Source of the DNA: Escherichia phage vB_EcoM_005 | Sequence record: MK295203 | DNA length: 64,000 nucleotides | Strand: one strand, 5' to 3' | In this document: positions 1-64,000 of the stretch, piece by piece | Layout: every line of letters starts with the position of its first letter | Position numbering within the stretch: the first letter of the stretch is position 1 | The notes under the pieces: model-generated | What the model was told of the DNA's origin: nothing | What the model saw: the letters and a program-made list of their open reading frames with translations, nothing else | The model's database searches: none | Made by a program: the position numbers and the translations under genes

Positions 1-21
1 AATATTTATAAGGAGGCGACT

Positions 22-471
22 ATGGCTTACTCAGGGAAATTTAAACCTACAAACTTACAAAAATATAAAGGTGACTGGAAGAAAATCCAATATCGTTCCT
101 CTTGGGAAGCATGGTTTATGCGTTGGCTTGACAACCATCCTAATGTAGTCCAGTGGAATTCAGAAGAGGTAGTCATTCCTTACTTTTGCAATGCCGAAGG
201 AAAGAAAAGACGATATTTTATGGACTTCTGGGTTAAATTTGATACAGGTCAACAATTCTTTTTTGAAGTCAAACCTTTTAAAGAAACCCATGCTCCTGCT
301 GTTCCTGCTAAAATGACTACGGCTGCTAAAAAGAGATATATCAACGAACACTATACTTGGTCTGTTAATACCGATAAGTGGAAAGCAGCTAAATCTACAG
401 CAGATAAAATGGGTATCACGTTTAGATTGATTACCGAACATTCACTGAAAAAATTAGGATGGAAAGGATGA
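22..471 (+). CDS. head completion protein gp4-like (assigned by size and synteny)
   Basis: 149-aa ORF, SD aaggagg 8 nt upstream; sits upstream of gp2/gp3/gene 1 as in T4; sequence itself not recognised. Confidence 0.5.
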
Positions 472-1295
472 GTATATTTTCCTACATCAATGAGGCTACT
501 GAAACCACAAAGGGTTCCAAGCCTACTCGTTCAGAACAACAATGGATAGCATTAGGTGTCCAGTATGCCGAAGCTAAAGCAAAGGGCGTCTCGGCTAAGA
601 AATTCGCTGAAGATAAAGGCATTAAGTATTCTAGCTTTACATCTGCGATGTCTCGATACTCGAGTCGAATTAAAACTGCTGTACAGGTTGAAAAACTTCA
701 GAAGAAACCTGGCAATAAATTAACCAAAGCCGAACGTCAATTAATTTTGGTGAATAGTTTTAGAAAGAGTATTCGTGATAAGATTGCTAACGAAGGTGCT
801 GCTGTAAACAATAAATCAGCTAAATGGTTTACAGAAACATTAAAGAAAGGAATTCGCGGACACCAGGTATCTAAACCATCTCCTGGTAAGCTTTATGCTT
901 ATATCTATGATGCCAAACACAAGGATACCCTACCATACTGGGACAAATATCCTTTAATCATTTATCTTGGGTTAGGTAAGCATAATTTAATGTACGGGCT
1001 GAACTTACACTATATCCCACCTAAAGCACGACAGCAATTTCTGGAAGAATTGCTGAAGCAATACGCGAGTACGCCTACCATTACGAACTCGACTAAATTA
1101 AAAATCGATTGGAGCAAGGTAAAAGGATTCGCCGGAGCCGATGTGATGATTAAGGCTTATATCCCTGGAAATATCAAGGGACCTTTAGTAGAGATAAAAC
1201 CGTCTGATTGGGCTAATGTAATAGGATTACCACTTCAGCAATTTGTATCTAAAGGTAAGCGTTACTCAGCTCAGAAAGTATGGAAGAATTCATAA
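459..1295 (+). CDS. DNA end protector gp2-like (size and synteny)
   Basis: 278-aa ORF overlapping previous gene; T4 gp2 is about 274 aa and lies between 4 and 3. Confidence 0.5.
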
Positions 1296-1377
1296 TCTAT
1301 TATCCCGGCCAGTTATTGAATGGAACAGACCTAGGACCATTATACACTGTCTGGGACTTAAGCAATATAGGAACCCT

Positions 1378-1968
1378 ATGAACGGTTTATTTAACCAAAC
1401 TAACACTACTAACTTTATCTTAGAGGTTAGTGACGCAGGAATGACGCAGGCATTCAAATTGAACGTACAAGATGTAACACTACCGGGTATCCATATTCCG
1501 GTCTCAGACGTCCCAGGATCGACCCAGGGCATACATCGTGCTAAGCTGCCAGGTTCTACGGTAGAATTCGATCCATTGATTGTGAACTTTCTTGTAGACC
1601 GTGAATTGAAATCATGGCTTGACGTTTATAAGTGGATGTTGTCATTAAACAACTACGTAACACATGATTCAGAAGCCTGGCATCCTAAAGGTCAACCTGA
1701 AGCTATCACCCTCCACATCCTTGATAACAACAAACAAAAAATCGTAATGAGCATTCATTACTACGGTGGTTGGCCATCTGACCTCTCGGAAATCCAGTAC
1801 TCTTATAAAGAGGATTCTGACCCAGCGATAATCGCTACAGCAACATTCAACTTCAAATCGTTTGCTGTAGAAATAGATGGTACAATAGTTACAGGTCGTC
1901 CACAAATTGATTCGTATGCCGAACAACGTGTGGCTCGTATGTCTATGCATCCATCTATGAGAAAATAA
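1378..1968 (+). CDS. tail completion / sheath stabiliser gp3-like (synteny)
   Basis: ORF starting MNGLFNQ after agga SD; stop overlaps the ATG of gene 1. Confidence 0.45.
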   Translation: MNGLFNQTNTTNFILEVSDAGMTQAFKLNVQDVTLPGIHIPVSDVPGSTQGIHRAKLPGSTVEFDPLIVNFLVDRELKSWLDVYKWMLSLNNYVTHDSEAWHPKGQPEAITLHILDNNKQKIVMSIHYYGGWPSDLSEIQYSYKEDSDPAIIATATFNFKSFAVEIDGTIVTGRPQIDSYAEQRVARMSMHPSMRK

Positions 1969-2721
1969 TGAAACTAATATCAATTGTAGGAATCAAACGT
2001 AGCGGTAAGGATACCGTTGCTAACTATGTAATCGAAAATATGGATTCGGTAAAATTTCAGCTCGCAGGTCCTATTAAAAAGTATCTGGCCGAAGCCTATG
2101 AATACATCTCTGATGACCCTGTATTCGACCGTAGTTATATGCCTAAACTCGATTTTAACTGTTTTGAAGGTATCGGTTACGACCGTGAAGAAATCCTTCC
2201 TTTAAAACCATATGATGTTATTGATATCTTTGAAAATGCTATTGTCAAATTGAATAATATCCTTCCTATTCCAGGAATGGACGTTCGTACCGCATATCAT
2301 TATGGTCTTACCCCAGTCCAGTATCTGTCTGAAGAAACAAAAGACCGACTGTTTGAAGTAATAAATAAAAATAACAATTGGTCAGTACGTCGTCTCATGC
2401 AGACCCTTGGGACTGATATTATTGTTAACCAATTTGATAAGATGTATTGGGTTAAGTTGTTCGCTTTAGACTATTTTGATAAAATATACTCTGATGCGAA
2501 ATACTATGTCGTACCTGATGTTCGTCAAACACACGAAATTGATTCGCTCAGAGCGATGGGTGCTACGATTATTCATGTAGTTCGCGCTGAAACCGGTCAA
2601 GTACAAGACTCGCACATCACTGAAGCGGGTCTACCAATTTTACCTGGTGACGTTGTTGTTGAAAATAACGGCACTCTTTCTGAACTATACACCACTATTG
2701 ATAAATTATTAGGAAATAAAA

Positions 2722-2729
<8 letters not shown>
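1968..2729 (+). CDS. 1: deoxynucleoside monophosphate kinase (gene 1)
   Basis: P-loop GIKRSGKDT; strong match to recalled T4 gp1 (WSVRRLMQ.LGTD, MYWVKLFALDY, HITEAGLP). Confidence 0.9.
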
Positions 2730-3422
<693 letters not shown>

Positions 3423-3427
3423 AAAGT

Positions 3428-3456
3428 TGTTTACAAGGTCTATAGGCATGATACTA
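3428..3456 (+). promoter_or_regulatory. T4-type early promoter (GTTTAC -35, 17-bp spacer, TACTAT -10) with inverted repeat ggtctatag/ctatagacc
   Basis: aaaagttGTTTACaaggtctataggcatgaTACTATagacctatcaa; A-rich upstream. Confidence 0.7.
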
Positions 3457-3494
3457 TAGACCTATCAAAACAAACTAACCAAACGGAAATCAAA

Positions 3495-3719
3495 ATGAAA
3501 ACTTATCAAGAATTTATTACCGAAGCTAAAAGACATGAAGATGAACTGCCAATTGTTACAAAAACCTTTGATGGCACACTGGCTGATTTTAAAAAAGTCC
3601 CTAGTGATAAGCTTGCTAAATTGACTGGCTCTATCAATGAAAAAGGTGGCAAGGTCACGTTTTCTGCTGGCGGCATAGCCAATCTTAAAAAACTTTTGAA
3701 AGCCGCTGGCGCTGAATAA
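3495..3719 (+). CDS. internal protein (IP)-like with capsid targeting sequence
   Basis: N-terminus MKTYQEFITEA matches the T4 IPI/IPII/IPIII capsid-targeting signal cleaved by the prohead protease; small basic protein. Confidence 0.7.
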   Translation: MKTYQEFITEAKRHEDELPIVTKTFDGTLADFKKVPSDKLAKLTGSINEKGGKVTFSAGGIANLKKLLKAAGAE

Positions 3720-3720
3720 A

Positions 3721-3993
3721 ATGAAATCATACCAAGAATTTATCACTGAATCTATTCTTAATGAAGAAGTAAAAATTAACAAATCTGTTAAGACCGTGAT
3801 TGATAATATAAATCATCTCTATAACATTGATTTGACTAATCACGTGACTTTAGGCAATAAGCGAAACTTTTTTGTTTTTGATACTTCAGAACTTGACCAG
3901 AATCAAATTAACAATATTGAACGTTTTGCTAATGAAAAAGGACTGCGTCACGAAACGGCTGGTTATAAAAAGTATGCAATTTATCTAAAATAA
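3721..3993 (+). CDS. internal protein (IP)-like with variant capsid targeting sequence
   Basis: N-terminus MKSYQEFITES; immediately follows previous IP-like gene. Confidence 0.6.
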   Translation: MKSYQEFITESILNEEVKINKSVKTVIDNINHLYNIDLTNHVTLGNKRNFFVFDTSELDQNQINNIERFANEKGLRHETAGYKKYAIYLK

Positions 3994-3995
3994 TT

Positions 3996-4025
3996 GTTTA
4001 CAACGGGCTCTAGTGGTGATACTAT
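3996..4025 (+). promoter_or_regulatory. T4-type early promoter
   Basis: GTTTACaacgggctctagtggtgaTACTATagccctatcaa; spacer and downstream repeats partly palindromic. Confidence 0.65.
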
Positions 4026-4061
4026 AGCCCTATCAAAACAAATGAGTGATTGGAGAATAAA

Positions 4062-4247
4062 ATGAAACGTTGCGAATTAATTAGAAATGTTACTGCACTG
4101 GCCGCCGTTACTGCTTTTGGCTTTAGTATGTTTGCAGGATTCATGCTCGATATGCTTTCAACTTCCGAGAATATAATCTCTTTAGTAGTGGCATTTTTAA
4201 TTGGTTCAATCTCTTTTGTTATGGATAAAATCTCTAAAGGTGAGTAA
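4062..4247 (+). CDS. small membrane protein, hypothetical
   Basis: SD ggaga then ATG; two hydrophobic segments. Confidence 0.5.
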   Translation: MKRCELIRNVTALAAVTAFGFSMFAGFMLDMLSTSENIISLVVAFLIGSISFVMDKISKGE

Positions 4248-4248
4248 A

Positions 4249-4629
4249 ATGTATAAAGTGTATGCGGACTACCAAGCTAATCCATCCGAAAAACCAGATT
4301 GTCAAATTGGATGGGCGCATGACACCCTGCTTGAAGCGGTAGATGAAGCTCAAAAATTAGGGTATAGTTATGTAGATATTGTTCAACCAAATGGAACAGT
4401 TATTACTCTTGAAGAATTCAAGAATATCAAAACAAACTTTTTGCTCTTTGCTGGTGATAACTATTATCCTCGTGGCGGTTATGCTGACTTAATTGCAAAA
4501 GCGGCGTCTGAAGATGAACTACGCGATATCATTAAAGAAAACGAGAATAAGCCTCAATATGGGTCTAATCGTTTTGACTGGTGGCAAATTGTTAATGCCA
4601 ATACCCACACAATTGTAGACGAGGGTTAA
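4249..4629 (+). CDS. hypothetical protein
   Basis: 126-aa ORF MYKVYADY..., SD gtgag upstream, tightly packed with neighbours. Confidence 0.5.
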   Translation: MYKVYADYQANPSEKPDCQIGWAHDTLLEAVDEAQKLGYSYVDIVQPNGTVITLEEFKNIKTNFLLFAGDNYYPRGGYADLIAKAASEDELRDIIKENENKPQYGSNRFDWWQIVNANTHTIVDEG

Positions 4630-4914
4630 ATGCTATACGTTAAGGTTACTAATCCAGAGAATGGCTATAACTCCGATCAGGTTGCAGCTGAGTTGTTGAT
4701 TCGCAATTATGGCAAAGATGCTGTTCTTGATGTTCAACAGGTTAATATAGGACGTAGTTCAAGCGATGTTAAGCTCAAAGTTAACAGCCATCGTTATAAT
4801 TCTGTTAACTTTACTTTTTATACCGCAACTGAAAACGGATTGGTCGAATACGACATCTTTAAAAATCCTTTGAAGATTGCTTCTATTAAACTTGATTACA
4901 TTAATATGCTTTAA
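4630..4914 (+). CDS. hypothetical protein
   Basis: 94-aa ORF, start overlaps previous stop (TAAATG). Confidence 0.5.
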   Translation: MLYVKVTNPENGYNSDQVAAELLIRNYGKDAVLDVQQVNIGRSSSDVKLKVNSHRYNSVNFTFYTATENGLVEYDIFKNPLKIASIKLDYINML

Positions 4915-5043
4915 GAATTATGTGATATTATTACTCTATCATTAATACCCTCTATTACCAAAGGTTCTTCCCTCAAAGAACCTTTCATAATAGACAAGGT
5001 CTATTAATCAAACTTACTTTACTTAATTTTATTTGAGGTGTTT

Positions 5044-5310
5044 ATGTTAGTATTAAAATTAGCTTTTTATGACCCAGAAACCAAGACAACAACTACCAAA
5101 CGTTGTTCTATTTCATATGACTGCCAATTTGGCGAAGTTGAGACTGACGGCGAGCCCTTTATGGCAATTGCCGATAGCACATTCGCTAAACCAAAAATAA
5201 TTCCACTAGTTAACGCTGCGGCTTATCTGGTTGCTCCTGAAGAAATGACTTATCATACAATTCAGCACATGGCTAAAGACGATAATGCTCCTGCTGGATT
5301 TGTAATTTAA
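5044..5310 (+). CDS. hypothetical protein
   Basis: ORF after gaggtg SD; ends 5 nt before first tRNA. Confidence 0.45.
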   Translation: MLVLKLAFYDPETKTTTTKRCSISYDCQFGEVETDGEPFMAIADSTFAKPKIIPLVNAAAYLVAPEEMTYHTIQHMAKDDNAPAGFVI

Positions 5311-5315
5311 ATTAA

Positions 5316-5389
5316 GGCCCTGTAGCTCAATGGTTAGCAGCAGTCCCCTCATAAGGGAAAGGTTACCGGTTCAAATCCGGTCTGGGTCA
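5316..5389 (+). tRNA. tRNA with CAU anticodon (Met or lysidine-modified Ile)
   Basis: ggccctgtagctcaatggtt...ccggttcaaatccgg: acceptor stem, D-loop AATGG, T-loop TTCAAATCC, anticodon loop cuCAUaa; no encoded CCA. Confidence 0.7.
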
Positions 5390-5397
5390 TTAACTAC

Positions 5398-5472
5398 GTC
5401 CCGCTGGTGTAATGGATAGCATACGATCCTTCTAAGTTTGCGGTCCTGGTTCGATCCCAGGGCGGGATACCA
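5398..5472 (+). tRNA. tRNA-Arg (UCU)
   Basis: gtcccgctggtgtaatggatagc...ggttcgatcccagggcgggatacca: acceptor stem pairs, T-loop GGTTCGATCC, anticodon loop cuUCUaa, encoded CCA. Confidence 0.75.
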
Positions 5473-5707
5473 AATGAAGACTATTATATAGTCAAGCCGT
5501 CGTATGAAGGACTGATTACCAGCATTCACCGGCGCAACAAACAAGAAACCGGGTCGCTACCGGTAAGTCGTCGGACTGAAGTTCCCTGAATAAGGACTGG
5601 CATTAACAAATCTTTACGATCTGTTAACGTCCCCTTATCTCACAGCTGAAACGGCGCACCGAACACTTGCCTAGCAGGTGGAACCCCGACAAGGTTACCC
5701 TAGGTTA
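5473..5707 (+). ncRNA. candidate small stable RNA(s) downstream of the tRNA genes
   Basis: 235 nt, GC-richer than surroundings, no ORF over 30 codons, ends at a strong terminator; T4 encodes stable RNAs C and D at the equivalent position. Confidence 0.3.
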
Positions 5708-5708
5708 A

Positions 5709-5737
5709 AGGCCCTTCCGAAAGGTTGGGCCTTTTTT
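5709..5737 (+). terminator. rho-independent terminator
   Basis: aggcccttccgaaaggttgggcc + TTTTTT; identical 30-nt copy at 6853-6882. Confidence 0.75.
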
Positions 5738-5774
5738 GTATAAATAGATAAGTTAATTAACACAGGAAACAATA

Positions 5775-6248
5775 ATGAAAACTTACAATGAATTTTTGAA
5801 CGAAAGCGTTCTGACTGAAGCCTCCGCTTCAGATGTTCGCGCTGCAGCAACTGCTGCTATTAAAGCCGGTAAATATTCTTATAAAGATGCTTCTGATGAA
5901 TCTCGGTACAAGTTCTACGACGATATGAGAGCTGAAGGCTTTGTGGGTAACTATGTTACCACCGCCTGGAAAAGCATGGTTGCTTCTGGTGCAGCTTTCG
6001 AAAAAGCTTCTGGTAAACCCGCTCCTAAGGCCGACCCTAAAGCAGCACAAGAAAAAAATATTGCTAAAGGAATTATCTCTAAGTATGAAGCAATTCTTAA
6101 AGAGCTTTTAGTAATCAAAACAGAAGGCCAGAAACTGGCACGAGCACATAGCTTCAAAGATAATCCACATGCTCACGACTTAGAGTATGTTGAAGATATT
6201 CAGAAAATCATCAAAGACCGTATCTGGTCTGCTAAACAAATCAAATAA
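5775..6248 (+). CDS. internal protein (IP)-like with capsid targeting sequence
   Basis: N-terminus MKTYNEFLNESVLTEA; 157 aa, lysine/alanine rich. Confidence 0.6.
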   Translation: MKTYNEFLNESVLTEASASDVRAAATAAIKAGKYSYKDASDESRYKFYDDMRAEGFVGNYVTTAWKSMVASGAAFEKASGKPAPKADPKAAQEKNIAKGIISKYEAILKELLVIKTEGQKLARAHSFKDNPHAHDLEYVEDIQKIIKDRIWSAKQIK

Positions 6249-6250
6249 CG

Positions 6251-6273
6251 AAAGCCCCGTCTGGGGCTTTTTT
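6251..6273 (+). terminator. rho-independent terminator
   Basis: aaagccccgtctggggc + TTTTTT. Confidence 0.75.
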
Positions 6274-6292
6274 GGTTAACTTAGAGAAATAT

Positions 6293-6847
6293 ATGAAACT
6301 TTTAAAATATTTGAGTTGGGTTCTGTTGGTTCCACTGGATTTCATCTCTATGGTTCTGGCCGTTATCCTTGCGCCTTTTGTAGTTCCTTTCCATAATAAA
6401 AAGACCGGTAAATTGCCTTATGGCTTTGATTGGATGATGACATACGATAATCCAATTGACGGTGACAAAGGTCATATTAAACGTTGGGCTAAAATCAGGA
6501 AAATGCCGGGCGGTGTTTATCTCCAGAGGGTAGCTTGGCTATGGCGAAATAAAGCTTATAACTTTGCTTACCATAAACTTGGACGCGATTGTAGCTCAGA
6601 ATTCCATTATCGTGGTAATCCTGACGTTGAATCTGGTTCTCCTGATAAAGCTCATCATGGGTGGCTATGGATGTGGAATGATGAAGCATGGGGAGTCTTT
6701 GCTTCGGTTCCTTATCTTAAGGTTGGAGGTATTACCTTTTATCTTCGCGTGTACTGTGGTTGGAAACTTAAGAGTCTTTTGTCTCGTAAAATCCCTAAGG
6801 CTATGTTAGCCTTCCACATAAACCCGTTCCGGTTCTACAAGAACTGA
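6293..6847 (+). CDS. membrane protein, hypothetical
   Basis: N-terminal TM helix (LSWVLLVPLDFISMVLAVILAPFVVPF), Trp-rich soluble part. Confidence 0.5.
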   Translation: MKLLKYLSWVLLVPLDFISMVLAVILAPFVVPFHNKKTGKLPYGFDWMMTYDNPIDGDKGHIKRWAKIRKMPGGVYLQRVAWLWRNKAYNFAYHKLGRDCSSEFHYRGNPDVESGSPDKAHHGWLWMWNDEAWGVFASVPYLKVGGITFYLRVYCGWKLKSLLSRKIPKAMLAFHINPFRFYKN

Positions 6848-6852
6848 TTCTA

Positions 6853-6880
6853 GGCCCTTCCGAAAGGTTGGGCCTTTTTT
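6853..6880 (+). terminator. rho-independent terminator (repeat of 5709-5737)
   Basis: ggcccttccgaaaggttgggcc + TTTTTT. Confidence 0.75.
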
Positions 6881-6903
6881 GTTTCTAAAAGTTTAAAAAA
6901 GAT

Positions 6904-6932
6904 GTTTACACCTCCTTTAAACATGATACTAT
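6904..6932 (+). promoter_or_regulatory. T4-type early promoter
   Basis: GTTTACacctcctttaaacatgaTACTATagacctatcaa. Confidence 0.7.
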
Positions 6933-6967
6933 AGACCTATCAAAACAACAGAGTGAAGGAGAGTAAA

Positions 6968-7231
6968 ATGGATAATTATGGTGAATTGTTTAATTTCTTT
7001 ATGAAATGCGTTCCGGAAGAATTTGGTGCTACCGTTAACGATATTAAGGTTATCGGTCCTGAACATCCGGTATATGAAACGTATGCTGTAATGGGTAATG
7101 AAGACGGACAATGGTATACAATTAAGGTTGTGGTTAATATGTTCTCAGCTGAAGGTTATGCTAAATCGTCTACCAAAGTTTATCATGATAACGATTTTGA
7201 TGCGGAAGATTATTTCAATAATATGAAATAA
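6968..7231 (+). CDS. hypothetical protein
   Basis: SD aggag then ATG; 87 aa. Confidence 0.5.
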   Translation: MDNYGELFNFFMKCVPEEFGATVNDIKVIGPEHPVYETYAVMGNEDGQWYTIKVVVNMFSAEGYAKSSTKVYHDNDFDAEDYFNNMK

Positions 7232-7235
7232 AAAT

Positions 7236-7265
7236 GTTTACAACCCTCAGAGGACAGGGTATAAT
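7236..7265 (+). promoter_or_regulatory. T4-type early promoter with hairpin spanning the -10
   Basis: GTTTACaaccctcagaggacagggTATAATgtcctc; inverted repeat gaggaca/tgtcctc flanks TATAAT. Confidence 0.65.
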
Positions 7266-7307
7266 GTCCTCATGGATTATAAATCTTAACCAACTGAAGG
7301 AAATACT

Positions 7308-7901
7308 ATGAACACTTTAAAGAAAATCGTTGAATTCATCCGTTCTAAACTGGGTACTGCAATGGCTCAGAACCTGTCAATCGAAGACCAATACACCAAA
7401 GCTGCTTCTACCCTGATTGATAAAATCACTGAACTCCAGACTGCTCATGTTAAGTCTGTGAATGAAGAAAAACGTATTCGTGCGTTGGCTAATGAAAAAG
7501 ACCAGCTCGCTGCTTCTAAAGAACGTGAAATTCGTAAACTGATTGCCGAAGGCGCTGATGTCCAGGTACATGCTAAACTTGGCCTCCTTTATCGTCGTAC
7601 AGCTACTCAGCTTCGTAAGAAAGCTGATGATTATATCGAAATGCGTAATGAAATTAAACTGAAGGTTAAGGAACTTGATGACTCTCGTCAGGAACTGGCT
7701 GTTAAGCTCGAGTACATCCGTGAAACTCGTAATATGGCTGCCCTTGGTATTGCTACTGCTGATGATGTTGTTGAAATTGCTGCACTGACCAAGATTGATA
7801 TCGAAGACACCCTGATGCGTGTAGAAACGTTTAAAGGCCCACAAGTTGGAATGGATACGACTTCTGCTGATATCGAAGACTACATTAATTCACTTAAGTA
7901 A
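7308..7901 (+). CDS. coiled-coil protein, possibly PspA/IM30-like
   Basis: 197 aa, heptad-rich, charged; weak resemblance to phage-shock protein A architecture. Confidence 0.45.
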
Positions 7902-7906
7902 TGTTA

Positions 7907-7927
7907 CCGGGAGACTTCGGTCTCCCT
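7907..7927 (+). terminator. hairpin, weak terminator
   Basis: gggagacttcggtctccc followed by tattt. Confidence 0.45.
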
Positions 7928-7949
7928 ATTTGGAGGAGAGGAGAATATT

Positions 7950-8486
7950 ATGAGTTTATACGACGACCTGATATCAAATATTGATTGGTTTAAACATAGT
8001 GGTCTTTCACATGAAACTAATGCAGTTCTTTATAGAATTCGCCAAGACCTAGGTTATTCAAACGATTTCTTAAGCAGAACATCTAGCCGTGGGCATACTA
8101 CCAAATTACCCTTTATCTTTGCTTTAGCTGAGGACCTTTCTTTTGCAGATGCTTTAGAAATTATTGACCTTGAATTAGGTATACAACGTGTGGAGTTCGC
8201 TGGGCTACGCTATTCAGTATACTCTTTAAATGAACCAAGCGATTATAAACAGCTTGTTGATGCCGACGATGATTACCATTTAGTATGCTATTTGATGTTA
8301 GAAAATGGTGACCACTTTGGTATGGTCGACCGTCGCCCGAGTTATTCGGATATTAAAAATTACGATAAAGATGAGCTTATTATTTTGGCTAATGAGTATA
8401 CATCAGAGATTCGAAAACAACAACGGAAGCTTAATCGTTTTATTGCTGAATGCCGCGAATACGCTAAAGAGGTTCGTAATGTATAA
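7950..8486 (+). CDS. hypothetical protein (C-terminal FIAEC motif)
   Basis: 178-aa ORF, SD ggagga; ends ...NRFIAECREYAKEVRNV. Confidence 0.5.
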   Translation: MSLYDDLISNIDWFKHSGLSHETNAVLYRIRQDLGYSNDFLSRTSSRGHTTKLPFIFALAEDLSFADALEIIDLELGIQRVEFAGLRYSVYSLNEPSDYKQLVDADDDYHLVCYLMLENGDHFGMVDRRPSYSDIKNYDKDELIILANEYTSEIRKQQRKLNRFIAECREYAKEVRNV

Positions 8487-8832
8487 GCCTAGTAAAACCG
8501 ACCCTGGTTACGCATTAGCAGATTATGATATAGCTATTTCATTATTCCTCGGCATTGCTACTAGTATGGTTGCAGGGATAATTGGATTTCTTGTCGGCGG
8601 GATTATTAATGGTATGCCTCGCCATCCGTTTGAAGATATGAGCCTCGCGTGGATTTGGGTTCCAGCTTTAATAGGATACTTTATCCCAGTGGTCTTTGAT
8701 ATTACCCAAACCAATAAAATAAACAAGCCACGTAAAAAGAGATATGCTTTAGAGATGGCTAATTATAATGAGTATGTAAAACAAACCAAACGTAATGACC
8801 TTGAAACCTTTATTAAGGAATGTAAATCATGA
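8479..8832 (+). CDS. small membrane protein (C-terminal FIKEC motif)
   Basis: ATG overlaps upstream stop; two TM helices; ends ...ETFIKECKS. Confidence 0.5.
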   Translation: MYKPSKTDPGYALADYDIAISLFLGIATSMVAGIIGFLVGGIINGMPRHPFEDMSLAWIWVPALIGYFIPVVFDITQTNKINKPRKKRYALEMANYNEYVKQTKRNDLETFIKECKS

Positions 8833-9119
8833 ATAAAATTGAAATTGAAATCCCTGAATACAACAGCGCGCTGTCTGCAGAAAAGGCTATCTATGACCTG
8901 CTGGGTAAAGTAGACACCATCGAATCCAAATGTGAAGAAATCGCAGATGAATATGGTATTGAATTCAGCACAGGTGATTATGGTTCAGGCCGTACATATT
9001 ATCCTGTCGGTTATGAATGCTCCCAGTGGTTTAAAGATGAAATTGAAAACAACGGTGGTGAAGTTGAAAACGGCGTCGTTACAGTTGGTGCTTGGGTCTC
9101 CTCTTCAGCAATGTGCTAA
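8829..9119 (+). CDS. member 1 of tandem small-protein family (C-terminal GAWVSSSAMC)
   Basis: 96-aa acidic ORF; stop followed by taaGGAA and next start. Confidence 0.55.
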   Translation: MNKIEIEIPEYNSALSAEKAIYDLLGKVDTIESKCEEIADEYGIEFSTGDYGSGRTYYPVGYECSQWFKDEIENNGGEVENGVVTVGAWVSSSAMC

Positions 9120-9128
9120 GGAAACGCT

Positions 9129-9410
9129 ATGATGAATGATTACCGTAAAAATAAAGAACTGGCTGAAGCAGTAAATGATATCCATAAAGCTATTCGTCGT
9201 GCTGAGGAAATTGCAAACAAATATGAGACTCATTTTAATATATACCCTGCTCGCGGTATGGGCGGTGACTATTATTCTCCTGGCGCCTTGAAAGCCGACC
9301 TTGCCCACTGGGAAGAATACGGTGAAGCTCAGTATGCTATTGTAAACCAACATGATTACACTACCAGCCTAGAAAATGGTGGATGGGTGTCCTCTTCTTC
9401 TGAATGTTAA
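9129..9410 (+). CDS. member 2 of tandem small-protein family (C-terminal GGWVSSSSEC)
   Basis: 93 aa; same stop-SD junction tgttaaggaa. Confidence 0.55.
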   Translation: MMNDYRKNKELAEAVNDIHKAIRRAEEIANKYETHFNIYPARGMGGDYYSPGALKADLAHWEEYGEAQYAIVNQHDYTTSLENGGWVSSSSEC

Positions 9411-9419
9411 GGAATTATT

Positions 9420-9617
9420 ATGTCTCGTGAACTAGATTGTGCAATCCGTACTGCAGCCGCAGCTATTGAAAACGTTATCCAGATTTGTAAAGAAGAACGC
9501 GAAGAAGCTGATATCTATATCGATGGCGCTCGTGACCTAGAACGACATATCACGCTTTATAACGGTTGTATTACTATTAGTGGTACTTCCTGGGTATCAT
9601 CCTCTTACGAATGCTAA
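9420..9617 (+). CDS. member 3 of tandem small-protein family (C-terminal TSWVSSSYEC)
   Basis: 65 aa; junction tgctaaggaa. Confidence 0.55.
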   Translation: MSRELDCAIRTAAAAIENVIQICKEEREEADIYIDGARDLERHITLYNGCITISGTSWVSSSYEC

Positions 9618-9626
9618 GGAAATAAA

Positions 9627-9836
9627 ATGACTATTGATGAAATTGAAAAACAAATCCGCGAATTAGTACGTAAAGGCCAGTCCGTGGCTGACGAAACAGG
9701 TCAGCACTTCCACGCTGGAGGCGAAGAATATATTCCAGCTTCTAGTCCGGAATATGATGATTACGAATGGGCCCGTGATGATTACGGTATCCCAGATGGT
9801 GAAGGTTTCTGGTTTACATCCTCTATGTCTTGCTAA
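9627..9836 (+). CDS. member 4 of tandem small-protein family (C-terminal GFWFTSSMSC)
   Basis: 69 aa; junction tgctaaggtg. Confidence 0.55.
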   Translation: MTIDEIEKQIRELVRKGQSVADETGQHFHAGGEEYIPASSPEYDDYEWARDDYGIPDGEGFWFTSSMSC

Positions 9837-9846
9837 GGTGATAAAA

Positions 9847-10071
9847 ATGTCTGATATTAATGAATTAGAAAAAGCGGCACTTGAACTGGCTGCACTGTAT
9901 AAGAAAGTAAAAGATATGGCTTCTGCTCAGGATTTCCGTGTTGAGCTCGATGATTATGACGGTGAAGTTCGTCTCGAAGATTGGCTGAATAGCTCTTGTT
10001 ATGGTGAAGAAGCTGGTCGCACCTTCGTTGCTCAGGCCGATGGTAAAATCTGGTATCCTAGCTCATGCTAA
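9847..10071 (+). CDS. member 5 of tandem small-protein family (C-terminal KIWYPSSC)
   Basis: 74 aa from ATG at 9847; degenerate version of the tail motif. Confidence 0.5.
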   Translation: MSDINELEKAALELAALYKKVKDMASAQDFRVELDDYDGEVRLEDWLNSSCYGEEAGRTFVAQADGKIWYPSSC

Positions 10072-10292
10072 AATTAAAGAAAAGATACATTCGTAAAATA
10101 AATGGTCTTCGCGATTATGCTAAAGGTTGGCCATTAAGTATTATTATGGCTGATAGACACCCGCGTTATAATACTGAGATGACTTATTACAAAAAGTACG
10201 ATTCATATTGTCGGTCTAAAGCAGGTCGTTTAGATGGTTCTTATGAAGACTATTTCGGTAAAAAACCTACCCGTATTTCGTTAGGAAAATAA
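10065..10292 (+). CDS. hypothetical basic protein
   Basis: 75-aa ORF overlapping previous stop (ATGCTAA). Confidence 0.4.
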   Translation: MLKLKKRYIRKINGLRDYAKGWPLSIIMADRHPRYNTEMTYYKKYDSYCRSKAGRLDGSYEDYFGKKPTRISLGK

Positions 10293-10322
10293 TTTAATCA
10301 CACGGATGTGGTAGGAGGACTT

Positions 10323-10652
10323 ATGCATAAAGATTCAGTATTCAAATATCTTTTGAAAACAGATAAAGAATTCTATATGAATGGACAAGCTTTCTTGTTC
10401 GTTCGTGGTAAACGTGAGATGTTTTACAAATGCGACCTCTCAATGCACCATCATATGTATCACACCCATGGTGAGCCTATACTGGGGTTCTCTGGTGACG
10501 AAACCAGACATATAGCTATGTACTACGACCATTTTAAGCTCAATGATTGTGGTGACAACGCTCTGGTCTGGAATCCATCTTGGCGTCGTTGGGATACGGT
10601 AGACAACGATAAATTATTTTTAGAATATTGCAGAAGCGATGTACAACTCTAA
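10323..10652 (+). CDS. hypothetical protein (His/Cys-rich)
   Basis: SD aggagga then ATG; motif CDLSMHHHMYHTHGE suggests metal binding. Confidence 0.5.
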   Translation: MHKDSVFKYLLKTDKEFYMNGQAFLFVRGKREMFYKCDLSMHHHMYHTHGEPILGFSGDETRHIAMYYDHFKLNDCGDNALVWNPSWRRWDTVDNDKLFLEYCRSDVQL

Positions 10653-10695
10653 AAATACGTGTTACTATTACCCTACACAAACATGAGGAGAACAT

Positions 10696-10935
10696 ATGTG
10701 GTATTACGCTCCGATGTCCGATAAGTCTAATGAACCGCTACGCATTACTCGTGCCAGGTTTAAAAAGATTTATGGCTTTGCTTATAAGAAGTCTGATTAC
10801 GGTGTTCGTTTTGAAGATGCCCACTGTATCAATGACCCTTATGCAGAAGAAATTTCTAATGAGATAATTCCTATCATTAAGAATAATTCTGATGATATGT
10901 GGGAATTGCATAACGATTACGTCGCTGAAATTTAA
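10696..10935 (+). CDS. hypothetical protein
   Basis: SD gaggag; 79 aa. Confidence 0.5.
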   Translation: MWYYAPMSDKSNEPLRITRARFKKIYGFAYKKSDYGVRFEDAHCINDPYAEEISNEIIPIIKNNSDDMWELHNDYVAEI

Positions 10936-10954
10936 GTTTACTGAGGAAAATATT

Positions 10955-11818
10955 ATGATGTTAGTTATTGGTTCTCGTGCACTGCACCACGCTGGTCTGA
11001 TTGAAAGTAAGCATATCGAAAATTCTGATTGGGATTTCATTGCCGACCAAGGTTCATGGAACCATTTTAAAGCTCGGATGTTTGGTGCCCATGTTTCTGT
11101 GGATAATCCTGATGTCCAGGCTTTTAAATGCATGTACAACGGTAAAGAAACCTATTTTGAAGCATATATCGTTCGTGCTCTGACTAACGTACGAGAAATT
11201 ACCGGCGAGCTTCAAGACGAAGATTTCACCTCAAGTTATCGTCTCCTGAAATATGCCGAAAATCATATTAAAAAGGACCGTCTTACAGGTTTCTATTGGG
11301 CTACGCCTGATATCTGTCTGGCTATCAAAACCTCTCATCGTTTCCTGAAGAATAATCCTTTCTTCTTGAAAACTATGTCCCACATCAAATACCTTCGTAA
11401 TAAAGGTACCACCTTGAATGAAGAACTCCAGGAAATTATGCTGCAACGTCAAAAAGAAACGTTGAGCTATTCCCATCCTAAATTGGATGTAAACAAATCA
11501 TCGTTCTTTAATGATACCATGGAGAAGTTCGAGGCTTTGCCTGAAGCTATTAAATTGGCTGGTGTGTATGAAGAAACCTGTGTCCTGGCACTAGAACGTT
11601 CACAGGTTCCTAATGACTTCAATATTTCACCATCATTAAGTTTCTATATGGCTCTTGAGAAAGTGTGTACCTCAATCACTTCAGGTTGGTTCCGCACTTA
11701 TGCATGGGAAAACTACCAAGCTGTGGTTAATATGTACAAGACTTTAGGTGAAAGTGACTACATTGAACGATTTAAACGTAATCAACATCTTATTAAACCT
11801 TTCAAAAAGGCTGAGTAA
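10955..11818 (+). CDS. hypothetical protein
   Basis: 287 aa from ATG after actgagg SD; no confident family assignment. Confidence 0.5.
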   Translation: MMLVIGSRALHHAGLIESKHIENSDWDFIADQGSWNHFKARMFGAHVSVDNPDVQAFKCMYNGKETYFEAYIVRALTNVREITGELQDEDFTSSYRLLKYAENHIKKDRLTGFYWATPDICLAIKTSHRFLKNNPFFLKTMSHIKYLRNKGTTLNEELQEIMLQRQKETLSYSHPKLDVNKSSFFNDTMEKFEALPEAIKLAGVYEETCVLALERSQVPNDFNISPSLSFYMALEKVCTSITSGWFRTYAWENYQAVVNMYKTLGESDYIERFKRNQHLIKPFKKAE

Positions 11819-12468
11819 TGGGACGGCCTCTAAAAGATTTAACCGGACAGGTTATAAATGGTATTAAATTTTTATCGGTGGCCTATAAAGCCACCGGATC
11901 GCCAACCAAGTGGCTTTTATTGTGCCATTGCGGTGAAGAATTCGTTACCACCGCCTCTAGAATAAAAACAGGAAAAACAAAATCATGCGGCTGTGAAAGA
12001 TACCATTATTCCTTTATAAAGAATAGGTATACATATTCCTCATATTCTGCTATGATTGCTAGATGTACAGACCCTAAACATAAAGCCTATCCCGCCTACG
12101 GTGGTAATGGTATAGTTGTTTGTGACGAGTGGCTTCCTAAAGGAAAGAAAGGGTATTTAAAATTTGTCGAGGATATGGGCGAGAGACCTAAAGGGACTTC
12201 AATAAATCGAATAGGTTCTGTTAAAAGGTATAGCAAAGAAACTTGTGAGTGGGCTCCATTTACAATGCAATCATTTGACCAAAGAACGCGTCATGATTCA
12301 CCGGGTCCTATTTCAGGAGTTGTATATAGAAAAGATAGAAATAAATGGGTAGCTTCTATAACAGTAGAAGGCGAAGCCATAGGGCTATATTATGGTGATA
12401 CTGAAAGCGAAGCGATAGAGGCTAGAAAACAAGCTGAACTTAAATATTTTGGAAGATTTAAGTCATAA
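11818..12468 (+). CDS. HNH homing endonuclease with C-terminal AP2 DNA-binding domain
   Basis: Cys cluster CHCGEEF...CGC and C-terminal AP2-like GVVYRKDRNKWVASITVEGEAIGLYYGDTESEAIEARKQAELKYFG. Confidence 0.65.
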   Translation: MGRPLKDLTGQVINGIKFLSVAYKATGSPTKWLLLCHCGEEFVTTASRIKTGKTKSCGCERYHYSFIKNRYTYSSYSAMIARCTDPKHKAYPAYGGNGIVVCDEWLPKGKKGYLKFVEDMGERPKGTSINRIGSVKRYSKETCEWAPFTMQSFDQRTRHDSPGPISGVVYRKDRNKWVASITVEGEAIGLYYGDTESEAIEARKQAELKYFGRFKS

Positions 12469-12473
12469 AAGTT

Positions 12474-12502
12474 GTTTACAAGGTCTATAGGTGTGATACT
12501 AT
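12474..12502 (+). promoter_or_regulatory. T4-type early promoter
   Basis: near-identical to the 3428 promoter: aaaagttGTTTACaaggtctataggtgtgaTACTATagacctatcaa. Confidence 0.7.
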
Positions 12503-12539
12503 AGACCTATCAAAACAACAGAGTGAAATGGAGAATAAA

Positions 12540-12752
12540 ATGAAACTTTCTAACCAAGCAATCAACATGTTAAACGAAGTTCGTGCAGCTGGTGCTAAAT
12601 GCCTGATGGTTGACACTCGTGATGGAGACCTTCGTCAAGCATTTGGTGAATTGAAATCTGCTGACCTGGTTAAATGTTCAGTTGGTATTGGTAACGCACT
12701 TCGTGTATCCTTATCTCCTAAAGGTAAAATGTACTTTTTCAACAAAAAGTAA
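12540..12752 (+). CDS. hypothetical protein
   Basis: SD ggaga then ATG; 70 aa. Confidence 0.5.
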   Translation: MKLSNQAINMLNEVRAAGAKCLMVDTRDGDLRQAFGELKSADLVKCSVGIGNALRVSLSPKGKMYFFNKK

Positions 12753-12766
12753 GTGAGGAAAATATT

Positions 12767-13357
12767 ATGAACGGTCCAAAAACTTTTAATTCTCAAGCTC
12801 GTGCAGTCGGTGGTTTTGCTCAAGATATCAGTAATGATATGATTAAAAATGAGCCTATGTTCTTTAATTGCGATGCTTATTTTGCTCATAAACACGGCGG
12901 TCCTATTACTCGTAGCTTTATTGAAAACCTGCCTGAAGATTGGCAATGTGGCCCTGATATTGTATTTGATTCCCGTGTACACATGTTAATGCCTGGCTGG
13001 TACCCTGCAATTCCAGGCTTCCACCATGATGATGTACCACGTCCGGATATTCCGGTCGGCCAACACTTTATTACCGCAGGGCAGCCTGATTATGATAATC
13101 CTCGTTACCATTCTGAACATATTCTTGGTCTTGTTAACGCTGGAATTGAGTCCAATGAATTAACCAAGTGGGATGCTCCTGACCGCACGTTGCTCCAGTT
13201 TGATTGGCAGACGTGGCATACCGGTTCTCGTGCAGTAAGTAATGGTTGGCGCTGGTTTGGTCGTGTCTCTCGTAATACTGACCGTGTTAAAAAGATTACT
13301 AATGAAATCCGTGTTAATGCTCAAGTTTATCTGGAATTCCCTATGGAGGGCTGGTAA
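12767..13357 (+). CDS. hypothetical protein, possible Fe(II)/2-oxoglutarate oxygenase-like
   Basis: 196 aa; HHD and downstream WHTGSRAVS could be an HxD...H...RxS facial triad; weak. Confidence 0.45.
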   Translation: MNGPKTFNSQARAVGGFAQDISNDMIKNEPMFFNCDAYFAHKHGGPITRSFIENLPEDWQCGPDIVFDSRVHMLMPGWYPAIPGFHHDDVPRPDIPVGQHFITAGQPDYDNPRYHSEHILGLVNAGIESNELTKWDAPDRTLLQFDWQTWHTGSRAVSNGWRWFGRVSRNTDRVKKITNEIRVNAQVYLEFPMEGW

Positions 13358-13944
13358 TGGCCCTTTATGAACCTGGGTGTATGGGCATTGATGCAAACTT
13401 CATCCGTCGGTCGGAAAATGCTGGAATTATTATCCCAAGTGGTGAGAATATGATTATTAAAAAGTCCTGGCGAAATATCGATGACTGTGATGAAGGAATT
13501 TCAGCCAGTACAATAGATTGGTCAGGTTGTACTGCCGAAATGAAACAGCTTTTAATTGAGGAATATAAAATGGGCTATATTGTAAACGGCTGGCAAGCGG
13601 AACCACATAAAGAACAGACTCCAGACCCATTGATTTGTTATAGCAAAAAATACGGCTTCCGTGCCTGGAGTGATGAATACGACAAATTGGTGAGTTCTAG
13701 ATTCTATGTTTGGATGGGTATATTATTTTTCCCACTCCTAGGGTTTTTCCTGACAACAGATAATGACCTGCCTATTTGTGTATTCGCTTCAGCGATGTCT
13801 GCTGCTATCTTAGGTCTTATCGCATCATTTTTATGGACCTCTGTTATCGAAGTACCTTTTCGTATTTCTAAAGTTAAAAAGGTATATGACGATATCACTA
13901 AGAAAAATACATTAAACTCTTTTATTAAGGAATGCCGTAAATGA
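13357..13944 (+). CDS. membrane-anchored protein (C-terminal FIKEC motif)
   Basis: 195 aa; soluble N-domain then two TM helices; ends ...NSFIKECRK. Confidence 0.5.
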   Translation: MALYEPGCMGIDANFIRRSENAGIIIPSGENMIIKKSWRNIDDCDEGISASTIDWSGCTAEMKQLLIEEYKMGYIVNGWQAEPHKEQTPDPLICYSKKYGFRAWSDEYDKLVSSRFYVWMGILFFPLLGFFLTTDNDLPICVFASAMSAAILGLIASFLWTSVIEVPFRISKVKKVYDDITKKNTLNSFIKECRK

Positions 13945-14177
13945 GCATTGCAATTTATATTAAATCTGAGTCATGTGATTCTTATCTGTATTCCTATGAT
14001 ACCGGAACATCAGAAGAGAAAATTAAAGAAGACTTAGAAAGCGATATGGATATGTTCTGTCCTATTGGTGACTATATGCTTCAAGTGTCTGATAGTGAAA
14101 GTCCATCATCAGAAAATAGACTTCAAATTATTATGCAAGATATTTTTAAACAATCATGGGAACGAGACGATGAGTAA
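13941..14177 (+). CDS. small acidic protein, hypothetical
   Basis: 78 aa ORF overlapping neighbours by ATGA. Confidence 0.45.
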   Translation: MSIAIYIKSESCDSYLYSYDTGTSEEKIKEDLESDMDMFCPIGDYMLQVSDSESPSSENRLQIIMQDIFKQSWERDDE

Positions 14178-14619
14178 GAAAGCTAAGGAATTATCGGCAG
14201 GTATTTTGTTCATGACCGTTGATAAAGAACTAGTTATGGGTCGTGTAACAGGCTCTCGTAATCCAGAGAATATGCGTCATAAATGGGACATTCCTAAGGG
14301 TCATGTCGAACCAGGCGAAGAGCCTATTCAAGCGGCAATGCGCGAAACCGAAGAAGAGATTGGATTCACAGCATACGATCCTGCGTTCCTGAAAGACCTA
14401 GGTGAGTTCAAATATTCAAGCAATAAGAATCTACATCTGTTCTTATATACAGTGCCTGTGGAACACGAGCAGTTCAAGGATTGCAAATGTACGGCTTACC
14501 ATACGTTCCCTGATGGTCGTACTATTCCTGAATTCGATGCGTTCGCTTTGATTAAACGTCCGCAATGGGAATATGTCATGGGCCCGTCGATGTTTAAGGT
14601 TTTAGATTCGCTCTTTTGA
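14170..14619 (+). CDS. nudE: Nudix hydrolase NudE
   Basis: Nudix box GHVEPGEEPIQAAMRETEEEIGF; 149 aa; adjacent to lysozyme e as in T4. Confidence 0.85.
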   Translation: MSKKAKELSAGILFMTVDKELVMGRVTGSRNPENMRHKWDIPKGHVEPGEEPIQAAMRETEEEIGFTAYDPAFLKDLGEFKYSSNKNLHLFLYTVPVEHEQFKDCKCTAYHTFPDGRTIPEFDAFALIKRPQWEYVMGPSMFKVLDSLF

Positions 14620-14649
14620 TATAAATACCTCCTATACTCAGGAGGTATT

Positions 14650-15081
14650 ATGGATATTTTTGATATGTTACGTCAAGACGAAGGTCTTGATTTAAATCTT
14701 TATAAAGACACTGAAGGTTATTGGACTATTGGTATTGGCCAATTGATTACTAAGAACCCTTCTAAAGATGTTGCTCGTGCTGAACTTGATAAGCTTATGG
14801 GTCGAGTTTGTAATGGTCGTATTACTATGGCTGAAGCTGAACAACTCTTTAACCGATCGGTTGAAAATGCTCGTAGAGCTATTCTGCGTAATCCTAAATT
14901 GAAACCTGTTTATGATGTACTGGACGAAGTTCGTCGTTGTGCTTTAATTAACATGGTCTTCCAAATGGGTGAAGCAGGCGTAGCAGGGTTCACTAACTCT
15001 TTACGTATGCTCCAACAGAAACGTTGGAACGATGCGGCAGTTAACCTGGTTTATCGCAGAGAATGTAATTCCTGCATCTAA
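14650..15081 (+). CDS. e: lysozyme (T4 e-type endolysin) with divergent short C-terminus
   Basis: [26 protein letters not shown]...[30 protein letters not shown] matches T4 lysozyme incl. catalytic E11/D20/T26 equivalents; last ~10 aa ([10 protein letters not shown]) do not match T4 and protein is ~20 aa short. Confidence 0.85.
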
Positions 15082-15094
15082 AGAACTTTTGGCG

Positions 15095-15430
15095 ATGTTT
15101 GAATCTGAAGAGTTCACTGAAGAACTGAATGAGAACCTGACCCAGGCCACTCCTCAGGTTATTCGCGTTCGTAACGCTCTGCAGACAGGCATGCAGGCCC
15201 GCGTATCTAAGACTATGAAGCTGGCATTCACCACTTCTAAAAATGAAGACTATGGCGACGGTATTGCAATGAACACTGGACAGTATTATGTCGAGTGGAA
15301 TGGTGAAACCGGTACGGCTAAGATTCGTCAGACACGTGCAGCGGGTGGTAAAATGTTAGACCTTAAACTGAACGTTAAAGAGAAAGACGTCGCGGCTTTG
15401 TTCAAGAATTGGATGAAAACCTACAAATAA
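15095..15430 (+). CDS. hypothetical protein
   Basis: 111 aa from ATG at 15095 (longer track ORF from 15032 overlaps the lysozyme 3' end). Confidence 0.4.
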   Translation: MFESEEFTEELNENLTQATPQVIRVRNALQTGMQARVSKTMKLAFTTSKNEDYGDGIAMNTGQYYVEWNGETGTAKIRQTRAAGGKMLDLKLNVKEKDVAALFKNWMKTYK

Positions 15431-15459
15431 GTTTACATCTCCTAGAATTATGATAGTAT
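15431..15459 (+). promoter_or_regulatory. T4-type early promoter
   Basis: GTTTACatctcctagaattatgaTAGTATatc. Confidence 0.6.
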
Positions 15460-15512
15460 ATCTACAGTTACTTGAACAGACCAATTAAAATATTTACCTT
15501 TAAGGAACCAGT

Positions 15513-16109
15513 ATGAAAACGTATAAAGAATTTATCACCGAAGCTTCTGTAGGAAAGGTCCAAGGCATTAATAAAGATGAGTGGACTTACCGAGGAAACG
15601 GCGTTGACAAAATAGGAAACGGCTTTGACGCTAAAACAGCTCCTATTGAACGGTATTTAGCTACAAAGGCTTCCGATTTTAAAGCTTTCGCTTGGGAAGG
15701 ACTTCGCTGGCGTAACGACCTAAATATTGAAGCTGATGGGCTTAAATTTGGCCATATCCAAGATGTTGTTGCTAGTAACTTGGATGCAGCTTTTATTAAA
15801 GCCGACGGTGACCTTCGTCGCTGGAATTTAAAACTGTTCTCTAAACAGAAAGGTCCGGTATTTGTACCTAAAGCAGGTAAATGGACTATTGATAATAAAT
15901 TGGCTAAAGCGGTTAACTTCGCTGGTCTTGAATTTGCCAAGCACAAATCAGCATGGAAAGGTCTTGATACAATGGCTTTCCGTAAAGAATTTGCTGATGT
16001 TATGACTAAAGCCGGCTTTAAGGCAGAACTAGATACCTCTAAAGGTACGTTTAAAGACGCTAATATTCAGTACGCTTACGCCGTTGCTAATGCAGCCCGT
16101 GGTAATTAA
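15513..16109 (+). CDS. ipIII: internal protein III-like
   Basis: N-terminus MKTYKEFITEAS; 198 aa (T4 IPIII about 194 aa); located between e and denV as in T4. Confidence 0.7.
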   Translation: MKTYKEFITEASVGKVQGINKDEWTYRGNGVDKIGNGFDAKTAPIERYLATKASDFKAFAWEGLRWRNDLNIEADGLKFGHIQDVVASNLDAAFIKADGDLRRWNLKLFSKQKGPVFVPKAGKWTIDNKLAKAVNFAGLEFAKHKSAWKGLDTMAFRKEFADVMTKAGFKAELDTSKGTFKDANIQYAYAVANAARGN

Positions 16110-16137
16110 TAAAGCGATTTACCTTTAAAGGAAACAT

Positions 16138-16440
16138 ATGAAAACCTATCAAGAATTTATCACTGAAGCCCGCGTAACCGCAGGTAAATTAGAAGCCGCT
16201 GTAAATAAAAAGGCCCATTCATTTCATGATTTGTCAGATAAAGACCGTAAGAAACTTGTAAGCCTTTATATTGACAAAGAGCGTATTCTCGCTCTCCCGG
16301 GCGCTAATGAAGGTAAACAGGCCAAGCCTTTGAATTCTGTCGAAAAGAAAATTGATAACTTTGCTTCTAAGTTTGGTATGTCTATGGATGACCTTCAGCA
16401 AGCGGCTACCGAAGCAGCTAAAGCAATTAAAGGTAAATAA
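16138..16440 (+). CDS. ipII: internal protein II-like
   Basis: N-terminus MKTYQEFITEARV; 100 aa; leader shared with ipIII (tttacctttaaaggaa). Confidence 0.7.
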   Translation: MKTYQEFITEARVTAGKLEAAVNKKAHSFHDLSDKDRKKLVSLYIDKERILALPGANEGKQAKPLNSVEKKIDNFASKFGMSMDDLQQAATEAAKAIKGK

Positions 16441-16442
16441 CA

Positions 16443-16471
16443 GTTTACTTTTACAATAGCTGTGATATAGT
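16443..16471 (+). promoter_or_regulatory. T4-type early promoter
   Basis: GTTTACttttacaatagctgtgaTATAGT. Confidence 0.55.
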
Positions 16472-16500
16472 GTTCTCACACAAACATGGAGAACACTAAA

Positions 16501-16917
16501 ATGACTCGTATCAACCTTACCTTAGTATCTGAATTGGCTGACCAACACTTAATGGCTGAATATCGCGAATTACCACGTGTTTTCGGTGCAGTTCGTAAGC
16601 ATGTTGCTAATGGTAAACGTGTTCGTGATTTTAAAATTAGCTCTACTTTTATCCTTGGTACAGGCCATGTTACATTCTTTTACGATAAGCTTGAGTTCTT
16701 ACGTAAACGCCAAATCGAGCTTATAGCCGAATGTTTAAAACGTGGTTTTAATATCAAGGACACTACGGTCCAGGACATTAGTGATATTCCTCAGGAATTC
16801 CGTGGTGACTATACTCCACACGAAGCTTCTATTGCTATATCTCAGGCCCGTTTGGACGAAAAAATTGCACAACGCCCTACCTGGTACAAACATTATGGTA
16901 AGGCTATTTACGCTTAA
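16501..16917 (+). CDS. denV: endonuclease V, pyrimidine-dimer DNA glycosylase
   Basis: [41 protein letters not shown]... essentially identical to recalled T4 endo V over 138 aa. Confidence 0.95.
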
Positions 16918-16959
16918 TTAAATCCGTGATAGAATACTTCTATCAACTTAAGGAATAAT

Positions 16960-17259
16960 ATGAAAACTTATCAAGAATTTATTACAGAAGCCAAAGCTCC
17001 TAAAGCATTTCAAATTGGGGTTCAAGGCAATTTAGACCAAGAATATGTTGATGCTATTGTAGCAAGCCTCGGTAAACAGGGTGTACAAGTGGATTTGGTT
17101 GATTTTACCAAAGGTAATACTTTTAATATTGTTACGTCTAAAGGCTCTTTAGCTAAAGTTAAAAAGGCTTTTGGTGTAGCACAAGCCTACGAAATCGACC
17201 ACTCTGAATTAGAAAATAAAGGTCGCCAGAACACAATTAAAGGTTCTGGTTCTTTCTAA
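16960..17259 (+). CDS. internal protein (IP)-like with capsid targeting sequence
   Basis: N-terminus MKTYQEFITEAKAP; 99 aa; an extra IP relative to T4 at this locus. Confidence 0.6.
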   Translation: MKTYQEFITEAKAPKAFQIGVQGNLDQEYVDAIVASLGKQGVQVDLVDFTKGNTFNIVTSKGSLAKVKKAFGVAQAYEIDHSELENKGRQNTIKGSGSF

Positions 17260-17423
17260 TAAAGGCAAGCCGACCCTCTCCTCATGAACGTCGCGTCCTC
17301 TGAGTGATGGACCTTTCCCTACCTGTAATAAGGTCGAGCCCAAGTGCGGTAAAGGGTTTACATACGGATACATGGACGAATTATGTGCCAAGGAATGGCC
17401 CCACAACTTAAAAAGAGACAATT

Positions 17424-17969
17424 ATGAAAACGTTTTTAACCGGTAGTTATCTATCCCTGATGAATGCTTTTGCAAACCATTCTGATGCTAGAGTAGAACA
17501 CATTTGTAATAGTGGGTTTTATGTACCTGATTCACAAACCCTGTTTAAAGAATGCTGCACCTTAAAACTTGATGGTGGGCGCCAATCCGGTAAAACTAAA
17601 GCAGTATCCATTTTTGCCACAGAATGGTTAGCTAATGGCGGCTCTATTGTTATTTTATCTAATAACACAGCATATGCCAATGTTTCGGCTACTGCAATCC
17701 GAAAGGAATATTTTAATAACCATACAGAAAGTATTAAGTACCGTTTGTACACTGATTCTGTTCGTAGTTTTATTGGTAATACTGCATGCAAATTCCGTGG
17801 ATTATCGCTTTCACGTGTTCTGTATATAATTGATGAGCCTGTTAAAACACCTAATATGGATAAGATTTATGATGCCCATATAAAGGTGGTGCAACATTGC
17901 TGTCATGCATCATGTGTCGAAACCAATCAAACTGCGCGTCCTCTGTTCTTTGTGATAGGAATGCAATGA
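17424..17969 (+). CDS. P-loop NTPase-like protein, hypothetical
   Basis: Walker A-like GGRQSGKT; 181 aa; Cys-rich C-terminus. Confidence 0.45.
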   Translation: MKTFLTGSYLSLMNAFANHSDARVEHICNSGFYVPDSQTLFKECCTLKLDGGRQSGKTKAVSIFATEWLANGGSIVILSNNTAYANVSATAIRKEYFNNHTESIKYRLYTDSVRSFIGNTACKFRGLSLSRVLYIIDEPVKTPNMDKIYDAHIKVVQHCCHASCVETNQTARPLFFVIGMQ

Positions 17970-18262
17970 TGACTGATGAAGAACTTTTTGAGTTCTGTTA
18001 TTTCTCACGTAAGGTTCGAAGAGAGGACCTTACTAAAAATTTCGAGTATGCTTATTTCTATCCATTAGAATATGTATTCATGACAGGGCCCTTTAAGGGC
18101 TCTCGTTTTAGATGTCATGCTCCAAGCATCCGATTAATGAAACAGGTTCCTTACTTCACCCTCGAGTTCATCTCAGGGCCTTGTAAGGGTATTATTACTC
18201 GCAGTCTCTTAACTTATGACCAAGAGATTCATATGATTTCTGGCTGGAAGAAATATGTCTAA
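17966..18262 (+). CDS. hypothetical protein
   Basis: 98 aa from ATG overlapping previous stop (ATGA). Confidence 0.45.
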   Translation: MMTDEELFEFCYFSRKVRREDLTKNFEYAYFYPLEYVFMTGPFKGSRFRCHAPSIRLMKQVPYFTLEFISGPCKGIITRSLLTYDQEIHMISGWKKYV

Positions 18263-18473
18263 ATTGACAATTGAAGGCTCTGATGAAGCTCTGAAGATGT
18301 TTGTTGACTGGTTCCACGAACAGGGCGAACAAGGCTTTTTGGAATGTTGGGATGGCGGACAATGGAATGGTAAAGAAATTGTTTACCCGACTACGTATAT
18401 CTCTGTTCGTGGTGGATATGACGGCCTTCATTTGGTTGAATACGATATTGCATCTGATGAGGAAGTGAAATGA
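18255..18473 (+). CDS. hypothetical protein
   Basis: 72 aa, Trp-rich acidic. Confidence 0.45.
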   Translation: MSKLTIEGSDEALKMFVDWFHEQGEQGFLECWDGGQWNGKEIVYPTTYISVRGGYDGLHLVEYDIASDEEVK

Positions 18474-18748
18474 TTGAAGATATTAAGGGTTATAAGCCGC
18501 ATACCGACGATAAAATCAGTAAAGTGAACGCTATCAAAGATGCCGAAGTTCGATTAGGGCTAATCTTTAAAGCCTTGGAAGAAGAATATGTTGAAGCCTT
18601 TACATGCTCGGGTGTTGATAAAATGAGTGATGAAGAATTCAACCTCACCCATGAACGCCTAGCCCAGATTCGTACGGCAATAGAACGCTTGAAAGAAGCA
18701 AGCATGTGGGCGTGTCGTTCCGTTTTCCAACCCGAGGAAAAATACTAA
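18470..18748 (+). CDS. hypothetical protein
   Basis: 92 aa, ATGA overlap with upstream gene. Confidence 0.45.
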   Translation: MIEDIKGYKPHTDDKISKVNAIKDAEVRLGLIFKALEEEYVEAFTCSGVDKMSDEEFNLTHERLAQIRTAIERLKEASMWACRSVFQPEEKY

Positions 18749-18753
18749 AAGCA

Positions 18754-18782
18754 GTTTACATCTCCTGTAGACGTGATACTAT
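18754..18782 (+). promoter_or_regulatory. T4-type early promoter with inverted repeat (18761-18770 / 18794-18803)
   Basis: GTTTACatctcctgtagacgtgaTACTATaaacctatcaactacaggaga. Confidence 0.7.
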
Positions 18783-18810
18783 AAACCTATCAACTACAGG
18801 AGATTACAAA

Positions 18811-19269
18811 ATGTCAGAAATTAATTCAGAAGTATTCATCCGCCGCAACAAATTACGTCGTCAGTTCGAAACCGAATTCCGTGAACTGAATGCGTCCATC
18901 AAAAAAGCCGCCATTAAGAGCGGAGTCCCAGCCTTCTTTATTAAGTACTCTAATCACTTGTTGGACCGTGCTATCCAACGTGAAATCGACGAAAAATACG
19001 TTTTTGCTTTATTCAAGCAACTCCATAACCATGTTAAAGAAATCCACGAATTCTTAATCCAGGAACCTCTGCCTGATGTAGAATCCGAAATTGTCCCTGG
19101 TAAAGTGTATCGTCCATTGCGTCTCGAAATTACCGATAAAACCTTATGGCTAGGTATGACAGTAGACCGTAAACATCCTGATAAAGGATATTCCCTTAAA
19201 TGCCGTATGGCATTTGTTAACTCTAAACGTTTAGAAGGTAAAACCAGCACGAAAGTAATCTATCTTTAA
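18811..19269 (+). CDS. regB: endoribonuclease RegB
   Basis: SEVFIRRNKLRRQFETEFRE...HLLDRAIQREIDE.YVF...YRP.RLEITD..LWLG...LKCRMA matches recalled T4 RegB. Confidence 0.9.
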   Translation: MSEINSEVFIRRNKLRRQFETEFRELNASIKKAAIKSGVPAFFIKYSNHLLDRAIQREIDEKYVFALFKQLHNHVKEIHEFLIQEPLPDVESEIVPGKVYRPLRLEITDKTLWLGMTVDRKHPDKGYSLKCRMAFVNSKRLEGKTSTKVIYL

Positions 19270-19281
19270 TAATGAGGTCTC

Positions 19282-19821
19282 ATGAAAAAAGTATTAGCCA
19301 CTTTACTATTGACAGTTAGTATGTCTGCCCATAGCGTAGAGCCTACTTTCAGTAATGAACAACTCGATAATTTACATTATGCGTATGCTTTCGGTGAACA
19401 ATACCAAAAGTCGGGAAAGTTCAAAGAAAACCCTAATCAAAAAGGATTAGGATATATCATGGCCGGATTACTATGGCAGGAATCATCCGCCGGAATTAAT
19501 CAAGGTTTAAATAAAGATAAGCACCATGCTTATGGCATGTTCCAAAATTACTTGCCTACGTTAAGAAGTCGTGTTCAACAGGTAGGTTGGAAGATGTCAG
19601 ACAAAGAAATAATTCGTATGGTCCAAAAACGACAGAACAGTGCCTCTTGGGCCTACATTGAACTGTCTTATTGGATTGATGTTCACAAAGGTGACCTGAG
19701 AAAAGCGATTGCTTCTTATAATGCGGGCTGGAATGTCAAAGCAGGCAGTAAATATGCTTCTGAAGTTCTAGAAAAGGCCAATTACCTAAAATCTAAAAAG
19801 ATGTTTGAGGCGGTATATTAA
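19282..19821 (+). CDS. secreted lytic-transglycosylase-like protein
   Basis: signal peptide MKKVLATLLLTVSMSAHS; catalytic-type motif LLWQESSAG typical of SLT domains. Confidence 0.5.
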   Translation: MKKVLATLLLTVSMSAHSVEPTFSNEQLDNLHYAYAFGEQYQKSGKFKENPNQKGLGYIMAGLLWQESSAGINQGLNKDKHHAYGMFQNYLPTLRSRVQQVGWKMSDKEIIRMVQKRQNSASWAYIELSYWIDVHKGDLRKAIASYNAGWNVKAGSKYASEVLEKANYLKSKKMFEAVY

Positions 19822-20079
19822 ATGATTAAGCAGATGACTATAGCGCTTATGTTGATCGCTCCGGGAGTATTAGCGTCACAAGTTGATGATAGCAATAATT
19901 CAATTGTCGAGTATGCTACCCGTACAGTCCGAATGAAAGAGAAAACTCTTTCTAAAAGATACGAGCAACGTCTAAACGTTACTGAATGTATTCCATCTGA
20001 TAAAAAGTACAAAGAAATGTGCGCGTCTATGGTAGACAGACTCGTTGATTCTTACAATCGAGGATTAAACTCTAAATGA
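19822..20079 (+). CDS. secreted small protein, hypothetical
   Basis: signal peptide MIKQMTIALMLIAPGVLASQ. Confidence 0.45.
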   Translation: MIKQMTIALMLIAPGVLASQVDDSNNSIVEYATRTVRMKEKTLSKRYEQRLNVTECIPSDKKYKEMCASMVDRLVDSYNRGLNSK

Positions 20080-20543
20080 TTATCGATTATATTAAGGGCG
20101 ATATCGTCGCCCTGTTTCTTCAAGGTAATAATGTTGCACACGGGTGCAACTGTTTCCACACAATGGGTTCAGGTGTAGCCGGACAATTGGCTAAGGCTTA
20201 TCCACCTATTCTCTCTATCGATAAAACCACTTATTTAGGCAATTTGGAAAAACTTGGCACGTTTACTCAAGCCACAGGTAATAATGGCCAAATTTGCTAT
20301 AATTTATACACCCAATACGAACCAGGTCCTAATCTTGATTACGGTGCTTTAGTAAACTGTATGATAGAATTAAACCGTACCGCAAAGGGTCTTTTGTTTA
20401 AACCAAGAATTTATATTCCTCGCATCGGTTGTGGTATTGCTGGCGGTGATTGGGACAAGGTTTATCAATTGATTAATTTGTTTACTCCTGATATTAATTT
20501 AGTGGTGGTAGATTATGAAAGCCCATTACCCGCATCCGTTTGA
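20076..20543 (+). CDS. Macro-domain protein (ADP-ribose binding / hydrolase-like)
   Basis: 155 aa; N-terminal I.GDIV + NNVAHGCN, MGSGVAG and RIGCGIAGGDW resemble Macro-domain Gly-rich loops. Confidence 0.55.
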   Translation: MIIDYIKGDIVALFLQGNNVAHGCNCFHTMGSGVAGQLAKAYPPILSIDKTTYLGNLEKLGTFTQATGNNGQICYNLYTQYEPGPNLDYGALVNCMIELNRTAKGLLFKPRIYIPRIGCGIAGGDWDKVYQLINLFTPDINLVVVDYESPLPASV

Positions 20544-20727
20544 CCCTAAAAACAAAGCGGAAATTATTCGACGCTGGACCGAAACCCGAGTAACTAAATG
20601 CCCTATAAAAAGTCAACACAACACCGATAAATGGTATATCGGTGAATACGTTGAATATACTTTTATAGATAAAAATAAACGTAAACAGCATGTAGAAGAA
20701 TATTGCTTAAAGGTGCAATGGTTATGA
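20515..20727 (+). CDS. hypothetical protein
   Basis: 70-aa ORF overlapping neighbours. Confidence 0.4.
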   Translation: MKAHYPHPFDPKNKAEIIRRWTETRVTKCPIKSQHNTDKWYIGEYVEYTFIDKNKRKQHVEEYCLKVQWL

Positions 20728-20909
20728 GTCTGAGTAAAGAACAGAAAGATAAATTGTTTGAGCTTATCCACGAGCTTTTGGATGAGCATGCAGAAGCAAA
20801 CGCTTTTTACGATGAATATGGCCCTATAGATGCCGAACACCAGGAAGAATTCGCCAGTCGGTTTGATGAGAAAGAAAACGAATTAATTGCTTATGTAAAT
20901 AGTCTTTAA
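20703..20909 (+). CDS. hypothetical acidic protein
   Basis: 68-aa ORF (internal ATG at 20724 also possible). Confidence 0.45.
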   Translation: MLKGAMVMSLSKEQKDKLFELIHELLDEHAEANAFYDEYGPIDAEHQEEFASRFDEKENELIAYVNSL

Positions 20910-20918
20910 GAAGGTAAT

Positions 20919-21491
20919 ATGGCCCAACTTTATTTTCACTACGCAGCAATGAATTCCGGGAAGACCGCTTCATTGCTAACAGCCGCTCATAACTACAAAG
21001 AACGTGGTATGGGCGTACTCCTTTTAAAGCCTGCGATAGACAATAGAGAATCAAGCCATAGCATTTCGTCTCGTATAGGGATTAGCCAAGAAGCTAATGC
21101 AGTGACTCCGGATATGGACCTATACGAGTTCTATCGTTGGGCTGAATCTCAAAAAGATATCCACTGTGTGTTTGTGGATGAAGCGCAGTTCTTAGAACCT
21201 GTACAGATAAAACAACTGGCAAAGATAGTAGACAATTATAATGTTCCAGTTATGTGCTATGGACTAAGAACTGATTTTCAGGGTAAACTGTTTCCTGGCT
21301 CTGCTGAATTACTCGCTACAGCAGATAAACTCGTTGAGTACAAAGGTGTGTGCCATTGCGGCCGTAAAGCTACTATGACGGCTCGTATCCAAGATGGTAT
21401 CGCAATTAAGGACGGAGCCCAAGTTTCTATAGGTGGCAACGATTCTTACGTGTCATTGTGCAGGAAGCACTGGATAGAAATAACGAGTTGA
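20919..21491 (+). CDS. tk: thymidine kinase
   Basis: P-loop MNSGKT, VDEAQF, C-terminal zinc ribbon CHCG...C..H; 190 aa. Confidence 0.9.
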   Translation: MAQLYFHYAAMNSGKTASLLTAAHNYKERGMGVLLLKPAIDNRESSHSISSRIGISQEANAVTPDMDLYEFYRWAESQKDIHCVFVDEAQFLEPVQIKQLAKIVDNYNVPVMCYGLRTDFQGKLFPGSAELLATADKLVEYKGVCHCGRKATMTARIQDGIAIKDGAQVSIGGNDSYVSLCRKHWIEITS

Positions 21492-21553
21492 GGGTACTAT
21501 GGACCTAAATTCAAAGATTTTAATTCTAGCGTTCGCTGTGGCTATTTCTTATA

Positions 21554-21760
21554 TTGTTCTTTTGCCTATCATGGATGGTGTGGCTTACTAAAAGAGAGAT
21601 AGAGGTTGTAGCAGCGACGTATAATGCTAATAATAAAGAGTGTCCTAATAAAAATGGGATGGATTTAATTAAAGCGCATTATATGCTTTCCATTACCTCG
21701 CCTATACAGAGGAATTGGGTTGAATATAATTTTAACGACGTGTTCTATTCTTATTTGTAG
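21554..21760 (+). CDS. hypothetical small protein
   Basis: 68-aa ORF, hydrophobic N-terminus. Confidence 0.35.
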   Translation: MFFCLSWMVWLTKREIEVVAATYNANNKECPNKNGMDLIKAHYMLSITSPIQRNWVEYNFNDVFYSYL

Positions 21761-21871
21761 TAAGCTTAAAAAGCTATAAATAATAATACTAACCGTAGAG
21801 CTTTAGCTTTTGGTAATCGCTATCGGTTAAGGCCGAAAGGCAAATAGTATAAAACAACAAAGGACTTTTGT

Positions 21872-22186
21872 ATGGATATTTTCCGTACAGCGGCTTGTAT
21901 CCTTATGGCGGGATGTTTAAGCCCTACAGTTTCACTAGCAAATGATACCAATGATAAATTGATGGATGCGTTTGCTAGTAGTGCGATGCCTGTTTATGCG
22001 CAAATGAGTAGACCTAGCGTAAAGGCCTCCGAAGACTATTGGGCCTATGTTACGGCTTCCTGGAAGATTTCAAGTTGTCGGACTATAGAAGCGTGCTCAA
22101 TTGAAGGTCGTGCCATCGGAGAGCGTTATGCAAAACTATTCAGCCCATTTAGAAACCAAAAGCTATGCAAGACACAAAGCGTATGA
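21872..22186 (+). CDS. lipoprotein, hypothetical (possibly 5' part of a frameshifted gene)
   Basis: lipobox ILMAGC; overlaps the next ORF (22101-22436) in another frame. Confidence 0.45.
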   Translation: MDIFRTAACILMAGCLSPTVSLANDTNDKLMDAFASSAMPVYAQMSRPSVKASEDYWAYVTASWKISSCRTIEACSIEGRAIGERYAKLFSPFRNQKLCKTQSV

Positions 22187-22436
22187 CTTCTATTATGTAG
22201 AAGTTCAAGGACCTCTGGACCAATTTAGTGAGCAATATCTTGGATTCAGTGGCAAAGAATATAAAGCATCATTACCGTCTGCTTCAGACTTGCCTAAGGA
22301 CCCGGTAGATTTTCTTGACGAGCTTCTTAAAGCATCTGATAAAATCTATGGCACCCTTCCTAAGGCCATCCAGTCGACTTTGGACGATATCACTGGCGTC
22401 TTTTACCAGACTAAGTATTTGCTGACGTTAGAATAA
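22101..22436 (+). CDS. hypothetical protein (possibly 3' part of the same gene)
   Basis: ORF in +1 frame relative to 21872-22186; ends at terminator. Confidence 0.4.
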   Translation: MKVVPSESVMQNYSAHLETKSYARHKAYDFYYVEVQGPLDQFSEQYLGFSGKEYKASLPSASDLPKDPVDFLDELLKASDKIYGTLPKAIQSTLDDITGVFYQTKYLLTLE

Positions 22437-22438
22437 TC

Positions 22439-22467
22439 AAAGGTCCCACTTCGGTGGGACCTTTTTC
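22439..22467 (+). terminator. rho-independent terminator
   Basis: aaaggtcccacttcggtgggacc + TTTTT. Confidence 0.8.
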
Positions 22468-22475
22468 GTTTAGGT

Positions 22476-22504
22476 GTTTACATCCTCTAGGAACATGATA
22501 CTAT
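22476..22504 (+). promoter_or_regulatory. T4-type early promoter
   Basis: GTTTACatcctctaggaacatgaTACTATagacctatcaa. Confidence 0.7.
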
Positions 22505-22532
22505 AGACCTATCAACTAATGAGGAGAACAGT

Positions 22533-22769
22533 ATGAAACTTACAAGTACTACGGTTTCATTAGAATATGAAATCAACGGTCGTATCCTTGAGATTAAGAT
22601 ATTCGACGACCGAAGTATCTTCGCTGATTATCGAGGATACAGAATTCGTCTAGAAAAGGACGAGCTCAAGGAACCGTGGCTCCTTAAAGACACATTAAAG
22701 GGTTGTGGGTGTAAACTGAACACCACCCAGGCCCAAGAATTAATTTCTACCATCAACAAATACTGGTGA
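22533..22769 (+). CDS. hypothetical protein
   Basis: SD gaggag; 78 aa. Confidence 0.5.
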   Translation: MKLTSTTVSLEYEINGRILEIKIFDDRSIFADYRGYRIRLEKDELKEPWLLKDTLKGCGCKLNTTQAQELISTINKYW

Positions 22770-22773
22770 TATT

Positions 22774-22956
22774 ATGTTAACTACTGAACAGATTGAACAA
22801 ATCCTTAAACTCGCTACTGCTGTTGAACGCGATTCGTATGATATTGCAGTAGAACAATGTGAAGGCTATTCATATTCCGGAATAGAGCAGTGTAAACGAG
22901 ATTTGGCTAACTCTAAAGCAGCATTGGTTGGGTATCTTAATGAGTTGAAAGCATAA
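22774..22956 (+). CDS. hypothetical protein
   Basis: 60 aa. Confidence 0.4.
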   Translation: MLTTEQIEQILKLATAVERDSYDIAVEQCEGYSYSGIEQCKRDLANSKAALVGYLNELKA

Positions 22957-23000
22957 TGGCTGATGGCACAGGAGCATGAGATGATTTACTATCTTGAACC

Positions 23001-23186
23001 TTGGGCTTGGCTAACTTTGTTCTAGAACCTGAGACATTAGCCGGTTCTGGTGATGATATGACTGTTGAAGTGGTAGAATGGAATCTCATTAAAGGTGGGA
23101 TTGTTCTGGAACAAGATGACGAGGTCATTTATCTGGATGCAAGCCAAGTTGAAGAGCTTTATAGTATTTTAAAACACAACCGGTGA
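23001..23186 (+). CDS. hypothetical acidic protein
   Basis: 61 aa. Confidence 0.4.
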   Translation: MGLANFVLEPETLAGSGDDMTVEVVEWNLIKGGIVLEQDDEVIYLDASQVEELYSILKHNR

Positions 23187-23189
23187 TTT

Positions 23190-23372
23190 ATGAAAACCGA
23201 AGAAAAGCATTTAAAACTTGAAGAGCTTATCGAGATATATTCTGGAGCAGTGGCCAGATTTGAAACTGCGTTTTGCAATGATTACCCAGCTAGTGAATGC
23301 AGCAGGCTTTCTAAAGAAGAAGATGAAGCTCTTAAAGAGTTGTTAAATTTTATTAAACAAAATGTGAAATGA
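23190..23372 (+). CDS. hypothetical protein
   Basis: 60 aa. Confidence 0.4.
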   Translation: MKTEEKHLKLEELIEIYSGAVARFETAFCNDYPASECSRLSKEEDEALKELLNFIKQNVK

Positions 23373-23382
23373 GGAACGGAAA

Positions 23383-23844
23383 ATGATTATTGAAACATCT
23401 GGGCTGTTTGGTGACCTGACTGCTGAAGTAGTTGATAATGCAATTGTGCTTTCACAAGAAGACGATAAAATCGTACTGACTATCCAAGATATCAAACCAC
23501 TTTACGATTTAAAGGTTTTGGACAAACACGAATATCTTAAGGGTAGTTTTAGAGGTGTATTTGATATTAACGATGATATGTGGGCCCAGATTTATAACCA
23601 TGACAACGGGTTTAATTTGGAAACGGATGCAGAATGTCTAAGCATTAGTGATTCCGCTAATTTCTTTAAATGTATTTTTAAACTGTTCCAGGAAGAATGC
23701 AAGCCGGAAGTTGAATGGAAAGTCCCTGGCCAAGATGCGGTAATTCGTTCTATCGACGGTGAAAATGAAGTGGTATTTACTAAGGACGAGCTTAAAGTTT
23801 TAGTCTCTTATCTGAACTCTGTTATCCCAACTATGAACGCTTAA
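23383..23844 (+). CDS. hypothetical acidic protein
   Basis: 153 aa, SD ggaacgga. Confidence 0.5.
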   Translation: MIIETSGLFGDLTAEVVDNAIVLSQEDDKIVLTIQDIKPLYDLKVLDKHEYLKGSFRGVFDINDDMWAQIYNHDNGFNLETDAECLSISDSANFFKCIFKLFQEECKPEVEWKVPGQDAVIRSIDGENEVVFTKDELKVLVSYLNSVIPTMNA

Positions 23845-23853
23845 GGAAATATT

Positions 23854-24207
23854 ATGGTTATCAATACAAGGTGTTCTGTGCTTGCAGGTAGTACTATTTT
23901 CGGCTTAACTGTTGCAGGTGCCGGTATATTGGAGCAGTTCTTTGTATTGAGTACTCCTGTTGGTTTAAGTTTAGGTTTTATTTTAGGACTGGTTACACTG
24001 GCTCTTATTCTGGCGGTAGCTGTTGGTATTGTGTATTGTATAATGAGTTTCTGGGCCTGGTATGATTTACGTAAAGAAGAAAAAGAATGGGAACTAATTA
24101 AAGCTAAACGTGAAGGAAAGGAAATTAAAGAAAATATCGTTATTCAATATATCAAAGCTCGTAAATCTAAGGTCTGTCCGGTAATCCACTTCGAGGACAA
24201 AGAATGA
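23854..24207 (+). CDS. membrane protein, hypothetical
   Basis: three hydrophobic helices then basic tail. Confidence 0.5.
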   Translation: MVINTRCSVLAGSTIFGLTVAGAGILEQFFVLSTPVGLSLGFILGLVTLALILAVAVGIVYCIMSFWAWYDLRKEEKEWELIKAKREGKEIKENIVIQYIKARKSKVCPVIHFEDKE

Positions 24208-25115
24208 GAACAGTTATGAAAGGCTACTTCGGTAGCCACCTTTATGGAACAAGTACTCCGGAATCTGATGTCGATTTTAAAGAAATCTTTGTTCCACATC
24301 CGCGTGATATTCTGTTAGGTACGGCTATGAACCATACCAACCTGAATACGAATAACACAGCTTCTAAAAACACTAAAGATGATGTTGACCACGAGCTTTA
24401 CAGCCTGAAATATTTCTTTAAACTAGCGGCTGAAGGCGAAACCGTTGCTCTGGATATGCTCCACACTCCACCTGAATTGGTGGTTAAATCTGATTTACCT
24501 GATGTATGGAAATTTATCCAGGATAACCGTTCTCGGTTCTATACAACCAACATGAAAGCCTATTTAGGGTATGTCCGTAAGCAAGCTTCTAAGTATGGTG
24601 TTAAAGGTTCTCGGGTAGAAGATATCAAACACAGACTCCCTGAAAACGAGTTCTGTGAATGGGTATTCCATAACCACGAGAAAACAGGTCCTCAAACGTT
24701 CTATACTGTTCTTGGACGTAAGTACCAAACCACCTTGTCTTTAATCGAGCTCAAGCAATCTCTGAATAAGCTCGATGCGGAATATGGTGAACGTGCTCGT
24801 AAGGCTGAAGCCAATGAAGGTATTGACTGGAAAGCTCTGAGCCATGCTTATCGGGCTGGATACCAGTTGAAGGAAATCTATCAAACTGGTGACCTCCAAT
24901 ATCCTTTACGTACAGCACCGTTTATCCTTGAAATCAAACAAGGGCTTCATGCTTTTAAAGATGTACAGGCCGAACTTGAAGCTATCGTTGATGAAGTCGA
25001 AACTAATGCTATCTGGGCCGCTAAGAATGGTATGCCTGAGAAGGTAGACATGAAGTTCTGGGACAAGTTCGTCGAAGAGGTTTACCTAGAAAACCATAAC
25101 TCGTATTATAAATGA
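24204..25115 (+). CDS. Pol-beta superfamily nucleotidyltransferase (MNT/KNTase-like)
   Basis: N-terminal GSHLYGTSTPESDVDF = G-S-x3-G-x5-SDVD nucleotidyltransferase signature; 303 aa. Confidence 0.6.
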   Translation: MRTVMKGYFGSHLYGTSTPESDVDFKEIFVPHPRDILLGTAMNHTNLNTNNTASKNTKDDVDHELYSLKYFFKLAAEGETVALDMLHTPPELVVKSDLPDVWKFIQDNRSRFYTTNMKAYLGYVRKQASKYGVKGSRVEDIKHRLPENEFCEWVFHNHEKTGPQTFYTVLGRKYQTTLSLIELKQSLNKLDAEYGERARKAEANEGIDWKALSHAYRAGYQLKEIYQTGDLQYPLRTAPFILEIKQGLHAFKDVQAELEAIVDEVETNAIWAAKNGMPEKVDMKFWDKFVEEVYLENHNSYYK

Positions 25116-25116
25116 T

Positions 25117-25139
25117 AAAAGGCCTTCGGGCCTTTTTTG
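25117..25139 (+). terminator. rho-independent terminator
   Basis: aaaggccttcgggcc + TTTTTT. Confidence 0.8.
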
Positions 25140-25157
25140 GGTTTAGTGCAAAAAAGA

Positions 25158-25186
25158 GTTTACACCCTCGTAGAGCATGTTATTAT
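25158..25186 (+). promoter_or_regulatory. T4-type early promoter
   Basis: GTTTACaccctcgtagagcatgtTATTAT. Confidence 0.6.
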
Positions 25187-25223
25187 GGACCTATCAAATC
25201 TACTGAGTGAAATGGAGAATATA

Positions 25224-26204
25224 ATGTTAACTATCAAAATCAACAAAGGTATCTATCGCGGTAATGAAATCTCTGGTACGTTCATGAGTTCAGGTAAAAC
25301 CTGGTTCCCTAATAAAATTCATGAATCCGAAGCTCACCTCGGTGACGGCAAGGTATTCGTACAGATTGATGGTGTTGAACGTGGTGTATGGGTGTTCAAA
25401 TGTGACGTTGAAACGGAAGGTGCTGAAGCTCCTGTAGTGGTTACTGAATCCGCTGAAGAAATGAAGCATCGCATCAACAAACGTTTTAAAGTAATGAACA
25501 TGATGACTAACGGAATCATCGATGGTAAAATTCGTTCCCTTATCATCTCTGGTGCCGCAGGTATTGGTAAAACGTATTCTTTGGATAAAGCATTACAAAA
25601 TGCCCACGAAAATGAAACTATCGAATATAAATCAATCAACGGAAAGATTAGTGGAATCGGTCTTTACGAGCAGCTTTGGAATAACCGCGGCCCTAATAGT
25701 GTTCTTCTTATCGATGATGTTGATGTATTCTCTGATATGGATATCCTGAACCTGTTAAAAGCAGCATTGGATACCGGTGAAAAACGTAAGGTGTGCTGGA
25801 GCACTTCAAGTTCTTACCTCGATGATAAAAATATCGATAAAGAATTCGAATACGAAGGCACCATCGTGTTCATCACCAACGTTGATATTGACCGTGAATT
25901 AGAGCGTGGAACTAAACTTGCTCCACACCTCCAGGCTTTAGTATCTCGTTCAGTTTACTTAGACCTCGGAGTTCACTCGAACGAAGAGATTATGGTTCGT
26001 GTTGAAGACGTTATCCTGTCCACTGATATGATGCAAAATCGAGGTCTGACTGATGCTGAGACTTATCAAGCTTTAGCATGGATGAAGGCTAATGTATCTC
26101 GTCTTCGTAACGTATCATTACGTACAGCTCTTTATCTGGCAGACTTCATTGCCACCGATAAAAATGACTGGAACGAAATCGCTGAAGTTACACTTCTGAA
26201 ATAA
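25224..26204 (+). CDS. P-loop ATPase (AAA-like)
   Basis: Walker A GAAGIGKT, Walker B VLLIDDVD; 326 aa. Confidence 0.6.
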   Translation: MLTIKINKGIYRGNEISGTFMSSGKTWFPNKIHESEAHLGDGKVFVQIDGVERGVWVFKCDVETEGAEAPVVVTESAEEMKHRINKRFKVMNMMTNGIIDGKIRSLIISGAAGIGKTYSLDKALQNAHENETIEYKSINGKISGIGLYEQLWNNRGPNSVLLIDDVDVFSDMDILNLLKAALDTGEKRKVCWSTSSSYLDDKNIDKEFEYEGTIVFITNVDIDRELERGTKLAPHLQALVSRSVYLDLGVHSNEEIMVRVEDVILSTDMMQNRGLTDAETYQALAWMKANVSRLRNVSLRTALYLADFIATDKNDWNEIAEVTLLK

Positions 26205-26214
26205 AGGTGAAATT

Positions 26215-26556
26215 ATGTTCGAACAATTTAGTTACGACCTTATAAAAGCAGAGTTGAAGTACTCTAATGCCATGAAACAGTCCGTCGAGGACTATGATAA
26301 TGAATTTAAATACAAATTCGCCGAGAAGGTTTATAAAACTGATTGTGAAGAAGGAGACTATAAGAGACTGGCCTTGGCAGCTAAGACTCAGGCCTTAATA
26401 AATCTAGACCGCAAACAGGTAAAGTTGGCAGGCGACTTCCGAGGTGAACTCTGCGCCATCAGGAATGAATACCTTATTCGTATTAAACACCAACGGAAAG
26501 AGAACACCCAATCTGCGTGGTTTAGTGGACAATCAGGTGAAAAAAGTTTCTATTAG
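26215..26556 (+). CDS. hypothetical protein
   Basis: 113 aa. Confidence 0.5.
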   Translation: MFEQFSYDLIKAELKYSNAMKQSVEDYDNEFKYKFAEKVYKTDCEEGDYKRLALAAKTQALINLDRKQVKLAGDFRGELCAIRNEYLIRIKHQRKENTQSAWFSGQSGEKSFY

Positions 26557-26558
26557 TT

Positions 26559-26587
26559 GTTTACATCTCCAGTAGAAATGATACTAT
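26559..26587 (+). promoter_or_regulatory. T4-type early promoter with inverted repeat (ctccagtag / ctactggag)
   Basis: GTTTACatctccagtagaaatgaTACTATagacctatcaactactggagg. Confidence 0.7.
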
Positions 26588-26613
26588 AGACCTATCAACT
26601 ACTGGAGGTTATC

Positions 26614-27039
26614 ATGAACGCTAAAGATATTTTTTCACTGATTAATTTCAACAACGGTAATTTCAAATCTGAAAAACAAAGCAAGTTCTTTAACGACGTT
26701 GCTTGTGGTAATGAGATTACCGTATCTGGAGGAGAGATTTACAAAAGCCGTTGGAACTGGATTGTTATCATCGATTCAGTTGGTATTGTAGAGCTCTATA
26801 AAAATACTAACAAAAAACGTACTCTTCACTGGAGTCGTGAAACCAATCAATCTTATCAAGCTGAACGTAACAAACGTTTAATGCCTACTGAATCTGACCT
26901 GGCAAATGTTAAATCTGATATCGCTTATTTCGATAATCTGATTGCCGAGGAACAAGCGGTTATTGATAAGTTTGACGAAATCAAAGCTTGTAAAGAGATT
27001 CCTGAATTCATGGAGCGTTTAAAGACGGTTCTCGCATAA
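26614..27039 (+). CDS. hypothetical protein
   Basis: 141 aa. Confidence 0.5.
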   Translation: MNAKDIFSLINFNNGNFKSEKQSKFFNDVACGNEITVSGGEIYKSRWNWIVIIDSVGIVELYKNTNKKRTLHWSRETNQSYQAERNKRLMPTESDLANVKSDIAYFDNLIAEEQAVIDKFDEIKACKEIPEFMERLKTVLA

Positions 27040-27102
27040 ACGCTTTATACCAAGGATGGTATAATGGTTCTAGGTTCTTAATTACTTACTGAGGAAATTA
27101 TT

Positions 27103-27948
27103 ATGTCACAGGCAATTAATCAAATTCGTTCTGAAGTTAAAAAAGTTATTAAATTTGGTCGTATTCCACTGAATAAAGAAGTGGTTGAAAAGGTTTTGGC
27201 CATGATGTGGGAAAAGTTTGAAGTTTGTATTTCTGTAGATGAATTCACTAAAATCTTTGACAAGACTAAAGGTTTGTTTACGTTAGAAGACCGAGTCATG
27301 AAATCTCTTCACAGGGCCGGTATGTTGACTCGTGCTAACGCCAGAATTATTCTTAGAAATTATAACAAAGGCTATGACCTCTACGGTCGTTTAATCCCGG
27401 CGATGTCATTTGATGAAGTTGTTAAAGACCTTAATGCCAACCAACGACGTCTACTGGCTCTTGGCGCTCGCCTTGCAAAAGGTCTTGATAAACAAATGAC
27501 CTTTAAGACCAATGGTTCAGGCGATTGGATTATCTTTAGTATTGTTAACCACCCCAGAAATGAAAATGAGTATACTATTTCCCATTACAGTGGATGTCAA
27601 TACGACAACTGGAAGTTCCATCTGCGCTTAGCCCTGTCTGAATTAGAACAGCATGGTGTTCTTAGTTTTGGTGATGCCGAAACTGGAGTGGGTCAGCGTA
27701 TTAAACTTTATAAAATTAAAGACCTGGCTGAAGAGCCTTCAGAACAAGCTCCTAAACCGGAACCTGTGCCAGTGCGCAGCAATGAGAAGCATCAATCCCA
27801 GATTGAGTATTTTAGCAATTTGCTTACTTGCTTGAATGTTACAATCCAACAACAAGATGATGAGATTTTCCGACTCTCTGGTCTGAATGCTAAAGCTAAG
27901 GCTGAACGTCAAAAATATATCGATATCCTAAATCTTCTTAAGGATTAA
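27103..27948 (+). CDS. hypothetical protein
   Basis: 281 aa; leader actgaggaaattattatgtcacaggc shared with gene at 34276. Confidence 0.5.
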   Translation: MSQAINQIRSEVKKVIKFGRIPLNKEVVEKVLAMMWEKFEVCISVDEFTKIFDKTKGLFTLEDRVMKSLHRAGMLTRANARIILRNYNKGYDLYGRLIPAMSFDEVVKDLNANQRRLLALGARLAKGLDKQMTFKTNGSGDWIIFSIVNHPRNENEYTISHYSGCQYDNWKFHLRLALSELEQHGVLSFGDAETGVGQRIKLYKIKDLAEEPSEQAPKPEPVPVRSNEKHQSQIEYFSNLLTCLNVTIQQQDDEIFRLSGLNAKAKAERQKYIDILNLLKD

Positions 27949-27949
27949 T

Positions 27950-28165
27950 ATGGCTACTTTAATTATTGGTTCTATTTTTGGATACCTTGTGATAGGATTC
28001 ATTACTACCGTATTAATCCATAAATTCGATGGCCATTTTGAAAGAGGTGACAAGTATGATGCAGTATTCACTACCCTTGCATGGCCTATATTCTGGATTG
28101 TATGTATTGTTTTGGTAGTAGTGTGGCCTATGGCTAAATTCTATGAAAAATTATTTGGACTTTAA
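27950..28165 (+). CDS. small membrane protein
   Basis: two TM helices, 71 aa. Confidence 0.5.
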   Translation: MATLIIGSIFGYLVIGFITTVLIHKFDGHFERGDKYDAVFTTLAWPIFWIVCIVLVVVWPMAKFYEKLFGL

Positions 28166-28166
28166 T

Positions 28167-28949
28167 ATGAACATTAAAACACGTAAAGAATATTCTCGAT
28201 ATGATTTTGATACCACACGTCGTATCGCTATTGACCGTCTGGCAGACTTTGGCCATATTTGTAATGGTAATTATACTTATGGTGTAGGTCGTAAAGGAAC
28301 TTATATTGGTTCTTTGAACGATTATTGCCGTTGCCCGGCCCACCTGTTTGGTGCAACATTGCGAGCTAATATCAAAGACCTCTTGGCTACAGCAGGGCGT
28401 ATTTCTACGGTTCCTGTTAATATCAAAAATATTAATTTTACAGCTCGTAACCTGGTCATTAATATTTTGGCAGACGGTATTCAAGTTCGTTTCCGTCCTA
28501 CCTCAAAAGGTAATAAAGCCCTTCGTGAAGCATTTGAAACCGTTAATGTTAAACTAACTCGCGAATATCTTTTGTCTTACGCCCCTTATCAATCCCAACA
28601 AAAGGAACCACAAATGGAACGTCGTATCTCTATCTCTACATCTGCGGTATCATGTGACAGCGTAGGCCAGTATGCAGCCTATGACAAATTCAAAACCACC
28701 GCTGTGCCGAGTCCATTCAATTCCAAACCGTATCATTGGAAAATTGCACCTGATAATTCTATGGTGGTTACTAACCCTACGATGAAACCTATCGAGAAGT
28801 ATCATGAGGACTACATCCAGGAATCAATCCACCGTTTAAACGGTCAAATCGAAGATGAGAAAAAGAGTATCCAAGACGTATTGATTCGTATCAAGAACAT
28901 GGAACTCCAGCGTGACAAGCTCCGCGCGGCAGTATTAGCTCTAAAATAA
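28167..28949 (+). CDS. hypothetical protein
   Basis: 260 aa from ATG at 28167. Confidence 0.5.
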   Translation: MNIKTRKEYSRYDFDTTRRIAIDRLADFGHICNGNYTYGVGRKGTYIGSLNDYCRCPAHLFGATLRANIKDLLATAGRISTVPVNIKNINFTARNLVINILADGIQVRFRPTSKGNKALREAFETVNVKLTREYLLSYAPYQSQQKEPQMERRISISTSAVSCDSVGQYAAYDKFKTTAVPSPFNSKPYHWKIAPDNSMVVTNPTMKPIEKYHEDYIQESIHRLNGQIEDEKKSIQDVLIRIKNMELQRDKLRAAVLALK

Positions 28950-28950
28950 T

Positions 28951-28980
28951 GTTTACATCCAAGGATGGATGGAGTATAAT
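28951..28980 (+). promoter_or_regulatory. T4-type early promoter
   Basis: GTTTACatccaaggatggatggagTATAAT. Confidence 0.6.
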
Positions 28981-29008
28981 CCTTTTATCAACTACTGAGG
29001 AGAATATC

Positions 29009-29920
29009 ATGACTCGTACTGAATACATCAATGCCTTTACTACGTATATCACTGCTGCCACCCCTCCATTAACCCCATACGAGGTAATAGTTTCTAATAT
29101 CAATAAATGGGTAGACCAAATTGATGAAGCACTATCTGGTTGTTTCAAAGATGAAATCGAAAAGATTGCGAGTCGTTTGTTTATTTCTGATATCACGGAA
29201 ACTTTTAAAGGTTCTCGTTTGCTTTCACGCCTGGTCAATAAGGACATCCTTTCAGAGTTTGGCAAAGAGAAACATCCAGGTTCCAGCCATGTTGTTAGCT
29301 ATCAATGGTTTGGTGACGTTTTAAAAAGCTATGTCAAAATTAAAGGTGCCGATCCTAGTGGCCTATTTCCACAACGTTGGGCTGGTGAATTTAAGGCTAA
29401 CTCCGCATTAATTCTAAAAGCAGCAACCAAAACCTTTGTAAAGGGTGATTGTCGTACTATCCACCCTATGGCTAATTGCATGATTAAAACAAACAGCTAT
29501 AAAGGGAAGGTACTTATTTCTATTATTTGGTCGCCTAGTCGGAAACCTAAAGAAGTTGAAGTTTCGAAATACCACGATATTTCCTACAATACCCTGAATA
29601 TGGTAGAACAGGCTTTAGCTTTGATGGATACAGTAGAGAAATATGAGATTCAAGAAATCAAACACCACTTAGGCTGGAAAGGATATGAAGTTTTAGTAAC
29701 AGTTCGCGAAATCAAATGCCCTGTTCCAAAAACCGACGCTGAAATTTATCAAGAAAAATGTGAGGAAATTGTGAACACTGATAAAGAGCCTGCAACCTTA
29801 GAAGACCTGATTGATGAGCTGAATAGCCCGAGGCTATTGGCCTGTGCACAAATTACTAAATCCAAGTTACCAGAAGTCGTTGCGGACCGTCTTGAACAGG
29901 CTCTGGAGCTGCTGAAATGA
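29009..29920 (+). CDS. hypothetical protein
   Basis: 303 aa from ATG after actgaggag SD. Confidence 0.5.
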   Translation: MTRTEYINAFTTYITAATPPLTPYEVIVSNINKWVDQIDEALSGCFKDEIEKIASRLFISDITETFKGSRLLSRLVNKDILSEFGKEKHPGSSHVVSYQWFGDVLKSYVKIKGADPSGLFPQRWAGEFKANSALILKAATKTFVKGDCRTIHPMANCMIKTNSYKGKVLISIIWSPSRKPKEVEVSKYHDISYNTLNMVEQALALMDTVEKYEIQEIKHHLGWKGYEVLVTVREIKCPVPKTDAEIYQEKCEEIVNTDKEPATLEDLIDELNSPRLLACAQITKSKLPEVVADRLEQALELLK

Positions 29921-30249
29921 AACAACGTTTAGCTGAAGATATTGCTTCAACAACCAATACAGGTTTATTGGAATTTATTAAAGCCGAGGATGTTGAAGCT
30001 GAATTGGTTGGTAAGATTCATGGTGATGAGTATAGTGATGTCGTTAATTGGGACGCTGTGATGGCCATGGTTGAACGTCGTGAAAAAGCTTCTAAGAACG
30101 TTCCGAACTGTCCTATGTGTGGAACTGAACAGGTCCAGTTGGTTCAATGGCGGCATAATCCACTTCAGTATAAATGTCGCATGTGTAAACACAAATTTGA
30201 GCGAGACGAAAATGGCAAAGCGCAAAGAATATGTAGAGGCGGCCGATAA
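29917..30249 (+). CDS. zinc-ribbon protein, hypothetical
   Basis: CPMCG...CRMCKHKF four-Cys motif. Confidence 0.5.
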
Positions 30250-30448
30250 GGCGGTCCGCGAACTTACTCTAGCTTATTATAAAGAGCACGGTAAATTTCC
30301 TGACAGTTATTCAGTTTTAAAATCTGCTTTAACTCGCTCGTATAATAATATACTATCTGATGTGTATGATTTAAAATATGAGCACATGGAAAAATATGGA
30401 ACAGAACTTGACCGTTCTGAAGCATTCAAACAAATATTAGGAATTTAA
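30212..30448 (+). CDS. hypothetical protein
   Basis: 78 aa from ATG at 30212; overlaps upstream ORF by 38 nt. Confidence 0.4.
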
Positions 30449-30449
30449 A

Positions 30450-30614
30450 ATGGATGTGATGCCGGAAAAAGGTGTATTTGATGATGAGAAGATTGCTGAA
30501 CTCCTGGCTTCTCTTGGACGTGAATCTCAGGTAGGTTTGACTATGCCTCAGGTATTTGCTCCGGACGGAACTTCTATTGGTGGCTTTGACCAATTGCGAG
30601 CATATTTCAAATGA
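30450..30614 (+). pseudogene. nrdC: nrdC (phage glutaredoxin/thioredoxin) 3' remnant lacking the CxxC active site
   Basis: 54-aa ORF MPEKGVFDDEKIAELL...GLTMPQVFAPDG..IGGFDQL..YFK matches the C-terminal part of recalled T4 NrdC; upstream portion replaced by unrelated ORF. Confidence 0.6.
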
Positions 30615-30901
30615 TTGAATTAAATGAACAGACTATTTTTCTAGGTGATGGTACCGAAGATGACCTGGAATATAAACTATACGAATATATGGTTTGGCTG
30701 GCTAAAGCAGAAGGTATTGACTTTGCTGTAGCTCACCCGTATGGCGAGAACACCGTTGTAATCGGTGGCACTGCTTATGAAGTCCAATGGCAATACGTTG
30801 GGCTTGAATCCGAAGAATTTGAAGAAGATGAACACGGTGATTGGCACCCAGTCGGCCCTTGGTACTGGGAAGATGGTGAACCCGATTTTGAAGTAGCATA
30901 A
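30611..30901 (+). CDS. hypothetical acidic protein
   Basis: 96 aa, Trp/Glu rich. Confidence 0.45.
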   Translation: MIELNEQTIFLGDGTEDDLEYKLYEYMVWLAKAEGIDFAVAHPYGENTVVIGGTAYEVQWQYVGLESEEFEEDEHGDWHPVGPWYWEDGEPDFEVA

Positions 30902-31257
30902 AGGCCGTCTGATTGAACATTCGCTTTATGAACTTTCGGATTCAGGTTCTTTACCTGACCTAGAATCCGATTTGATTAAAGCTGCTGCTGACTATATCCA
31001 TTGGCTTGAAGCTCAACTTCGCTTTGCTGATAAGGCGTTCTGATGAAAACTAAATTAGTCTATACCGAAAAGTTGGATGGCAGTAAGGTCTGGAAACTTC
31101 TTATCAAAGGAAGTCCTACCGACCAGTTTATGGCCACCTGTGTAGGATTGTATACTCGCCCTACCAAAAAGATGATTCGTCAATTTAAACGGTTGCATCG
31201 TTCGTTCTATAATGTTTAATAAATACCTATATCTAATTATTATTAAAGGTATAGGTC

Positions 31258-32232
31258 ATGCAAGATTTCGGACATTGGGCGGTATTTGAAGAAACCGATA
31301 TTAAAAACCATATTGGATTTGTATACGTAATCACTTTTGAAGATGGCAAAAAATATGTAGGTGCTAAAAAGATTTGGAAACGAATTAAAGCTGCACCTTG
31401 CACATTTAAACGCGGCCCTAAAAAAGGATTTGAAGAATCTGATTGGAAAACCTATACCTCATCATCTAATGAACTAAACGCAATGATAGAAAAGGGTATA
31501 AGTCCTAAAGAGTACCTTATTGTAGGATGGTATCCTACTTGGGGTAAAACTCTTATGGCAGAAATGGAAATGCAATTAGCCAATGATGTTTTACGAGACC
31601 CTATGTGGCTTAACAAGCAAATTGGCGGACATTTCAACCCTAACTGCTTTGACGATTTAACCGCTGACGAAGTTGGCAAGTATATTAAATCTGGGTGGCA
31701 ATTTGGTCGTTCTAAAACAGAAAAACATTCTGTTACCTATAATTGCTCTAAATTTACTATATGGGACTATCAAGAAAATAAAGCAGTGGAAGTTCTAAAT
31801 CAAAATGAGTTTGCTCGTAATAATGATTTAAGTAGCAACCATCTAACTAGACTACTTCAAGGAACTCTCGACCTTATTAAAGATCGCTGGGGACTTCCAC
31901 CAGATATTGCTCGTCAGCGTTATAAATTTCAGGACGTTTCTTCAGGAACAAAATTTTTATCTAATTCTGAGTTAGAAGAATTTTACGGTATGACTCGCGG
32001 TCAGGCTAACAAAGCCGTTAAAGATGGAAGAGCCGTTAAATTGGTAGTCGAAAGCAAAGAAGACCACATTAAAAAACTTGGCTCTATCGAATTGGTAAAA
32101 ACCGAAAAGACAAAAGTTACGTCTCAAGTAATGCTTAACAGTTTTAAAGATATAGTTAATCCTATGACCACTGCCGAAAAATCAGAAATGATTGAATGGT
32201 TGGAAAGTTATATAACTTATTTGAAATCTTAA
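31258..32232 (+). CDS. GIY-YIG homing endonuclease-like protein
   Basis: N-terminal GFVYVITFEDGKKYVGAKK (GIY...YIG pattern) with downstream conserved R/E/N; 324 aa. Confidence 0.6.
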   Translation: MQDFGHWAVFEETDIKNHIGFVYVITFEDGKKYVGAKKIWKRIKAAPCTFKRGPKKGFEESDWKTYTSSSNELNAMIEKGISPKEYLIVGWYPTWGKTLMAEMEMQLANDVLRDPMWLNKQIGGHFNPNCFDDLTADEVGKYIKSGWQFGRSKTEKHSVTYNCSKFTIWDYQENKAVEVLNQNEFARNNDLSSNHLTRLLQGTLDLIKDRWGLPPDIARQRYKFQDVSSGTKFLSNSELEEFYGMTRGQANKAVKDGRAVKLVVESKEDHIKKLGSIELVKTEKTKVTSQVMLNSFKDIVNPMTTAEKSEMIEWLESYITYLKS

Positions 32233-32373
32233 TGAGGAAATCGCTTAAATGATTAATTTTTATGGCTATACATTTTATGCTTTAGCCGAATCTCTGAACG
32301 ATGCGGTTCGTATTATGGGTGTTGAGTATCCTGCTCAATGGATATTTGTTGTAACTAATACATGGACTATCGT

Positions 32374-32589
32374 ATGAACAAATTTCGTAATGCCGTTTCC
32401 GATATCCTGGCTAATATCACATTAGTTCTGTTTATCGTATGCCTTTTAATCCTGGCTATTCCGTTTGGATTGCTGTTCATGATTATTGGTGCTCTGAGTA
32501 CTGAAAAAGGTCTTGAAGGGTCCGAGTTCGACAAACGAATCCAGGCTGTTCATAGTGTTATTTCTAAAATGATGAAGGTGAAAGAATGA
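32374..32589 (+). CDS. small membrane protein
   Basis: single long hydrophobic stretch. Confidence 0.45.
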   Translation: MNKFRNAVSDILANITLVLFIVCLLILAIPFGLLFMIIGALSTEKGLEGSEFDKRIQAVHSVISKMMKVKE

Positions 32590-32885
32590 AACGTTTTGAA
32601 GAATATGTAGCTACTAATTGGACCGCATGGGACAAGTTTGGTGATGATTGGTACTTCCATGACTGTGACCTGAACCCGGAATTCTTTGTCGATAAGGAAG
32701 AAGACCTTAAAGACATCTATGCTCTGTCAGAGATTCATGGTATTAAACCAACCGTTTATTTCTCTTTCGATGACACAGGTTTTCTTGTACAGGTTTACGT
32801 CCCATACAACACTAATGATGACGAAGAAGTTATCAAAACTTGGGACTACCAAGGAGTTATTTCCTATGGACCAAAAGTTAACTAA
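32586..32885 (+). CDS. hypothetical protein
   Basis: 99 aa. Confidence 0.45.
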   Translation: MKRFEEYVATNWTAWDKFGDDWYFHDCDLNPEFFVDKEEDLKDIYALSEIHGIKPTVYFSFDDTGFLVQVYVPYNTNDDEEVIKTWDYQGVISYGPKVN

Positions 32886-33084
32886 AATCGAAATCTACGG
32901 TATCCCTGAGACAGTCATGGATGACAAGCCTCTTATAGTATCATTGGCCAAACGTGCCGGCTTCAAGAGCTTAGCGATACGCTATCCTGTCATATTTGTC
33001 GATAATAAGAAAATAGAAAATATTCCTGCCTTTAAGTCACTTTTGATTGAACTTGGTTATGACCGAGATTTAATTGAAGATTAG
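32866..33084 (+). CDS. hypothetical protein
   Basis: 72 aa from ATG after ggag SD. Confidence 0.4.
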   Translation: MDQKLTKIEIYGIPETVMDDKPLIVSLAKRAGFKSLAIRYPVIFVDNKKIENIPAFKSLLIELGYDRDLIED

Positions 33085-33085
33085 T

Positions 33086-33114
33086 GTTTACTTCCTCTCC
33101 TCACGTGTTATAGT
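33086..33114 (+). promoter_or_regulatory. T4-type early promoter with 13-nt inverted repeat (tctcctcacgtgt / acacatgaggaga)
   Basis: GTTTACttcctctcctcacgtgtTATAGTctatcctatcaacacatgaggaga. Confidence 0.65.
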
Positions 33115-33143
33115 CTATCCTATCAACACATGAGGAGAACATT

Positions 33144-33320
33144 ATGACTATCCAAGATAAAGAAATTAAAGTCAACCAGTATTATTCAATCAACGGCAAA
33201 GCTGTTCTAGTAACTGAAATATCTAGCCTGGATGTGTGGTATACCATAATTGACCTTAATATTAAAATGATTTGTGACCGTGGTGTATTTTGTTCGATAG
33301 CTAAGGAAATCAAATTATGA
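33144..33320 (+). CDS. hypothetical small protein
   Basis: 58-aa ORF after SD gaggag (below track threshold). Confidence 0.35.
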   Translation: MTIQDKEIKVNQYYSINGKAVLVTEISSLDVWYTIIDLNIKMICDRGVFCSIAKEIKL

Positions 33321-33571
33321 GCCTGAAATTACATTCAATGAAAAATGTCGTCACCCTTAATCTTGATGATGAACGTTTGATTTTTATCACCACCACAGAT
33401 AAAAATATTGAAATCGCTAACGGCCCGAAAACTTATTGCTGTCCTGTTAAGAATTGGAAACGCGTAACATTTCTTACTCTGGCCGAACGCCTGAAAGATA
33501 TTAAGTTAGATTTGGATGTCAAAGATGTCCAATATATTAAAAATCTTATTGGATACAAACTGCTGAGGTAA
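33317..33571 (+). CDS. hypothetical protein
   Basis: 84 aa. Confidence 0.45.
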   Translation: MSLKLHSMKNVVTLNLDDERLIFITTTDKNIEIANGPKTYCCPVKNWKRVTFLTLAERLKDIKLDLDVKDVQYIKNLIGYKLLR

Positions 33572-33573
33572 CT

Positions 33574-33867
33574 ATGGGTAAAACTATTCGTCGTAAAGAA
33601 TTGTCTGTAAAAGATTTTTATTATTCTGGACGCCGTAAAGCACCGGACGGCGTAAGTCAGGATTTGGTTGAAGAAAATATCTTCCGTTCTGACAAGTGGA
33701 AACGTATGAGAGGCGTTGATTCCGAAGTTAAGAATGAAATGAACCGCCAACTTCGTAAAGAAGTGAGAAAGCTGAAAAAAGATGTTTACAACGACGATGA
33801 ACCTGATTACAATACTTCTCATCGAGTTGCAAAACGTAAATCAAACGAGTGTTATCGTTACAGCTGA
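33574..33867 (+). CDS. hypothetical basic protein
   Basis: 97 aa, Lys/Arg-rich. Confidence 0.45.
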   Translation: MGKTIRRKELSVKDFYYSGRRKAPDGVSQDLVEENIFRSDKWKRMRGVDSEVKNEMNRQLRKEVRKLKKDVYNDDEPDYNTSHRVAKRKSNECYRYS

Positions 33868-34006
33868 GGAAAATATGAATATTAAACGAATGCTTTTTAA
33901 GCAAGGGTTATATACTTTAAATTCTGCTCCAAAAGGCGATACAACCAAGGGGTCAGTAAATGACTGGGTTAAATTCATTGATGAAAATGGCAATTGGAAA
34001 ATTTAA

Positions 34007-34207
34007 ATGAATCCTGAATCTAAATTATCACAGCGAATTGCTGAAGCTCGTCGTCAGTTCTTTGAAAATATGATGGCTCAAGGTATTGATGACGAAGTTT
34101 TTCTGAACTGGTTTTGGAATCACAAATATTCAGCTTGTTCAGGCGCTTTGTTAATTTCCGCAGCAATGATGTATGAAGGCTGGAAAGGTGCTAAAGCACA
34201 AAAATAG
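34007..34207 (+). CDS. hypothetical protein
   Basis: 66 aa. Confidence 0.4.
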   Translation: MNPESKLSQRIAEARRQFFENMMAQGIDDEVFLNWFWNHKYSACSGALLISAAMMYEGWKGAKAQK

Positions 34208-34236
34208 TTTACAAACTCTTGGGACCAGAGTATAAT
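34207..34236 (+). promoter_or_regulatory. T4-type early promoter with hairpin around -10
   Basis: GTTTACaaactcttgggaccagagTATAATggtcc; ggacca/tggtcc inverted repeat. Confidence 0.6.
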
Positions 34237-34275
34237 GGTCCTACGGATTATAACTTTAAAACTGAGGAAATTATT

Positions 34276-34605
34276 ATGTCACAAGCTATTAAAAACGTAC
34301 TGAACTCTTTCGCTTTCGATAAAGTAAACGAACTGATGAAAACTGGTTTTGTAACTCCTCAGGTTCTTGACCAATGGGTTGCTGAACTGTTACCAATCAT
34401 GCACTCTAAAGACCAGAAAATTGGTAAGAATGGTATTCGTGAAATCCTGGTTCAATATATCCTTGATGAATTCGATGTCGCAGCCTTTGGTGTCGAATCT
34501 AAAGCTTGGGCCCCTGGTGAAATCTCTGATAAAACTATCCGTCGTATGAAGAACCAGCGTAAGAAAAAATTCGTTGACCTTAAAATTGTTAAGGCGGCGA
34601 AATGA
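34276..34605 (+). CDS. hypothetical protein
   Basis: 109 aa; leader shared with 27103 gene. Confidence 0.5.
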   Translation: MSQAIKNVLNSFAFDKVNELMKTGFVTPQVLDQWVAELLPIMHSKDQKIGKNGIREILVQYILDEFDVAAFGVESKAWAPGEISDKTIRRMKNQRKKKFVDLKIVKAAK

Positions 34606-34868
34606 TTAAAATAAAACTCTCTAATTACGATAAAAACTTGGAAATGATTGCTATGAAAGAAGAACTCCTGAATGATGTCCGCTTTACAGGTTATGCAGTT
34701 CAATTTAATGGTGATGGGGTTCTTCAAATTGAAGGCGACCACTTTATTATTGAATACGAATTTAAACAGTATTGGCTTTACGCGAAGGACGAAGTTGGCG
34801 GTGTTGATTACGTCGACGAGTTCGATAACCTAGATGATGCCTTGGAAGGAGCTCGATTCCTACAATGA
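34602..34868 (+). CDS. hypothetical protein
   Basis: 88 aa. Confidence 0.45.
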   Translation: MIKIKLSNYDKNLEMIAMKEELLNDVRFTGYAVQFNGDGVLQIEGDHFIIEYEFKQYWLYAKDEVGGVDYVDEFDNLDDALEGARFLQ

Positions 34869-35128
34869 AACCCATATCCACCACCCTCGCCTACGAAGGT
34901 CTCGGATTTTTCTTAATAGATAACTGTATGGATGTTGAGTTTGTTTGTGGTGAGACTTCTTTAGTATGGAAGTCTCATATTTCCAAATACAACCATCGTG
35001 AATATCCAGGTCTTTTTAAAGAATTTTGTGGATATATGTCTGAACACGGGTGTACTGATACAATTTCTTATTCCGAGTTCATACAAATCCTTGAAACAGT
35101 ATTTCAGGCTTATTGCTTACTCCGTTGA
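34865..35128 (+). CDS. hypothetical protein
   Basis: 87 aa. Confidence 0.45.
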   Translation: MKPISTTLAYEGLGFFLIDNCMDVEFVCGETSLVWKSHISKYNHREYPGLFKEFCGYMSEHGCTDTISYSEFIQILETVFQAYCLLR

Positions 35129-35194
35129 TGCTTTAAAAGGGTCTTCAAATACTATGATATAATAGACCTATGATTTGAGTTATCTGAGGTAACA

Positions 35195-35752
35195 ATGACC
35201 AAAATTAAACTGACTAAAAATAATTATGTAAATAACAAGGAGCTTCTTAAAGCTATTACAAGTTGGAAGCAGGAATTATATGCTAATACCGACCCTAATA
35301 AAATCATTAGACAAAATGATACTATAGGATTGGCTATTATGCTTATAGCAGAAGGCCTCAGCAAGCGTTTCAACTTCTCAGGATATACCCAATCTTGGCG
35401 GCAGGAAATGATAGCTGATGGAATCGAAGCTTCGATTAAAGGTCTTCACAACTTCGACGAAACAAAATATGACAACCCACATGCATATATCACTATGGCT
35501 TGTTTTAATGCCTTCGTTCAGCGTATCAAAAAAGAACGTAAAGAAATGGCAAAGAAATATAGCTACTTCGTCCATAATGTCTATGACAGCAATGATGACG
35601 ACATGGTAGGTATTGCAGATGAAACCTTTATCCAAGATATCTACGACAAAATGACTCAGTATGAAACCTCTTTAACTAAAGCACCAGGGTCTGATAAGAG
35701 TGCCGAACCTAAAGTTGGTGAACTGGATTTTTTATATGGAACATCAGATTAA
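35195..35752 (+). CDS. 55: late-transcription sigma factor gp55
   Basis: [79 protein letters not shown] strongly matches recalled T4 gp55. Confidence 0.9.
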
Positions 35753-35966
35753 TATCACTCCACTTTTAGATGGAATGGAAGACTTCGAAGCACTCCCTTA
35801 TTTTATTAAATTGATATTACGGGATGTTAAAGGCCTTCCTATTGATATTGACCCACTTAACGTCAGGAATATTGAATTCACTTCTCCTGACAATAACGTA
35901 GATTATCGTTATCATGTTGAGAACGCTAATTTCTACTTCACTATTGAATTGACTCCAAAGGATTAA
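35736..35966 (+). CDS. hypothetical protein
   Basis: 76 aa from ATG overlapping the gp55 3' end. Confidence 0.4.
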
Positions 35967-35967
35967 T

Positions 35968-36279
35968 ATGCAAAGCCATGACATTTCTCAATTGACTGAT
36001 GAGCAAATTGAAGAAGCCCAGCAACGTTTAGAAGAGCACAATATTAAAGAAGCTAATTCTCAAGCGGCTAAGATTCTTAAGAAGAATGCTCGTGAAATCC
36101 GTCGTTTAAATCTCCATGCCCAAGGCGCTGTACTTGAAAACAACTTTGAAGCATATAAGTACGCTTTAATTAAATTACGTGGTATTTACCGTCAACCTGT
36201 TACTGATGAACTTGTTCAATTGATGTGGGAATCTACCCGCAAACAAATTTGGGAAATCGTCAATGGCTCTAGTAAATAA
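35968..36279 (+). CDS. hypothetical protein
   Basis: 103 aa. Confidence 0.45.
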   Translation: MQSHDISQLTDEQIEEAQQRLEEHNIKEANSQAAKILKKNAREIRRLNLHAQGAVLENNFEAYKYALIKLRGIYRQPVTDELVQLMWESTRKQIWEIVNGSSK

Positions 36280-36463
36280 ACCCTTTAAACGGCTTCTTAT
36301 TGGAGCCGCCTTTAGACTTCGCTCATACGGTAATATCTGTATTAAGCAGTCCGAAACCGAATACAAAATGATGGGCCAATATTCTGATGGTATTTTTAAG
36401 ATTGAGCCTGTAGCCAAGGTTTGGGTAGATTCGCACCAACTTAAGAAATGGTGGCAACGATGA
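36263..36463 (+). CDS. hypothetical protein
   Basis: 66 aa. Confidence 0.4.
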   Translation: MALVNKPFKRLLIGAAFRLRSYGNICIKQSETEYKMMGQYSDGIFKIEPVAKVWVDSHQLKKWWQR

Positions 36464-36684
36464 TAACATGGACAGGTGGCTAATGAAAGACGAATACGAA
36501 AAAGTTTAAGAGGTTGTATGAATGACGAATTCGATGGATTTTGATAAGATTAAATCTGACAAAAACGAGATGATTCTTCAATTTGAAGCCGCTCGTATTA
36601 AAGCAGAAAACGAAGGTACTATTACATATAAGCCTATCAAGTTCAGGTCTTCTCATGAACCTCTGTATGGTGTATTAGTTGGTA

Positions 36685-36707
36685 AAGGAGCTTAGGCTCC
36701 TTTTTTG
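36685..36707 (+). terminator. rho-independent terminator
   Basis: aaaggagcttaggctcc + TTTTTT. Confidence 0.75.
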
Positions 36708-36735
36708 CTTTCTGAATGGATGATAAAATAAATCT

Positions 36736-37491
36736 ATGAAATACATCACATACCTGACAATATATTCCGGGACTAAGCTTCCACCGTTTTATATAGGGTC
36801 TACCACTTTGGAGAAGCATTTAAAAGGATACCACGGGAGTGTCCTTTCTAAAGCATATAAAGAAATCTATAAAAATGAGCTTTTAGAGCACCCAGAATTA
36901 TTTGACTCATGTATTGTAAGTGAACACCCTACAAGAGAAGAGGCTTTAGAAGCTGAAAGAATGTACCAGTTAAGAACCGATGCGGCCCAAAATCCTCTAT
37001 TCTTTAATAGGGCTGTCGCAGCTCCTAAAGGATTCTTTGGGCTTTCGCTACCTAAAGAGCAACACCCTCTTTACGGCTCTCATAATGCTAAAGGGTATAT
37101 TCATTCCTATAATCCTGTTACATTGGAACAAACCTTTGCACCTACAGTCCCCGAAGGATATGTAGAAGGTCGTTCACCTAATTATAAAGCATCTAGTCAT
37201 AATAAGGGCAGGAAGTGGTATAACAATGGTGTTGACAAAGGATTATTTGTAGAAGGAAAACAACCCGAATCTTGGGTTCTTGGTGGTTTTCTAACCGATG
37301 AGCATAAGAAAAACTTGAAAAGAACTGATGGGATATATGACGGCAATTATCACAATTTAGTTTATAAAATTTTTAAGCCTACCGTTACAATTGTTAGACC
37401 TAAGAAAATCTGGGTTAATGACGGCATAAAAAGCTTTATGATTTCTGAGATAGAATTTAATAGTGAAATACATTATAAAGGTAGATTATGA
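36736..37491 (+). CDS. GIY-YIG (Seg-like) homing endonuclease
   Basis: N-terminal YITYLTIYSGTKLPPFYIGST (GIY...YIG), downstream conserved Glu/Asn; 251 aa; lies between 55 and 47 where T4 carries a-gt. Confidence 0.6.
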   Translation: MKYITYLTIYSGTKLPPFYIGSTTLEKHLKGYHGSVLSKAYKEIYKNELLEHPELFDSCIVSEHPTREEALEAERMYQLRTDAAQNPLFFNRAVAAPKGFFGLSLPKEQHPLYGSHNAKGYIHSYNPVTLEQTFAPTVPEGYVEGRSPNYKASSHNKGRKWYNNGVDKGLFVEGKQPESWVLGGFLTDEHKKNLKRTDGIYDGNYHNLVYKIFKPTVTIVRPKKIWVNDGIKSFMISEIEFNSEIHYKGRL

Positions 37492-38510
37492 AAATTTTGA
37501 ATATAGGCGATTTGCATATCGGAGTAAAAGCCGACGACCCCTGGATTCAAGAAATCCAGCTTAACGGTATTAAACAGGCGGTAGAATATTCTAAAGCAAA
37601 CAATATTGATACGTGGATTCAATATGGTGATTGGTTCGATGTACGCAAGGCTATCACCCATAAATGTATGGAATTTAATCGTGGTCTAGTGGAAATTATC
37701 AGTGATGCAGGTATTAAAGTCCACGTTATAATTGGCAACCACGATGCAACGTTTAAAAATAGCATAACTCCTAATGCGGTTTCTGAACTTCTTACTCAGT
37801 ATGAAAATTTTACTATTTACGAGAAACCTACTACGGTTAACTTTGATGGCACTGAAATTGATTTGATTCCATGGATGTGTGAAGAAAACACGACTGATAT
37901 CATGGACCATATCAAAAATACTACTGCAGATTTCTGTATAGGTCACTGGGAATTAAATGGTTTCTATTTCTATAAAGGAATGAAATCTCACGGTTTAGAA
38001 CCTGATTTCCTTAAGAAGTATAAGCAAGTATGGTCTGGCCACTTCCACACCATTTCCGATGCAGCAAACGTTAAGTATATTGGTACGCCATGGACCCTGA
38101 CTGCAGGTGATGAAAATGACCCTCGCGGCTTCTGGATTTTCGATACAGAAACTCATAAGATGGATTTTGTCATCAATGAAACCTGTTGGCACCGTAAGAT
38201 TCATTATCCTAACGCGACTATCGATTACAAAGATTTTACAAATATCGCAGTTCGTGTTATAGTCGATAAAATCGATGACGGGCTTACTAAGTTCGAATCT
38301 GAACTTGAAAAGGTTGTCCACTCTTTACGTATTGTGTCTAAGGTAGATAACAGTGTTGATATCGATGATTCTGAAGAGGAAGATGAAGTCAAGTCCCTCT
38401 TGGACATGATGTATGATTATATCGATGCCCTTCCTGACGGCCACACTGAAGACGATGTTAAAGCCCTTAAGACTATGGCTGCACAACTTTATAATGAGGT
38501 TACACGATGA
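37488..38510 (+). CDS. 47: recombination endonuclease subunit gp47 (Mre11-like)
   Basis: calcineurin-like phosphoesterase motifs GDLH, GDWFD, GNHD, GHWE/GH.H; 340 aa; followed by gp46. Confidence 0.9.
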   Translation: MKILNIGDLHIGVKADDPWIQEIQLNGIKQAVEYSKANNIDTWIQYGDWFDVRKAITHKCMEFNRGLVEIISDAGIKVHVIIGNHDATFKNSITPNAVSELLTQYENFTIYEKPTTVNFDGTEIDLIPWMCEENTTDIMDHIKNTTADFCIGHWELNGFYFYKGMKSHGLEPDFLKKYKQVWSGHFHTISDAANVKYIGTPWTLTAGDENDPRGFWIFDTETHKMDFVINETCWHRKIHYPNATIDYKDFTNIAVRVIVDKIDDGLTKFESELEKVVHSLRIVSKVDNSVDIDDSEEEDEVKSLLDMMYDYIDALPDGHTEDDVKALKTMAAQLYNEVTR

Positions 38511-38770
38511 CTTTAGACGAATTCAAAAAATCAGGCCTCGAACTAGAACACGACTGTATCGTTATTGATGACGATGGACAGCCTAGTACAATCAAGTTCT
38601 GGTTCGAGGCCGTGAGCACCCGTGATACCAACGAGCTTATTAAAGTCTATGTTGCCACCGATTGGGCTGTGGAATTTAGCTTTAATGTAATGGTAGATGA
38701 TACTCCAGAAACATTAATCCATATGGCTGAATCATGCATCAAGGATGCTTATAACGATGAAGACTTTTAA
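38507..38770 (+). CDS. hypothetical protein
   Basis: 87 aa between 47 and 46. Confidence 0.45.
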   Translation: MTLDEFKKSGLELEHDCIVIDDDGQPSTIKFWFEAVSTRDTNELIKVYVATDWAVEFSFNVMVDDTPETLIHMAESCIKDAYNDEDF

Positions 38771-40241
38771 GTTAAAGAAAGTAACGTATAAAAATATTAT
38801 GTCGGTAGGCCAGCAACCTATTACAATCCAACTTGATAAGGTCCAAAAGACCTTAGTCACCGGTAAAAATGGCGCTGGGAAATCTACGTTCCTTGAAGCC
38901 GTTACATTTGCTCTGTTCGGTAAGCCTTTTCGTGATGTTAAGAAAGGGCAATTAATTAACTCAAGTAATAAGAAAGACCTTTTGGTCGAACTGTGGATGG
39001 AATATGATGGCAAAGAATACTACATCAAACGTGGGCAAAAACCCAACGTTTTTGAAATCTCTTGTGACGGTGAACGTCTTGATGAATCTGCCAGCAGTAA
39101 AGACTTCCAAGCGGAATTTGAACAGCTTATCGGAATGTCCTACACAAGCTTCAAACAGATTGTCGTACTTGGTACAGCAGGGTATACCCCTTTCATGGGT
39201 TTGTCGACCCCTGCGCGAAGAAAGCTCGTCGAAGACCTCTTAGAGGTTTCTGTATTAGCGGATATGGATAAGCTGAACAAATCTTTGATTCGTGAGACTA
39301 ATAGCCAAATCCAAGTAATCGACGTTAAACAGGATTCTATTACCCAGCAAATTAAAATTTATAATGACAACGAAGAACGTCAGCGTAAATTATCCGGGGT
39401 CATCGTCGATGATGACCCTAGCGACTCTATGAGTGACCTGAGTAATAAAGGATTTGCAATCAAGAATGATATGGCAACCTTTACTAAGGTCGTGAAATTA
39501 TACGAAACCGGCGGTAGTTGTCCTACATGTATGCAAGGATTGGAAGAGCACGGAAATATCCTTACTAAAATTAAGGATAAGAATTTTGAGCTTCAAAAAT
39601 CTTTGGATAAGATTAATGAGCAGTACCAAGAACTCAAGCTCATTAAGGACCAAGTAACCGAACAACGTAATAAAGCGTTGGCTATTAAATCTCAGATAGC
39701 TACTCATAAGCAACAAGCCATTACTGCCGTAGAGAAAGCTAAAAAAGTTAAAGTATTAATCGACCAAGCAGCTGCTGAGTTCGTAAGTAATGCCGAAGAG
39801 ATTGCCGCGCTTCAAGCAGAGCTTGATAAAATCGTCTCTACCAAATCGTCCTTAGTAATGGAAAAATATCATCGTATTATGGAAGCCGACTACGTCTTTA
39901 CACTGGACGAAGAGTTCAATGAGACGATTAAATCACGTGGACGTGAAGACTTTAGTTATGCTTCATTTTCACAGGGTGAGAAAGCACGTATTGATATCGC
40001 ACTACTTTTTACATGGCGTGATATTGCTTCTAAGGTATCAGGTGTTAATATCAGCACGTTAATTCTTGATGAGGTATTTGACAGTGCTACTGACGCTGAA
40101 GGCGTTAAGACCATTGCAACCATCTTGAATAGCCTTGAGGATACGAACGTGTTCATTATTTCTCACCGAGACCATGACCCACAAGCTTATGGCCAGCATC
40201 TTCAAATGAAGAAAGTTGGACGATTCACGGTGATGGAATGA
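38757..40241 (+). CDS. 46: recombination endonuclease subunit gp46 (Rad50/SbcC-like ATPase)
   Basis: Walker A GKNGAGKST, coiled-coil middle, signature/Walker B FSQGEKARIDIALLF...LILDEVFD; matches recalled T4 gp46 ends. Confidence 0.9.
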   Translation: MKTFKLKKVTYKNIMSVGQQPITIQLDKVQKTLVTGKNGAGKSTFLEAVTFALFGKPFRDVKKGQLINSSNKKDLLVELWMEYDGKEYYIKRGQKPNVFEISCDGERLDESASSKDFQAEFEQLIGMSYTSFKQIVVLGTAGYTPFMGLSTPARRKLVEDLLEVSVLADMDKLNKSLIRETNSQIQVIDVKQDSITQQIKIYNDNEERQRKLSGVIVDDDPSDSMSDLSNKGFAIKNDMATFTKVVKLYETGGSCPTCMQGLEEHGNILTKIKDKNFELQKSLDKINEQYQELKLIKDQVTEQRNKALAIKSQIATHKQQAITAVEKAKKVKVLIDQAAAEFVSNAEEIAALQAELDKIVSTKSSLVMEKYHRIMEADYVFTLDEEFNETIKSRGREDFSYASFSQGEKARIDIALLFTWRDIASKVSGVNISTLILDEVFDSATDAEGVKTIATILNSLEDTNVFIISHRDHDPQAYGQHLQMKKVGRFTVME

Positions 40242-40429
40242 GTGATTTTATAACAGGCCAGCATCTGTTGGCCGTTCCTGAACTAAAGCGGTATGTTTTA
40301 GTTAATAACTTCTCTGGAGACGAACATCTTGTTACTGAAGATTATCTCCGAAATGCTTTTAAGTCAGAGTATGATAGAATCATGTCGAACAGGAACCCTG
40401 CCTGGTTCGTTTATGAATACTTTGATTAA
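40238..40429 (+). CDS. hypothetical protein
   Basis: 63 aa. Confidence 0.4.
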   Translation: MSDFITGQHLLAVPELKRYVLVNNFSGDEHLVTEDYLRNAFKSEYDRIMSNRNPAWFVYEYFD

Positions 40430-40491
40430 ACGTTAAGTGCTTTAAAATATTGATTTATAATACATCTACCAACCAAATGAGAGAAAATATT

Positions 40492-40905
40492 ATGTTTGCC
40501 AACGCTATTACTGTTAAAGATATCCAAGTTAAAACCATTCGTACTGATTCCAACCCACATAATCAAAACCGTATCCGTAAATCATGGGTACTGAATATTG
40601 ATACCAACTCTGCACGTCGCCTGCAATCTCTTCCACAAGAAACTAAGTTCATGCTCTACGGTATCATTGATAACGACGTATCCGATAAGTGGGTAGAAAT
40701 TATGCGTCGCCACTATAATGATTCACTGGCCGCAGGTGCTAAACTGGTTATCGACCGTGATGGTTCTGAACGTCTCGAAGATGATTATTGCGTAGATTTT
40801 GACGAACAACTGCTTGAAGCTGGTGCTATTGTTGCTTCCCAGATTCCAGAGTATATTGAATCTCTGCCTGAATCCATTCGTAAACAAATGATCGTTATTG
40901 CTTAA
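40492..40905 (+). CDS. rpbA: RNA polymerase-binding protein RpbA-like
   Basis: 137 aa directly upstream of gene 45 as in T4. Confidence 0.6.
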   Translation: MFANAITVKDIQVKTIRTDSNPHNQNRIRKSWVLNIDTNSARRLQSLPQETKFMLYGIIDNDVSDKWVEIMRRHYNDSLAAGAKLVIDRDGSERLEDDYCVDFDEQLLEAGAIVASQIPEYIESLPESIRKQMIVIA

Positions 40906-40933
40906 TTAATTTTTGACTTGATAAGGAAACATT

Positions 40934-41632
40934 ATGAAATTCTCTAAAGAAACTCTGAACATTCTGAAAAACTTCTCCGGTATTAACCCAGGTATCATGC
41001 TTAAACCTGGTAACACTATTCTAACTCGTTCAGTAACGGGTGCAAGTTATGGTGAAGCTACTGTAAATGACACCTTTGATATCGAAGCCGCAATTTATGA
41101 TTTGAACGGCTTCTTAAGTATTCTGTCATTGGTATCTGATAGTGCTGAAGTTTCGGTAAGTGAAGACCAAACCACTTTAATTATTAAAGACCAACGTTCA
41201 ACTATTAAGTGGCCTATTGCCGACCCAAGCACAATTGCATTCCCAAGCAAAGCTATTCCGTTCCCAGTGGCTGAAGTTATTTTTGACCTTAAAGCTGAAG
41301 ATTATCAACAGTTGATGCGGGTGTCCTCTGGACTGAGTATTGATACATTTGCTATTACTGTAGACAATGGTAAAATTGTAATCAATGGTTACAAACAAGT
41401 TGATGATAAGGACCTGGCACGCCCATTGTATTCCTTAGTGGTTGCAGACCATGATGGCCCTGAATTCAAATTCATTATTAACAAAACTAATATGAAAATG
41501 ATGCCGGCCGATTACCATGTTCTGTTATGGGCACGCGGTGAAGGTCAGGACGCTCGTTTCGCTGCTAAGTTTGAAGGTTCACAAGCTTCTTACGTATTAG
41601 CTATGGAAGCAGGCTCAAGCCACTCGTTCTAA
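40934..41632 (+). CDS. 45: sliding clamp gp45
   Basis: NFSGINPGIMLKPG..ILTRSV.G..YGEA...D..D.EAAIYDLNGFLSILSLV matches recalled T4 gp45; 232 aa. Confidence 0.95.
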   Translation: MKFSKETLNILKNFSGINPGIMLKPGNTILTRSVTGASYGEATVNDTFDIEAAIYDLNGFLSILSLVSDSAEVSVSEDQTTLIIKDQRSTIKWPIADPSTIAFPSKAIPFPVAEVIFDLKAEDYQQLMRVSSGLSIDTFAITVDNGKIVINGYKQVDDKDLARPLYSLVVADHDGPEFKFIINKTNMKMMPADYHVLLWARGEGQDARFAAKFEGSQASYVLAMEAGSSHSF

Positions 41633-42096
41633 TGTATATATGTTATCATAATACGATAACCAACACTAAAACCAAGTGTGTCTATCATTATTTTGGTAGA
41701 CACCGTGTTACTGCTGAAGAATACTACGGTACAGGTAAGTTTGTTAAGAAATGCAAACGAGAAAATGCTATTACTCCAGGTCTTTGGGAGTTTTGTGTTG
41801 AAGTTATCCATACAGTGGATACGTTTAAAGAAGCCAAGATTATTGAAGAAGAGCTTGTTAAAGAAGGCATATCAAAATATGGTATCCTTTGTGTTAATAA
41901 GAATCCTGGTGGTGATGGCGGTGTGGATTACCACACCGAAGAATCTAAACGTAAAATGTCAGAAACTAGAACAGGAAAATCAAGAATATTTTCCGAAAGT
42001 CATAAAGAAAATTTAAGTAAACGAGCCAGAAAATACTCTGATGTTTGGTCCGAACCTGTATATTCAAATCTTAAAACCATTTGGCTGGAAACAGGT
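41632..42096 (+). mobile_element. GIY-YIG endonuclease-like module, in-frame with downstream gene 44 (no stop codon)
   Basis: CVYHYFGRH...YYGTGKF (GIY/YIG), FCVEVIH..EAKIIEEELV, NKNPGG, then NUMOD3-like HTEESKRKMSETRTGKSR...SESHKENLSKRARKY; ATG overlaps gene 45 stop. Confidence 0.55.
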
Positions 42097-43068
42097 ATGT
42101 TATTAAATGGTTTAACTATTAATGAAAACGACTTCATGTGGGAACAGAAATATCGTCCAGGTACTTTATCTGAGTGTATTCTGCCTGCGCATGATAAAGA
42201 AACCCTCCAAGCCATTGTTAATAAGGGCCTAATCCCTAACATTATCCTAGTCTCTGCTTCACCAGGCACAGGTAAAACTACCGTAGCTAAAGCATTGTGT
42301 GCTGATACAAATTCAGATATGCTGTTTGTTAACGGTTCTGACTGCCGTATTGATTTCGTTCGTAACGAACTTACTCGTTTTGCATCTTCTAAATCTATCG
42401 AAGGTAAGCGTAAGGTAATTGTTATCGACGAATTCGACCGCGCTGGTGTTGCTGAAGCTCAACGTCACCTTCGTTCGTTCTTAGAAGCCTATTCCTCAAA
42501 CTGTTCTGTAATTATTACAGCAAACAATATTGATGGTATTATCGGTCCACTTCAATCCCGTTGTCGTGTTATTAAATTTGGTGAAGCCACTCCAGCCGAC
42601 CAAACATCCATGATGAAAGAAATGATTCATCGTGCTGTAGCAATCTGTAAAAACGAAAATATCGAAGTCGAAGACCTTAAAGTTATTGCCGCTTTAGTTA
42701 AACAAAACTTTCCTGACTTCCGTAAAACAGTTAACCAACTGGACCGTTACTCATCCAGTGGTAAAATCGATACAGGCATTTTGAGTATTGTAATGAATAC
42801 CAATTCGCCTATCGATGAAGTAGTGGCTGCACTTAAAGATAAAAACTTTAAAGAACTCCGTGCATTAGCTCCACGCCATGTCAATGACTATTCCAACTTT
42901 ATTATGTCACTGGCTAACGAACTCTATGGTAAATTGCCTGGACCAAGCATTGTTAGAATGTATGAAATTGTCGGTGAAAATAACCAATACCACGGTATTG
43001 CGGCTAACCCAGAAATTCACATGACTTATCTGTTCATCCAACTTGCTCTGGAGCTCCAATGGCTATAA
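42097..43068 (+). CDS. 44: clamp loader large subunit gp44 (coordinates from internal ATG)
   Basis: EQKYRPGTLSECILPAHDKET, Walker A SPGTGKTT, VIDEFDR, SRC motif QSRC; near-collinear with recalled T4 gp44. Confidence 0.9.
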   Translation: MLLNGLTINENDFMWEQKYRPGTLSECILPAHDKETLQAIVNKGLIPNIILVSASPGTGKTTVAKALCADTNSDMLFVNGSDCRIDFVRNELTRFASSKSIEGKRKVIVIDEFDRAGVAEAQRHLRSFLEAYSSNCSVIITANNIDGIIGPLQSRCRVIKFGEATPADQTSMMKEMIHRAVAICKNENIEVEDLKVIAALVKQNFPDFRKTVNQLDRYSSSGKIDTGILSIVMNTNSPIDEVVAALKDKNFKELRALAPRHVNDYSNFIMSLANELYGKLPGPSIVRMYEIVGENNQYHGIAANPEIHMTYLFIQLALELQWL

Positions 43069-43631
43069 GTCTTTTTGATGATGACGTTGAACTGAACGAA
43101 CATGAAGTTGCTTGGAAACAACGTAACGATGCTGCTATTCAAGCCTTGGCCGATTCATTTAAAGAAAAGGCTGAAAACGAATTGTTTGCCATTATGAACG
43201 ATATCACATATGGTAAGAACCAACGTAACTTGGCTCAGTCGGAAAACTACAATCAATTTTGGCTCGATAATAGTTTGAGCCAACATGTGGATTGCATTAT
43301 GCAGGCTGCAATGGTTAACTGTTTGAAACTTGATGACCAAAGTCATTTCAACTATCTTTTACATGCCGTTCCTAAGGGTAAGAGATTTGGTAAATGGGCT
43401 AAGGCCCATGATGATGAAGTTAGTGTAGTTTTTATTACTCGTTTATTGATGAAATACCATTCAATTAATAATGATGACGCTTATCGTTATCTCGAGACTT
43501 ATAAAATTAAAGGCCATCTTCCGGCAGTGCTTAAGAAGATGAAAGGGTTGGTTACTGACGAATTCCTGAAATCCGTAACCAAAAATGTTAAAGAACAAAA
43601 AGACTTGAAAAAGAAAGCATTGGAATGGTAA
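43059..43631 (+). CDS. 62: clamp loader small subunit gp62
   Basis: 190 aa, overlaps gene 44 stop, position between 44 and regA. Confidence 0.85.
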   Translation: MAISLFDDDVELNEHEVAWKQRNDAAIQALADSFKEKAENELFAIMNDITYGKNQRNLAQSENYNQFWLDNSLSQHVDCIMQAAMVNCLKLDDQSHFNYLLHAVPKGKRFGKWAKAHDDEVSVVFITRLLMKYHSINNDDAYRYLETYKIKGHLPAVLKKMKGLVTDEFLKSVTKNVKEQKDLKKKALEW

Positions 43632-43637
43632 ATTAAA

Positions 43638-44000
43638 ATGATTGAAATTACTCTGAAACAACCTGAAGACTTCTTGAAAGTGAAAGAGACCCTAACTCGT
43701 ATGGGTATCGCTAATAATAAAGAAAAGAAACTATATCAATCCTGCCACATTCTGCAAAAGCAAGGGCTATATTATATCGTCCACTTTAAAGAGATGTTGC
43801 GTATGGACGGCCGTCAAGTTGATATCGATGGTGAAGACTACCAACGTCGTGATTCAATTGCCCAGCTTCTTAAGGAGTGGGGACTGATTGATATTGTAGA
43901 TGAATCTGAACTGTTCGAAATCACCAATAACTTCCGTGTCATTTCCTTTAAGCAGAAAAATGACTGGGAACTACTGTCTAAGTACACCATTGGTAATTAA
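43638..44000 (+). CDS. regA: translational repressor RegA
   Basis: 120 aa; MIEITLKQPEDFLKVKETLTRMGIANNKEKKLYQSCHILQKQGLYYIVHFKEMLRMDGRQVDID matches recalled T4 RegA. Confidence 0.9.
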   Translation: MIEITLKQPEDFLKVKETLTRMGIANNKEKKLYQSCHILQKQGLYYIVHFKEMLRMDGRQVDIDGEDYQRRDSIAQLLKEWGLIDIVDESELFEITNNFRVISFKQKNDWELLSKYTIGN

Positions 44001-44120
44001 TATGATTCTTGAAATTTATAAGTTACTACATCCGGGACAGCAAGTCTTCCAGGCTATGATTAGAACTAAAGACGAATATGGCAATCCGTCTATTAAACGT
44101 TTTACAATAGAAATTTAAGC

Positions 44121-44142
44121 AAAGGGACTTCGGTCCCTTTTG
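44121..44142 (+). promoter_or_regulatory. hairpin upstream of gene 43: terminator and/or gene 43 translational operator
   Basis: aaagggacttcggtcccttt then tgg; lies ~55 nt upstream of the gene 43 SD. Confidence 0.5.
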
Positions 44143-44199
44143 GAGTATAATGATTCATCAACAAACAAAAGACAATCACTCGTCTATAAAGGAAATGAA

Positions 44200-46812
44200 A
44201 TGCAAGAATTCTATTTGACAGTCGAACAAATCGGTGATAATATTCTCGAACGTTACATCGATAAAAATGGTAACGAACGTAGTCGTGAAGTTCCTTACAA
44301 GCCTACAATGTTTATGCATGCTAATCCAGAGCAAGCCGTAAAATACATTGATATCTATGGTAAGGGTTGTGTTAAGAAAGAATTCGACTCTATGCGTGAT
44401 GCATCCCAATGGATGAAACGTATGGACGATATGGGTCTCGAAGCCCTGGGTATGGACGACTATAAATTAGCCTATTTGTCTGATACCTATCGTAAAGAAA
44501 TCAAATACGATTCTTCTAAGATTCGTATTGCTAACTTCGACATCGAGGTAACATCTCCTGATGGATTCCCTGAACCAGCTCAGGCTAAACATCCTATCGA
44601 TGCCATTACCCACTACGACTCGATTGACGATAAATTCTATGTATTCGACCTTTTAGTTTCACCTTATGGTACCGTTGAAGAGTGGTCTATTAAAATCGCT
44701 GAGAAACTCCAAGAAGAAGGTGGTGACGAAGTTCCACAAGAAATCATTGACAAAATCGTTTATCTTCCGTTTAATTCCGAAGAAGAAATGATGCTTGAGT
44801 ATCTGAATTTCTGGCAGCAGAAAACTCCTGTTATTTTGACTGGTTGGAACGTTGAGTCGTTTGACGTACCATACGTTTATAACCGTCTGAAAAATCTGTT
44901 TGGTGAGAACACTGCTAAGCGATTAAGCCCACACCGTAAGACTCGTGTTAAAGTTATCGAGAACATGTATGGTGCTCGTGAAATTATTACACTGTTCGGT
45001 ATCTCTGTTCTGGATTATATCGACCTTTATAAAAAATTCAGCTTTACCAACCAGCCTTCTTATTCTTTGGATTATGTTTCTGAATATGAATTGAAAGTAG
45101 GTAAGTTGAAATATGATGGTCCAATCTCCAAGTTACGTGAGACGAACCACCAACGATATATTTCCTATAACATTATCGACGTATATCGTGTAGTGCAGAT
45201 TGATATGAAACGCCAGTTCATTCTTCTGAGTTTGGACATGGGTTATTATGCTAAGATGCAGATTCAGTCGGTGTTCAGTCCAATTAAGACTTGGGACGCT
45301 ATTATCTTTAATAGCCTTAAAGAACAAGGCAAGGTCATTCCACAAGCTCGTTCACACGTGGTCCAACCTTATCCTGGTGCTTTCGTTAAGGAACCTATTC
45401 CTAACGCATACAAATATGTAATGAGTTTTGACCTTACATCTCTGTACCCGAGTATTATTCGACAAGTGAATATAAGCCCAGAGACCATCGCAGGCACATT
45501 CGCTAATGCACCGATACATGAATATATTGCCGGAACAGCTCCGCGTCCTAGCGACGTCTACAGTTGCTCTCCTAACGGCATGATGTACTATAAAGACCGT
45601 GATGGTGTGATTCCTACAGAAATCACTAAGGTGTTCTTACAACGTAAAGAACATAAAGGTTATATGCTTGCAGCTCAACGTAATGGCGAGTTAATTAAAG
45701 AAGCATTAGAAAATCCTAATCTGTCAGTTGATAGTCCACTGGATATCGATTATCGTTTTGACTTCTCTGACGAAATCAAAGCCAAGATTAAAACGCTGTC
45801 AGCACCTTCTTTAAAAGAAATGTTGTTCAGAGCCGAACGTACTGAAGTCGCAGGTATGACTGCTCAGATTAACCGTAAGTTGCTTATCAACTCCCTTTAT
45901 GGTGCACTTGGTAACGTATGGTTCCGTTACTATGACCTCAGGAACGCAACTGCAATCACACTGTTTGGTCAAATGGCCCTCCAATGGATTGAACGTAAGG
46001 TTAACGAATATCTGAACAGCGTGTGTAAGACTGAAAATCAGAAGTTCGTGCTCTATGGTGATACTGACTCCATTTATGTTAAGGCAGATGCAATCATCAA
46101 TAAAGTAGGCGAAGATAAATTCCGTGACACTAACCACTGGGTCGACTTCTTAGATAAATTTGCACGTGAACGTATGGAACCGGCTATTGATGCAGGCTTC
46201 CGTGAGATGTGCGAGTACATGAACAACAAACAACACTTGATGTTCATGGACCGAGAAGCTATCGCAGGTCCTCCACTTGGTTCTAAAGGTCTTGGTGGAT
46301 TCTGGACAGGCAAGAAACGTTATGCACTTAACGTTTGGGACATGGAAGGCACTCGTTATGCCGAACCACACTTGAAAATCATGGGTCTCGAAACTCAGAA
46401 ATCAAGTACACCTAAAGCGGTTCAGAAAGCTCTGAAAGAATGTATCCGTCGTATGCTTCAGGAAGGCGAGGCATCTTTGCAAGAATATTTCAAACAGTTT
46501 AATAAGGAATTTAACGAACTGGACTATGTAAGCATTGCAGCAGTATCCAGTGCTAACAACATCGAGAAATATAATGAAGGCGGATTGGTATATGTACTGC
46601 CACTTAAAGAAGGCAACCCATTCGGTGAAGCCTGTATGGCATGGCCGTCAGGTATTGAACTTCCGATTCAGATTCGTGACCAAGTCCTCCGTTGGATGGA
46701 CTACAACGTACTGTTCCAAAAGACCTTTATCAAGCCTCTGACTGGTTTTACCGAGTCTGCTAAAATCGACTACGAGAAAAAAGCAACATTATTTGACATG
46801 TTTGACTTTTAA
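44200..46812 (+). CDS. 43: DNA polymerase gp43 (family B)
   Basis: exo motifs FDIEV, YNIID; pol motifs DLTSLYPSII, KKRY (GKKRYALNVWDMEG), YGDTDS; very close to recalled RB69/T4 gp43. Confidence 0.95.
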   Translation: MQEFYLTVEQIGDNILERYIDKNGNERSREVPYKPTMFMHANPEQAVKYIDIYGKGCVKKEFDSMRDASQWMKRMDDMGLEALGMDDYKLAYLSDTYRKEIKYDSSKIRIANFDIEVTSPDGFPEPAQAKHPIDAITHYDSIDDKFYVFDLLVSPYGTVEEWSIKIAEKLQEEGGDEVPQEIIDKIVYLPFNSEEEMMLEYLNFWQQKTPVILTGWNVESFDVPYVYNRLKNLFGENTAKRLSPHRKTRVKVIENMYGAREIITLFGISVLDYIDLYKKFSFTNQPSYSLDYVSEYELKVGKLKYDGPISKLRETNHQRYISYNIIDVYRVVQIDMKRQFILLSLDMGYYAKMQIQSVFSPIKTWDAIIFNSLKEQGKVIPQARSHVVQPYPGAFVKEPIPNAYKYVMSFDLTSLYPSIIRQVNISPETIAGTFANAPIHEYIAGTAPRPSDVYSCSPNGMMYYKDRDGVIPTEITKVFLQRKEHKGYMLAAQRNGELIKEALENPNLSVDSPLDIDYRFDFSDEIKAKIKTLSAPSLKEMLFRAERTEVAGMTAQINRKLLINSLYGALGNVWFRYYDLRNATAITLFGQMALQWIERKVNEYLNSVCKTENQKFVLYGDTDSIYVKADAIINKVGEDKFRDTNHWVDFLDKFARERMEPAIDAGFREMCEYMNNKQHLMFMDREAIAGPPLGSKGLGGFWTGKKRYALNVWDMEGTRYAEPHLKIMGLETQKSSTPKAVQKALKECIRRMLQEGEASLQEYFKQFNKEFNELDYVSIAAVSSANNIEKYNEGGLVYVLPLKEGNPFGEACMAWPSGIELPIQIRDQVLRWMDYNVLFQKTFIKPLTGFTESAKIDYEKKATLFDMFDF

Positions 46813-46814
46813 GT

Positions 46815-46843
46815 GTTTACATACCACATGGAACGTGGTAGTA
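46815..46843 (+). promoter_or_regulatory. T4-type early promoter
   Basis: GTTTACataccacatggaacgtggTAGTATccttcctatcaa. Confidence 0.6.
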
Positions 46844-46875
46844 TCCTTCCTATCAACTACTTAGAGGAAATTACA

Positions 46876-47112
46876 ATGGAAGCTTTAATCGTTAGTGCTG
46901 GTGTTTTAGGATTCGGTTCTCTGGCTATTATGTTCATTGGTTACTTTTTACCATGGATTTTAGCTCTTCTGCGAGGCACTCGTAGTAATGTAGGAATTTT
47001 CTTCCTTAATCTCCTGTTAGGTTGGACGATGATTGGTTGGGTAGTGGCTTTAATCTGGGCTATCGCTGCTGAACGTAAATCAAATGCACAAATCATTATT
47101 GTTAAACAGTAA
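46876..47112 (+). CDS. imm: Imm-like small membrane protein (superinfection immunity family)
   Basis: 78 aa, two TM helices (LIVSAGVLGFGSLAIMFIGYFLPWILALL / GIFFLNLLLGWTMIGWVVALIWAI); directly after gene 43 as T4 imm. Confidence 0.55.
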   Translation: MEALIVSAGVLGFGSLAIMFIGYFLPWILALLRGTRSNVGIFFLNLLLGWTMIGWVVALIWAIAAERKSNAQIIIVKQ

Positions 47113-47121
47113 GGGAATCCA

Positions 47122-47622
47122 ATGAAAAAGTTAATTATCGCAATGAGTATGCTCCTATCAGGTTGCGCAGTCCAATATGGTGATGCAGTTTCGGCCGATG
47201 AAGTTGGTAAAGCTCGTATCGCAGCTGAACAGAAACAATTCGATGGCGAAATGAAATTCCGTGCAGGTTCAGGACTTGTGTATACCCGAGCTAATAATCA
47301 ATGTGGTAATAACTGTGCAAAATATGCTCAACATGAAATCGAATTCCAACGTGAACAAGAGTCCAAGCGTGAAGCGGTACTAGCCAAACACCAGGCAGAA
47401 ATGAAGCGCCAAGATGATTTGTATAAAAAGCAGAAATTGTATGCGATGTGCGTAAACCATATCAATCTACAGATTTCTATCCATGAGGCCCGTTATTACG
47501 AAATGCTCGAAACCGAGAGCTTTGATAAGGCCCGTGATTATAAGAAACAAATCAATAAGCTCAAGACCAAAGTGCCGGCAGCAATAGAACAGTGTATCGA
47601 AATCGGTAAAGATAAGATTTAA
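47122..47622 (+). CDS. lipoprotein, hypothetical
   Basis: signal peptide with lipobox LLSGC; coiled-coil rich mature part. Confidence 0.5.
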   Translation: MKKLIIAMSMLLSGCAVQYGDAVSADEVGKARIAAEQKQFDGEMKFRAGSGLVYTRANNQCGNNCAKYAQHEIEFQREQESKREAVLAKHQAEMKRQDDLYKKQKLYAMCVNHINLQISIHEARYYEMLETESFDKARDYKKQINKLKTKVPAAIEQCIEIGKDKI

Positions 47623-47682
47623 GCAGTATCAATTTATTAAAAATAGTGTATAATGTACCTACATTCACTTGAGGAACAGATA

Positions 47683-49356
47683 ATGAAAAAGGTTGTTATT
47701 TTAGGCGCAGGTCTTGGCTCACGGTTGTATCCAATTACTAACGAAATCCCGAAGGTATTGGTTAACTACAAACAACATACAGTACTAAAACATTTATATG
47801 ATTTGTATAGTAACCAATCAGATGAAATTATTCTGGTTATTCACAGCAAATTTAACGACCTCGTTAAAGGCTATATTAAATCCATTAACATGATTAATAG
47901 TGATAAGCCTAAATTCACTATTCGTAACGTAGATGTGGCCAATGGTTCAGCTCATGCTATCGATTGCATTGCTGAAGATATCATTGGCCATAACGTCCTG
48001 TTTAACTGGTGTGACATCATTCCTGAGGGTCATAAAGTTGAGTGGGATAACGACTACTGTTATACCTACGGGACTGACTGTCGTTTTACATTTGAAGAAC
48101 CGTACTTGCGTGAAATTGGTACTGGCGGTGGCGTGGTTGGTTTGTATCAGGTGGCTAATTGGACAGGTTTCGACCGTTCTAATTATGGTGAAGACCTTGC
48201 CGATAACCTAGATTCAATGGTCTATTTGACTGAACGTAAGCTAGACTTTGTAGTTGATGTCGGTGACAAATTGAAACTGGCTAAGGCCCATGAAGAATCC
48301 GAAATTAACCGTGAATTTAATAAATTAGAGTTCACTGAGAATCTGGCTATTAAAGTACCAACTAACGAATTAGGTAAAGAAATCCAATCTAAAGAAATCA
48401 ATTGGTATAATTCTATTGATTCTGAATTTGTTCCGAGCATTGTAGACTTTGCTCCAGGCGAATTCATTAAAATGGAACGTATCTTTGGTCGCACCATGGC
48501 AGATGCCTACCGGTTTATGTCTAAAGAAACTAAAGTCCTCATGGTTTATAAGGTCATTAGTGCATTACGTTCATTCGGTGGAACTATCGATAACCCATCT
48601 GATGAGCAATGGTATTCCGATGTTAAGAAAGAAGTATTGGACAAGGTCCTGATTCGTAATGCTTCTATTGCCGGATTGATTGAAGGCTTTGCTCCACAGG
48701 GTATTACCCATGTCAATGACTTTAAGGTAGGCGACCCTGAAAAACTTCTTCGTCATGCACTAGAAATTCTGTCTGAACATAAAGAACCGTACCAACTTAT
48801 TCATGGCGACCCGCACTACAGTAATATTATGTTGTCTGACGAAGGTGATATTAAAATCATCGACCCACGTGGTTATTTTGGTAATAGTTCTAAAGGCCCT
48901 GCGATTTATGATGAAGCTAAGGTGCTTTATTCTATCGATGGTTATGACAAATTTAACTCTGACCCTCTATGGGGTGGCTTAACCCGTAACGGAACTCGTG
49001 TATTCGTTGATATTGAAAAGGTCATGCCTTTAGACGATATTCCGATGTGTACATTTAAGCACAAGCTCTGGATTGCTGTTATCTGGATGGCATTGGCAGG
49101 TTACTTTAAAAATAACCCTCTGAAAGCTCTGGGTGCTTATTACAATGGGCTATATCAACTGAGCGTGCTGCTGAAGCGGCATCCTCGTAAGCGTAAGCTT
49201 ATCACAGGTGAATTTGTCGATGAAGTTCGTGACCCTATTACGGCTCAAATTATCACTCGTTGTCCTGATAAGTGGGTTTTGCTTGACCAAGAAACTGGTG
49301 TAAAATATAAACCTACAGGTTCTACTGAACTCCACAAACAATGGAAGAAAATTTAA
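47683..49356 (+). CDS. bifunctional sugar/alcohol-1-phosphate nucleotidyltransferase + kinase (LicC/LicA- or MurU/AmgK-like fusion)
   Basis: N-terminal VILGAGLGSRLYPITNEIPKVLV (nucleotidyltransferase G-x-G-x-R-L loop); C-terminal HGDPHYSNIML and IKIIDPRGYFG (protein-kinase-like HGD...N and IDxE/D motifs of choline/aminoglycoside-type kinases). Confidence 0.7.
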   Translation: MKKVVILGAGLGSRLYPITNEIPKVLVNYKQHTVLKHLYDLYSNQSDEIILVIHSKFNDLVKGYIKSINMINSDKPKFTIRNVDVANGSAHAIDCIAEDIIGHNVLFNWCDIIPEGHKVEWDNDYCYTYGTDCRFTFEEPYLREIGTGGGVVGLYQVANWTGFDRSNYGEDLADNLDSMVYLTERKLDFVVDVGDKLKLAKAHEESEINREFNKLEFTENLAIKVPTNELGKEIQSKEINWYNSIDSEFVPSIVDFAPGEFIKMERIFGRTMADAYRFMSKETKVLMVYKVISALRSFGGTIDNPSDEQWYSDVKKEVLDKVLIRNASIAGLIEGFAPQGITHVNDFKVGDPEKLLRHALEILSEHKEPYQLIHGDPHYSNIMLSDEGDIKIIDPRGYFGNSSKGPAIYDEAKVLYSIDGYDKFNSDPLWGGLTRNGTRVFVDIEKVMPLDDIPMCTFKHKLWIAVIWMALAGYFKNNPLKALGAYYNGLYQLSVLLKRHPRKRKLITGEFVDEVRDPITAQIITRCPDKWVLLDQETGVKYKPTGSTELHKQWKKI

Positions 49357-49739
49357 TGTCGCATCGAGTAGAAAATAAGCCCCATTTATGTTTTGACATC
49401 GATAATACAATCACGGTTTGGAACCATGACCGTGATTACGAAAACTTTAAACCGGACACCGAAATGGTGTCCATGATTAATAAGCTTTATGATGAAGGGT
49501 ACGAGATTACATTGTTCACTGCTCGTGGTATGACTTCATGTGGCCCTGGTCGAATCTTGGTTGAAGTAGTTCCTGCATTGGTTAAGAACCTTGAAAAGAT
49601 TGGATTGAAATATCATAATCTGCTTACACATAAGCCGAGTTATACTTTTATCATCGATGACCGAGCAATCCGTCCTGACCACTTTAAAGAAATGGTTCGT
49701 GAAGGAACTCTTGAAACCTATAAGGCATATCATCCATGA
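49356..49739 (+). CDS. HAD-superfamily phosphatase
   Basis: motif I FDIDNTIT (DxDxT), motif II TLFTARG; 127 aa; TAATG overlap with upstream gene. Confidence 0.6.
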   Translation: MSHRVENKPHLCFDIDNTITVWNHDRDYENFKPDTEMVSMINKLYDEGYEITLFTARGMTSCGPGRILVEVVPALVKNLEKIGLKYHNLLTHKPSYTFIIDDRAIRPDHFKEMVREGTLETYKAYHP

Positions 49740-50272
49740 AACCAAAAATCATTGTTATCGACGGCCCGGATAATTCCGGGAAGTCCACTTTAATTGAATC
49801 ACTTTTATCTGATAAGAAATATCGTCTTATTGATTTTCCTAAAAAGATTAACGGTAAATGCATTTCATTAGGGACCGATAATGACAAGGCTTTAGTCGAG
49901 ACGTTGTATAAGTTTTTAGACCCTAATTTTGTCTACATCTTAGACCGTGGGTATCCTAGTAATATTGTTTACTCGGGATTCCTTCGTGGTGAAATGGACC
50001 CTTATGTAGAACTGGAAGATTGGAAAGGGTTTAAATCTGAATTCAATATTATTGAGGTTATTTTAACCCGTAACCCATTAGATGAAGACTTCGAAGATGA
50101 CCTTATTAAATTAACCAAAGATGAGTTCAACCTAACTATCCGGCAGTATGAAACATGTTTTGAAAACGTGTTTAAAATCTTAAATCACGACGGCCATAAT
50201 AATTTGCTTAATGTTGATATGGTAGAATTAAAACGTCTGAATGAATATATTGAAAATAAGGTGAATAAATGA
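49736..50272 (+). CDS. P-loop kinase (thymidylate/deoxynucleoside kinase-like)
   Basis: Walker A IVIDGPDNSGKST, downstream DRGYPS; 178 aa. Confidence 0.55.
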   Translation: MKPKIIVIDGPDNSGKSTLIESLLSDKKYRLIDFPKKINGKCISLGTDNDKALVETLYKFLDPNFVYILDRGYPSNIVYSGFLRGEMDPYVELEDWKGFKSEFNIIEVILTRNPLDEDFEDDLIKLTKDEFNLTIRQYETCFENVFKILNHDGHNNLLNVDMVELKRLNEYIENKVNK

Positions 50273-50967
50273 AACACATTACCGCTGTTAGTTTTGAAAA
50301 CGCGTTTAAGCAAATGAACGAAGAAATCCTGGAAGCTCCACAGTTTGCAGTTGATTCTCGTATCGGCCGTTGTTATGAAATTGGTTCTGCTTCGGTAGAA
50401 GTACTGGATGCAAGCACCTATAAATTCACCGACCCTCGTATTAATCGTATCAACTATGATTATGCCGAATCTTTCTGGAAATTTATGATTTCTGGTGGTA
50501 CTGATGCCGCCGAAGCATTTAAGGAATACCCTAATGTTGCTAAGTTCATTGATAAGCCGAAAAGTGACGTATTGCCTGCAAACTTCAACACTTTCTATGG
50601 ACCTCGAATTGTGGCCCAACTCCCAGCCCTACTTAAAGAGCTTAAAGAAAAGCCTAACTCGAGACGAGTTGTGTTCCAAATTCTCCAAGAACAAGACCAA
50701 GCTCTCCTTGATTCTGACGAATCCTTAGAATATCCGTGTACCGATTCGGTAACATATTATATTCGTGATGGACGTCTGTATGCACACACTCATATGCGTT
50801 CACAGAACTGTGCTATCGTTATGCAGCTGGATTTCTATCTGCAGGGTAAACTGATGGCCTTTATTGCTGAACAGTGTGGTGTTGGTCTGGGTACGTATTC
50901 CCATACTATGGTTAGTGCACACGTGTTTGAACGTGATTTTGACTACGTTCGAGGATTCCTGAAATGA
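50269..50967 (+). CDS. 42: dCMP hydroxymethylase (gene 42; thymidylate-synthase fold)
   Basis: active-site region EYPCTDSVTYYIRDGRLYAHTHMRSQN aligns with recalled T4 gp42 MCTNTVQYLIRDKKINAVVNMRSND; Cys followed by Thr rather than TS-type PCH. Confidence 0.75.
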   Translation: MKHITAVSFENAFKQMNEEILEAPQFAVDSRIGRCYEIGSASVEVLDASTYKFTDPRINRINYDYAESFWKFMISGGTDAAEAFKEYPNVAKFIDKPKSDVLPANFNTFYGPRIVAQLPALLKELKEKPNSRRVVFQILQEQDQALLDSDESLEYPCTDSVTYYIRDGRLYAHTHMRSQNCAIVMQLDFYLQGKLMAFIAEQCGVGLGTYSHTMVSAHVFERDFDYVRGFLK

Positions 50968-51758
50968 GTCTGTTTATCGTTCCTATTTTCAGTATGCGTA
51001 GTTACGAAACAGGTGAATATGCCGTCCTTAAGGACGGTAATTTTCAACTCCATTTAAACCGTGCTCGCCCAGGTGATTATCTGGCTTATCCTAGAAATTC
51101 GAGCGATATCAAAGAATGTATTGAATTGTTTCCTGAACTGAATTTTGTGCCACTTTGGTATAAAGAAAATGCTTATGAAACTCGTAAACATTTTTGGTCT
51201 GAAAATGAGTTCGTCGTTGATTCATTAATTGAATACTATGACTGTTCAGGCTTAGTAACCGATATCACAGGTTATGATGGCACTCAGACTGTACAATTCA
51301 ACTTTAACATTACAATGGACCCTGAAGTTCCTCGTTATTATATCGATGAGTTTATTGATATCGACGTGTCTTCAGTTGAACGTTCGATTTATACTACAGT
51401 CCTGAATCAATGCCAGAAAGACGTCCTGGTGTCACGAGGTGCGTCCTCTGATAAGATTTTTGTAGACCAAAAGGTAATTAATCCCGCAGTAATTGAGCGT
51501 TACTCTGAAGGTCTAGCGCCTATTAAAATTGATGGTATTTTCCATCCATTCCGTATCTCAGATAAATGCTACCAATTCGAAAGAGTTGTAGACCAAGCTG
51601 CGGCCGTATATTATCAGATTCTGAAATCAAGACCTCATATCATTTATCATGAGAATCCTGGTTTAGTATTCCATCCTGGTCTGGCTGAATTCATTTATTT
51701 CGGTGCCCACATCCATTCTGAGCACGAAATGCCAAGTTATGAGGACGTAGTATGCTAG
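50964..51758 (+). CDS. hypothetical protein in the position of T4 beta-glucosyltransferase; candidate DNA sugar transferase
   Basis: 264 aa between gene 42 and uvsX; no similarity to recalled T4 b-gt; acidic DID motif. Confidence 0.4.
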   Translation: MSLFIVPIFSMRSYETGEYAVLKDGNFQLHLNRARPGDYLAYPRNSSDIKECIELFPELNFVPLWYKENAYETRKHFWSENEFVVDSLIEYYDCSGLVTDITGYDGTQTVQFNFNITMDPEVPRYYIDEFIDIDVSSVERSIYTTVLNQCQKDVLVSRGASSDKIFVDQKVINPAVIERYSEGLAPIKIDGIFHPFRISDKCYQFERVVDQAAAVYYQILKSRPHIIYHENPGLVFHPGLAEFIYFGAHIHSEHEMPSYEDVVC

Positions 51759-51883
51759 GTCCTTTATTGCTTTTTATAATTTTGTTATTATTCTCTTTCG
51801 GAGCCTTGTTATTATTATGCTGGCTCGAGAAACGAGAAGTCCGGAAGATAGTCGATAAGGCTATCAACCGAGGAATAAAATAA
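51752..51883 (+). CDS. small membrane protein, hypothetical
   Basis: 43-aa ORF MLGPLLLFIILLLFSFGALLLLCW... below track threshold. Confidence 0.3.
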   Translation: MLGPLLLFIILLLFSFGALLLLCWLEKREVRKIVDKAINRGIK

Positions 51884-51960
51884 CGCTGTAAATGTGAAGT
51901 GATATAATTACCCTATCTTAAAACGTGAGTAAAATATAATGGTGCCTATGGAAAAATATA

Positions 51961-53133
51961 ATGTCCGATTTAAAATCCCGTTTGATTAAAGCTTCTACTT
52001 CTAAAATGACTGCCGACCTGACCAAATCTAAATTGTTTAATGGTCGTGACGAAGTTCCTACTCGTATCCCTATGCTGAATATTGCATTAGGTGGTGCGTT
52101 GAATGCAGGCTTACAATCAGGTTTGACAATCTTTGCTGCTCCATCTAAACACTTTAAAACGTTGTTTGGACTTACCATGGTTGCGGCATATATGAAGAAA
52201 TATCCAGACGCAATTTGTTTGTTCTATGACTCTGAGTTCGGTGCTTCAGAATCTTATTTCCGTTCGATGGGTGTTGATTTGGAACGTGTGGTTCATACAC
52301 CAATCCAGTCGGTCGAACAGCTTAAAGTTGATATGACTAACCAGTTAGAAGAAATTACTCGTGGCGAAAAGGTTATTATCTTTATCGACTCCATTGGTAA
52401 TACTGCTTCTAAGAAAGAAACCGAAGATGCTTTGAACGAGAAAGTTGTAGGTGATATGACTCGTGCTAAGTCACTGAAATCTCTGTTCCGTATCGTAACA
52501 CCTTATCTGACCATCAAGGATATCCCTTGTGTAGCAATTAACCACACTGCTATGGAAATTGGTGGAATGTATCCTAAAGAGATTATGGGTGGCGGTACTG
52601 GTATTCTGTACTCTGCTTCTACCGTGTTCTTTATCTCTAAACGTCAGGTTAAAGATGGTACTGAGCTCACTGGTTATGACTTCACACTGAAGGCTGAGAA
52701 ATCTCGTACGGTTAAAGAGAAGTCAACGTTCCCTATCACCGTTAACTTCGAAGGTGGCATTGACCCGTTTAGTGGATTGCTTGAAATGGCTACTGATATC
52801 GGCTTTGTCGTGAAACCTAAAGCAGGTTGGTATAATCGTGCATTCCTTGACGAAACCACGGGTGAAATGGTTCAAGAAGAAAAAGCATGGCGTGCTAAAG
52901 CTACCGATTGTGTTGAGTTCTGGGGACCGCTGTTTAAACATGCTCCGTTCCGTGAAGCAATCGAGAATAAGTATAAGCTTGGTGCAATTAATTCTATTAA
53001 AGAAGTTGACGATGCAGTGAACGACCTTATTAACTCTCGTGTCTCTAAGAACGTTGCTGTTAAATTAGGTGGAAATACCCAAAGCGCCGCTGATATCGAA
53101 AACGATTTAGAAGAGATGGATTTAGATGACTGA
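51961..53133 (+). CDS. uvsX: recombinase UvsX (RecA-like)
   Basis: MSDLKSRLIKASTSKMTADLTKSKLFN...IPMLNIALGG; Walker A-like GLTIFAAPSKHFKT; 390 aa. Confidence 0.95.
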   Translation: MSDLKSRLIKASTSKMTADLTKSKLFNGRDEVPTRIPMLNIALGGALNAGLQSGLTIFAAPSKHFKTLFGLTMVAAYMKKYPDAICLFYDSEFGASESYFRSMGVDLERVVHTPIQSVEQLKVDMTNQLEEITRGEKVIIFIDSIGNTASKKETEDALNEKVVGDMTRAKSLKSLFRIVTPYLTIKDIPCVAINHTAMEIGGMYPKEIMGGGTGILYSASTVFFISKRQVKDGTELTGYDFTLKAEKSRTVKEKSTFPITVNFEGGIDPFSGLLEMATDIGFVVKPKAGWYNRAFLDETTGEMVQEEKAWRAKATDCVEFWGPLFKHAPFREAIENKYKLGAINSIKEVDDAVNDLINSRVSKNVAVKLGGNTQSAADIENDLEEMDLDD

Positions 53134-53455
53134 TTTATCTGATTTAGATAATTTCGTTAAAGATACCGAAGAGGGTCCTAGTGACCCTCGGTATTATGAG
53201 AAATCATTAGATATAATCCGTAAGTCAATGGGTTCTGTTAAGCAGGAAATTATGCTTACTTTACCCGATGGCACTGCTCACATCGTTTATGTGATGAATA
53301 TTGTTATTGAGAAAGATGGAAAAGTGTCGGTTGATTTCGGAACACCTTCCGAAGACCGAAAAGAAGAGCTAGCGCTTCATGTAGAAAAATGTGTTACAAT
53401 GCAAATACAAGAAGAACTGGATAAAATTAAATCTAAGAGGTGGTGGAAATGGTAG
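53126..53455 (+). CDS. 40: gp40-like head vertex assembly protein (synteny)
   Basis: 109-aa ORF between uvsX and 41. Confidence 0.5.
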   Translation: MTDLSDLDNFVKDTEEGPSDPRYYEKSLDIIRKSMGSVKQEIMLTLPDGTAHIVYVMNIVIEKDGKVSVDFGTPSEDRKEELALHVEKCVTMQIQEELDKIKSKRWWKW

Positions 53456-54881
53456 AAACTATTTTGGCTCAACTGCTAGGCAATAGTGATTATTTCACTA
53501 AGGTCTGGCCTTATATGAATGATTCTTATTTTGACCAGGGTCCTGCAAAGACCCTTTTCAAAGAAATTAAAAAACACGTCAATGAATATAATGCAGTGCC
53601 TTCTAAGAACGCATTGAGCATTGCATTAGATAACAGTACGCTTTCAGAAGTTGAACATCAGGGCGCTAAAGAGCTTTTAAGTTCACTGAATGCCGGACCT
53701 GAAGACCAAGAATGGTTGGTTAAAGAGACGGAGAAATACGTTCAGAAAGCAGCGATGTATAATGCAACTTCAAAAATCATTGAAATCCAAACTAATGCCG
53801 ACCTTCCGGTTGAGCAACAAAATAGAAAACTTCCAGGTATTGGTGCTATTCCTGGATATCATGCGTGATGCATTATCGATTTGTTTCGATTCTGAATTAG
53901 GTCATGACTGGATGGATGACTATGAAGAACGATTCAAAAGTTATTCCGATAAAGCACGTAAGGTTCCGTTCCGTCTTAATATTCTGAATAAGATTACCAA
54001 GGGTGGTGCCGAGTTTGGTTACTGAAAACGTATTGTTGGCAGGAACAAACGTAGGTAAGTCTCTTGGCCTGTGTTCATTGGCTGCTGATTACCTTCAATC
54101 AGGTTACGATGTTCTTTATATCTCCATGGAGATGGCAGAGGAAGTATGTGCTAAGCGTATAGATGCCAACCTTCTGGATGTATCGCTGGATGATATCGAT
54201 GATGGTCATGTCTCTTGGCCTGAATATAAAGCTAAGATGGATAAATGGCGTTCAACTGCTACCTTAGGTCGTTTAAAGATTAAACAGTATCCTACTGGTG
54301 GTGCTAATGCCGATACCTTCCGTGCATTATTAAACGAATACAAGCTCAAACAAAACTTTGTGCCGCAGGTCGTTATCGTCGACTACTTGGCCATTTGTGC
54401 ATCGTCTCGTACTAAAGTTTTCTCTGAAAACAGTTACGGATTGATTAAGATGGTAGCCGAAGAACTACGTGGACTGGCAGTAGAGAAGAAATTATTGTTG
54501 TGGACAGCAGCCCAGACTACTCGTGGTGCGAACGTTGCGGCCGAAATCGATATGGCTGATATTGCTGAATCATTTGGTATTGCACATACTGCAGACTTCA
54601 TGTTAGGTGTGGTCGAGACAGAAGAGTTTGCTCAGATGGGTATGCAAATGGTTAAGCAGCTTAAATCTCGTTACGGCGATAAGAGCTACTACAACAAATT
54701 TAAGATTGGCGTTAAGAAAGGAAACCAACGTTGGTATGAAGTTGAAGACGATTCCAACCCAGGCCCGGTGAACACTGTTCGTGAGGCTACAGGTGAGATG
54801 AATCGTCAAGCCGAGGTCAATCGTCAGACGCGTGTTAATAGAAGTGATTTAGACGATTTAGCAGCATCTATCAAATTTTAA
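53440..54881 (+). pseudogene. 41: replicative helicase gp41 (DnaB-like), split across three frames by two +1 shifts
   Basis: segments 53440-53868, 53870-54025 and 54003-54881 each align with consecutive parts of recalled T4 gp41 (..GAIP|DIMR.. and ..GGAE|TG.. junctions); Walker A GTNVGKS in third segment. Confidence 0.85.
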
Positions 54882-54902
54882 GGAGCTTCGGCTCCTTTTT
54901 TG
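54881..54902 (+). terminator. rho-independent terminator
   Basis: aggagcttcggctcct + TTTTT. Confidence 0.8.
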
Positions 54903-54910
54903 TTTTAAGG

Positions 54911-54939
54911 GTTTACATCTCCTATAGGCATGATACTAT
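54911..54939 (+). promoter_or_regulatory. T4-type early promoter
   Basis: GTTTACatctcctataggcatgaTACTATagacctatcaa. Confidence 0.7.
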
Positions 54940-54963
54940 AGACCTATCAACTTGGAGAACAAA

Positions 54964-55281
54964 ATGAAAACCATCGATTGCAAAGCAGAACATAAAGTGT
55001 ATTACCATGGAAGTTGTAGTGTTGCTAATATCGGTAATATGCTTTGTCCTCCTGAGGAAACAGGAGTTCTGTCTGAAACCGGTCGTAAGAAAAACCTAAA
55101 TCGTGTGTTCTTTACTGAAGATATCGGTTTGGCTAAGATTTATGCAGGACGCGCAGCTCGTTCAGTGGGAGGAGAACCTCGTCTTTATCGTGTAATTGCT
55201 CCGGTAGATGTGGTTTGTTTAAATGATACTAAAGGCGCCACAGTTTATCATGCTGAATGGGCCTTCTGTGAGGAAATCTAA
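54964..55281 (+). CDS. hypothetical protein
   Basis: 105 aa, SD ggaga. Confidence 0.5.
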   Translation: MKTIDCKAEHKVYYHGSCSVANIGNMLCPPEETGVLSETGRKKNLNRVFFTEDIGLAKIYAGRAARSVGGEPRLYRVIAPVDVVCLNDTKGATVYHAEWAFCEEI

Positions 55282-55476
55282 ATGCCCGAATCAATTAAAG
55301 TAAAATTTGTCGGCCATTTCGCCAACGGTGATACTGCTACCAAAGAAGTTTCAGTACGTGAAAATGATATTGTGTGGGTGGCCACTCAATTCGCTGAAGT
55401 CAATGGCATTCTAGTCAAGGCCTACGTCGACGACGTAGAAGTTTATGAACACGATGCTCGCATTGAGGAAATCTAA
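55282..55476 (+). CDS. dmd: Dmd-like antitoxin (inhibitor of RnlA/LsoA)
   Basis: 64 aa; VWVATQFAEVNGILVKAYVDDVEV resembles recalled T4 Dmd core; position right after gene 41. Confidence 0.55.
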   Translation: MPESIKVKFVGHFANGDTATKEVSVRENDIVWVATQFAEVNGILVKAYVDDVEVYEHDARIEEI

Positions 55477-55617
55477 ATGGAAGAATTTGAATGTGTAGTA
55501 TGTGGCTGTTCAGTCTATGAAGACCAAGCGGTATTTGATGCTTGGGATAACGCAACCTGTTTAGACTGTGACGGCGAATTCGAAGAAATTGCCCATAAAC
55601 ATGAAGGTGAGGAATAA
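55477..55617 (+). CDS. small zinc-ribbon protein
   Basis: 46-aa ORF with CVVCGC...CLDCDG. Confidence 0.35.
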   Translation: MEEFECVVCGCSVYEDQAVFDAWDNATCLDCDGEFEEIAHKHEGEE

Positions 55618-55857
55618 ATGAATATTACCTTAATGAAACCAACTCCCAGTTCTTTTTGGAACAAATCTTTTGGTAAGCATAATATGTTTATCCAACGTAC
55701 TGTAAGCAACTGGGAACTGGTTCTTTCAGTCGGTCACAACGATTATGAACAAGAATACGTAGAGTTCTTCGAATTTCCTGTGAAGCCTACTAAGCGTCAG
55801 ATTCGTCAGACAAAACGTAAATTCCGTAAAATTTATTTGGAAGATTCGTTAAAATAA
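55618..55857 (+). CDS. hypothetical protein (KPTKRQIRQ tail; paralog of 56645-56866)
   Basis: 79 aa. Confidence 0.45.
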   Translation: MNITLMKPTPSSFWNKSFGKHNMFIQRTVSNWELVLSVGHNDYEQEYVEFFEFPVKPTKRQIRQTKRKFRKIYLEDSLK

Positions 55858-55858
55858 A

Positions 55859-55888
55859 GTTTACAACGGTCTATGGTAGTGATACTAT
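55859..55888 (+). promoter_or_regulatory. T4-type early promoter
   Basis: GTTTACaacggtctatggtagtgaTACTATagacctatcaa. Confidence 0.7.
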
Positions 55889-55916
55889 AGACCTATCAAC
55901 TAACGAGGAGTTAAAA

Positions 55917-56210
55917 ATGAAAAAGTTATTAATCGCAGCAATCCTTACAGTAGCATCATGTGGCACGGCTCCAGTAACTGCCGGATTGGATAAAGACCTT
56001 TGTGAATGGTCTATGACTGCAGACCAAGAATCGGTTGAACATCAGATTTATGCCGATATCATGAACATCACTAAACGCGACCGCCCTGATATGGCTAAAG
56101 AAGTGTCAGACCAATTAGCTTCAGGTGGTGTTATGCAATATAACTATGTTTTGTATTGCGATGCCAATTTCGATAACAAAAATATCGTTAAAGAGGTGAC
56201 AGATGAATAA
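55917..56210 (+). CDS. sp: Spackle (Sp) periplasmic protein, superinfection exclusion
   Basis: 97 aa, signal peptide ending ASCG; DKDLCEWSMTADQ...IMNI.KRDRP.M...SGGVMQYNYVLYCD.NF.NKNI matches recalled T4 Sp. Confidence 0.75.
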   Translation: MKKLLIAAILTVASCGTAPVTAGLDKDLCEWSMTADQESVEHQIYADIMNITKRDRPDMAKEVSDQLASGGVMQYNYVLYCDANFDNKNIVKEVTDE

Positions 56211-56643
56211 GATTAACAGAAATTTAGTTATCAAAAAACTTTGTTGTAAAAATCCAAATGCACAAGCATACAGGATGTTTTGGAGCGACGACCACCAATA
56301 CCTGGGTTATTTTCTTGTTGATAGTGATGATAGAATTACAATGGCCCATAAACTTCTTAACAGAGAATTAAACCATTGGCAAGAACTTATTGCGGTGAGG
56401 TCTAAATTATTTTCATGTAATGCAATGCATCAATTGGTTTATTTTTTCGCTGAAGGTATTCCTGACAAGGTTGAGTTTGATGGATTCGAATTTAAAGATA
56501 TCTTCCCGGACAACGAATTGAACGACTGCGTTAATATGGATATCCCTAGCAAGTACATCAAAAATAGTCTGTTGAAAATTCTGGAAGCCCCGGTTTATTC
56601 AATTGATGACCAAATTTTTAATGCTTTTATGAATCGAGGTTAA
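56203..56643 (+). CDS. hypothetical protein
   Basis: 146 aa. Confidence 0.5.
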   Translation: MNKINRNLVIKKLCCKNPNAQAYRMFWSDDHQYLGYFLVDSDDRITMAHKLLNRELNHWQELIAVRSKLFSCNAMHQLVYFFAEGIPDKVEFDGFEFKDIFPDNELNDCVNMDIPSKYIKNSLLKILEAPVYSIDDQIFNAFMNRG

Positions 56644-56644
56644 T

Positions 56645-56866
56645 ATGTTTGTCTTAACTCAATTCTCTAAAGCAGTGTATAGTTACTCTTGTCAATGGGA
56701 AGTCTTTATCGATTCTCCTTCACCTAAGTACGGTGTTTTTGGACGAGTAACTACTCAAGCTTATGTTGCACGGCCTACTAAGCGTCAGATTCGTAAACTT
56801 AAAAAGGCTCATCGCCAACTGATTAAAAGAAGGGAACAATATGAGTGCAATGTGTACGGGCTCTAA
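56645..56866 (+). CDS. hypothetical protein (RPTKRQIRK tail)
   Basis: 73 aa. Confidence 0.45.
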   Translation: MFVLTQFSKAVYSYSCQWEVFIDSPSPKYGVFGRVTTQAYVARPTKRQIRKLKKAHRQLIKRREQYECNVYGL

Positions 56867-57032
56867 GATTTCTGTATTCGAGTTATTCGAAGAATATGAA
56901 ATCGTATCAAAAGACCAAGAAGCTATCCATATTATTGCTGGTGATGGTGTGACTTGGATTATTCCACTGTACCACGAAGATACCTATGAAGTCACTGATG
57001 CAAATGGTGATAAAGCTATTTTCGTAATATAA
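56841..57032 (+). CDS. hypothetical protein
   Basis: 63 aa. Confidence 0.4.
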   Translation: MSAMCTGSKISVFELFEEYEIVSKDQEAIHIIAGDGVTWIIPLYHEDTYEVTDANGDKAIFVI

Positions 57033-57048
57033 ATAAGGCCAGGAGCCT

Positions 57049-57210
57049 ATGAAATCTTTTAAAGAAGTTATGAACGAAGATATGGTCGCAGGCGATGCAG
57101 GTGGTAATCCTACTGCTATTGCCTCCGGAACTACCTCAGGCGCAGTCGTCAACAAAGGGCCTGAACAAATCCCATCTAAAAAGCGTAAAGAAAAATCCGA
57201 AAACGAATGA
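57049..57210 (+). CDS. hypothetical small protein
   Basis: 53-aa ORF after SD aggag; in same frame as the downstream endonuclease fragment, separated by a single TGA. Confidence 0.35.
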   Translation: MKSFKEVMNEDMVAGDAGGNPTAIASGTTSGAVVNKGPEQIPSKKRKEKSENE

Positions 57211-57246
57211 TATAATGGCTCTATTAATTTAGAGTATGATAAGTAC

Positions 57247-57777
57247 ATGGGTTCAGGAGGGCCTTTAAGTAGGGCAAAGGAAAAATACGGGCTGGAAAAT
57301 TTCGAAAGAGAAATTCTAGAGTTTTTCCCTAATGAAGACCTAATGAACGAAGCTGAGGCAGCTATAGTAACTAAAGAATTTATTAAAAGACCCGATGTTT
57401 ATAATGCTGTGCCGGGCGGCAGAAGTTTTAGAGTAGGCCCGACGGAAAATTATGATTCTAAACGGCATTCAGAAGTCCAGATAAAAAGCTGGGATAATCC
57501 TGAAAAAAGGGCCAAGCAAGCCAAAACTATAAAAGCTATCGCATGGAAAGAATGGGATAATTTAGAGGAAGTAAAAATCCGACATAAAGAATCCTGCAGT
57601 AAAGCACAAAGAAAACATAAAGCCTGGAAAGATTATAATGTATTAAAAGAGATTTGGGTTAAATTAGGAAAACCTGGATACGGTAGGTTTAATAATGAAT
57701 TAATTAAGCTTGGTTACGAAAAAAGAAATTACCAAAGAATGGTAGATGCTTTTAATAAAGAGGAAGAACTAGTATGA
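57247..57777 (+). pseudogene. GIY-YIG homing endonuclease, N-terminally truncated
   Basis: begins at the YIG half (KYMGSGG...GLENFEREILEFF) with no GIY strand upstream; C-terminal module shared with the two HNH endonucleases. Confidence 0.5.
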
Positions 57778-58041
57778 GTTTTGTAGACAGAGAATTTGCT
57801 TTAAGAGCTTTTCAAACACTGCCAAAATTTAGACAAGTTACCGGAAGCGATTTTAAGCTTAACGCAAGGTGCCCTATTTGTGGTGACTCACAGAAAGACG
57901 AACATAAAGCTCGTTTTTGGGCTTATCCTGTGAATGATGGTGGCATTATGTTGCACTGCTTCAATTGCGATGCTAGTTTAGGAATTAAGAAGTATCTATA
58001 CGAATACGAGCCTGATTTATATCGTTAAGATGCCTGTCATC

Positions 58042-58245
58042 GAAAAGCTTAATTTCTGTGAACGATTAGATAGAATGCCAAACGACCATCCTATTATCAA
58101 ATATGTGACACTACGTTGCATTCCTGAAAACAAATGGAATCGTGAAAAGCTTAATTTCTGTGAACGATTAGATAGAATGCCAAAGGACCATCCTATTATC
58201 AAATATGTAACACTACGTTGCATTCCTGAAAACAAATGGAATCGC
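58042..58245 (+). repeat. tandem duplication, 2 x 102 bp (in-frame, 34 codons)
   Basis: 58042-58143 and 58144-58245 differ at ~3 positions. Confidence 0.9.
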
Positions 58246-58248
58246 TTA

Positions 58249-58597
58249 TGGTTTACTAAAGAATGGCCGGCATTGGTGAACTCTGTCAATCCAGGGACCT
58301 ATTCTAAATTGAAATGCCTGAGCCTCGTTTGGTTATTCCAATTTTCAATAAGAATAAACAAATTGAAAGTTTTCAGGGTCGAGCCTTACGTAAAGATGCT
58401 CCACAAAAATATATTACAATACGTTGTGGTTTACTAAAGAATGGCCGGCATTAGTTAACTCTGTGAATCCAGGGACCTATTCTAAAGAAATGCCTGAACC
58501 TCGTTTGGTTATTCCAATTTTCAATAAGAATAAACAAATTGAAAGTTTTCAGGGTCGAGCCTTACGTAAAGATGCTCCACAAAAATATATTACAATA
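58249..58597 (+). repeat. tandem duplication, 2 x ~172 bp, copies differ by a 2-nt indel
   Basis: 58249-58421 and 58427-58597; first copy has ctaaattgaaatg vs ctaaagaaatg. Confidence 0.9.
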
Positions 58598-58693
58598 AGT
58601 TGGTGTGGGTAATGGAAGGCCCTATTGACTCTTTGTTTGTTCCGAATGCAATAGCAATTACTGGCGGGTCGTTGGACTTGGCTATGGTTCCAT

Positions 58694-58788
58694 GTAAAGA
58701 AACTCGTGCCTGGGTAATGGACAATGAACCCCGCCATCCGTTGTAAAGAAACACGTGCCTGGGTAATGGACAATGAACCCCGCCATCC
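58694..58788 (+). repeat. tandem duplication, 2 x 46 bp with 49-bp period (frameshifting)
   Basis: gtaaagaaac(t/a)cgtgcctgggtaatggacaatgaaccccgccatcc at 58694 and 58743. Confidence 0.9.
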
Positions 58789-58817
58789 TGACACAATTAA
58801 GCGTATGCAACGATTAG

Positions 58818-59471
58818 TTGATGCTGGCGAAAGGGTTCTATTCTGGGACAAGAGGAAAATTAAGAGGTTCTAAGCGGTCTTTATCATATTATACGGAAGA
58901 ACACCATGTTATACCTAGATGTATGAATGGTTCTGATGATAAAAACAATTTAGTTGCTTTATTGCCAAGAGAACACTTTGTAGCTCATAGGCTTTTAACA
59001 AAAATATATCCCGAAGTAAAAGGTCTACATTATGCTGTTAATTTAATGAGATATAATAAAGGAGTTAAATTAACTAGTAGAACTATAGCCACGTTAAGAG
59101 AAAATAACGCTAAAGCATTTTCAGGAAAAAATAACCCGATGTTTGGTAAACCTTCCTGGATTAGAGGGATGAAAACTCCTGAAGAAACTAAAGCCAAAAT
59201 GCGCCTGGCTCATAAAGATAAAATTATATCTGATGAAGCCAAGGCCAATATGAGTAAAGCTAGAAAAGGAAGATTTAGTGGTAAAGATTCCCCTAGATAT
59301 GGTTTGCCAAATCCTAGGCGTGGAGAAATATGGAATAGTTACGATATGCTTTATGAATTATGGGTTTACAATAATAAACCTAAACGCACCAAATTTAATA
59401 AAATAGCTGTTGATAATGGATATCCTGATATTTGTTATCGACGAATGATAGAAAACTTTAATAGGAAATAA
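58818..59471 (+). CDS. HNH homing endonuclease (Mob-like); 5' end uncertain
   Basis: HNH motif EEHHVIPRCMNGSDDKNNLVALLPREHFVAH; NUMOD-like repeats; track ORF start overlaps primase-derived sequence. Confidence 0.65.
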   Translation: MMLAKGFYSGTRGKLRGSKRSLSYYTEEHHVIPRCMNGSDDKNNLVALLPREHFVAHRLLTKIYPEVKGLHYAVNLMRYNKGVKLTSRTIATLRENNAKAFSGKNNPMFGKPSWIRGMKTPEETKAKMRLAHKDKIISDEAKANMSKARKGRFSGKDSPRYGLPNPRRGEIWNSYDMLYELWVYNNKPKRTKFNKIAVDNGYPDICYRRMIENFNRK

Positions 59472-59475
59472 TATA

Positions 59476-59613
59476 ATGGCATTTTTTAACGAATGTAGTG
59501 GTTTGATTTCTGGTGTTGATAAAGCTGAGGAAGCTTATTTTAATGCTCTGATTCACGAAGATAATTTATTTATTCGCTTTAATCTAACAGTTTATAATTA
59601 TCTAACTTATTAA
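59476..59613 (+). pseudogene. dCTPase (gene 56) N-terminal fragment
   Basis: MAFFNECSGLISGVDKAEEAYFNALIHED then unrelated tail; 54 nt identical to the start of the next copy. Confidence 0.6.
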
Positions 59614-59636
59614 TGAATTGAAAAAGGAAAAATATA

Positions 59637-60056
59637 ATGGCACACTTTAACGAATGCGCAAACCTGATTGCTGGTGTTGATAAAGCTGAGGAAGCTTATT
59701 TTAATGCTCTGATTCACGAAGATAAGGACCCTCTGCAGGTTATGTTGCGTGAACAGAAAGATTGTATTGACGATGAATTCCGTGAACTTCTGACTTCCCT
59801 CGGTGAAATGTCTAAAGGTGAGAAAGATGCATCTGCTGTATGGAAAAAATGGAAAGCCCGTTACCCGGAAGCACAAGCCAAACCTATTTCAGAAATGTCT
59901 CCTGAAGACCAGCTTGAAATTAAATTTGAACTCATTGATATTATGCACTTCGTATTCAATATGGCTATTGGCTTGAATATGTCGGCTGAAGAAATGTTTA
60001 AACTTTATTACCTGAAAAATAAACACAACTTTGAACGCCAGGACAATGGATATTAA
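59637..60056 (+). CDS. 56: dCTP pyrophosphatase gp56 copy A (MazG-like), apparently lacking a middle segment
   Basis: MAHFNECA..I.GVDKA...DPLQVML then REQKDCIDDEFRELLTSLGEMS.GEK.ASAVWKKWKARY...EMSPEDQLEIKFEL.D..HFV.NM..GL.M.AEE.FKLYYLKNK.NF.RQD.GY, matching recalled T4 gp56 ends. Confidence 0.75.
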   Translation: MAHFNECANLIAGVDKAEEAYFNALIHEDKDPLQVMLREQKDCIDDEFRELLTSLGEMSKGEKDASAVWKKWKARYPEAQAKPISEMSPEDQLEIKFELIDIMHFVFNMAIGLNMSAEEMFKLYYLKNKHNFERQDNGY

Positions 60057-60106
60057 TTTCAAATCCGTTCTTAAAGAAAAGTTCCCGCAATGGGAACTTT
60101 TAGAAG
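60008..60106 (+). repeat. 99-bp direct repeat, copy 1 (3' end of dCTPase copy A plus junction)
   Basis: identical to 60430-60528. Confidence 0.9.
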
Positions 60107-60480
60107 ATAAACCTGAATATAACCGTCATCCTGATGACTTGGCTACTGCAGGTGAAGTTGTTGATTGGTTGCGCAATCAGAAAGATTATATTGATGATGA
60201 ATTCCGCGAACTTCTGACTTCTCTTGGTGGCATGAGCAATGGCGAAAAAGATGCGAGCGCTGTATGGAAGCCTTGGAAAGCTCAACATGCTGAACGTCGT
60301 GAAACCCTGATTAACGATTTGTCTCCTGAAGACCAGCTCGAAATTAAATTCGAAATGATTGATATTCTGCACTTTGTTCTGAATATGTTCCAAGGTCTTG
60401 GACTGACTGCTGAAGAAATCTTTAAACTGTATTACCTGAAAAATAAACACAACTTTGAACGCCAGGACAATGGATATTAA
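60046..60480 (+). CDS. dCTP pyrophosphatase gp56 copy B (diverged paralog/allele), lacking the N-terminal segment
   Basis: YNRHPDDLATAGEVVDWLRNQKDYIDDEFRELLTSLG... ; ~75 percent nt identity to copy A body, identical 99-bp 3' end. Confidence 0.7.
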   Translation: MDINFKSVLKEKFPQWELLEDKPEYNRHPDDLATAGEVVDWLRNQKDYIDDEFRELLTSLGGMSNGEKDASAVWKPWKAQHAERRETLINDLSPEDQLEIKFEMIDILHFVLNMFQGLGLTAEEIFKLYYLKNKHNFERQDNGY

Positions 60481-60528
60481 TTTCAAATCCGTTCTTAAAG
60501 AAAAGTTCCCGCAATGGGAACTTTTAGA
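60430..60528 (+). repeat. 99-bp direct repeat, copy 2
   Basis: identical to 60008-60106; runs into the start of the HNH ORF. Confidence 0.9.
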
Positions 60529-61311
60529 GGTCATGATTACTTAAAAATTATAGATAAGTATAAACTAAACGTCCATACCAAATCTAAAACTGAAGCTCAT
60601 CATATACTTCCGAAGTGTGCATTTCCAGAATACAGCGATTTTAAAATCTCTCCTTGGAATAGGGTGTATCTTCCTATATACCAACACATATATGTTCATT
60701 ATCTTTTGTGCTCAACTAAGGTGTCGGGTTTGCTTAATGCATTCCAGAGAATGACACTAACAAATAGTGCCCAGTTTAAGAAGCTTTCTGATTTAGAGAA
60801 AGACCTTACTATTAAGTTATGGGCCGATAAACGTGGGGAGTGGATAGAGCAAGACATTCTCCGTAAAAGAAAATCCTTTATGTATTCTAATTTTGATTTC
60901 TGGTATAATGACTGGATTTCGCGGGATATGCCTCGCTATCGAAGATATTGGGGAGTTTTGGTTGAAGAAAATAATCCGGAAGTTTTAGGTACCCACAAAA
61001 ATAGTTTATTGACAGTGGTAAAAGATTTTTGTTTGAGATACGCAGAAGAACATAATTTATCTGAAGAAGAAGTTTTGAGTCTTCAAAAATTAAAACAGTC
61101 TTCAGAAAAAGCTTTAAAAGATAAAGGAAAAACTTTAAGTAAAACTGCTAGAGGCAATCAACTCAAATGGAATTATGAAACTGAGCTTAGGAATTTATGG
61201 ATTGCTAATAACAAACCAAAATATGTGAATTTCAGAAAGCTAGTGGTTAGCTTAGGCTACCCGGATGAAAATTATATAAACATGATAAAGAGGTTTGAAA
61301 ATGGGTTCTGA
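60514..61311 (+). CDS. HNH homing endonuclease (Mob-like)
   Basis: HNH motif EAHHILPKC...NRVYLPIYQHIYVHY; C-terminal module similar to the 58818 endonuclease; ATG lies inside the 99-bp repeat. Confidence 0.65.
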   Translation: MGTFRGHDYLKIIDKYKLNVHTKSKTEAHHILPKCAFPEYSDFKISPWNRVYLPIYQHIYVHYLLCSTKVSGLLNAFQRMTLTNSAQFKKLSDLEKDLTIKLWADKRGEWIEQDILRKRKSFMYSNFDFWYNDWISRDMPRYRRYWGVLVEENNPEVLGTHKNSLLTVVKDFCLRYAEEHNLSEEEVLSLQKLKQSSEKALKDKGKTLSKTARGNQLKWNYETELRNLWIANNKPKYVNFRKLVVSLGYPDENYINMIKRFENGF

Positions 61312-61456
61312 GATGTTGCTTTGGGCCATAGTCTTCCTTTTATTCTTAATTGGGTTGGGGATTTATAGAATTACTGGCCTATTAGAACGACAGTTTAAAG
61401 ATGGCCAGTAATTAAGTTATAAATACACCTGTAATTAAACAACAAAGGAGTTAATT

Positions 61457-61690
61457 ATGGGTGGTTTCGTTAATATCAAAACCTTTACGCATCCGGCCGG
61501 TGAAGGTAAAGAAGTTAAAGGTACCGAGGTTTCTGTCCCGTTTGAGATTTATTCAAACGAGCACCGTATTGCAGACTCTCATTATCAGACTTTCCCTTCA
61601 GCCGTTGCAGCCTACTCAACCGTAGTGACTGATGCTGCTGACTGGAAGACCAAAAACGCGGCGATGTTTACGCCAACTGATATTGTTTAA
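61457..61690 (+). CDS. soc: small outer capsid protein Soc
   Basis: GFVNIKTF....G.KEVKGTEVSVPFEIYSNEHRIADSHYQTFPSAVAAYSTV matches recalled T4 Soc (YVNIKTF...AHYQTFPSEKAAYSTV). Confidence 0.8.
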   Translation: MGGFVNIKTFTHPAGEGKEVKGTEVSVPFEIYSNEHRIADSHYQTFPSAVAAYSTVVTDAADWKTKNAAMFTPTDIV

Positions 61691-61693
61691 TTA

Positions 61694-61720
61694 TAAGGAA
61701 CCTTCGGGTTCCTTTTTTTG
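61694..61720 (+). terminator. rho-independent terminator
   Basis: aaggaaccttcgggttcctt + TTTTTTT. Confidence 0.8.
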
Positions 61721-61729
61721 GTTTTAAGG

Positions 61730-61759
61730 GTTTACTTTTTAGGAAGGTTGTGTTAAGAT
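61730..61759 (+). promoter_or_regulatory. T4-type early promoter (weaker -10 TAAGAT)
   Basis: GTTTACtttttaggaaggttgtgtTAAGAT. Confidence 0.45.
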
Positions 61760-61785
61760 GGTATTATCTTATAGAGGAGAACACT

Positions 61786-61995
61786 ATGTTAAATCGTTGG
61801 ATTAAACCAAATAAAACTTTGGATGAAATTATCGCTAATCATGTATTGAAAAAGTACTTTTATACTCCTTGGTATACCGAAGTTATTGTCCATTCATTTA
61901 TGATGCATGAAGACGGTTCTATCGAATTTAATGCCGAAATCCGTCACGAGACTGATGATATTGATAAGGTTGAATTTAAACGAGGTTTCTTATGA
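61786..61995 (+). CDS. hypothetical protein
   Basis: 69 aa from ATG after gaggaga SD. Confidence 0.45.
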   Translation: MLNRWIKPNKTLDEIIANHVLKKYFYTPWYTEVIVHSFMMHEDGSIEFNAEIRHETDDIDKVEFKRGFL

Positions 61996-62321
61996 TTCGT
62001 TGGCTTAAGAATTTTTTCAAGATTACCCCTGGCGAAGGGCCGGTTCCTATTAGTCCATCAGACGTTAAGTTAAGGGAATATGTTTATGTGGGCGATGGTA
62101 TGATGGAAGAAGTTATCCGTCAACCTGAAAAAGCCGGTAATGTAGGCCCGGGTGCCCTTCCTTTGAATTCTAAAAAGTTTAAAGAGCATCTAGAAGCTCG
62201 TCGCACAAGCCATATTGATACTACTCCTATTATGGTTGCGGCTGCTGTCAGTTCTTGGACCGGTGATTCGTCTTATTCTGACTCAGGAAGCTGTGGCTCA
62301 TCGTCCGGCTCGTGTGATTAA
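61992..62321 (+). CDS. hypothetical protein
   Basis: 109 aa, Ser/Gly/Cys-rich C-terminus. Confidence 0.45.
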   Translation: MIRWLKNFFKITPGEGPVPISPSDVKLREYVYVGDGMMEEVIRQPEKAGNVGPGALPLNSKKFKEHLEARRTSHIDTTPIMVAAAVSSWTGDSSYSDSGSCGSSSGSCD

Positions 62322-62521
62322 TGAAACCTTTATCATGGCTTAAAGATTGGCTAGACCGTCCTGGCGATTATCTTGATGACGGGTGGTTAGACCAAGCCAA
62401 TGCAGAAATGAAACGTGACTCCGAAGAATGGATTCTTAAAGGTATCCGTGAAGAACGTGAAAAGAAATTAGAACGCGAAGCCCTTAGGATTATGCGTGAT
62501 ATCTATGGGGATAAATCATGA
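62321..62521 (+). CDS. hypothetical protein
   Basis: 66 aa. Confidence 0.4.
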
Positions 62522-62671
62522 CTATTAAAGAGGCTGAAGAACGTGCTAAAGAGGCATTGGATTTGCTTCTTAAAATCGGTAGTAAAATGATGGAAGAAAA
62601 CGAGAAATACATCCAAGAAAATAAAATTCCGGATGGCCCTTTAGTAGGTAAACTAAGAAGAGGAAAACATA

Positions 62672-63064
62672 ATGAAAGTCTATGAACTAGAATTCTTTGT
62701 TCGTGATTCTGCCAGACAAACACGTCCTTATGATGCTACGCCGTGTCTTATCCTTGTCGATAATGGTACGAATTCTATAACCCAGTTAGAAACACGATTA
62801 AAAGATATTTGTTATCGTTATCCGGCAGACCCATATACCGAAGGAACAATGGACCTTTTCTATAAAGATACCGATAGAATGTCCAATGAACGTCTTAAAG
62901 GCCGTACTTATCTGATTTCCGCTACCGAAGACCTTACTGAAGTCGAACGTCAGATTTGGAAACACTTTGATATTGGATTGCGCTTTACCATGACTGAAGA
63001 CGCTATTTTTGATGCTAAGGTACGAGCTCGTATGTACGAATACGGTCCTATCGGTGGTTACTAA
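62672..63064 (+). CDS. hypothetical protein
   Basis: 130 aa, SD gaagagga. Confidence 0.5.
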
Positions 63065-63252
63065 TGGACTTATTTGATATGTTTGTCATTCCGGACCCTG
63101 AGCCTGAAACAACTCAGGAGCCGCCTGTTGACCTTGTCAACGAACTTGATATTATTATACAGAAGCATGGTTTTAAGTTGCCTAAAGATGCTCTTAGCGA
63201 CCTAGCTTCTTATTACTTAGACCCTCCACCCTGGGCCCCTTGGGTAAAATAA
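63064..63252 (+). CDS. hypothetical acidic protein
   Basis: 62 aa. Confidence 0.4.
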   Translation: MDLFDMFVIPDPEPETTQEPPVDLVNELDIIIQKHGFKLPKDALSDLASYYLDPPPWAPWVK

Positions 63253-63254
63253 AG

Positions 63255-63283
63255 TTTTACACCTCCTCCCTTCATGTTATAAT
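63255..63283 (+). promoter_or_regulatory. T4-type early promoter with inverted repeat (acctcc / ggaggt)
   Basis: TTTTACacctcctcccttcatgtTATAATgacctctaaatcactggaggt. Confidence 0.6.
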
Positions 63284-63307
63284 GACCTCTAAATCACTGG
63301 AGGTCAT

Positions 63308-63877
63308 ATGAACATCGAACAAAAATGTCTTTATCAAGACCGAATCAATTCCAAATTCTCAAAACACGAACAGAATCTTTTAGAAAAATGTCTGGATGCT
63401 AAAAAGGACCCTAACTTCCATTACGACCTTGATAAGCTAGTTCGTAAGCATGTTACTTCAGCGGTTCCGGTAGAGCTTTATCGTGGGATTACCCCTATGG
63501 AACTTGAGCAACTTGAAGTTCTTTCTGTTGGGTGTCAGTGGTCTCCTGGCCGGGTTACTTCTTTTAGTACACAATACTCTCAGGCTCGTCAGTTCGCAGG
63601 GGCATGGGAATATGGAACCAGAACCATTTTAAGTCTCAGGAATGCTCCATTCATTTTTGACTACTATAACCATGCTATCGACCTTGTTCTTGCAGGGAAT
63701 GTGGATGAGCTTGAAATAGATGAAACCCGTATCGACCTCTACGATATGGTAGAAACTGAATGTGAGTTCATGGTCTCTAGCCTATCACGATTTGAGATTG
63801 TTGAAATCGAAACCATCAAAAGAGACCCGTACGAAATCGAGTACAAAACAATTCATTTAAAAATGTTGAATTTTTAG
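63308..63877 (+). CDS. ADP-ribosyltransferase, ModA/ModB-like (R-S-E class)
   Basis: candidate catalytic triad elements LYRG (Arg), SFSTQ (Ser-x-Ser) and ETECEF (E-x-E); 189 aa; located after soc as mod genes in T4. Confidence 0.55.
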   Translation: MNIEQKCLYQDRINSKFSKHEQNLLEKCLDAKKDPNFHYDLDKLVRKHVTSAVPVELYRGITPMELEQLEVLSVGCQWSPGRVTSFSTQYSQARQFAGAWEYGTRTILSLRNAPFIFDYYNHAIDLVLAGNVDELEIDETRIDLYDMVETECEFMVSSLSRFEIVEIETIKRDPYEIEYKTIHLKMLNF

Positions 63878-63906
63878 TTTACAGGCAAGGAAGCTTGTGG
63901 TACTAT
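63877..63906 (+). promoter_or_regulatory. T4-type early promoter
   Basis: GTTTACaggcaaggaagcttgtggTACTATctttctatcaa. Confidence 0.6.
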
Positions 63907-63931
63907 CTTTCTATCAACTGAGGAGAATAAT

Positions 63932-64000
63932 ATGTTATATCCAAGCCATAAATTAGCAGAATTTATCAACAACGCCAAATGCGACGATTTCCGTGAGAAT
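63932..64000 (+). CDS. start of next gene (partial, runs off window)
   Basis: SD gaggag then ATG; 23 codons visible. Confidence 0.4.
   Translation, partial: MLYPSHKLAEFINNAKCDDFREN

Follow-up and report, generated by a model that had tools for sequence, protein, structure and literature searches.

Two adjacent open reading frames of a Dhakavirus (JS98/IME08-like) are orthologs of the T4 early genes nrdC.11 and nrdC.10 and lie in the hyperplastic early region of the window, i.e., the whole stretch of 64,000 nucleotides of Escherichia phage vB_EcoM_005 DNA that was analyzed (Table 1). Judged from its sequence, the first encodes a divergent Pol-β-type nucleotidyltransferase (NTase) that belongs to the RlaP family (PF10127). 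The explanation we favor, and which we hold to be reasonably probable as a whole, is that this RlaP-family protein serves in RNA repair as a counter-defense, that nrdC.10 encodes an independent AAA+ ATPase, and that the 303-aa form in which NrdC.11 appears in the window is an artifact. Neither gene is new: both have carried their names since the annotation of the T4 genome, and their NTase and AAA assignments go back to 2006, when the AAA ATPase match of T4 NrdC.10 was noted (Nolan et al., 2006; PMC1524935).

The initial annotation of this DNA assumed no T4 counterpart at this position, which proved to be wrong. T4 nrdC.11 (336 aa, 55435-56445) is directly followed by nrdC.10 (325 aa, 54343-55320), and the same order is found in JS98 and IME08; in these three phages and in the window, the neighbors of nrdC.11 are mobD.1, a gene for a membrane protein and nrdC.10. 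The window NrdC.11, whose N-terminus reads MRTVMKGYFGSHLYGTSTPESDVDF, is identical to T4 NrdC.11 at 251 of its 303 residues, and the gene is 98% identical to nrdC.11 of JS98 outside the gap described below. The T4 protein (NP_049709; labeled ‘nucleotidyltransferase’, COG3541), which has been assigned to cluster 5 of the RlaP SSN (PMC12776372), shares with the window copy its strand, its motifs and its position after mobD/mobD.1 and before nrdC.10. Unlike the T4 protein, the window copy is without residues 138-170, probably through an artifactual gap of 99 nt, and the gene of the mobD homing endonuclease, which adjoins nrdC.11 in T4, is absent from Dhakaviruses. T4 NrdC.10 (NP_049708; PHROG 1250) shows 77% identity to its window ortholog, matches it in length and position, and presents no material difference.

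Table 1. Features of the nrdC.11 and nrdC.10 locus, in coordinates of the window.
Feature	Position	Strand	Remarks
nrdC.11 ortholog, predicted RlaP-family Pol-β nucleotidyltransferase	24204..25115	+	303 aa here, 336 aa in relatives
Predicted Pol-β NTase motif G10-S11...S21-D22-x-D24, GSHLYGTSTPESDVDF	24231..24278	+	Family conservation
D84, probable third catalytic carboxylate (ETVALDMLH)	24453..24455	+	D in 145 of 148 sequences
Junction of the missing 99 nt (33 codons; residues 138-170 of the 336-aa protein)	24613..24614	+	Relative to JS98, IME08 and T4
Intrinsic-terminator-like hairpin, AAAAGGCC-TTCG-GGCCTTTT plus T-run, after nrdC.11	25117..25136	+	Identical in JS98
Predicted T4-type early promoter, GTTTACA-N13-TGTTATTAT	25158..25186	+	Best promoter-like match of the region
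nrdC.10 ortholog, predicted phage AAA+ ATPase	25224..26204	+	326 aa counted from ATG
Walker A GAAGIGKT, residues 110-117	25551..25574	+	G110, A111, G113, G115, K116 and T117 invariant in 29 homologs
Walker B VLLIDDVD, residues 160-167	25701..25724	+	D164 and D165 invariant in 29 homologs

Membership of NrdC.11 in the RlaP family is indicated by profile searches. The window protein scores 45.6 bits against PF10127 (gathering cutoff, 23 bits), within a range of 43-58 bits that also holds T4 NrdC.11 (46.6), its VR7 homolog (43.1) and divergent homologs (43.9 and 58.0), and it matches phrog_388 at 2.8e-126. A search of 5.8 billion proteins returned 3,344 homologs, and PF10127 is carried by all of the 120 best-scoring ones listed. 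The name of the family reportedly comes from Burroughs & Aravind. The initial annotation had recognized a Pol-β-superfamily nucleotidyltransferase by its GS...DxD motif, and alignment bears this out: among 148 diverse family sequences G10 is conserved in 148, S11 in 146, and D22 and D24 in 147 each, and the carboxylates D22, D24 and D84, which are invariant in a 49-sequence alignment (A5), are all present in the window protein, as are G10 and S11. Pol-β-type spacing suggests D84 as the probable third catalytic aspartate, with D62 (D in 142 of the 148 sequences, E in six) as the alternative. The Pfam alignment comprises residues 8-134 only (profile positions 25-142 of 249), and thus the C-terminal half of NrdC.11 differs from that of the characterized RlaPs. 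The AF2 model of full-length NrdC.11, built on an 18-sequence alignment, was not used as evidence for the fold (mean pLDDT, 65.7; below 50 in the NTase domain and 70-88 in the helical C-terminal part); a Foldseek comparison of this poor model with the PDB gave no significant fold match (best E=0.015, TM 0.12), and PDB sequence searches gave no match with the single sequence and chance matches only (E≥0.25) with a profile.

The activity of the family has been described recently. In 2025, two bacterial RlaPs, both from Pseudomonas, were shown to add one or two NMPs at RNA 3′-OH ends, preferably with Mn2+, and RlaP restored aminoacylation to a tRNA short of one anticodon-loop nucleotide, while the characterized enzymes were inactive on DNA and on E. 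coli proteins (PMC12776372). By analogy, T4-type NrdC.11 may also add nucleotides to RNA 3′-OH ends. The RlaPs of P. fluorescens and P. aeruginosa, which are encoded in rtcB-rlaP-rtcA operons (PMC12776372), have in common with T4-type NrdC.11 the GS...DxD motif, a third conserved Asp and, probably, the arrangement of an NTase domain ahead of a helical one; in the crystal structure of PfRlaP, these two domains enclose a cleft. T4-type NrdC.11 is longer (about 310-350 aa) and has a different C-terminal half with a β-hairpin region, and in Tevenvirinae its gene, unlike Pseudomonas rlaP, shares no operon with a ligase gene. The divergent phage homologs, in turn, adjoin RtcB or RNA ligases, as in the Pseudomonas operons. 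This was seen in 32 divergent viral loci with nrdC.11 homologs of 36-47% identity, whose neighbors were surveyed: T4-type RNA ligase 1 is encoded just upstream of the homolog in nine and RtcB near it in 11, while in 13 the gene of an ATP-dependent ligase follows after 9 nt and in eight an HD+P-loop kinase is encoded nearby. Any of the four is present in 22 of the 32 loci, and the RNA-ligase neighborhoods belong to a small number of related clades among environmental contigs. No RNA-repair gene adjoins nrdC.11 in the window, JS98, IME08 or T4; the lineage encodes pseT, rnlA and rnlB elsewhere in the genome.

In the mechanism that we propose, NrdC.11 would act on RNA 3′ ends and so help in the repair of cut tRNAs, its likely substrate in vivo, after which the phage Pnk (pseT) and the 5′-P/3′-OH RNA ligases (rnlA, rnlB) would reseal the full-length tRNA. 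Because of this resealing, the role of NrdC.11 would be RNA-repair counter-defense and not that of a toxin or a signaling enzyme. The partner ligases predicted for T4-type RlaP are Rnl1/Rnl2 (3′-OH/5′-P) and not RtcB. Laboratory T4 tolerates a deletion from nrdC.11 to mobD.3 (PMC9825161); this would fit an accessory role but reveals no phenotype. It is improbable, in our judgment, that NrdC.11 works instead at the acceptor end of tRNAs, patching trimmed 3′-CCA ends or marking RNAs (phage or host tRNAs) with short tails, and not at breaks in the anticodon loop. Such a function would agree with the addition of one or two nucleotides to any RNA 3′-OH with little NTP specificity and with the labeling of full-length tRNA and rRNA-sized species by RlaP (PMC12776372), as well as with the presence of tRNA genes in the phage itself (positions 5316-5472 of the window) and the separation of nrdC.11 from ligase genes in Tevenvirinae. 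However, when given a cleaved-tRNA mimic in vitro, RlaP favored its 5′ half over the acceptor end (PMC12776372), CCA restoration would be poorly served by low NTP specificity, and the RNA-ligase, RtcB and kinase-phosphatase neighbors of the divergent homologs point to the repair of breaks that need sealing.

An additional complication of this locus is the length of NrdC.11. The open reading frame of the 303-aa protein reported in the initial annotation is real, but its length is probably not the native one, which would be 336 aa. Relative to JS98, IME08 and T4, the window gene lacks exactly 99 nt, in frame, after R137. Because of this gap, the 303-aa form is deprived of a conserved helix (138-152) that has an occupancy of 99% in 148 family members, and the spacer between R137 and L178 measures 7 aa in the window protein versus 23-74 aa in the 147 other sequences. 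The sole 303-aa homolog among the 120 best of the 3,344 is a 100% match from phage vB_EcoM_005, and the other near-identical relatives among those listed (at least 87% identity) have 336 aa, except for one of 332 aa. Compared with IME08, the window contains 18 gaps of 97-102 nt, 15 of them of exactly 99 nt, and no microhomology was found at the junctions of these 18 gaps. They strike the genes of the gp43 DNA polymerase (at 46586 of the window) and gp46 (twice), nrdC (at 30452), nrdH, mobD.1, nrdC.8 and others, the one in nrdC taking out codons 2-34. The recurrence of gaps of about 99 nt, including those in gp43 and gp46, indicates an assembly artifact, and the gap in nrdC.11 is thus most probably an artifact of the assembly of the source record. 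That it is biological, i.e., a genuine in-frame deletion allele that is decaying or tolerated, seems distinctly improbable: although the frame is kept, every catalytic residue is located upstream of the gap, and nrdC.11 is dispensable in laboratory T4 (PMC9825161), the window holds 17 further gaps of this kind in genes as diverse as those named, natural deletions do not show one fixed length across unrelated genes, and the helix lost is one that nearly the whole family retains.

The downstream gene fits its initial description as a P-loop ATPase of 326 aa with the motifs GAAGIGKT and VLLIDDVD, and can now be placed among the AAA+ proteins. Besides both Walker motifs, NrdC.10 conserves a sensor-1 residue (N219), an arginine-finger-like S241-R242-S243 motif and sensor-2-like arginines (R295/R300), and a confident model predicts an N-terminal β-domain (residues 1-65), an AAA+ core and a helical lid. 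By its motifs and its modeled core and lid, NrdC.10 is best classed as an orphan, phage-specific AAA+ ATPase. The α-β-α core with lid, the Walker A and B, sensor-1, SRS arginine-finger-like and sensor-2-like motifs are shared with the MoxR (NorQ/CbbQ), σ54-activator, MCM, DnaA/ORC/Cdc6, RFC clamp-loader and RuvB clades, and comparison by sequence profile and structure with the RFC, DnaA-Cdc6-ORC, MoxR, σ54-activator and RuvB clades identified none as clearly better matched. Several other identities were rejected: the matches to GajB, PtuA and SspF are generic and limited to the P-loop (12-15 bits), an HTH_37 match in the C-terminus scores 17.9 bits (cutoff, 27), and the region behind the names ‘XRE-type DNA-binding’ and ‘FleQ’ is modeled as the AAA+ lid. 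The labels ‘thioredoxin’, ‘clamp loader’ and ‘HNH endonuclease’, which many GenBank records attach to these two genes, were carried over from the annotation of nrdC and mobD.

NrdC.10 is widespread, being found in 1,310 phage records. In one large and diverse clade of environmental phages its gene lies inside a block of gp32, UvsX, UvsY, nrdC.10, a UvsW-like helicase and DNA polymerase, and in KVP40-like vibriophages it is located between nrdAB/glutaredoxin and topoisomerase II. Because all 49 loci with the UvsX/UvsY/UvsW context form a single cluster (single linkage at 50% identity), this context was downgraded as functional evidence, and a role of NrdC.10 in DNA replication/recombination or nucleotide metabolism is a weak lead. 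A broader and rather unlikely proposal is that this AAA+ protein is an unrecognized accessory of T4-type replication/recombination that was moved beside the RlaP gene in Tevenvirinae and, separately, that T4-type RlaP may supply the step missing from Pnk/Rnl1 repair of nucleotide-excised tRNAs. The hypothesis of RlaP as the missing step of Pnk/Rnl1 repair after nucleotide excision by host nucleases has already been published.

A terminator and a promoter had been proposed between the two genes, and both are upheld. The promoter-like site has the form TTTACA-16-TATTAT with a TG upstream, and its consensus is matched ten times on the + strand of the window (0.15 expected). In JS98, an extra ORF is present here, and the terminator/promoter unit is duplicated on both of its sides. 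By this architecture and behavior, the hairpin and promoter can be assigned to the PeSL-type composite elements, i.e., the cassettes found in hyperplastic regions of T4-type phages, in which an early promoter comes directly after a stem-loop terminator (PMC2839356; PMC4122927), a likeness that extends to the JS98 indel (the extra ORF) bounded by copies of the unit. In the ORF listing, nrdC.10 can be extended upstream to a TTG at 25137; the IME08 record annotates such a longer NrdC.10 from the upstream TTG, which would traverse the terminator and the promoter.

The pairing of the two genes is not conserved, and nrdC.10 is independent of the NTase and not its partner. Among 80 nrdC.10 loci, seven have nrdC.11 within 10 kb, and among 72 nrdC.11 loci, 32 have nrdC.10 within this distance; these paired loci are all from close T4-likes. 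Enterobacterial and Acinetobacter T4-likes are the only phages with nrdC.10 after nrdC.11, and elsewhere nrdC.10 is found among DNA-metabolism genes. No nrdC.10 was found near nrdC.11 in three VR-type Dhakaviruses. In Aeromonas phage UP87, about 109 kb separate the genes as the 168-kb record is numbered, or about 59 kb should that record be circularly permuted. It is therefore very unlikely that the NTase and the AAA+ ATPase constitute a two-gene functional module in which, e.g., the ATPase remodels damaged RNA or delivers it to the NTase. It is true that nrdC.10 neighbors nrdC.11 in T4, JS98 and IME08 and at those 32 loci, with strand and order preserved, but a terminator and a separate promoter stand between them and put nrdC.10 in a transcription unit of its own. 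Moreover, paired loci show distances of anywhere between 0.1 and 2.3 kb and contain unrelated inserts, 40 of the 72 nrdC.11 loci, among them every one of the 33 divergent loci, have no nrdC.10 within 10 kb, no RlaP match occurs at 71 of the 80 nrdC.10 loci and only a distant or weak one at two more, and other lineages place nrdC.10 next to UvsX/UvsY/UvsW/DNA polymerase or nrdAB/topoisomerase II.

The function originally suggested for the NTase, that of a minimal MNT/KNTase- or cGAS/DncV-like enzyme that would nucleotidylate proteins of the host or else make or intercept second messengers of CBASS, Thoeris or toxin-antitoxin systems, is barely tenable: its generic GS...DxD motif is shared with these enzymes, and early expression and a place in a hyperplastic region with many host-takeover genes fit anti-defense in general, but the MntA model scores 13.4 bits (cutoff, 60) and the generic NTP_transf_2 model 14.3 (cutoff, 21), there is no CD-NTase, SMODS or Mab-21 Pfam match at E≤0.1 and no PADLOC family, the 336-aa protein with its large, predicted helical C-terminal domain is not small (~100-140 aa), characterized RlaPs act on RNA 3′-OH ends and leave E. 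coli proteins and DNA unmodified (PMC12776372), and the divergent homologs adjoin RNA ligases and not signaling genes. PADLOC and NCBIfam scans of both proteins gave nothing over the cutoffs, and no HEPN partner is present beside nrdC.11 in the window. The initial annotation had itself named clear homology to a housekeeping enzyme as an argument against its reading, and homology to an RNA-repair enzyme family is effectively what was found.

In all, these results have little weight as a discovery, since the RlaP family and the RNA-repair hypothesis have been described, with recent biochemical support and with T4 NrdC.11 explicitly included. Drop-outs of 99 nt in the source record would spread truncated proteins into databases, and a 303-aa ‘nucleotidyltransferase’ is already present in nr and UniRef. 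What the phage-clade neighborhoods add, with their Rnl1, RtcB, ligase and HD-kinase genes, is a stronger RNA-repair case for T4-type RlaP, an obvious candidate for the activity by which the classic Pnk/Rnl1 pathway of T4 could cope with nucleases that remove a nucleotide.

The two open reading frames described in the initial annotation as a nucleotidyltransferase (ORF1) followed by a P-loop ATPase (ORF2) belong to a known T4 gene pair, nrdC.11 and nrdC.10. That description was accurate, and both frames, their motifs and the terminator and promoter between them were all re-found in the window. The ORF listing also gives a longer 355-aa form of ORF2 from a TTG at 25137; the ATG at 25224, also used in JS98 and T4, makes more biological sense as the start. 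Across its full 3.8 kb the region is 92-97% identical to Dhakavirus (JS98/IME08-like Tevenvirinae; megablast), the ORF1 product is 100% identical to an Escherichia phage vB_EcoM_005 protein, and the annotations of JS98, IME08 and T4 all carry nrdC.11 ('nucleotidyltransferase') and nrdC.10 in the order and orientation of the window. The T4 genes encode 336 aa (nrdC.11, 55435-56445) and 325 aa (nrdC.10, 54343-55320), with 251 of the 303 ORF1 residues identical to T4 NrdC.11 and ORF2 77% identical to NrdC.10; the statement that T4 has no counterpart was therefore wrong. The observation is real but ordinary. Nolan et al. (2006; PMC1524935) had already linked nrdC.11 with the nucleotidyltransferase COG3541 and nrdC.10 with AAA ATPases. 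In GenBank, orthologs of both genes are often mislabelled 'thioredoxin', carried over from nrdC, and more rarely 'clamp loader', 'HNH homing endonuclease', 'FleQ' or 'RarA'. Codon 101 of NrdC.11 in the T4 RefSeq record (NC_000866) reads X (PDXWKF), owing to an ambiguous base.

Features of the nrdC.11-nrdC.10 region and of the loci compared with it (window coordinates unless a locus is named)
Feature	Position	Strand or place	Details
mobD.1/y05I-like protein	23383-23844	upstream of ORF1	Pfam T4_y05I_N/C ('putative transcription factor'); 99-nt gap
Small membrane protein	23854-24207	upstream neighbour of ORF1	PHROG 944; 99-nt gap
ORF1 (NTase)	24204-25115	same strand as ORF2	303 aa; N-terminus MRTVMKGYFGSHLYGTSTPESDVDF
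GC-rich hairpin + T-run	25117-25136	between ORF1 and ORF2	
Promoter-like site	25159-25186	+	TTTACA-16-TATTAT, TG upstream; best promoter-like site of region
ORF2 (ATPase)	start ATG 25224	same strand as ORF1	326 aa; GGAG upstream of ATG
Walker A	ORF2 residues 110-117		GAAGIGKT
Walker B	ORF2 residues 160-167		VLLIDDVD
Early-promoter consensus copies	3429, 6904, 12474, 15431, 18754, 22476, 25158, 26559, 54911, 63255	all +	
Extra JS98 ORF	JS98 locus 5045-5463 vs window 25116-25223	between nrdC.11 and nrdC.10	begins MYAIKNYKYGSYTTNLIALEDTF...
Gaps relative to IME08	~11520, 13142, 19927, 22138, 23752, 23869, 24613, 27012, 28545, 29880, 30452, 32919, 39397, 39875, 44016, 46586, 51601, 62809	within genes	orf116, orf114, vs, rI.-1/rI, mobD.1, orf88, nrdC.11, nrdC.8, orf82, nrdC.4, nrdC, nrdH, gp46 (twice), orf47, gp43 DNA polymerase, orf39, modA.3
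tRNA genes	5316-5472		ARAGORN: tRNA-Met (CAT) and tRNA-Arg (TCT) only; three (Arg, Asn, Met) annotated at the homologous place in IME08
RlaP cassette examples	L134 8388-10933; L148 6220-8691; L152 17-3621	viral loci	

The intergenic promoter fits the T4 early-promoter consensus GTTTACA-N13-TGaTAcTAT (also written GTTTACA-N13-TGATACTAT), of which the window + strand holds 10 copies where chance alone predicts 0.15. JS98 carries this hairpin and promoter too, with an additional, unannotated ORF (~77 codons) after them and then another promoter copy, whereas the window has one copy of the unit and lacks the ORF. [quoted passage not shown]

ORF1, at 303 aa, is abnormally short. ORF1 is 98% identical to JS98 nrdC.11 with a single clean 33-residue gap after R137, which removes helix 138-152 and a variable loop. 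This helix shows 99% occupancy among 148 family members, with conservation of its hydrophobic pattern, and the spacer between the conserved R137 and L178 is 7 residues in the window protein vs 23-74 in every other aligned sequence. Three more window genes (mobD.1, the membrane-protein gene and nrdC.8) are each exactly 33 codons below JS98 length, and comparison of the whole window with IME08 reveals 18 gaps, each of 97-102 nt and most (15) measuring exactly 99 nt, all within genes and with 0-2 nt of microhomology at the junctions. The 99-nt gap at 30452 directly follows the ATG of nrdC (thioredoxin) and deletes codons 2-34, a stretch that in T4 NrdC presumably includes the CxxC active site. 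Several further junctions (27012, 32919) likewise lie directly after an ATG. The deposited genome is 155,101 bp vs about 170 kb in relatives. One fixed gap length, the lack of microhomology and the striking of essential genes argue for a systematic sequencing or assembly artefact of the deposited record and not for biology, in which case truncated proteins would enter public databases.

Several observations bear on whether the two genes work together. They are set apart by a terminator and promoter, and nrdC.11 lies upstream in only 7 of 80 viral nrdC.10 loci, the closest ones (at least 62% identity), two further loci having only a distant or weak RlaP match. Conversely, nrdC.10 is downstream in 32 of 72 nrdC.11 loci, all close T4-likes, at a spacing of 0.1-2.3 kb and variable sequence, a variability explained by the PeSL-type behaviour of the intergenic unit. 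It is absent from all 33 divergent nrdC.11 loci and from eight close relatives (three of them VR-type Dhakaviruses), and in Aeromonas phage UP87 the genes are ~109 kb apart by record coordinates, or ~59 kb on the assumption that this 168-kb record is circularly permuted. The interposed terminator and promoter, the co-occurrence confined to close T4-likes and the UP87 separation thus speak against a functional pair, adjacency reflecting regional synteny and not function.

On its own, nrdC.10 (PHROG 1250, unknown function) is an orphan, phage-specific AAA+ family. It scores below the cutoff of every Pfam AAA model. Across 29 homologs the conserved elements are Walker A, Walker B, N219 (the sensor-1 Asn), R242 within an SRS motif, and R295/R300 within a C-terminal SLRTAL motif. 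Its confident AlphaFold model (pLDDT 89.5) comprises an N-terminal beta-domain (residues 1-65), a linker helix, the AAA+ core and a helical lid; the top PDB sequence-profile match is Cdc6 (E=0.035), and the relatives retrieved from the viral structure library, some of siphovirus origin, are uncharacterised AAA+ proteins of phages. Among divergent loci with enough flank to show the neighbour, nrdC.10 is followed by a UvsW-like SF2 helicase ~1 kb downstream (49/66) and a DNA polymerase (24/37), and preceded by UvsY-like (34/58), UvsX-like (31/55) and gp32-like SSB (26/45) genes. A large uncultured-phage clade (environmental viral contigs L018-L082) carries it in a conserved block (e.g., L018 136-12066) ordered gp32-like SSB, UvsX, UvsY, nrdC.10, UvsW-like helicase, three unknown PHROGs and DNA polymerase, and KVP40-like phage VH7D has it between nrdA/nrdB/glutaredoxin and topoisomerase II. 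As all UvsW-linked loci form one single-linkage cluster at 50% identity, this DNA-metabolism synteny may be lineage-specific and is a weak functional lead.

The nucleotidyltransferase is, as judged from profile matches, an RlaP-family enzyme. ORF1 matches Pfam PF10127 (RlaP) at 45.6 bits (cutoff 23), a cutoff also passed by T4 NrdC.11 and divergent homologs, and PHROG 388 at 2.8e-126. The Pfam alignment covers only NrdC.11 residues 8-134, against positions 25-142 of the 249-position profile; the C-terminal half is thus divergent. An exhaustive profile search yields 3,807 clusters (50% identity); an alignment of 148 of them shows G10, S11, D22, D24 and D84 retained in 145-148 sequences, with D62 present in 142. 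Every one is kept in the window protein, and thus the catalytic carboxylates, whose absence the initial annotation had envisaged as evidence against its proposal, are in place. The toxin or signalling interpretation fared less well: the MntA model gave 13.4 bits (cutoff 60) and NTP_transf_2 14.3 bits (cutoff 21), and neither CD-NTase models nor PADLOC returned a match, leaving an MNT-toxin or CD-NTase type unsupported.

RlaP is the commonest nucleotidyltransferase accompanying RNA ligases in jumbo phages and is predicted to put back nucleotides missing from RNA ends ahead of ligation (Iyer et al., 2021; PMC7824862). Two RlaPs from Pseudomonas extend RNA 3'-OH ends by one or two NMPs, prefer Mn2+, are inactive on DNA and protein, and rescue aminoacylation of a repaired tRNA that had lacked one anticodon-loop nucleotide; T4 NrdC.11 was assigned to RlaP cluster 5 (Carruthers, Fatma & Huang, bioRxiv Dec 2025; PMC12776372). 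RNA 3'-end activity is inferred for the T4-type subfamily. Among 72 viral loci with nrdC.11 relatives, 32 divergent ones (36-47% identity) were analysed for RNA-repair neighbours, and 22 have at least one of four: T4-type RNA ligase 1 directly upstream (9), RtcB ~1.8 kb downstream (11), an ATP-dependent ligase 9 nt downstream (13) or an HD-phosphatase/P-loop-kinase fusion nearby (8). Such neighbourhoods (L121-L154) are putative phage RNA-repair cassettes, compact in layout and falling into at least two types. The genes directly flanking RlaP there are Rnl1, RtcB, HD+AAA_33 kinase fusions and a Zeta-toxin-like kinase, and the adjoining ATP-dependent ligase consists of DNA_ligase_A_M plus OB. 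In Tevenvirinae no RNA-repair genes lie locally beside nrdC.11; pseT (Pnk), rnlA and rnlB are encoded elsewhere in genomes of the window's lineage, and these ligases use 3'-OH/5'-P ends, the end type of the RlaP product (PMC12776372). For T4, nrdC.11-mobD.3 is dispensable under laboratory conditions (PMC9825161). The repair-gene neighbourhoods of the divergent relatives, together with pseT, rnlA and rnlB and their matching end chemistry, point to counter-defence by repair of broken RNA (tRNA) as the probable function of nrdC.11 and the best-supported mechanism: NrdC.11 would add nucleotides at the 3' ends of broken RNA (tRNA), and repair of such breaks would serve the phage as counter-defence.

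Follow-up and report, generated by a model that had tools for sequence, protein, structure and literature searches.

Embedded stems in the early-promoter cassettes of a JS98/IME08-type phage suggest RNA-level insulation of early genes, with a conserved subclass predicted to hide the Shine-Dalgarno sequence

The closest described relatives of the elements considered here are the PeSLs, in which a sigma70-type early promoter is preceded by an AT-rich stretch, contains or overlaps a stem-loop, and has a Shine-Dalgarno sequence (SD) with an ATG at the 3' end (PMC2839356). The stem may lie between the boxes, over one of them, upstream, or just past the -10. An RB49 stem placed before lacZ cut expression as strongly as rrnB T1, and mini-circles between PeSLs were shown in RB49/phi1 (Arbiol 2010, PMC2839356). 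To date, PeSLs have been treated as hot spots of recombination, and their stems as terminators. A second family, known from the T4 genes e, soc, 49 and I-TevI, combines a hairpin that masks the ribosome binding site (RBS) with an internal promoter (PMC3014915). In the same phage, the promoter of the regB ortholog is a typical early promoter (PMC3014915). RegB itself acts on GGAG only when this is single-stranded, and structure inhibits it (Durand et al. 2006, PMC1702504).

Here we describe a window of 64,000 nucleotides from Escherichia phage vB_EcoM_005 (MK295203), a T4-like phage of the JS98/IME08 type (Dhakavirus). The results suggest that the stems embedded in its early-promoter cassettes are selected RNA structures that insulate early genes, and that a conserved subclass of them hides the SD. 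We give a probability of roughly 60% to our main reading, namely that these are sigma70 early cassettes of the PeSL kind, in which a selected sense-strand hairpin insulates the gene from transcription begun further upstream, and does so through the SD in roughly a third of cases. The cassette type is a known one, and it is plausible that the explanation of the stems' role is partly new.

The motif GTTTAC-N16-19-TAYWAT has 16 matches in the 64-kb window, every one of them on the + strand, where 0.30 would be expected (0/100 shuffles). With one mismatch allowed and an intergenic position required, the search yields 21 sites, again all on the + strand, in good agreement with the roughly 20 sites of the preliminary description. 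From 5' to 3', the sites have an AT-rich stretch, GTTTAC and, 17-18 nt further on, TAnnAT, followed in most cases by YYTATCAA and after that by the SD and ATG. The AT fraction of the 22 nt 5' of the -35 is 0.73 for the 21 sites (background 0.61 +/- 0.10), and all 21 have an ATG 24-53 nt past the -10 with an SD before it. A -10 followed in register by YYTATCAA occurs 12 times in the window (0.02 expected), and CCTATCAA on its own 14 times (2.2 expected); the cctatcaa previously given as part of the pattern is present at about 12-15 of the 21 sites but not at the remaining ones. The cassettes thereby display the UP element, -35 GTTTAC, TGn and -10 consensus of T4 early promoters; promoter features are absent from the T4 RefSeq annotation. 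An Rfam search at the gathering threshold placed the cassettes in no RNA family, and matched two tRNAs alone (5316-5469).

By simple count, 20 of the 21 cassettes fall within the tRNA-e-ip-regB-tk-nrdC-49-55 and dmd-61-soc-mod regions, and cassettes are absent from 34.3-46.8 kb (47-46-45-44-62-regA-43) and 46.9-54.9 kb (uvsX-40-41). The genes served had been characterized as mostly small accessory ORFs, but they also include denV, modA, modB, imm, sp, soc, nrdC.4/.8/.10 and regB itself, which stands behind one of the cassettes. An SD of the GGAGRAYA type precedes 10/21 cassette genes versus 1/107 other genes (p=1.6e-8). The individual features are collected in Table 1.

Table 1. Elements of the 26559 cassette, the other cassettes and promoter-like sites, and the separate terminators (coordinates in the window; z, folding z-score).
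Feature	Coordinates	Strand	Basis or details
26559 (nrdC.8) cassette: AT-rich UP-like region	26537..26558	+	sequence; upstream ORF's stop codon ends 26556
26559: -35 hexamer GTTTAC, T4 early-promoter type	26559..26564	+	motif
26559: 5' arm AUCUCCAGUAG, anti-SD, inside promoter spacer	26565..26575	+	pairing, covariation
26559: -10 hexamer TACTAT, extended -10 (TGa before it)	26582..26587	+	motif
26559: conserved CCTATCAA	26591..26598	+	motif counts
26559: 3' arm CUACUGGAGGU, containing SD GGAGG (26603-26607)	26599..26609	+	folding
regB cassette	18754..18813	+	11-bp stem 18760-70 ATCTCCTGTAG / 18794-804 CTACAGGAGAT covers SD
Cassette before 58-aa ORF	33086..33146	+	stem CUCCUCAcGUGU / ACACaUGAGGAG covers SD
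denV cassette	16443..16503	+	10-bp stem 16468-77 / 16489-98 covers SD
modB cassette, -35 TTTTAC	63255..63310	+	10-bp stem 63282-91 / 63298-307
Cassette before orf35-like gene, upstream of dmd	54911..54966	+	weak stems; terminator before
Cassette before orf92-like gene	22476..22535	+	weak anti-SD pairing UCCUC/GAGGA; terminator before
e.8 cassette	6904..6970	+	CUCCUUUA / UGAAGGAG (SD); terminator before
Cassette, SD not involved	3429..3497	+	10-bp stem AGGTCTATAG / CTATAGACCT spans -10; z=-5.14
Cassette	12474..12542	+	same 10-bp stem as 3429 cassette, over -10; z=-5.34
trna.4 cassette	3996..4064	+	GGGCTCTAG / CTATAGCCC, compensatory vs GGTCT/AGACC; z=-2.63
sp (spackle) cassette	55859..55919	+	11-bp stem GGTCTATGGTA / TACTATAGACC, one G·U; z=-3.56
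e.6 cassette	7236..7310	+	GAGGACA / TGTCCTC (7250-56/7265-71) around -10 TATAAT
55.2 cassette	34207..34278	+	TGGGACCA / TGGTCCTA (34220-27/36-43) around -10 TATAAT; z=-2.38
ipIII-like cassette, degenerate	15431..15515	+	z=+2.10
Cassette (-35 ATTTAC) before internal-head-protein-like ORF	16906..16962	+	TGATAGAA / TTCTATCA around -10
nrdC.10 cassette	25158..25226	+	weak stem; terminator before
nrdC.4 cassette	28951..29011	+	AAGGAT / ATCCTT around -10
imm cassette, directly 3' of gene 43	46815..46878	+	z=-2.02
Promoter-like site 5' of soc; weakest match (-10 TAAGAT)	61730..61788	+	terminator before
modA cassette	63877..63934	+	promoter motif
Terminator-like hairpin GGCCCttcc-gaaa-ggttGGGCC + T7, imperfect	6853..6882	+	dG -16; 22 nt 5' of 6904's -35
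Intrinsic terminator, 11-bp stem, UUCG loop, T-run	22439..22470	+	12 nt 5' of -35
Intrinsic terminator, 8-bp stem, UUCG loop, T-run	25117..25142	+	22 nt 5' of -35
Intrinsic terminator AAGGAGCUUCGGCUCCUU + T-run	54880..54903	+	14 nt 5' of -35
Intrinsic terminator, 8-bp stem, UUCG loop, T7	61695..61721	+	16 nt 5' of -35

The 26559 cassette lies before a nrdC.8 homologue with its ATG at 26614. Its inverted repeat, originally given as 26567-75/26599-607, extends to 11 bp (26565-75/26599-609), and in other phages its two arms co-vary. Initiation usually occurs about 7 nt past the -10, and from this spacing the A at about 26594 is the predicted start site. RNA that reads through from upstream has a predicted fold of -28.1 kcal/mol (z=-4.65), and the promoter's own transcript one of -2.8 kcal/mol (z=+0.66); the predicted unpaired probability of the SD drops from 0.47 to 0.01 on the read-through RNA.

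All of the inverted repeats named in the preliminary description (26567/26599, 18761/18794, 33092/33126, 7249/7266 and 34222/34238) are present, and the cassette stems are selected rather than chance products. The pairing of each spacer with its own downstream region averages -10.1 kcal/mol versus -7.7 +/- 0.5 for mismatched pairs (0/20000 permutations, p<5e-5). The mean folding z-score is -2.3 over 20 sites, with z<=-2 in 11 of the 20 and z<=-3.4 in seven; the other 9/20 cassettes are individually without significant structure. Across 60 non-redundant cassettes from about 20 phages, own pairing has z=-9.3 where the arm is the -10/discriminator and z=-3.8 where it is the SD, although such sample sizes overstate independence because the cassettes are paralogous and mobile. 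In a subfamily picked by downstream geometry alone, 98.2% of cells are paired across phages, both sides have changed in 5/11 pairs (0/500 shuffles), and slid registers score about 0. The shuffles and arm-swapping permutations rule out chance or composition as the source of the repeats.

Mismatches within the stems comprise 15 G·T and no A·C (p=6e-5), with eight of the 15 G·T cases being one shared motif (ATGGT/ACTAT). This wobble count is the sole strand-specific evidence that the stems act at the RNA level; folding of whole regions in sense and antisense has no asymmetry (mean difference -0.13 kcal, p=0.9, the same as for random segments).

The design recurs in orthologs with other sequences. 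T4 regB has an SD stem of the same design (UUUUCCUCUUGAC/GUUAAGAGGAGAA), as does T4 nrdC.8 (GUUCCUCUGU/ACGGAGGAAC), and the SD lies inside such a stem in 5/6 regB lineages, T4 among them. The sp ortholog in phage E33 likewise has a different stem (GGGATAAT/ATTATCCC). For the degenerate ipIII-like cassette, the 5' arm resembles that of the T4 ipII promoter, and the 3' partner is absent.

Masking of the SD is predicted at seven of the 21 cassettes (6904, 16443, 18754, 22476, 26559, 33086 and 54911). The predicted unpaired probability of the SD falls by at least 0.3 for 7/21 cassette genes versus 8/69 others, a marginal excess (p=0.04). At the regB cassette (z=-5.33) it goes from 0.58 to 0.20; at the 33086 cassette, with its repeat at 33096-103/33131-138 (z=-4.79), from 0.59 to 0.16; and at denV (z=-4.88) from 0.64 to 0.03. 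The modB stem covers both the SD and the AU of the AUG (z=-3.40), with a smaller drop in predicted accessibility (0.65 to 0.41). The weak stems at 54911 are CTATAG/CTATAG and UCUCC/GGAGA, and the e.8 cassette has a second stem, ATGTTTA / TAAACAT, over its -35. Masking describes a subclass only: as a property of all 21 cassettes it is rejected by a control in which shuffling the spacers leaves SD accessibility unchanged (p=0.54).

Each cassette would basically be a self-contained expression unit made up of UP region, GTTTAC, TGn and -10, a conserved start region (ATCAA), a short leader free of structure and an SD, the last often of the RegB-cleavable GGAGRAYA type. The 5' arm in every case precedes the start site predicted for the cassette itself (for denV, it lies between the -10 and that site), so that the hairpin should form only on RNA begun further upstream, presumably early or middle transcripts that read through in some amount. 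Its job would be to shield the gene from transcription that enters from upstream. For roughly a third of the cassettes, nrdC.8, regB, denV, modB and the 33086 ORF among them, the predicted 3' arm is the SD itself; read-through RNA would then be closed to ribosomes, and probably to RegB as well, which needs its GGAG single-stranded, while RNA from the cassette's own promoter would keep the SD free. In the remainder, the stem lies across the -10 or -35 region, and is a candidate attenuator, 3'-end or processing structure.

The stems at 26559, 18754 and 33086 are present as first cited, but they pair the spacer with the SD, which is not among the five PeSL stem positions; they are better explained by masking of the SD on read-through RNA than as recombination or terminator elements. 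A more specific proposal, that many early promoters of T4-type phages have a spacer which doubles as an anti-SD arm, so that the SD, often a RegB site, is exposed only on transcripts from the cassette's own promoter and is hidden from both ribosomes and RegB on read-through RNA, we put forward tentatively, at somewhat less than even odds. Two other roles for the stems seemed unlikely. An upstream-terminating ribosome that opens the stem (translational coupling) fits poorly with the ribosome's expected footprint, the 5' arms beginning 9-12 nt past the upstream stop codon, at its edge. RNase III sites are thought unlikely because the stems are merely 6-11 bp long.

The relation of the stems to separate terminators bears on what they insulate against. 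The terminator-promoter pairs noticed earlier were recovered at 22439-64, 25117-36, 54880-97 and 61695-714, and in imperfect form at 6853-75. Within the window, embedded stems have a z-score of -0.47 behind a canonical terminator versus -2.80 without one (p=0.03), and among the representatives the corresponding energies are -6.6 and -12.8 kcal/mol (p=5e-4). Strong stems in the absence of a terminator, and weak ones in its presence, point to insulation from upstream transcription.

A complementary distribution of this kind is predicted equally well if the embedded stems are themselves attenuators or terminators that stop RNA polymerase on upstream transcripts, as proposed for the RB49/phi1 PeSLs. 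The lacZ result with the RB49 stem (Arbiol 2010, PMC2839356) favors such a role, and the stems over the -10 or -35 leave the SD untouched. We nevertheless judge it unlikely, since the embedded stems, AT-rich and 6-11 bp long with loops of 8-23 nt, have no U-run behind them in the window, the next sequence being UAUCAAAACAA or the coding region; it is the five separate upstream hairpins that have the GC-rich stem and subsequent U-run by which an intrinsic terminator is defined. Where it evidently needs to end transcription, the phage has GC-rich UUCG hairpins of textbook form, with T-runs. Termination also leaves unexplained why the 3' arm sits exactly on the SD, an arrangement kept in T4 regB and nrdC.8 with different sequences.

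The stems might instead act on the DNA, as recombination signals or fragile sites in hairpin or cruciform form, perhaps with a phage nuclease or recombinase to recognize them, and drive the shuffling of modules by PeSLs. Five junctions in the comparison with relatives are clearly cassette-mediated, by cassette-to-cassette or SD-repeat recombination. At 7236, relatives have an extra ORF between tandem cassettes; at 22476, IME08 has an indel (an ORF) flanked by repeated SD segments; in E33, the module between the cassettes at 3429 and 3996 is replaced, and the segment between those at 15431 and 16443 is absent. A cassette of another phage joins a spacer from one stem family to an SD arm from another. 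These junctions of real indels inside cassettes, the joined cassette and the RB49/phi1 mini-circles (PMC2839356) speak for such a role. The expectation that cassette boundaries coincide with indel breakpoints did not hold, however: of 43 indel events relative to IME08, C6 and E33, counted after the exclusion as an artefact of about 20 clean gaps of 100 nt that the window has relative to these phages' kind, 11 touch a cassette, with 10.6 expected under a gene-junction null (P=0.51). The link to module shuffling is therefore anecdotal here and not well supported.

The lack of enrichment is one of several reasons why we consider a DNA-level role quite improbable. The 60-90 bp of sequence shared by the cassettes is enough for crossovers, so that stems are unneeded. 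Tolerance of G·T with absence of A·C is unexpected for a duplex or cruciform signal, a 23-nt separation of the arms makes a poor cruciform substrate, and a dependence of stem strength on upstream terminators is not predicted. Under the insulation reading, occasional homologous crossovers, with gain, loss or exchange of modules, would still occur at cassettes because these are 60-90 bp repeats.

Many repeats are centred on the -10, and the shut-off of early promoters has no established mechanism (PMC2988021). Both points would suit operators for a dimeric phage regulator, or a tuning of promoter strength or shut-off by DNA structure; supercoil-dependent extrusion at the -10, for example, could bear on early-promoter shut-off. 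Such a role is very improbable in our estimation: there is no common recognition sequence, because the arms differ freely between sites while their complementarity is kept, loop lengths range from 3 to 23 nt, and neither the wobble asymmetry nor the dependence on upstream terminators fits.

If insulation by way of the SD is correct, the early-to-middle switch of T4-type phages would gain a level of translational control, and the confinement of regB would have a simple account, as possibly would RegB's discrimination among transcripts. Under the more specific proposal, translation and RegB inactivation of a gene would depend on the promoter from which its transcript came, and regB, nrdC.8 and denV would be confined to the immediate-early burst; the destruction by RegB of early transcripts, but not of later ones with the same GGAG, would then have a reason encoded in cis. 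The cassettes also mark early transcription units, and can aid annotation of the hundreds of Tevenvirinae genomes used in phage therapy; as compact, self-insulating expression modules, they may be of use in phage engineering.

Compared with known systems, the cassettes have the sequence anatomy by which PeSLs were defined (Arbiol 2010, PMC2839356), as the preliminary description had suggested. They resemble the PeSLs of RB49/phi1 (PMC2839356) and of PST/T4 and nt-1/KVP40 (PMC4122927) in being repeated many times, apparently in variable regions, in having a stem-loop between the -35 and -10 or overlapping either box, and in that some indel junctions fall inside them; the PST/T4 consensus, TTTACW-N17-TAYWAT (PMC4122927), matches the -35/-10 consensus found here. 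They differ in lineage, JS98-type phages having been treated only in passing in the 2010 paper, and in their stems, which are AT-rich and variable whereas the published ones are GGGG...CCCC. In addition, spacer and SD pair with each other in a large subclass, an arrangement outside the five PeSL stem positions, and breakpoint enrichment was not found for the cassettes here. In the PeSL papers the stems are interpreted as sites of termination and recombination, and translation goes undiscussed, the word itself being absent (PMC2839356, PMC4122927). Rho-independent terminator-promoter junctions are similar in that five cassettes begin 12-22 nt past a canonical hairpin that is GC-rich and has a UUCG loop and a T-run; the difference is that terminator and embedded stem are distinct elements here, the two being inversely related.

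For RegB target sites (GG*AGRAYARAA in early SDs, PMC1702504), the likeness is that 10/21 cassette SDs match GGAGRAYA. Those sites are defined on single-stranded RNA; what is new here is a cis-encoded anti-SD arm, which would remove the site on longer transcripts. With the hairpins of T4 e, soc, 49 and I-TevI, the SD-masking cassettes share a predicted helix that takes up the SD and/or AUG on upstream-started transcripts, and a predicted transcript from the internal promoter that lacks the 5' arm and is translatable. In the T4 genes, the internal promoters are late (TATAAATA) and delay expression, whereas here they are early sigma70 promoters whose spacer is the 5' arm. The cassettes would thus work like the RBS-masking family, but stand outside its described set because their internal promoters are sigma70 early rather than late: the T4 examples postpone expression, and the cassettes described here are predicted to confine it to the first minutes.

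The early-promoter cassettes of the window, each named here by its coordinate in the window, are a genuine and well-populated set of the promoter-early stem-loop (PeSL) type (Arbiol 2010, PMC2839356), a known kind in a lineage for which its detailed description had been lacking, and their sequences fit the PeSL definition, as the preliminary description had proposed. The promoter pattern, said there to exist in about 20 copies, is borne out: GTTTAC-N16-19-TAYWAT has 16 matches, all on the + strand (0.30 expected), and a relaxed scan, with one -35 mismatch allowed and any TAnnnT as -10, gives 21 intergenic sites, each with an SD-preceded ATG 24-53 nt downstream. YYTATCAA follows the -10 in register at 12 sites (0.02 expected), CCTATCAA occurs 14 times in the window (2.2 expected), and AT makes up a fraction of 0.73 (vs 0.61) over the 22 nt that precede the -35. 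Every inverted repeat cited in that description was found, as were all five terminator-promoter pairs; four of the terminators are canonical, each a hairpin with a UUCG loop and a T-run, while the hairpin at 6853 is imperfect.

The start site of a cassette is predicted to lie about 7 nt past the -10, at the A of ATCAA. For all classes of 3' arm (see the table), the complete hairpin is wholly or partly upstream of this position, and can therefore form only on RNA started upstream (read-through RNA). An exact-pattern scan of IMG/VR covered about 20 T4-type genomes with its matches and yielded 129 unique cassettes, which clustering reduced to 60; the 3' arm falls at the SD in 47 of the 129 and within -10 to +12 in 39, and 38 cassettes are weak. 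The consensus also has its own 5-bp inverted repeat between TGATA of the extended -10 and TATCA of the conserved start region, at equivalent positions in other cassettes, which forms an inner stem in the predicted read-through structures. TATCAA is conserved even where TGATA is not, so covariation is absent from this pair.

The larger inverted repeats are real, yet not uniform across cassettes. When each promoter spacer was paired with the sequence downstream of it, or with the one downstream of a different promoter, the mean duplex energy in the window was -10.1 kcal/mol for own pairs vs -7.7 +/- 0.5 for permuted ones (0/20,000 permutations), and matched pairs also beat swapped ones among the IMG/VR cassettes (z=-9.3 for the 3' part of the -10 plus discriminator, z=-3.8 for the SD region). 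Folded individually, 20 window cassettes have a mean z of -2.3, with z <= -3.4 at seven and nine unremarkable. In a subset chosen by downstream geometry alone (17-nt spacer, caaNNNNNGGAG), the anti-SD arm matches in 17/17 unique members, in four versions of the stem (TGTAG/CTACA, AGTAG/CTACT, ATTAG/CTAAT and TCATG/CATGA); 98.2% of alignment cells are paired, both sides change in 5 of 11 pairs, and the covariation score was reached by none of 500 shuffles and is about 0 in slid registers. Stems over the -10 of IMG/VR cassettes co-vary as well (GGTCT/AGACC, GGGCT/AGCCC, GGGTA/TACCC, GATGAT/ATCATC, GGTAGGACTA/TAGTCCTACC). Under strand-symmetric scoring, mismatches within stems comprise 15 G·T and 0 A·C (p=6e-5), although one motif is common to eight, which puts the independent events nearer 8-10. 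Whole-region folding energy had no sense vs antisense asymmetry, so that this wobble count is the sole strand-specific evidence. At the T4 ipII early promoter (about 65.8 kb), a perfect 14-bp stem, TCCTAGAATTGTGA/TCACAATTCTAGGA, holds the -10 in its loop; the 15431 cassette, before an ipIII-like gene, keeps a 5' arm of this type with the 3' arm lost (z=+2.1), and appears to be a decayed stem.

Embedded stems are weak where a canonical terminator lies at most 80 nt upstream (window mean z -0.47, n=4, vs -2.80, n=16, p=0.03). The same holds for the IMG/VR representatives (-6.6 kcal/mol, n=10, vs -12.8, n=50, p=5e-4) and for stem strength in all unique cassettes (p=6.5e-9). This complementarity is expected if the embedded stem handles transcripts arriving from upstream; neither a recombination signal acting on DNA nor an element that tunes the promoter would predict it. 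RNA masking and attenuation fit it alike. Intrinsic termination by the embedded stems themselves is opposed by their lack of U-runs. Two canonical terminators, at 54880 and 36684, have GGAG within their stems, which places them in the class of structured, RegB-resistant GGAG (Durand 2006); no GTTTAC promoter follows the latter.

At the 26559 cassette, which precedes the nrdC.8 homologue, the predicted fold of read-through RNA (26540-26640; -28.1 kcal/mol, z=-4.65) buries the SD and AUG, and that of the cassette's own predicted transcript (26594-26640) has -2.8 kcal/mol and z=+0.66. The unpaired probability of the SD drops from 0.47 to 0.01 (0.36 with shuffled spacer). Similar spacer-dependent drops are predicted at 18754, 22476, 33086 and 54911, and at 16443 (denV) the value goes from 0.64 to 0.03 via the arm adjoining the -10. 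Masking as a trait of the whole family is rejected, the spacer-shuffle control over all 21 sites being non-significant (p=0.54). With long 5' context, the loss of SD accessibility is greater in cassette genes than in 69 ordinary ones (0.19 vs 0.10, p=0.04), and drops of at least 0.3 are found in 7/21 vs 8/69 (p=0.04). We conclude that SD masking, as modelled, would belong to a subclass of about one third of cassettes.

Two genes of this subclass allow comparison across genera. The 18754 cassette drives regB, and in the T4 regB early promoter the spacer UUUUCCUCUUGAC pairs with GUUAAGAGGAGAA, SD included (leader fold -24.3 kcal/mol, z=-3.07). The regB loci taken from IMG/VR (59-100% protein identity) add four lineages in which the stem takes in the SD and has its 5' arm after the -35, with differing sequences (ATCTCCTGTAG; TTTCTCCTCTTTAT/ATAAAGAGGAGAAA; TTTCCTT/AAGGAGA; TCTCC/GGAGA with inner stem), and one lineage with a stem around the -10 only. 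The T4 nrdC.8 promoter, orthologous to 26559, has GUUCCUCUGU/ACGGAGGAAC. Since these SD stems differ in sequence, it is the design that has been kept at the two genes. The RegB consensus is GG*AGRAYARAA, with core GGAGRAYA (PMC3014915), and an SD of the core type is found in 10/21 cassette genes vs 1/107 others (p=1.6e-8); being nearly exclusive to them, it makes the cassette a single unit of promoter, leader and RegB-sensitive SD. RegB requires its GGAG to be single-stranded, and structure readily inhibits it (PMC1702504), so SDs masked on read-through RNA would also be protected from RegB.

The cassettes had also been proposed to mediate module shuffling, and individual junctions do carry a PeSL signature. 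IME08, C6 and E33 have an additional cassette and ORF at 7236 (e.6), between direct repeats atgaaataa..GTTTACA; IME08 has an additional ORF at 22476, with SD segments repeated on both sides; E33 has a replaced module between 3429 and 3996, and lacks the stretch between the -10 of 15431 and the SD of 16443, where another cassette precedes denV. A statistical excess is absent: after removal of about 20 gaps of about 100 nt, 11/43 indels or replacements relative to these three phages touch cassettes vs 10.6 expected for random gene junctions (P=0.51). Cassettes can thus be used as crossover points, with no statistical support in the window for a special role. At each removed gap the window lacks a clean 99-103 nt block that all three relatives have, with perfectly aligned flanks. 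The missing sequence is genuine and mostly coding (one gap within gene 43, one within nrdC.11), and its absence breaks reading frames and has to be kept out of any indel analysis. The gaps look artefactual, the result of 100-nt stretches being removed or masked in the source record or its preparation, rather than biological. In another phage, one IMG/VR cassette joins spacer arm CTCCATTAG, usually partnered by CTAATGGAG, to SD arm CTACTGGAG with one mismatch, an apparent recombinant of two cassette families that crossed over between spacer and SD.

Escherichia phages AnYang, C6, IME08, WG01 and QL01, JS98-type T4-like myoviruses of the genus Dhakavirus, share about 90-93% identity with the window. 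Early and middle genes have the sense of the + strand, and against annotated IME08 the order runs from 4/2/3/1/57 through the tRNA, e, ip, denV, regB, vs, tk, nrdC, 49 and 55 regions to 47-46-45-44-62-regA-43, imm, uvsX-40-41, dmd, 61, 56, soc, mrh and, at the end, modB/modA. The gene 44 extension could be a genuine fusion, or else a small gene that was inserted and is read in frame.

Features of the window, by position
Feature	Position	Detail
5' arm		in spacer; at 16443 and 63255 (modB) between -10 and predicted start
3' arm at 3' half of -10 plus discriminator	3429, 12474, 3996, 55859, 7236, 34207	
3' arm at -35	6904	ATGTTTA/TAAACAT
3' arm at SD	26559, 18754, 33086, 16443, 63255	weaker at 6904, 22476, 54911
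TGATA/TATCA	26579-26583/26593-26597	
Decayed stem (apparent)	15431-15459	5' arm CTCCTAGAATTATGA
Terminators with GGAG	54880-54897; 36684-36703	AAGGAGCUUCGGCUCCUU; AAAGGAGCUUAGGCUCCUUU
Two tRNA genes	5316-5469	Rfam, 55.6 and 48.8 bits; three annotated in IME08; region rearranged vs relatives
Weak promoter-like site before SegE-like ORF	31214-31260	GTTTAA-N18-TATTAT; spacer ACCTATA complementary to TATAGGT just 5' of the ORF's ATG
SegE-like GIY-YIG homing endonuclease	31258-32232	PF19835, E=8e-34; segment replaced relative to IME08 and C6
Gene 44 (clamp-loader)	41632-43068	N-terminal extension of ~160 aa from 482 nt missing in IME08, C6, E33; no Pfam match to extension
ORFs missing or replaced in the three relatives	57247-57777 (176 aa), 60514-61311 (265 aa), 36736-37491 (251 aa)	no Pfam match
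Likewise, sole cassette-adjoining one	11818-12468 (216 aa)	no Pfam match; right boundary 10 nt 5' of -35 of 12474
Missing ~100-nt blocks	11520, 13142, 15049, 19927, 22138, 23752, 23869, 24613, 27012, 28541, 29883, 30452, 32919, 39397, 39875, 44016, 46586, 51604, 62809	

The PeSL literature mentions JS98 only in passing, and inverted repeats in the spacers of early promoters go unmentioned in the reviews consulted on prereplicative transcription and post-transcriptional control in T4. To this, the present analysis adds evidence for the stems as selected sense-strand structures, for embedded stems as an alternative to a canonical terminator, and for a conserved subclass, the 26559 and regB cassettes included, with predicted SD masking on read-through RNA; all functional steps of the model are predictions. 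The commonest PeSL stems lie between the boxes or overlap the -10, whereas the spacer-to-SD stems described here fall outside the five PeSL subclasses, and translation is not discussed in the PeSL papers. The closest mechanistic precedent is provided by the RBS-masking hairpins of T4 e, soc, 49 and I-TevI, in which the internal promoter is late, whereas here it is early.

Follow-up and report, generated by a model that had tools for sequence, protein, structure and literature searches.

In phage Aeh1, the nrdA gene is a case of 'genes in pieces' that has been linked to the insertion of a homing endonuclease. A related arrangement is that of mobE, a homing endonuclease gene between nrdA and nrdB, bordering essential genes of the T4 family (PMC2790892). 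In insertions of the mobE and Aeh1 type a selfish endonuclease gene adjoins an essential gene of replication or nucleotide metabolism; the endonuclease ORF remains separate, the expression signals of the host gene are retained and the phages are viable. Seg-type endonucleases of T4 and endonucleases of the I-TevI type (PF01541, PF19835, NUMOD3 PF07460; PDB 1LN0) have the GIY-YIG fold with its Tyr, Tyr, Glu and Asn residues and a NUMOD3-type linker, and are free-standing between conserved core genes in some genomes and not in close relatives. The closest counterparts to the locus described here are Bp7 F392_gp157 (YP_007004123.1) and PSD2002_0259 (UCR81375.1) of phage PSD2002, which follow directly on gene 45, overlap it by TAATG and precede gene 44, the gene of the clamp-loader large subunit. 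In T4, the start region of gene 44 is a RegA operator (PMC3014915).

In this study, we analyse a stretch of 64,000 nucleotides (the window), whose source, judged by sequence, is a JS98-like (Dhakavirus) T4 relative; relatives of this group are 95-98% identical to the region, Bp7 and PSD2002 being the closest. Between the genes of the sliding clamp and the small clamp-loader subunit the window shows a single ORF of 478 codons on the + strand (41632..43068), stop-free throughout in the ORF list, whose ATG overlaps the gene 45 stop (TAATG at 41630-41634, one base in common). This ORF and its overlap, the starting point of the preliminary description, are present exactly so in the letters of the window. 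An in-frame internal ATG is found at 42097. The ORF start at 41632 lacks a ribosome-binding site of its own, and the only signal upstream of ATG 42097 is a weak GGA at -10 to -8, 7 nt upstream. The locus consists of the following features, each with the evidence on which it is based:

40934..41632, + strand: gene 45, sliding clamp, 232 aa, intact (ORF list; exact protein on many public contigs)
41632..42102, + strand: first 157 codons of a predicted Seg-like GIY-YIG homing endonuclease gene, 192 codons in intact relatives (nucleotide identity, PHROG_314, profile matches)
41632..41901, + strand: predicted GIY-YIG catalytic domain, aa 1-90 (residue alignment with I-TevI)
41932..42027, + strand: two NUMOD3-like linker motifs, aa 101-116 and aa 120-132 (sub-threshold Pfam NUMOD3; strong NUMOD3 repeats in homologues)
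42097..42099, + strand: internal ATG, endonuclease Met155 and not the native gene 44 start (sequence; alignment with Bp7, PSD2002 and MX01)
42103..42103, no strand: dropout junction, a single T in place of 113 nt (alignment with PSD2002, L002 2304-2416)
42104..43068, + strand: gene 44 body, clamp-loader large subunit, from within codon 5 to the stop (Pfam domains; T4 gp44 3U5Z)
43059..43631, + strand: gene 62, clamp-loader small subunit, intact (ORF list; exact protein on many contigs)

The N-terminal 471 nt of the ORF are nucleotide-identical to the first 157 codons of Bp7 F392_gp157 and PSD2002_0259, both genes of 192 codons at the same locus. Due to this identity to an annotated gene, the N-terminal part of about 155 aa is real coding sequence and not a chance open frame. 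Concerning its family, searches with Pfam GIY-YIG (PF01541) and SegE (PF19835) gave no match with the window part or with the complete proteins of Bp7 and MX01, up to an E-value of 10, and Pfam NUMOD3 stayed below threshold (E 0.006, 17 bits versus a cut-off of 20.4). The ORF did match PHROG_314, 'homing endonuclease', with E-values of 5e-17 to 9e-17. Moreover, a profile made from a few close homologues retrieved 9939 proteins, the best of which pass Pfam GIY-YIG, SegE_GIY-YIG and NUMOD3; matches carrying PF01541, PF19835 and NUMOD3 were obtained at E-values of 1e-18 to 1e-24. We based membership in the GIY-YIG family on this transitive evidence, that is on PHROG_314 together with profile matches that themselves pass PF01541 or PF19835. 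The label GIY-YIG/NUMOD3 given to the upstream part by the preliminary description was right; of the profile searches, the direct Pfam search fails, and PHROG_314 and the homologue profile match.

Residues Y5, Y20, G22, E72 and N89 align with Y6, Y17, G19, E75 and N90 of I-TevI, and the alpha/beta catalytic fold of GIY-YIG enzymes is recognisable. The position of the catalytic Arg is uncertain: R23 or perhaps R25 stands opposite R30/H31 of I-TevI, not opposite R27. Among PDB chains, a search by sequence brought no match to the endonuclease. The upstream ORF is a predicted divergent Seg-like GIY-YIG homing endonuclease, having the fold, the aligned Tyr, Tyr, Glu and Asn residues, a probable NUMOD3-type linker and the free-standing, patchy occurrence in common with the Seg and I-TevI types, from which it differs by staying under the Pfam GIY-YIG and SegE thresholds, by a short C-terminal domain and by the uncertain Arg. 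The gene itself is real but ordinary, free-standing and annotated only as 'hypothetical protein'. Its C-terminal tail of about 37 residues, a putative DNA-binding module, is kept in relatives and in the distant homologue P0005 and falls inside a block that is missing from the window. That the endonuclease part is too short and has no C-terminal domain had been correctly noticed; the tail lies in the lost block.

The product read from 42097 can be aligned over its full length with T4 gp44 (PDB 3U5Z, E 6e-144), covering T4 residues 2-318, and shares 67% identity with the T4 protein cluster (further structures PDB 3U60 and 8UH7). The Pfam domains AAA (PF00004), Gp44_lid (PF21328) and Gp44_C (PF21429) are present at residues about 200-476 of the fused ORF, which thus holds the AAA+ module, lid and C-terminal domain of a full-length clamp-loader large subunit. 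The complete gp44 previously assigned downstream of the endonuclease part stands as regards the full alignment from 42097 but not as regards its start, since 42097 is endonuclease Met155 and the native start lies in the missing block. The same 113-nt block contains the whole initiation region of gene 44 (ribosome-binding site, ATG, A/U-rich RegA-type site), which is absent from the window. In contrast to the fused ORF, known gp44 proteins have no N-terminal extension: the best 120 of 2230 homologues measure 318-342 aa and include no longer gp44, none of them covering more than 69% of the fusion.

In related phages the junction of genes 45 and 44 exists in two forms. It is occupied in Bp7, PSD2002, MX01, SHP1, LQ5 and the metagenome contig DRR827119_552 by a separate ORF of 188-192 codons, which starts on the gene 45 stop and ends 8-23 nt inside gene 44 in a different frame; the copies in MX01, SHP1 and LQ5 are orthologues of the Bp7 and PSD2002 genes (78% identity). 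VR20, which belongs to the genus Gaprivervirus, has a 60%-identical endonuclease copy at the same site, and across the intact occupied relatives, VR20 included, the gene is 188-196 codons long. The site is empty in JS98, IME341, QL01 and more than 40 Dhakavirus records, which have a 62-nt spacer and a gp44 of 319 aa, as against 325-330 aa in occupied relatives. Presence and absence are thus polymorphic at one fixed site, with six phages in two genera occupied, and this pattern fits an endonuclease that would home site-specifically into the 45/44 junction. The gene 44 start region and the first ~15 codons differ between occupied and empty alleles, as expected if the target site was altered or co-converted. 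In occupied sites the 3' end of the endonuclease gene carries the gene 44 ribosome-binding site. The C-terminal third of the endonuclease is prone to indels among relatives, MX01 having two 6-nt gaps 40-90 nt upstream of the block that the window lacks.

All endonuclease copies in the phage collection are full-length and free-standing, and none was found fused to gene 44 among about 20 genomes and contigs of relatives. Genes of the Bp7 and PSD2002 type have a stop of their own, the conserved tail of ~37 aa and, downstream, the ribosome-binding site and ATG of gene 44; none of these three is present in the window. It departs likewise from the insertions of the mobE and Aeh1 type, its ORF being fused and the signals of the host gene gone.

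From the end of gene 45 up to GGTATGTTA at 42102 the window agrees base for base with Bp7 and PSD2002. There follows one T (42103) and then TAAATGG, within codon 5 of gene 44, from where the identity to Bp7 and PSD2002 resumes. In place of this single T, PSD2002 has 113 nt (L002 2304-2416), a net loss of 112 nt for the window, and the 24-nt flanks on both sides of 42103 are without mismatch to PSD2002. The missing block comprises the end of the endonuclease gene (codons 158-192 and the stop), the GAGG ribosome-binding site, the A/U-rich start region AAAATAATAATG, and the gene 44 ATG with the first four codons. Its length is equal in the four occupied sequences that were aligned directly (Bp7, PSD2002, MX01 and contig L014), and its loss is unique to the window as compared to Bp7, PSD2002 and L014. 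The 478-codon ORF arises because a net loss of 112 nt (3n+1) compensates for the +1 offset by which the reading frames of the two genes differ. The alignment with the 45-44 junctions of relatives, which had been proposed beforehand, resolves the case as a 113-nt dropout. A natural fusion with the same architecture in independent genomes was not found: the exact 478-aa fusion protein did not occur among 153 billion gene positions, nor the junction 42-mer in IMG/VR or the JGI metagenomes. A 57-mer specific for the window had no match in these two collections either, a 50-mer taken from the seg-like gene upstream retrieved nothing closer than a relative of about 94% identity, and a 567-aa protein and gp47 of the window had no exact record.

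The loss at 42103 has many counterparts in the window. Whole-window blastn against LQ5 and IME341, with LQ5 versus IME341 as control, revealed a net loss of exactly 99 nt at 19 sites (13142, 19927, 22138, 23752, 23869, 24613, 27012, 28541, 29883, 30452, 31661, 32919, 37341, 39397, 39875, 44016, 46586, 51604 and 62809) and a net loss of 102 nt (a 103-nt block) at one further site, 11520. The control showed no such loss of about 100 nt. The signature is a 100-nt block that has given way to one base, the flanks showing no other difference. At the 10 sites that could be resolved cleanly, 42103 included, the filler base is G in five cases and T in five, never A or C, for which the probability by chance is ~0.001. 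A search for the lost blocks at other places in the window gave no match. Hand-computed restored positions reveal no regular spacing of the dropouts, and the number of small indels is similar to that in the control, apart from two insertions in gene 41. Four of the dropouts lie near the 45-44-62 locus and were placed by comparison with relatives:

39397..39399, no strand: gene 46 dropout, 100 nt replaced by G
39875..39876, no strand: second gene 46 dropout, net 99 nt
44016..44018, no strand: dropout immediately downstream of regA, 100 nt replaced by T
46586..46587, no strand: gene 43 dropout, net 99 nt

These four are absent from all eight contigs that encode an identical gp45, and a gene 46 dropout junction was not found in IMG/VR. 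Two natural-looking indels, of 209 nt at 38761 and of 132 nt at 47108, are common to some of the same eight relatives. The consequences for essential proteins are severe. In the window gp46 has 498 aa, as against 560 aa in the closest intact relatives, 66 residues being removed by the dropouts; gp43 has 870 aa instead of 903, and the 33 residues gone belong to the thumb (equivalent to about 797-829 of RB69 polymerase); gp41 is spread over three frames by two uncompensated 1-nt insertions, G at 53855 and T at 54020. With the essential gp43, gp46 and gp41 damaged, no viable phage could arise from the window sequence in its present form. Natural in-frame deletions were considered as a cause of the dropouts and rejected on account of the identical size at 19 sites, the G/T-only filler, the count of zero in the control of real genomes and the loss of conserved gp43 and gp46 core. 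The defects of the window have a uniform, non-biological signature, with at least 21 dropouts.

We assign 42103 to this class because it is unique to the window, lies in the same size range, has a single G/T filler and perfect flanks and, moreover, destroys the expression signals of the essential gene 44. Its block is of 113 nt and so departs from the exact 100 nt of the class. The extra 13 nt are a counterpoint to the assignment; they could reflect a variable block size or a natural 13-nt difference hidden in the lost block, and the otherwise perfect local match to PSD2002 argues against the latter. Two overlapping 100-nt blocks giving 113 nt are possible but unconvincing, the offsets at the two odd sites being only 3 and 13 nt.

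With the anatomy of the locus, its comparison with relatives and the recurrent dropout signature as observed, we regard the endonuclease-clamp-loader fusion as very probably a dropout artefact of the supplied sequence and not biology. Being one of no fewer than 21 dropouts of nearly the same form, the 45/44 loss counts as a defect of that sequence, and we infer for the 113-nt loss the same cause as for the 100-nt losses. The source phage, like a minority of its relatives, would carry a free-standing Seg-like GIY-YIG/NUMOD3 endonuclease gene between genes 45 and 44. A block of 113 nt over the 3' end of this gene and the start of gene 44 would be missing from the sequence, one T standing instead, and consequently the endonuclease stump would read straight into gene 44. 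Such a loss, as one of the many near-identical dropouts, would be an error of assembly or processing and no property of the living phage. The true sequence would then be 112 nt longer, reading ...AAACGCGGACGG...TTTTAATGAGGAAAATAATAATGAGTAAAGTAG..., or a variant of this 13 nt shorter.

The competing account is a real net deletion of 112 nt, in which the junction GGTATGTTATTAAATGG would be genuine in the phage, the endonuclease tail and the gene 44 start would be gone, and gp44 would be made by weak initiation at 42097 or by translational coupling to gene 45 by way of the endonuclease stump. Homing endonuclease genes commonly decay by deletion, the 113 nt differ from the 100-nt class, and ATG 42097, with its weak GGA, would give a near-native gp44 N-terminus (MLLNGLT... 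as compared to MSKVVNGLT...), two residues shorter. We nevertheless consider this account improbable, given that the one-base G/T filler and the perfect flanks are the same as in the 100-nt dropouts, that none of about 20 related genomes and contigs has this junction, and that the lethal-looking defects of gp43, gp46 and gp41 make the sequence untrustworthy at such a scale. The deletion would, moreover, have cost gene 44 its strong GAGG site and its A/U-rich AUG region, which serves as the RegA operator of this gene in T4 (PMC3014915). It is quite improbable, too, that the 112-nt loss is real and that the gene 44 signals and the RegA operator fell to decay of the endonuclease, with expression as a GIY-YIG-gp44 fusion or from Met155. 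A decaying endonuclease was one of two readings offered by the preliminary description, and it is not supported: the retained 471 nt are without any difference from the intact Bp7 and PSD2002 gene. It is undercut further by the form of the truncation, one 113-nt block replaced by T, a signature that recurs at no fewer than 20 other sites, essential genes included. An intermediate case, an artefact of 100 nt together with a natural 13-nt deletion relative to Bp7 inside the lost block, would leave a frameshifted, decaying tail and an intact gene 44 start. It would reconcile the 113 nt with the 100-nt class, and finds some favour in the indel-prone C-terminal third of the ORF, with the two MX01 gaps, and in the other off-size dropout of 103 nt instead of 100 nt. 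Against it, 6/6 known occupied genomes (VR20 included) keep a full-length ORF, the block has the same length in all four sequences aligned, and the flanks are 100% identical to PSD2002. This case appears very improbable, and the small chance we allow it stands apart from the high probability given to the artefact.

The other reading offered was a genuine fusion, a selected protein in which every gp44 subunit of the clamp loader would have a GIY-YIG domain attached. The uninterrupted 478-codon frame and the apparently intact catalytic domain are what speaks for it; the in-frame outcome does not discriminate, since a natural deletion alone has a 1-in-3 chance of being in frame. Every relative with the endonuclease encodes it separately from gene 44: the endonuclease ORF ends at a stop of its own, and gene 44 is equipped with its own ribosome-binding site and ATG. 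The fused architecture is absent from the best 120 of 2230 gp44 relatives and has no exact record. Moreover, the fusion point lies inside the conserved C-terminal region of the endonuclease and not at a domain linker, and the nucleotide identity to unfused relatives leaves no sign of adaptation. The lack of an own ribosome-binding site would suit a poorly expressed selfish gene, not an abundant replication protein. A selected fusion is thus extremely improbable.

For the window, the preferred explanation as a dropout artefact means that any finding based on an odd gene length, on fused or frameshifted reading frames or on the absence of a domain needs to be checked against relatives first; gp46 of 498 aa, gp43 of 870 aa and the split gp41 are examples. 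A real fusion would make an unusual case of an essential replication gene that depends on the remnant of a selfish element for its expression. If the loss were real, a core replication protein would have captured the remnant of a selfish gene, either as its expression signal or as its N-terminal domain. The biological residue is modest: a Seg-like GIY-YIG family, annotated as 'hypothetical protein', that would be specific for the 45/44 junction in two genera of T4 relatives and would bring in a gene 44 start region of its own.

Beyond the junction of genes 45 and 44, 20 more sites of the window carry a single G or T in place of a block of about 100 nt which all relatives have. No dropouts of about 100 nt were found when two real genomes, LQ5 and IME341, were compared with each other as a control. 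We read these dropouts as artefacts of the sequence.

Dropouts in the window beyond the 45/44 junction, by net loss relative to the relatives
Net loss of 99 nt (19 sites): 13142, 19927, 22138, 23752, 23869, 24613, 27012, 28541, 29883, 30452,
31661, 32919, 37341, 39397, 39875, 44016, 46586, 51604, 62809
Net loss of 102 nt: 11520

Several genes of replication and recombination are damaged in the window. The Rad50-like recombination nuclease subunit gp46 (38745-40241) is 498 aa long instead of 560 aa, 33 codons being lost at each of two dropouts. DNA polymerase (gene 43, 44200-46812) has 870 aa as compared to 903 aa, and the part lost at the 46586 dropout corresponds to thumb residues ~797-829 of the RB69 polymerase. 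Compared with IME341, gene 41, encoding the replicative helicase (53449-54881), has two uncompensated one-base insertions, of G near 53855 and of T near 54020, and its reading is spread across three frames. The inserted bases are the same two that fill the dropouts.

Concerning the primase gene (gene 61 region, 57200-61400), the match to IME341 is limited to four fragments in two frames, with extra ORFs between the fragments, among them a NUMOD3-containing ORF at 58821-59471. Within a stretch of 79% identity, a piece of 117 nt (58026-58142) is 99% identical to IME341 and shifted by 83 nt. This pattern may stem from natural mosaicism, from the insertion of endonucleases or from further corruption. 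A 208-nt difference at 18746-18748 takes out precisely a single short ORF, some 68 codons in length, from ATG through TAA; judged against LQ5 and IME341, the two relatives compared at this site, it looks like natural presence or absence of a gene and not a member of the 100-nt class.

Two further homing endonuclease-like ORFs are found in the window, at 31258-32232 and 36736-37491, and each of them also carries a dropout (31661 and 37341, respectively). One of the two is a SegE_GIY-YIG protein (Pfam, E 8e-34); the other, GIY-YIG-looking and located immediately upstream of gene 47, has no Pfam match.

Among the relatives, the start region of gene 44 and the N-terminus of its product differ with the state of the 45-44 site (L001/L002, which carry the Seg-like GIY-YIG endonuclease, 2389-2450, versus JS98, L004, 1880-1925). 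Genomes with the endonuclease encode a gp44 of 325 aa beginning with MSKVVNGLTINENDF, whereas empty-site genomes encode one of 319 aa beginning with MLTVNNNEF. The differing 5' end of gene 44 probably reflects an altered or co-converted homing target. In the empty spacer of JS98 (L004 1833-1895, 62 nt), a TATAAT-like hexamer comes after a perfect hairpin, GGGAGGAATTTCCTCCC; in occupied genomes the endonuclease gene stands in place of this entire element.

Split core genes are seen in relatives. In Bp7 (L005 9154-11553), the annotation divides gene 46 into two pieces, and a 238-aa homing endonuclease comes next on the minus strand. Gene 43 is in two pieces, annotated or called, in PSD2002 (L006 14135-17076) and in one metagenome contig, ERR689729_110 (L025 4241-6573), with an extra ORF of 273 aa adjoining it. 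Core replication genes are often targeted by endonucleases in this phage group.
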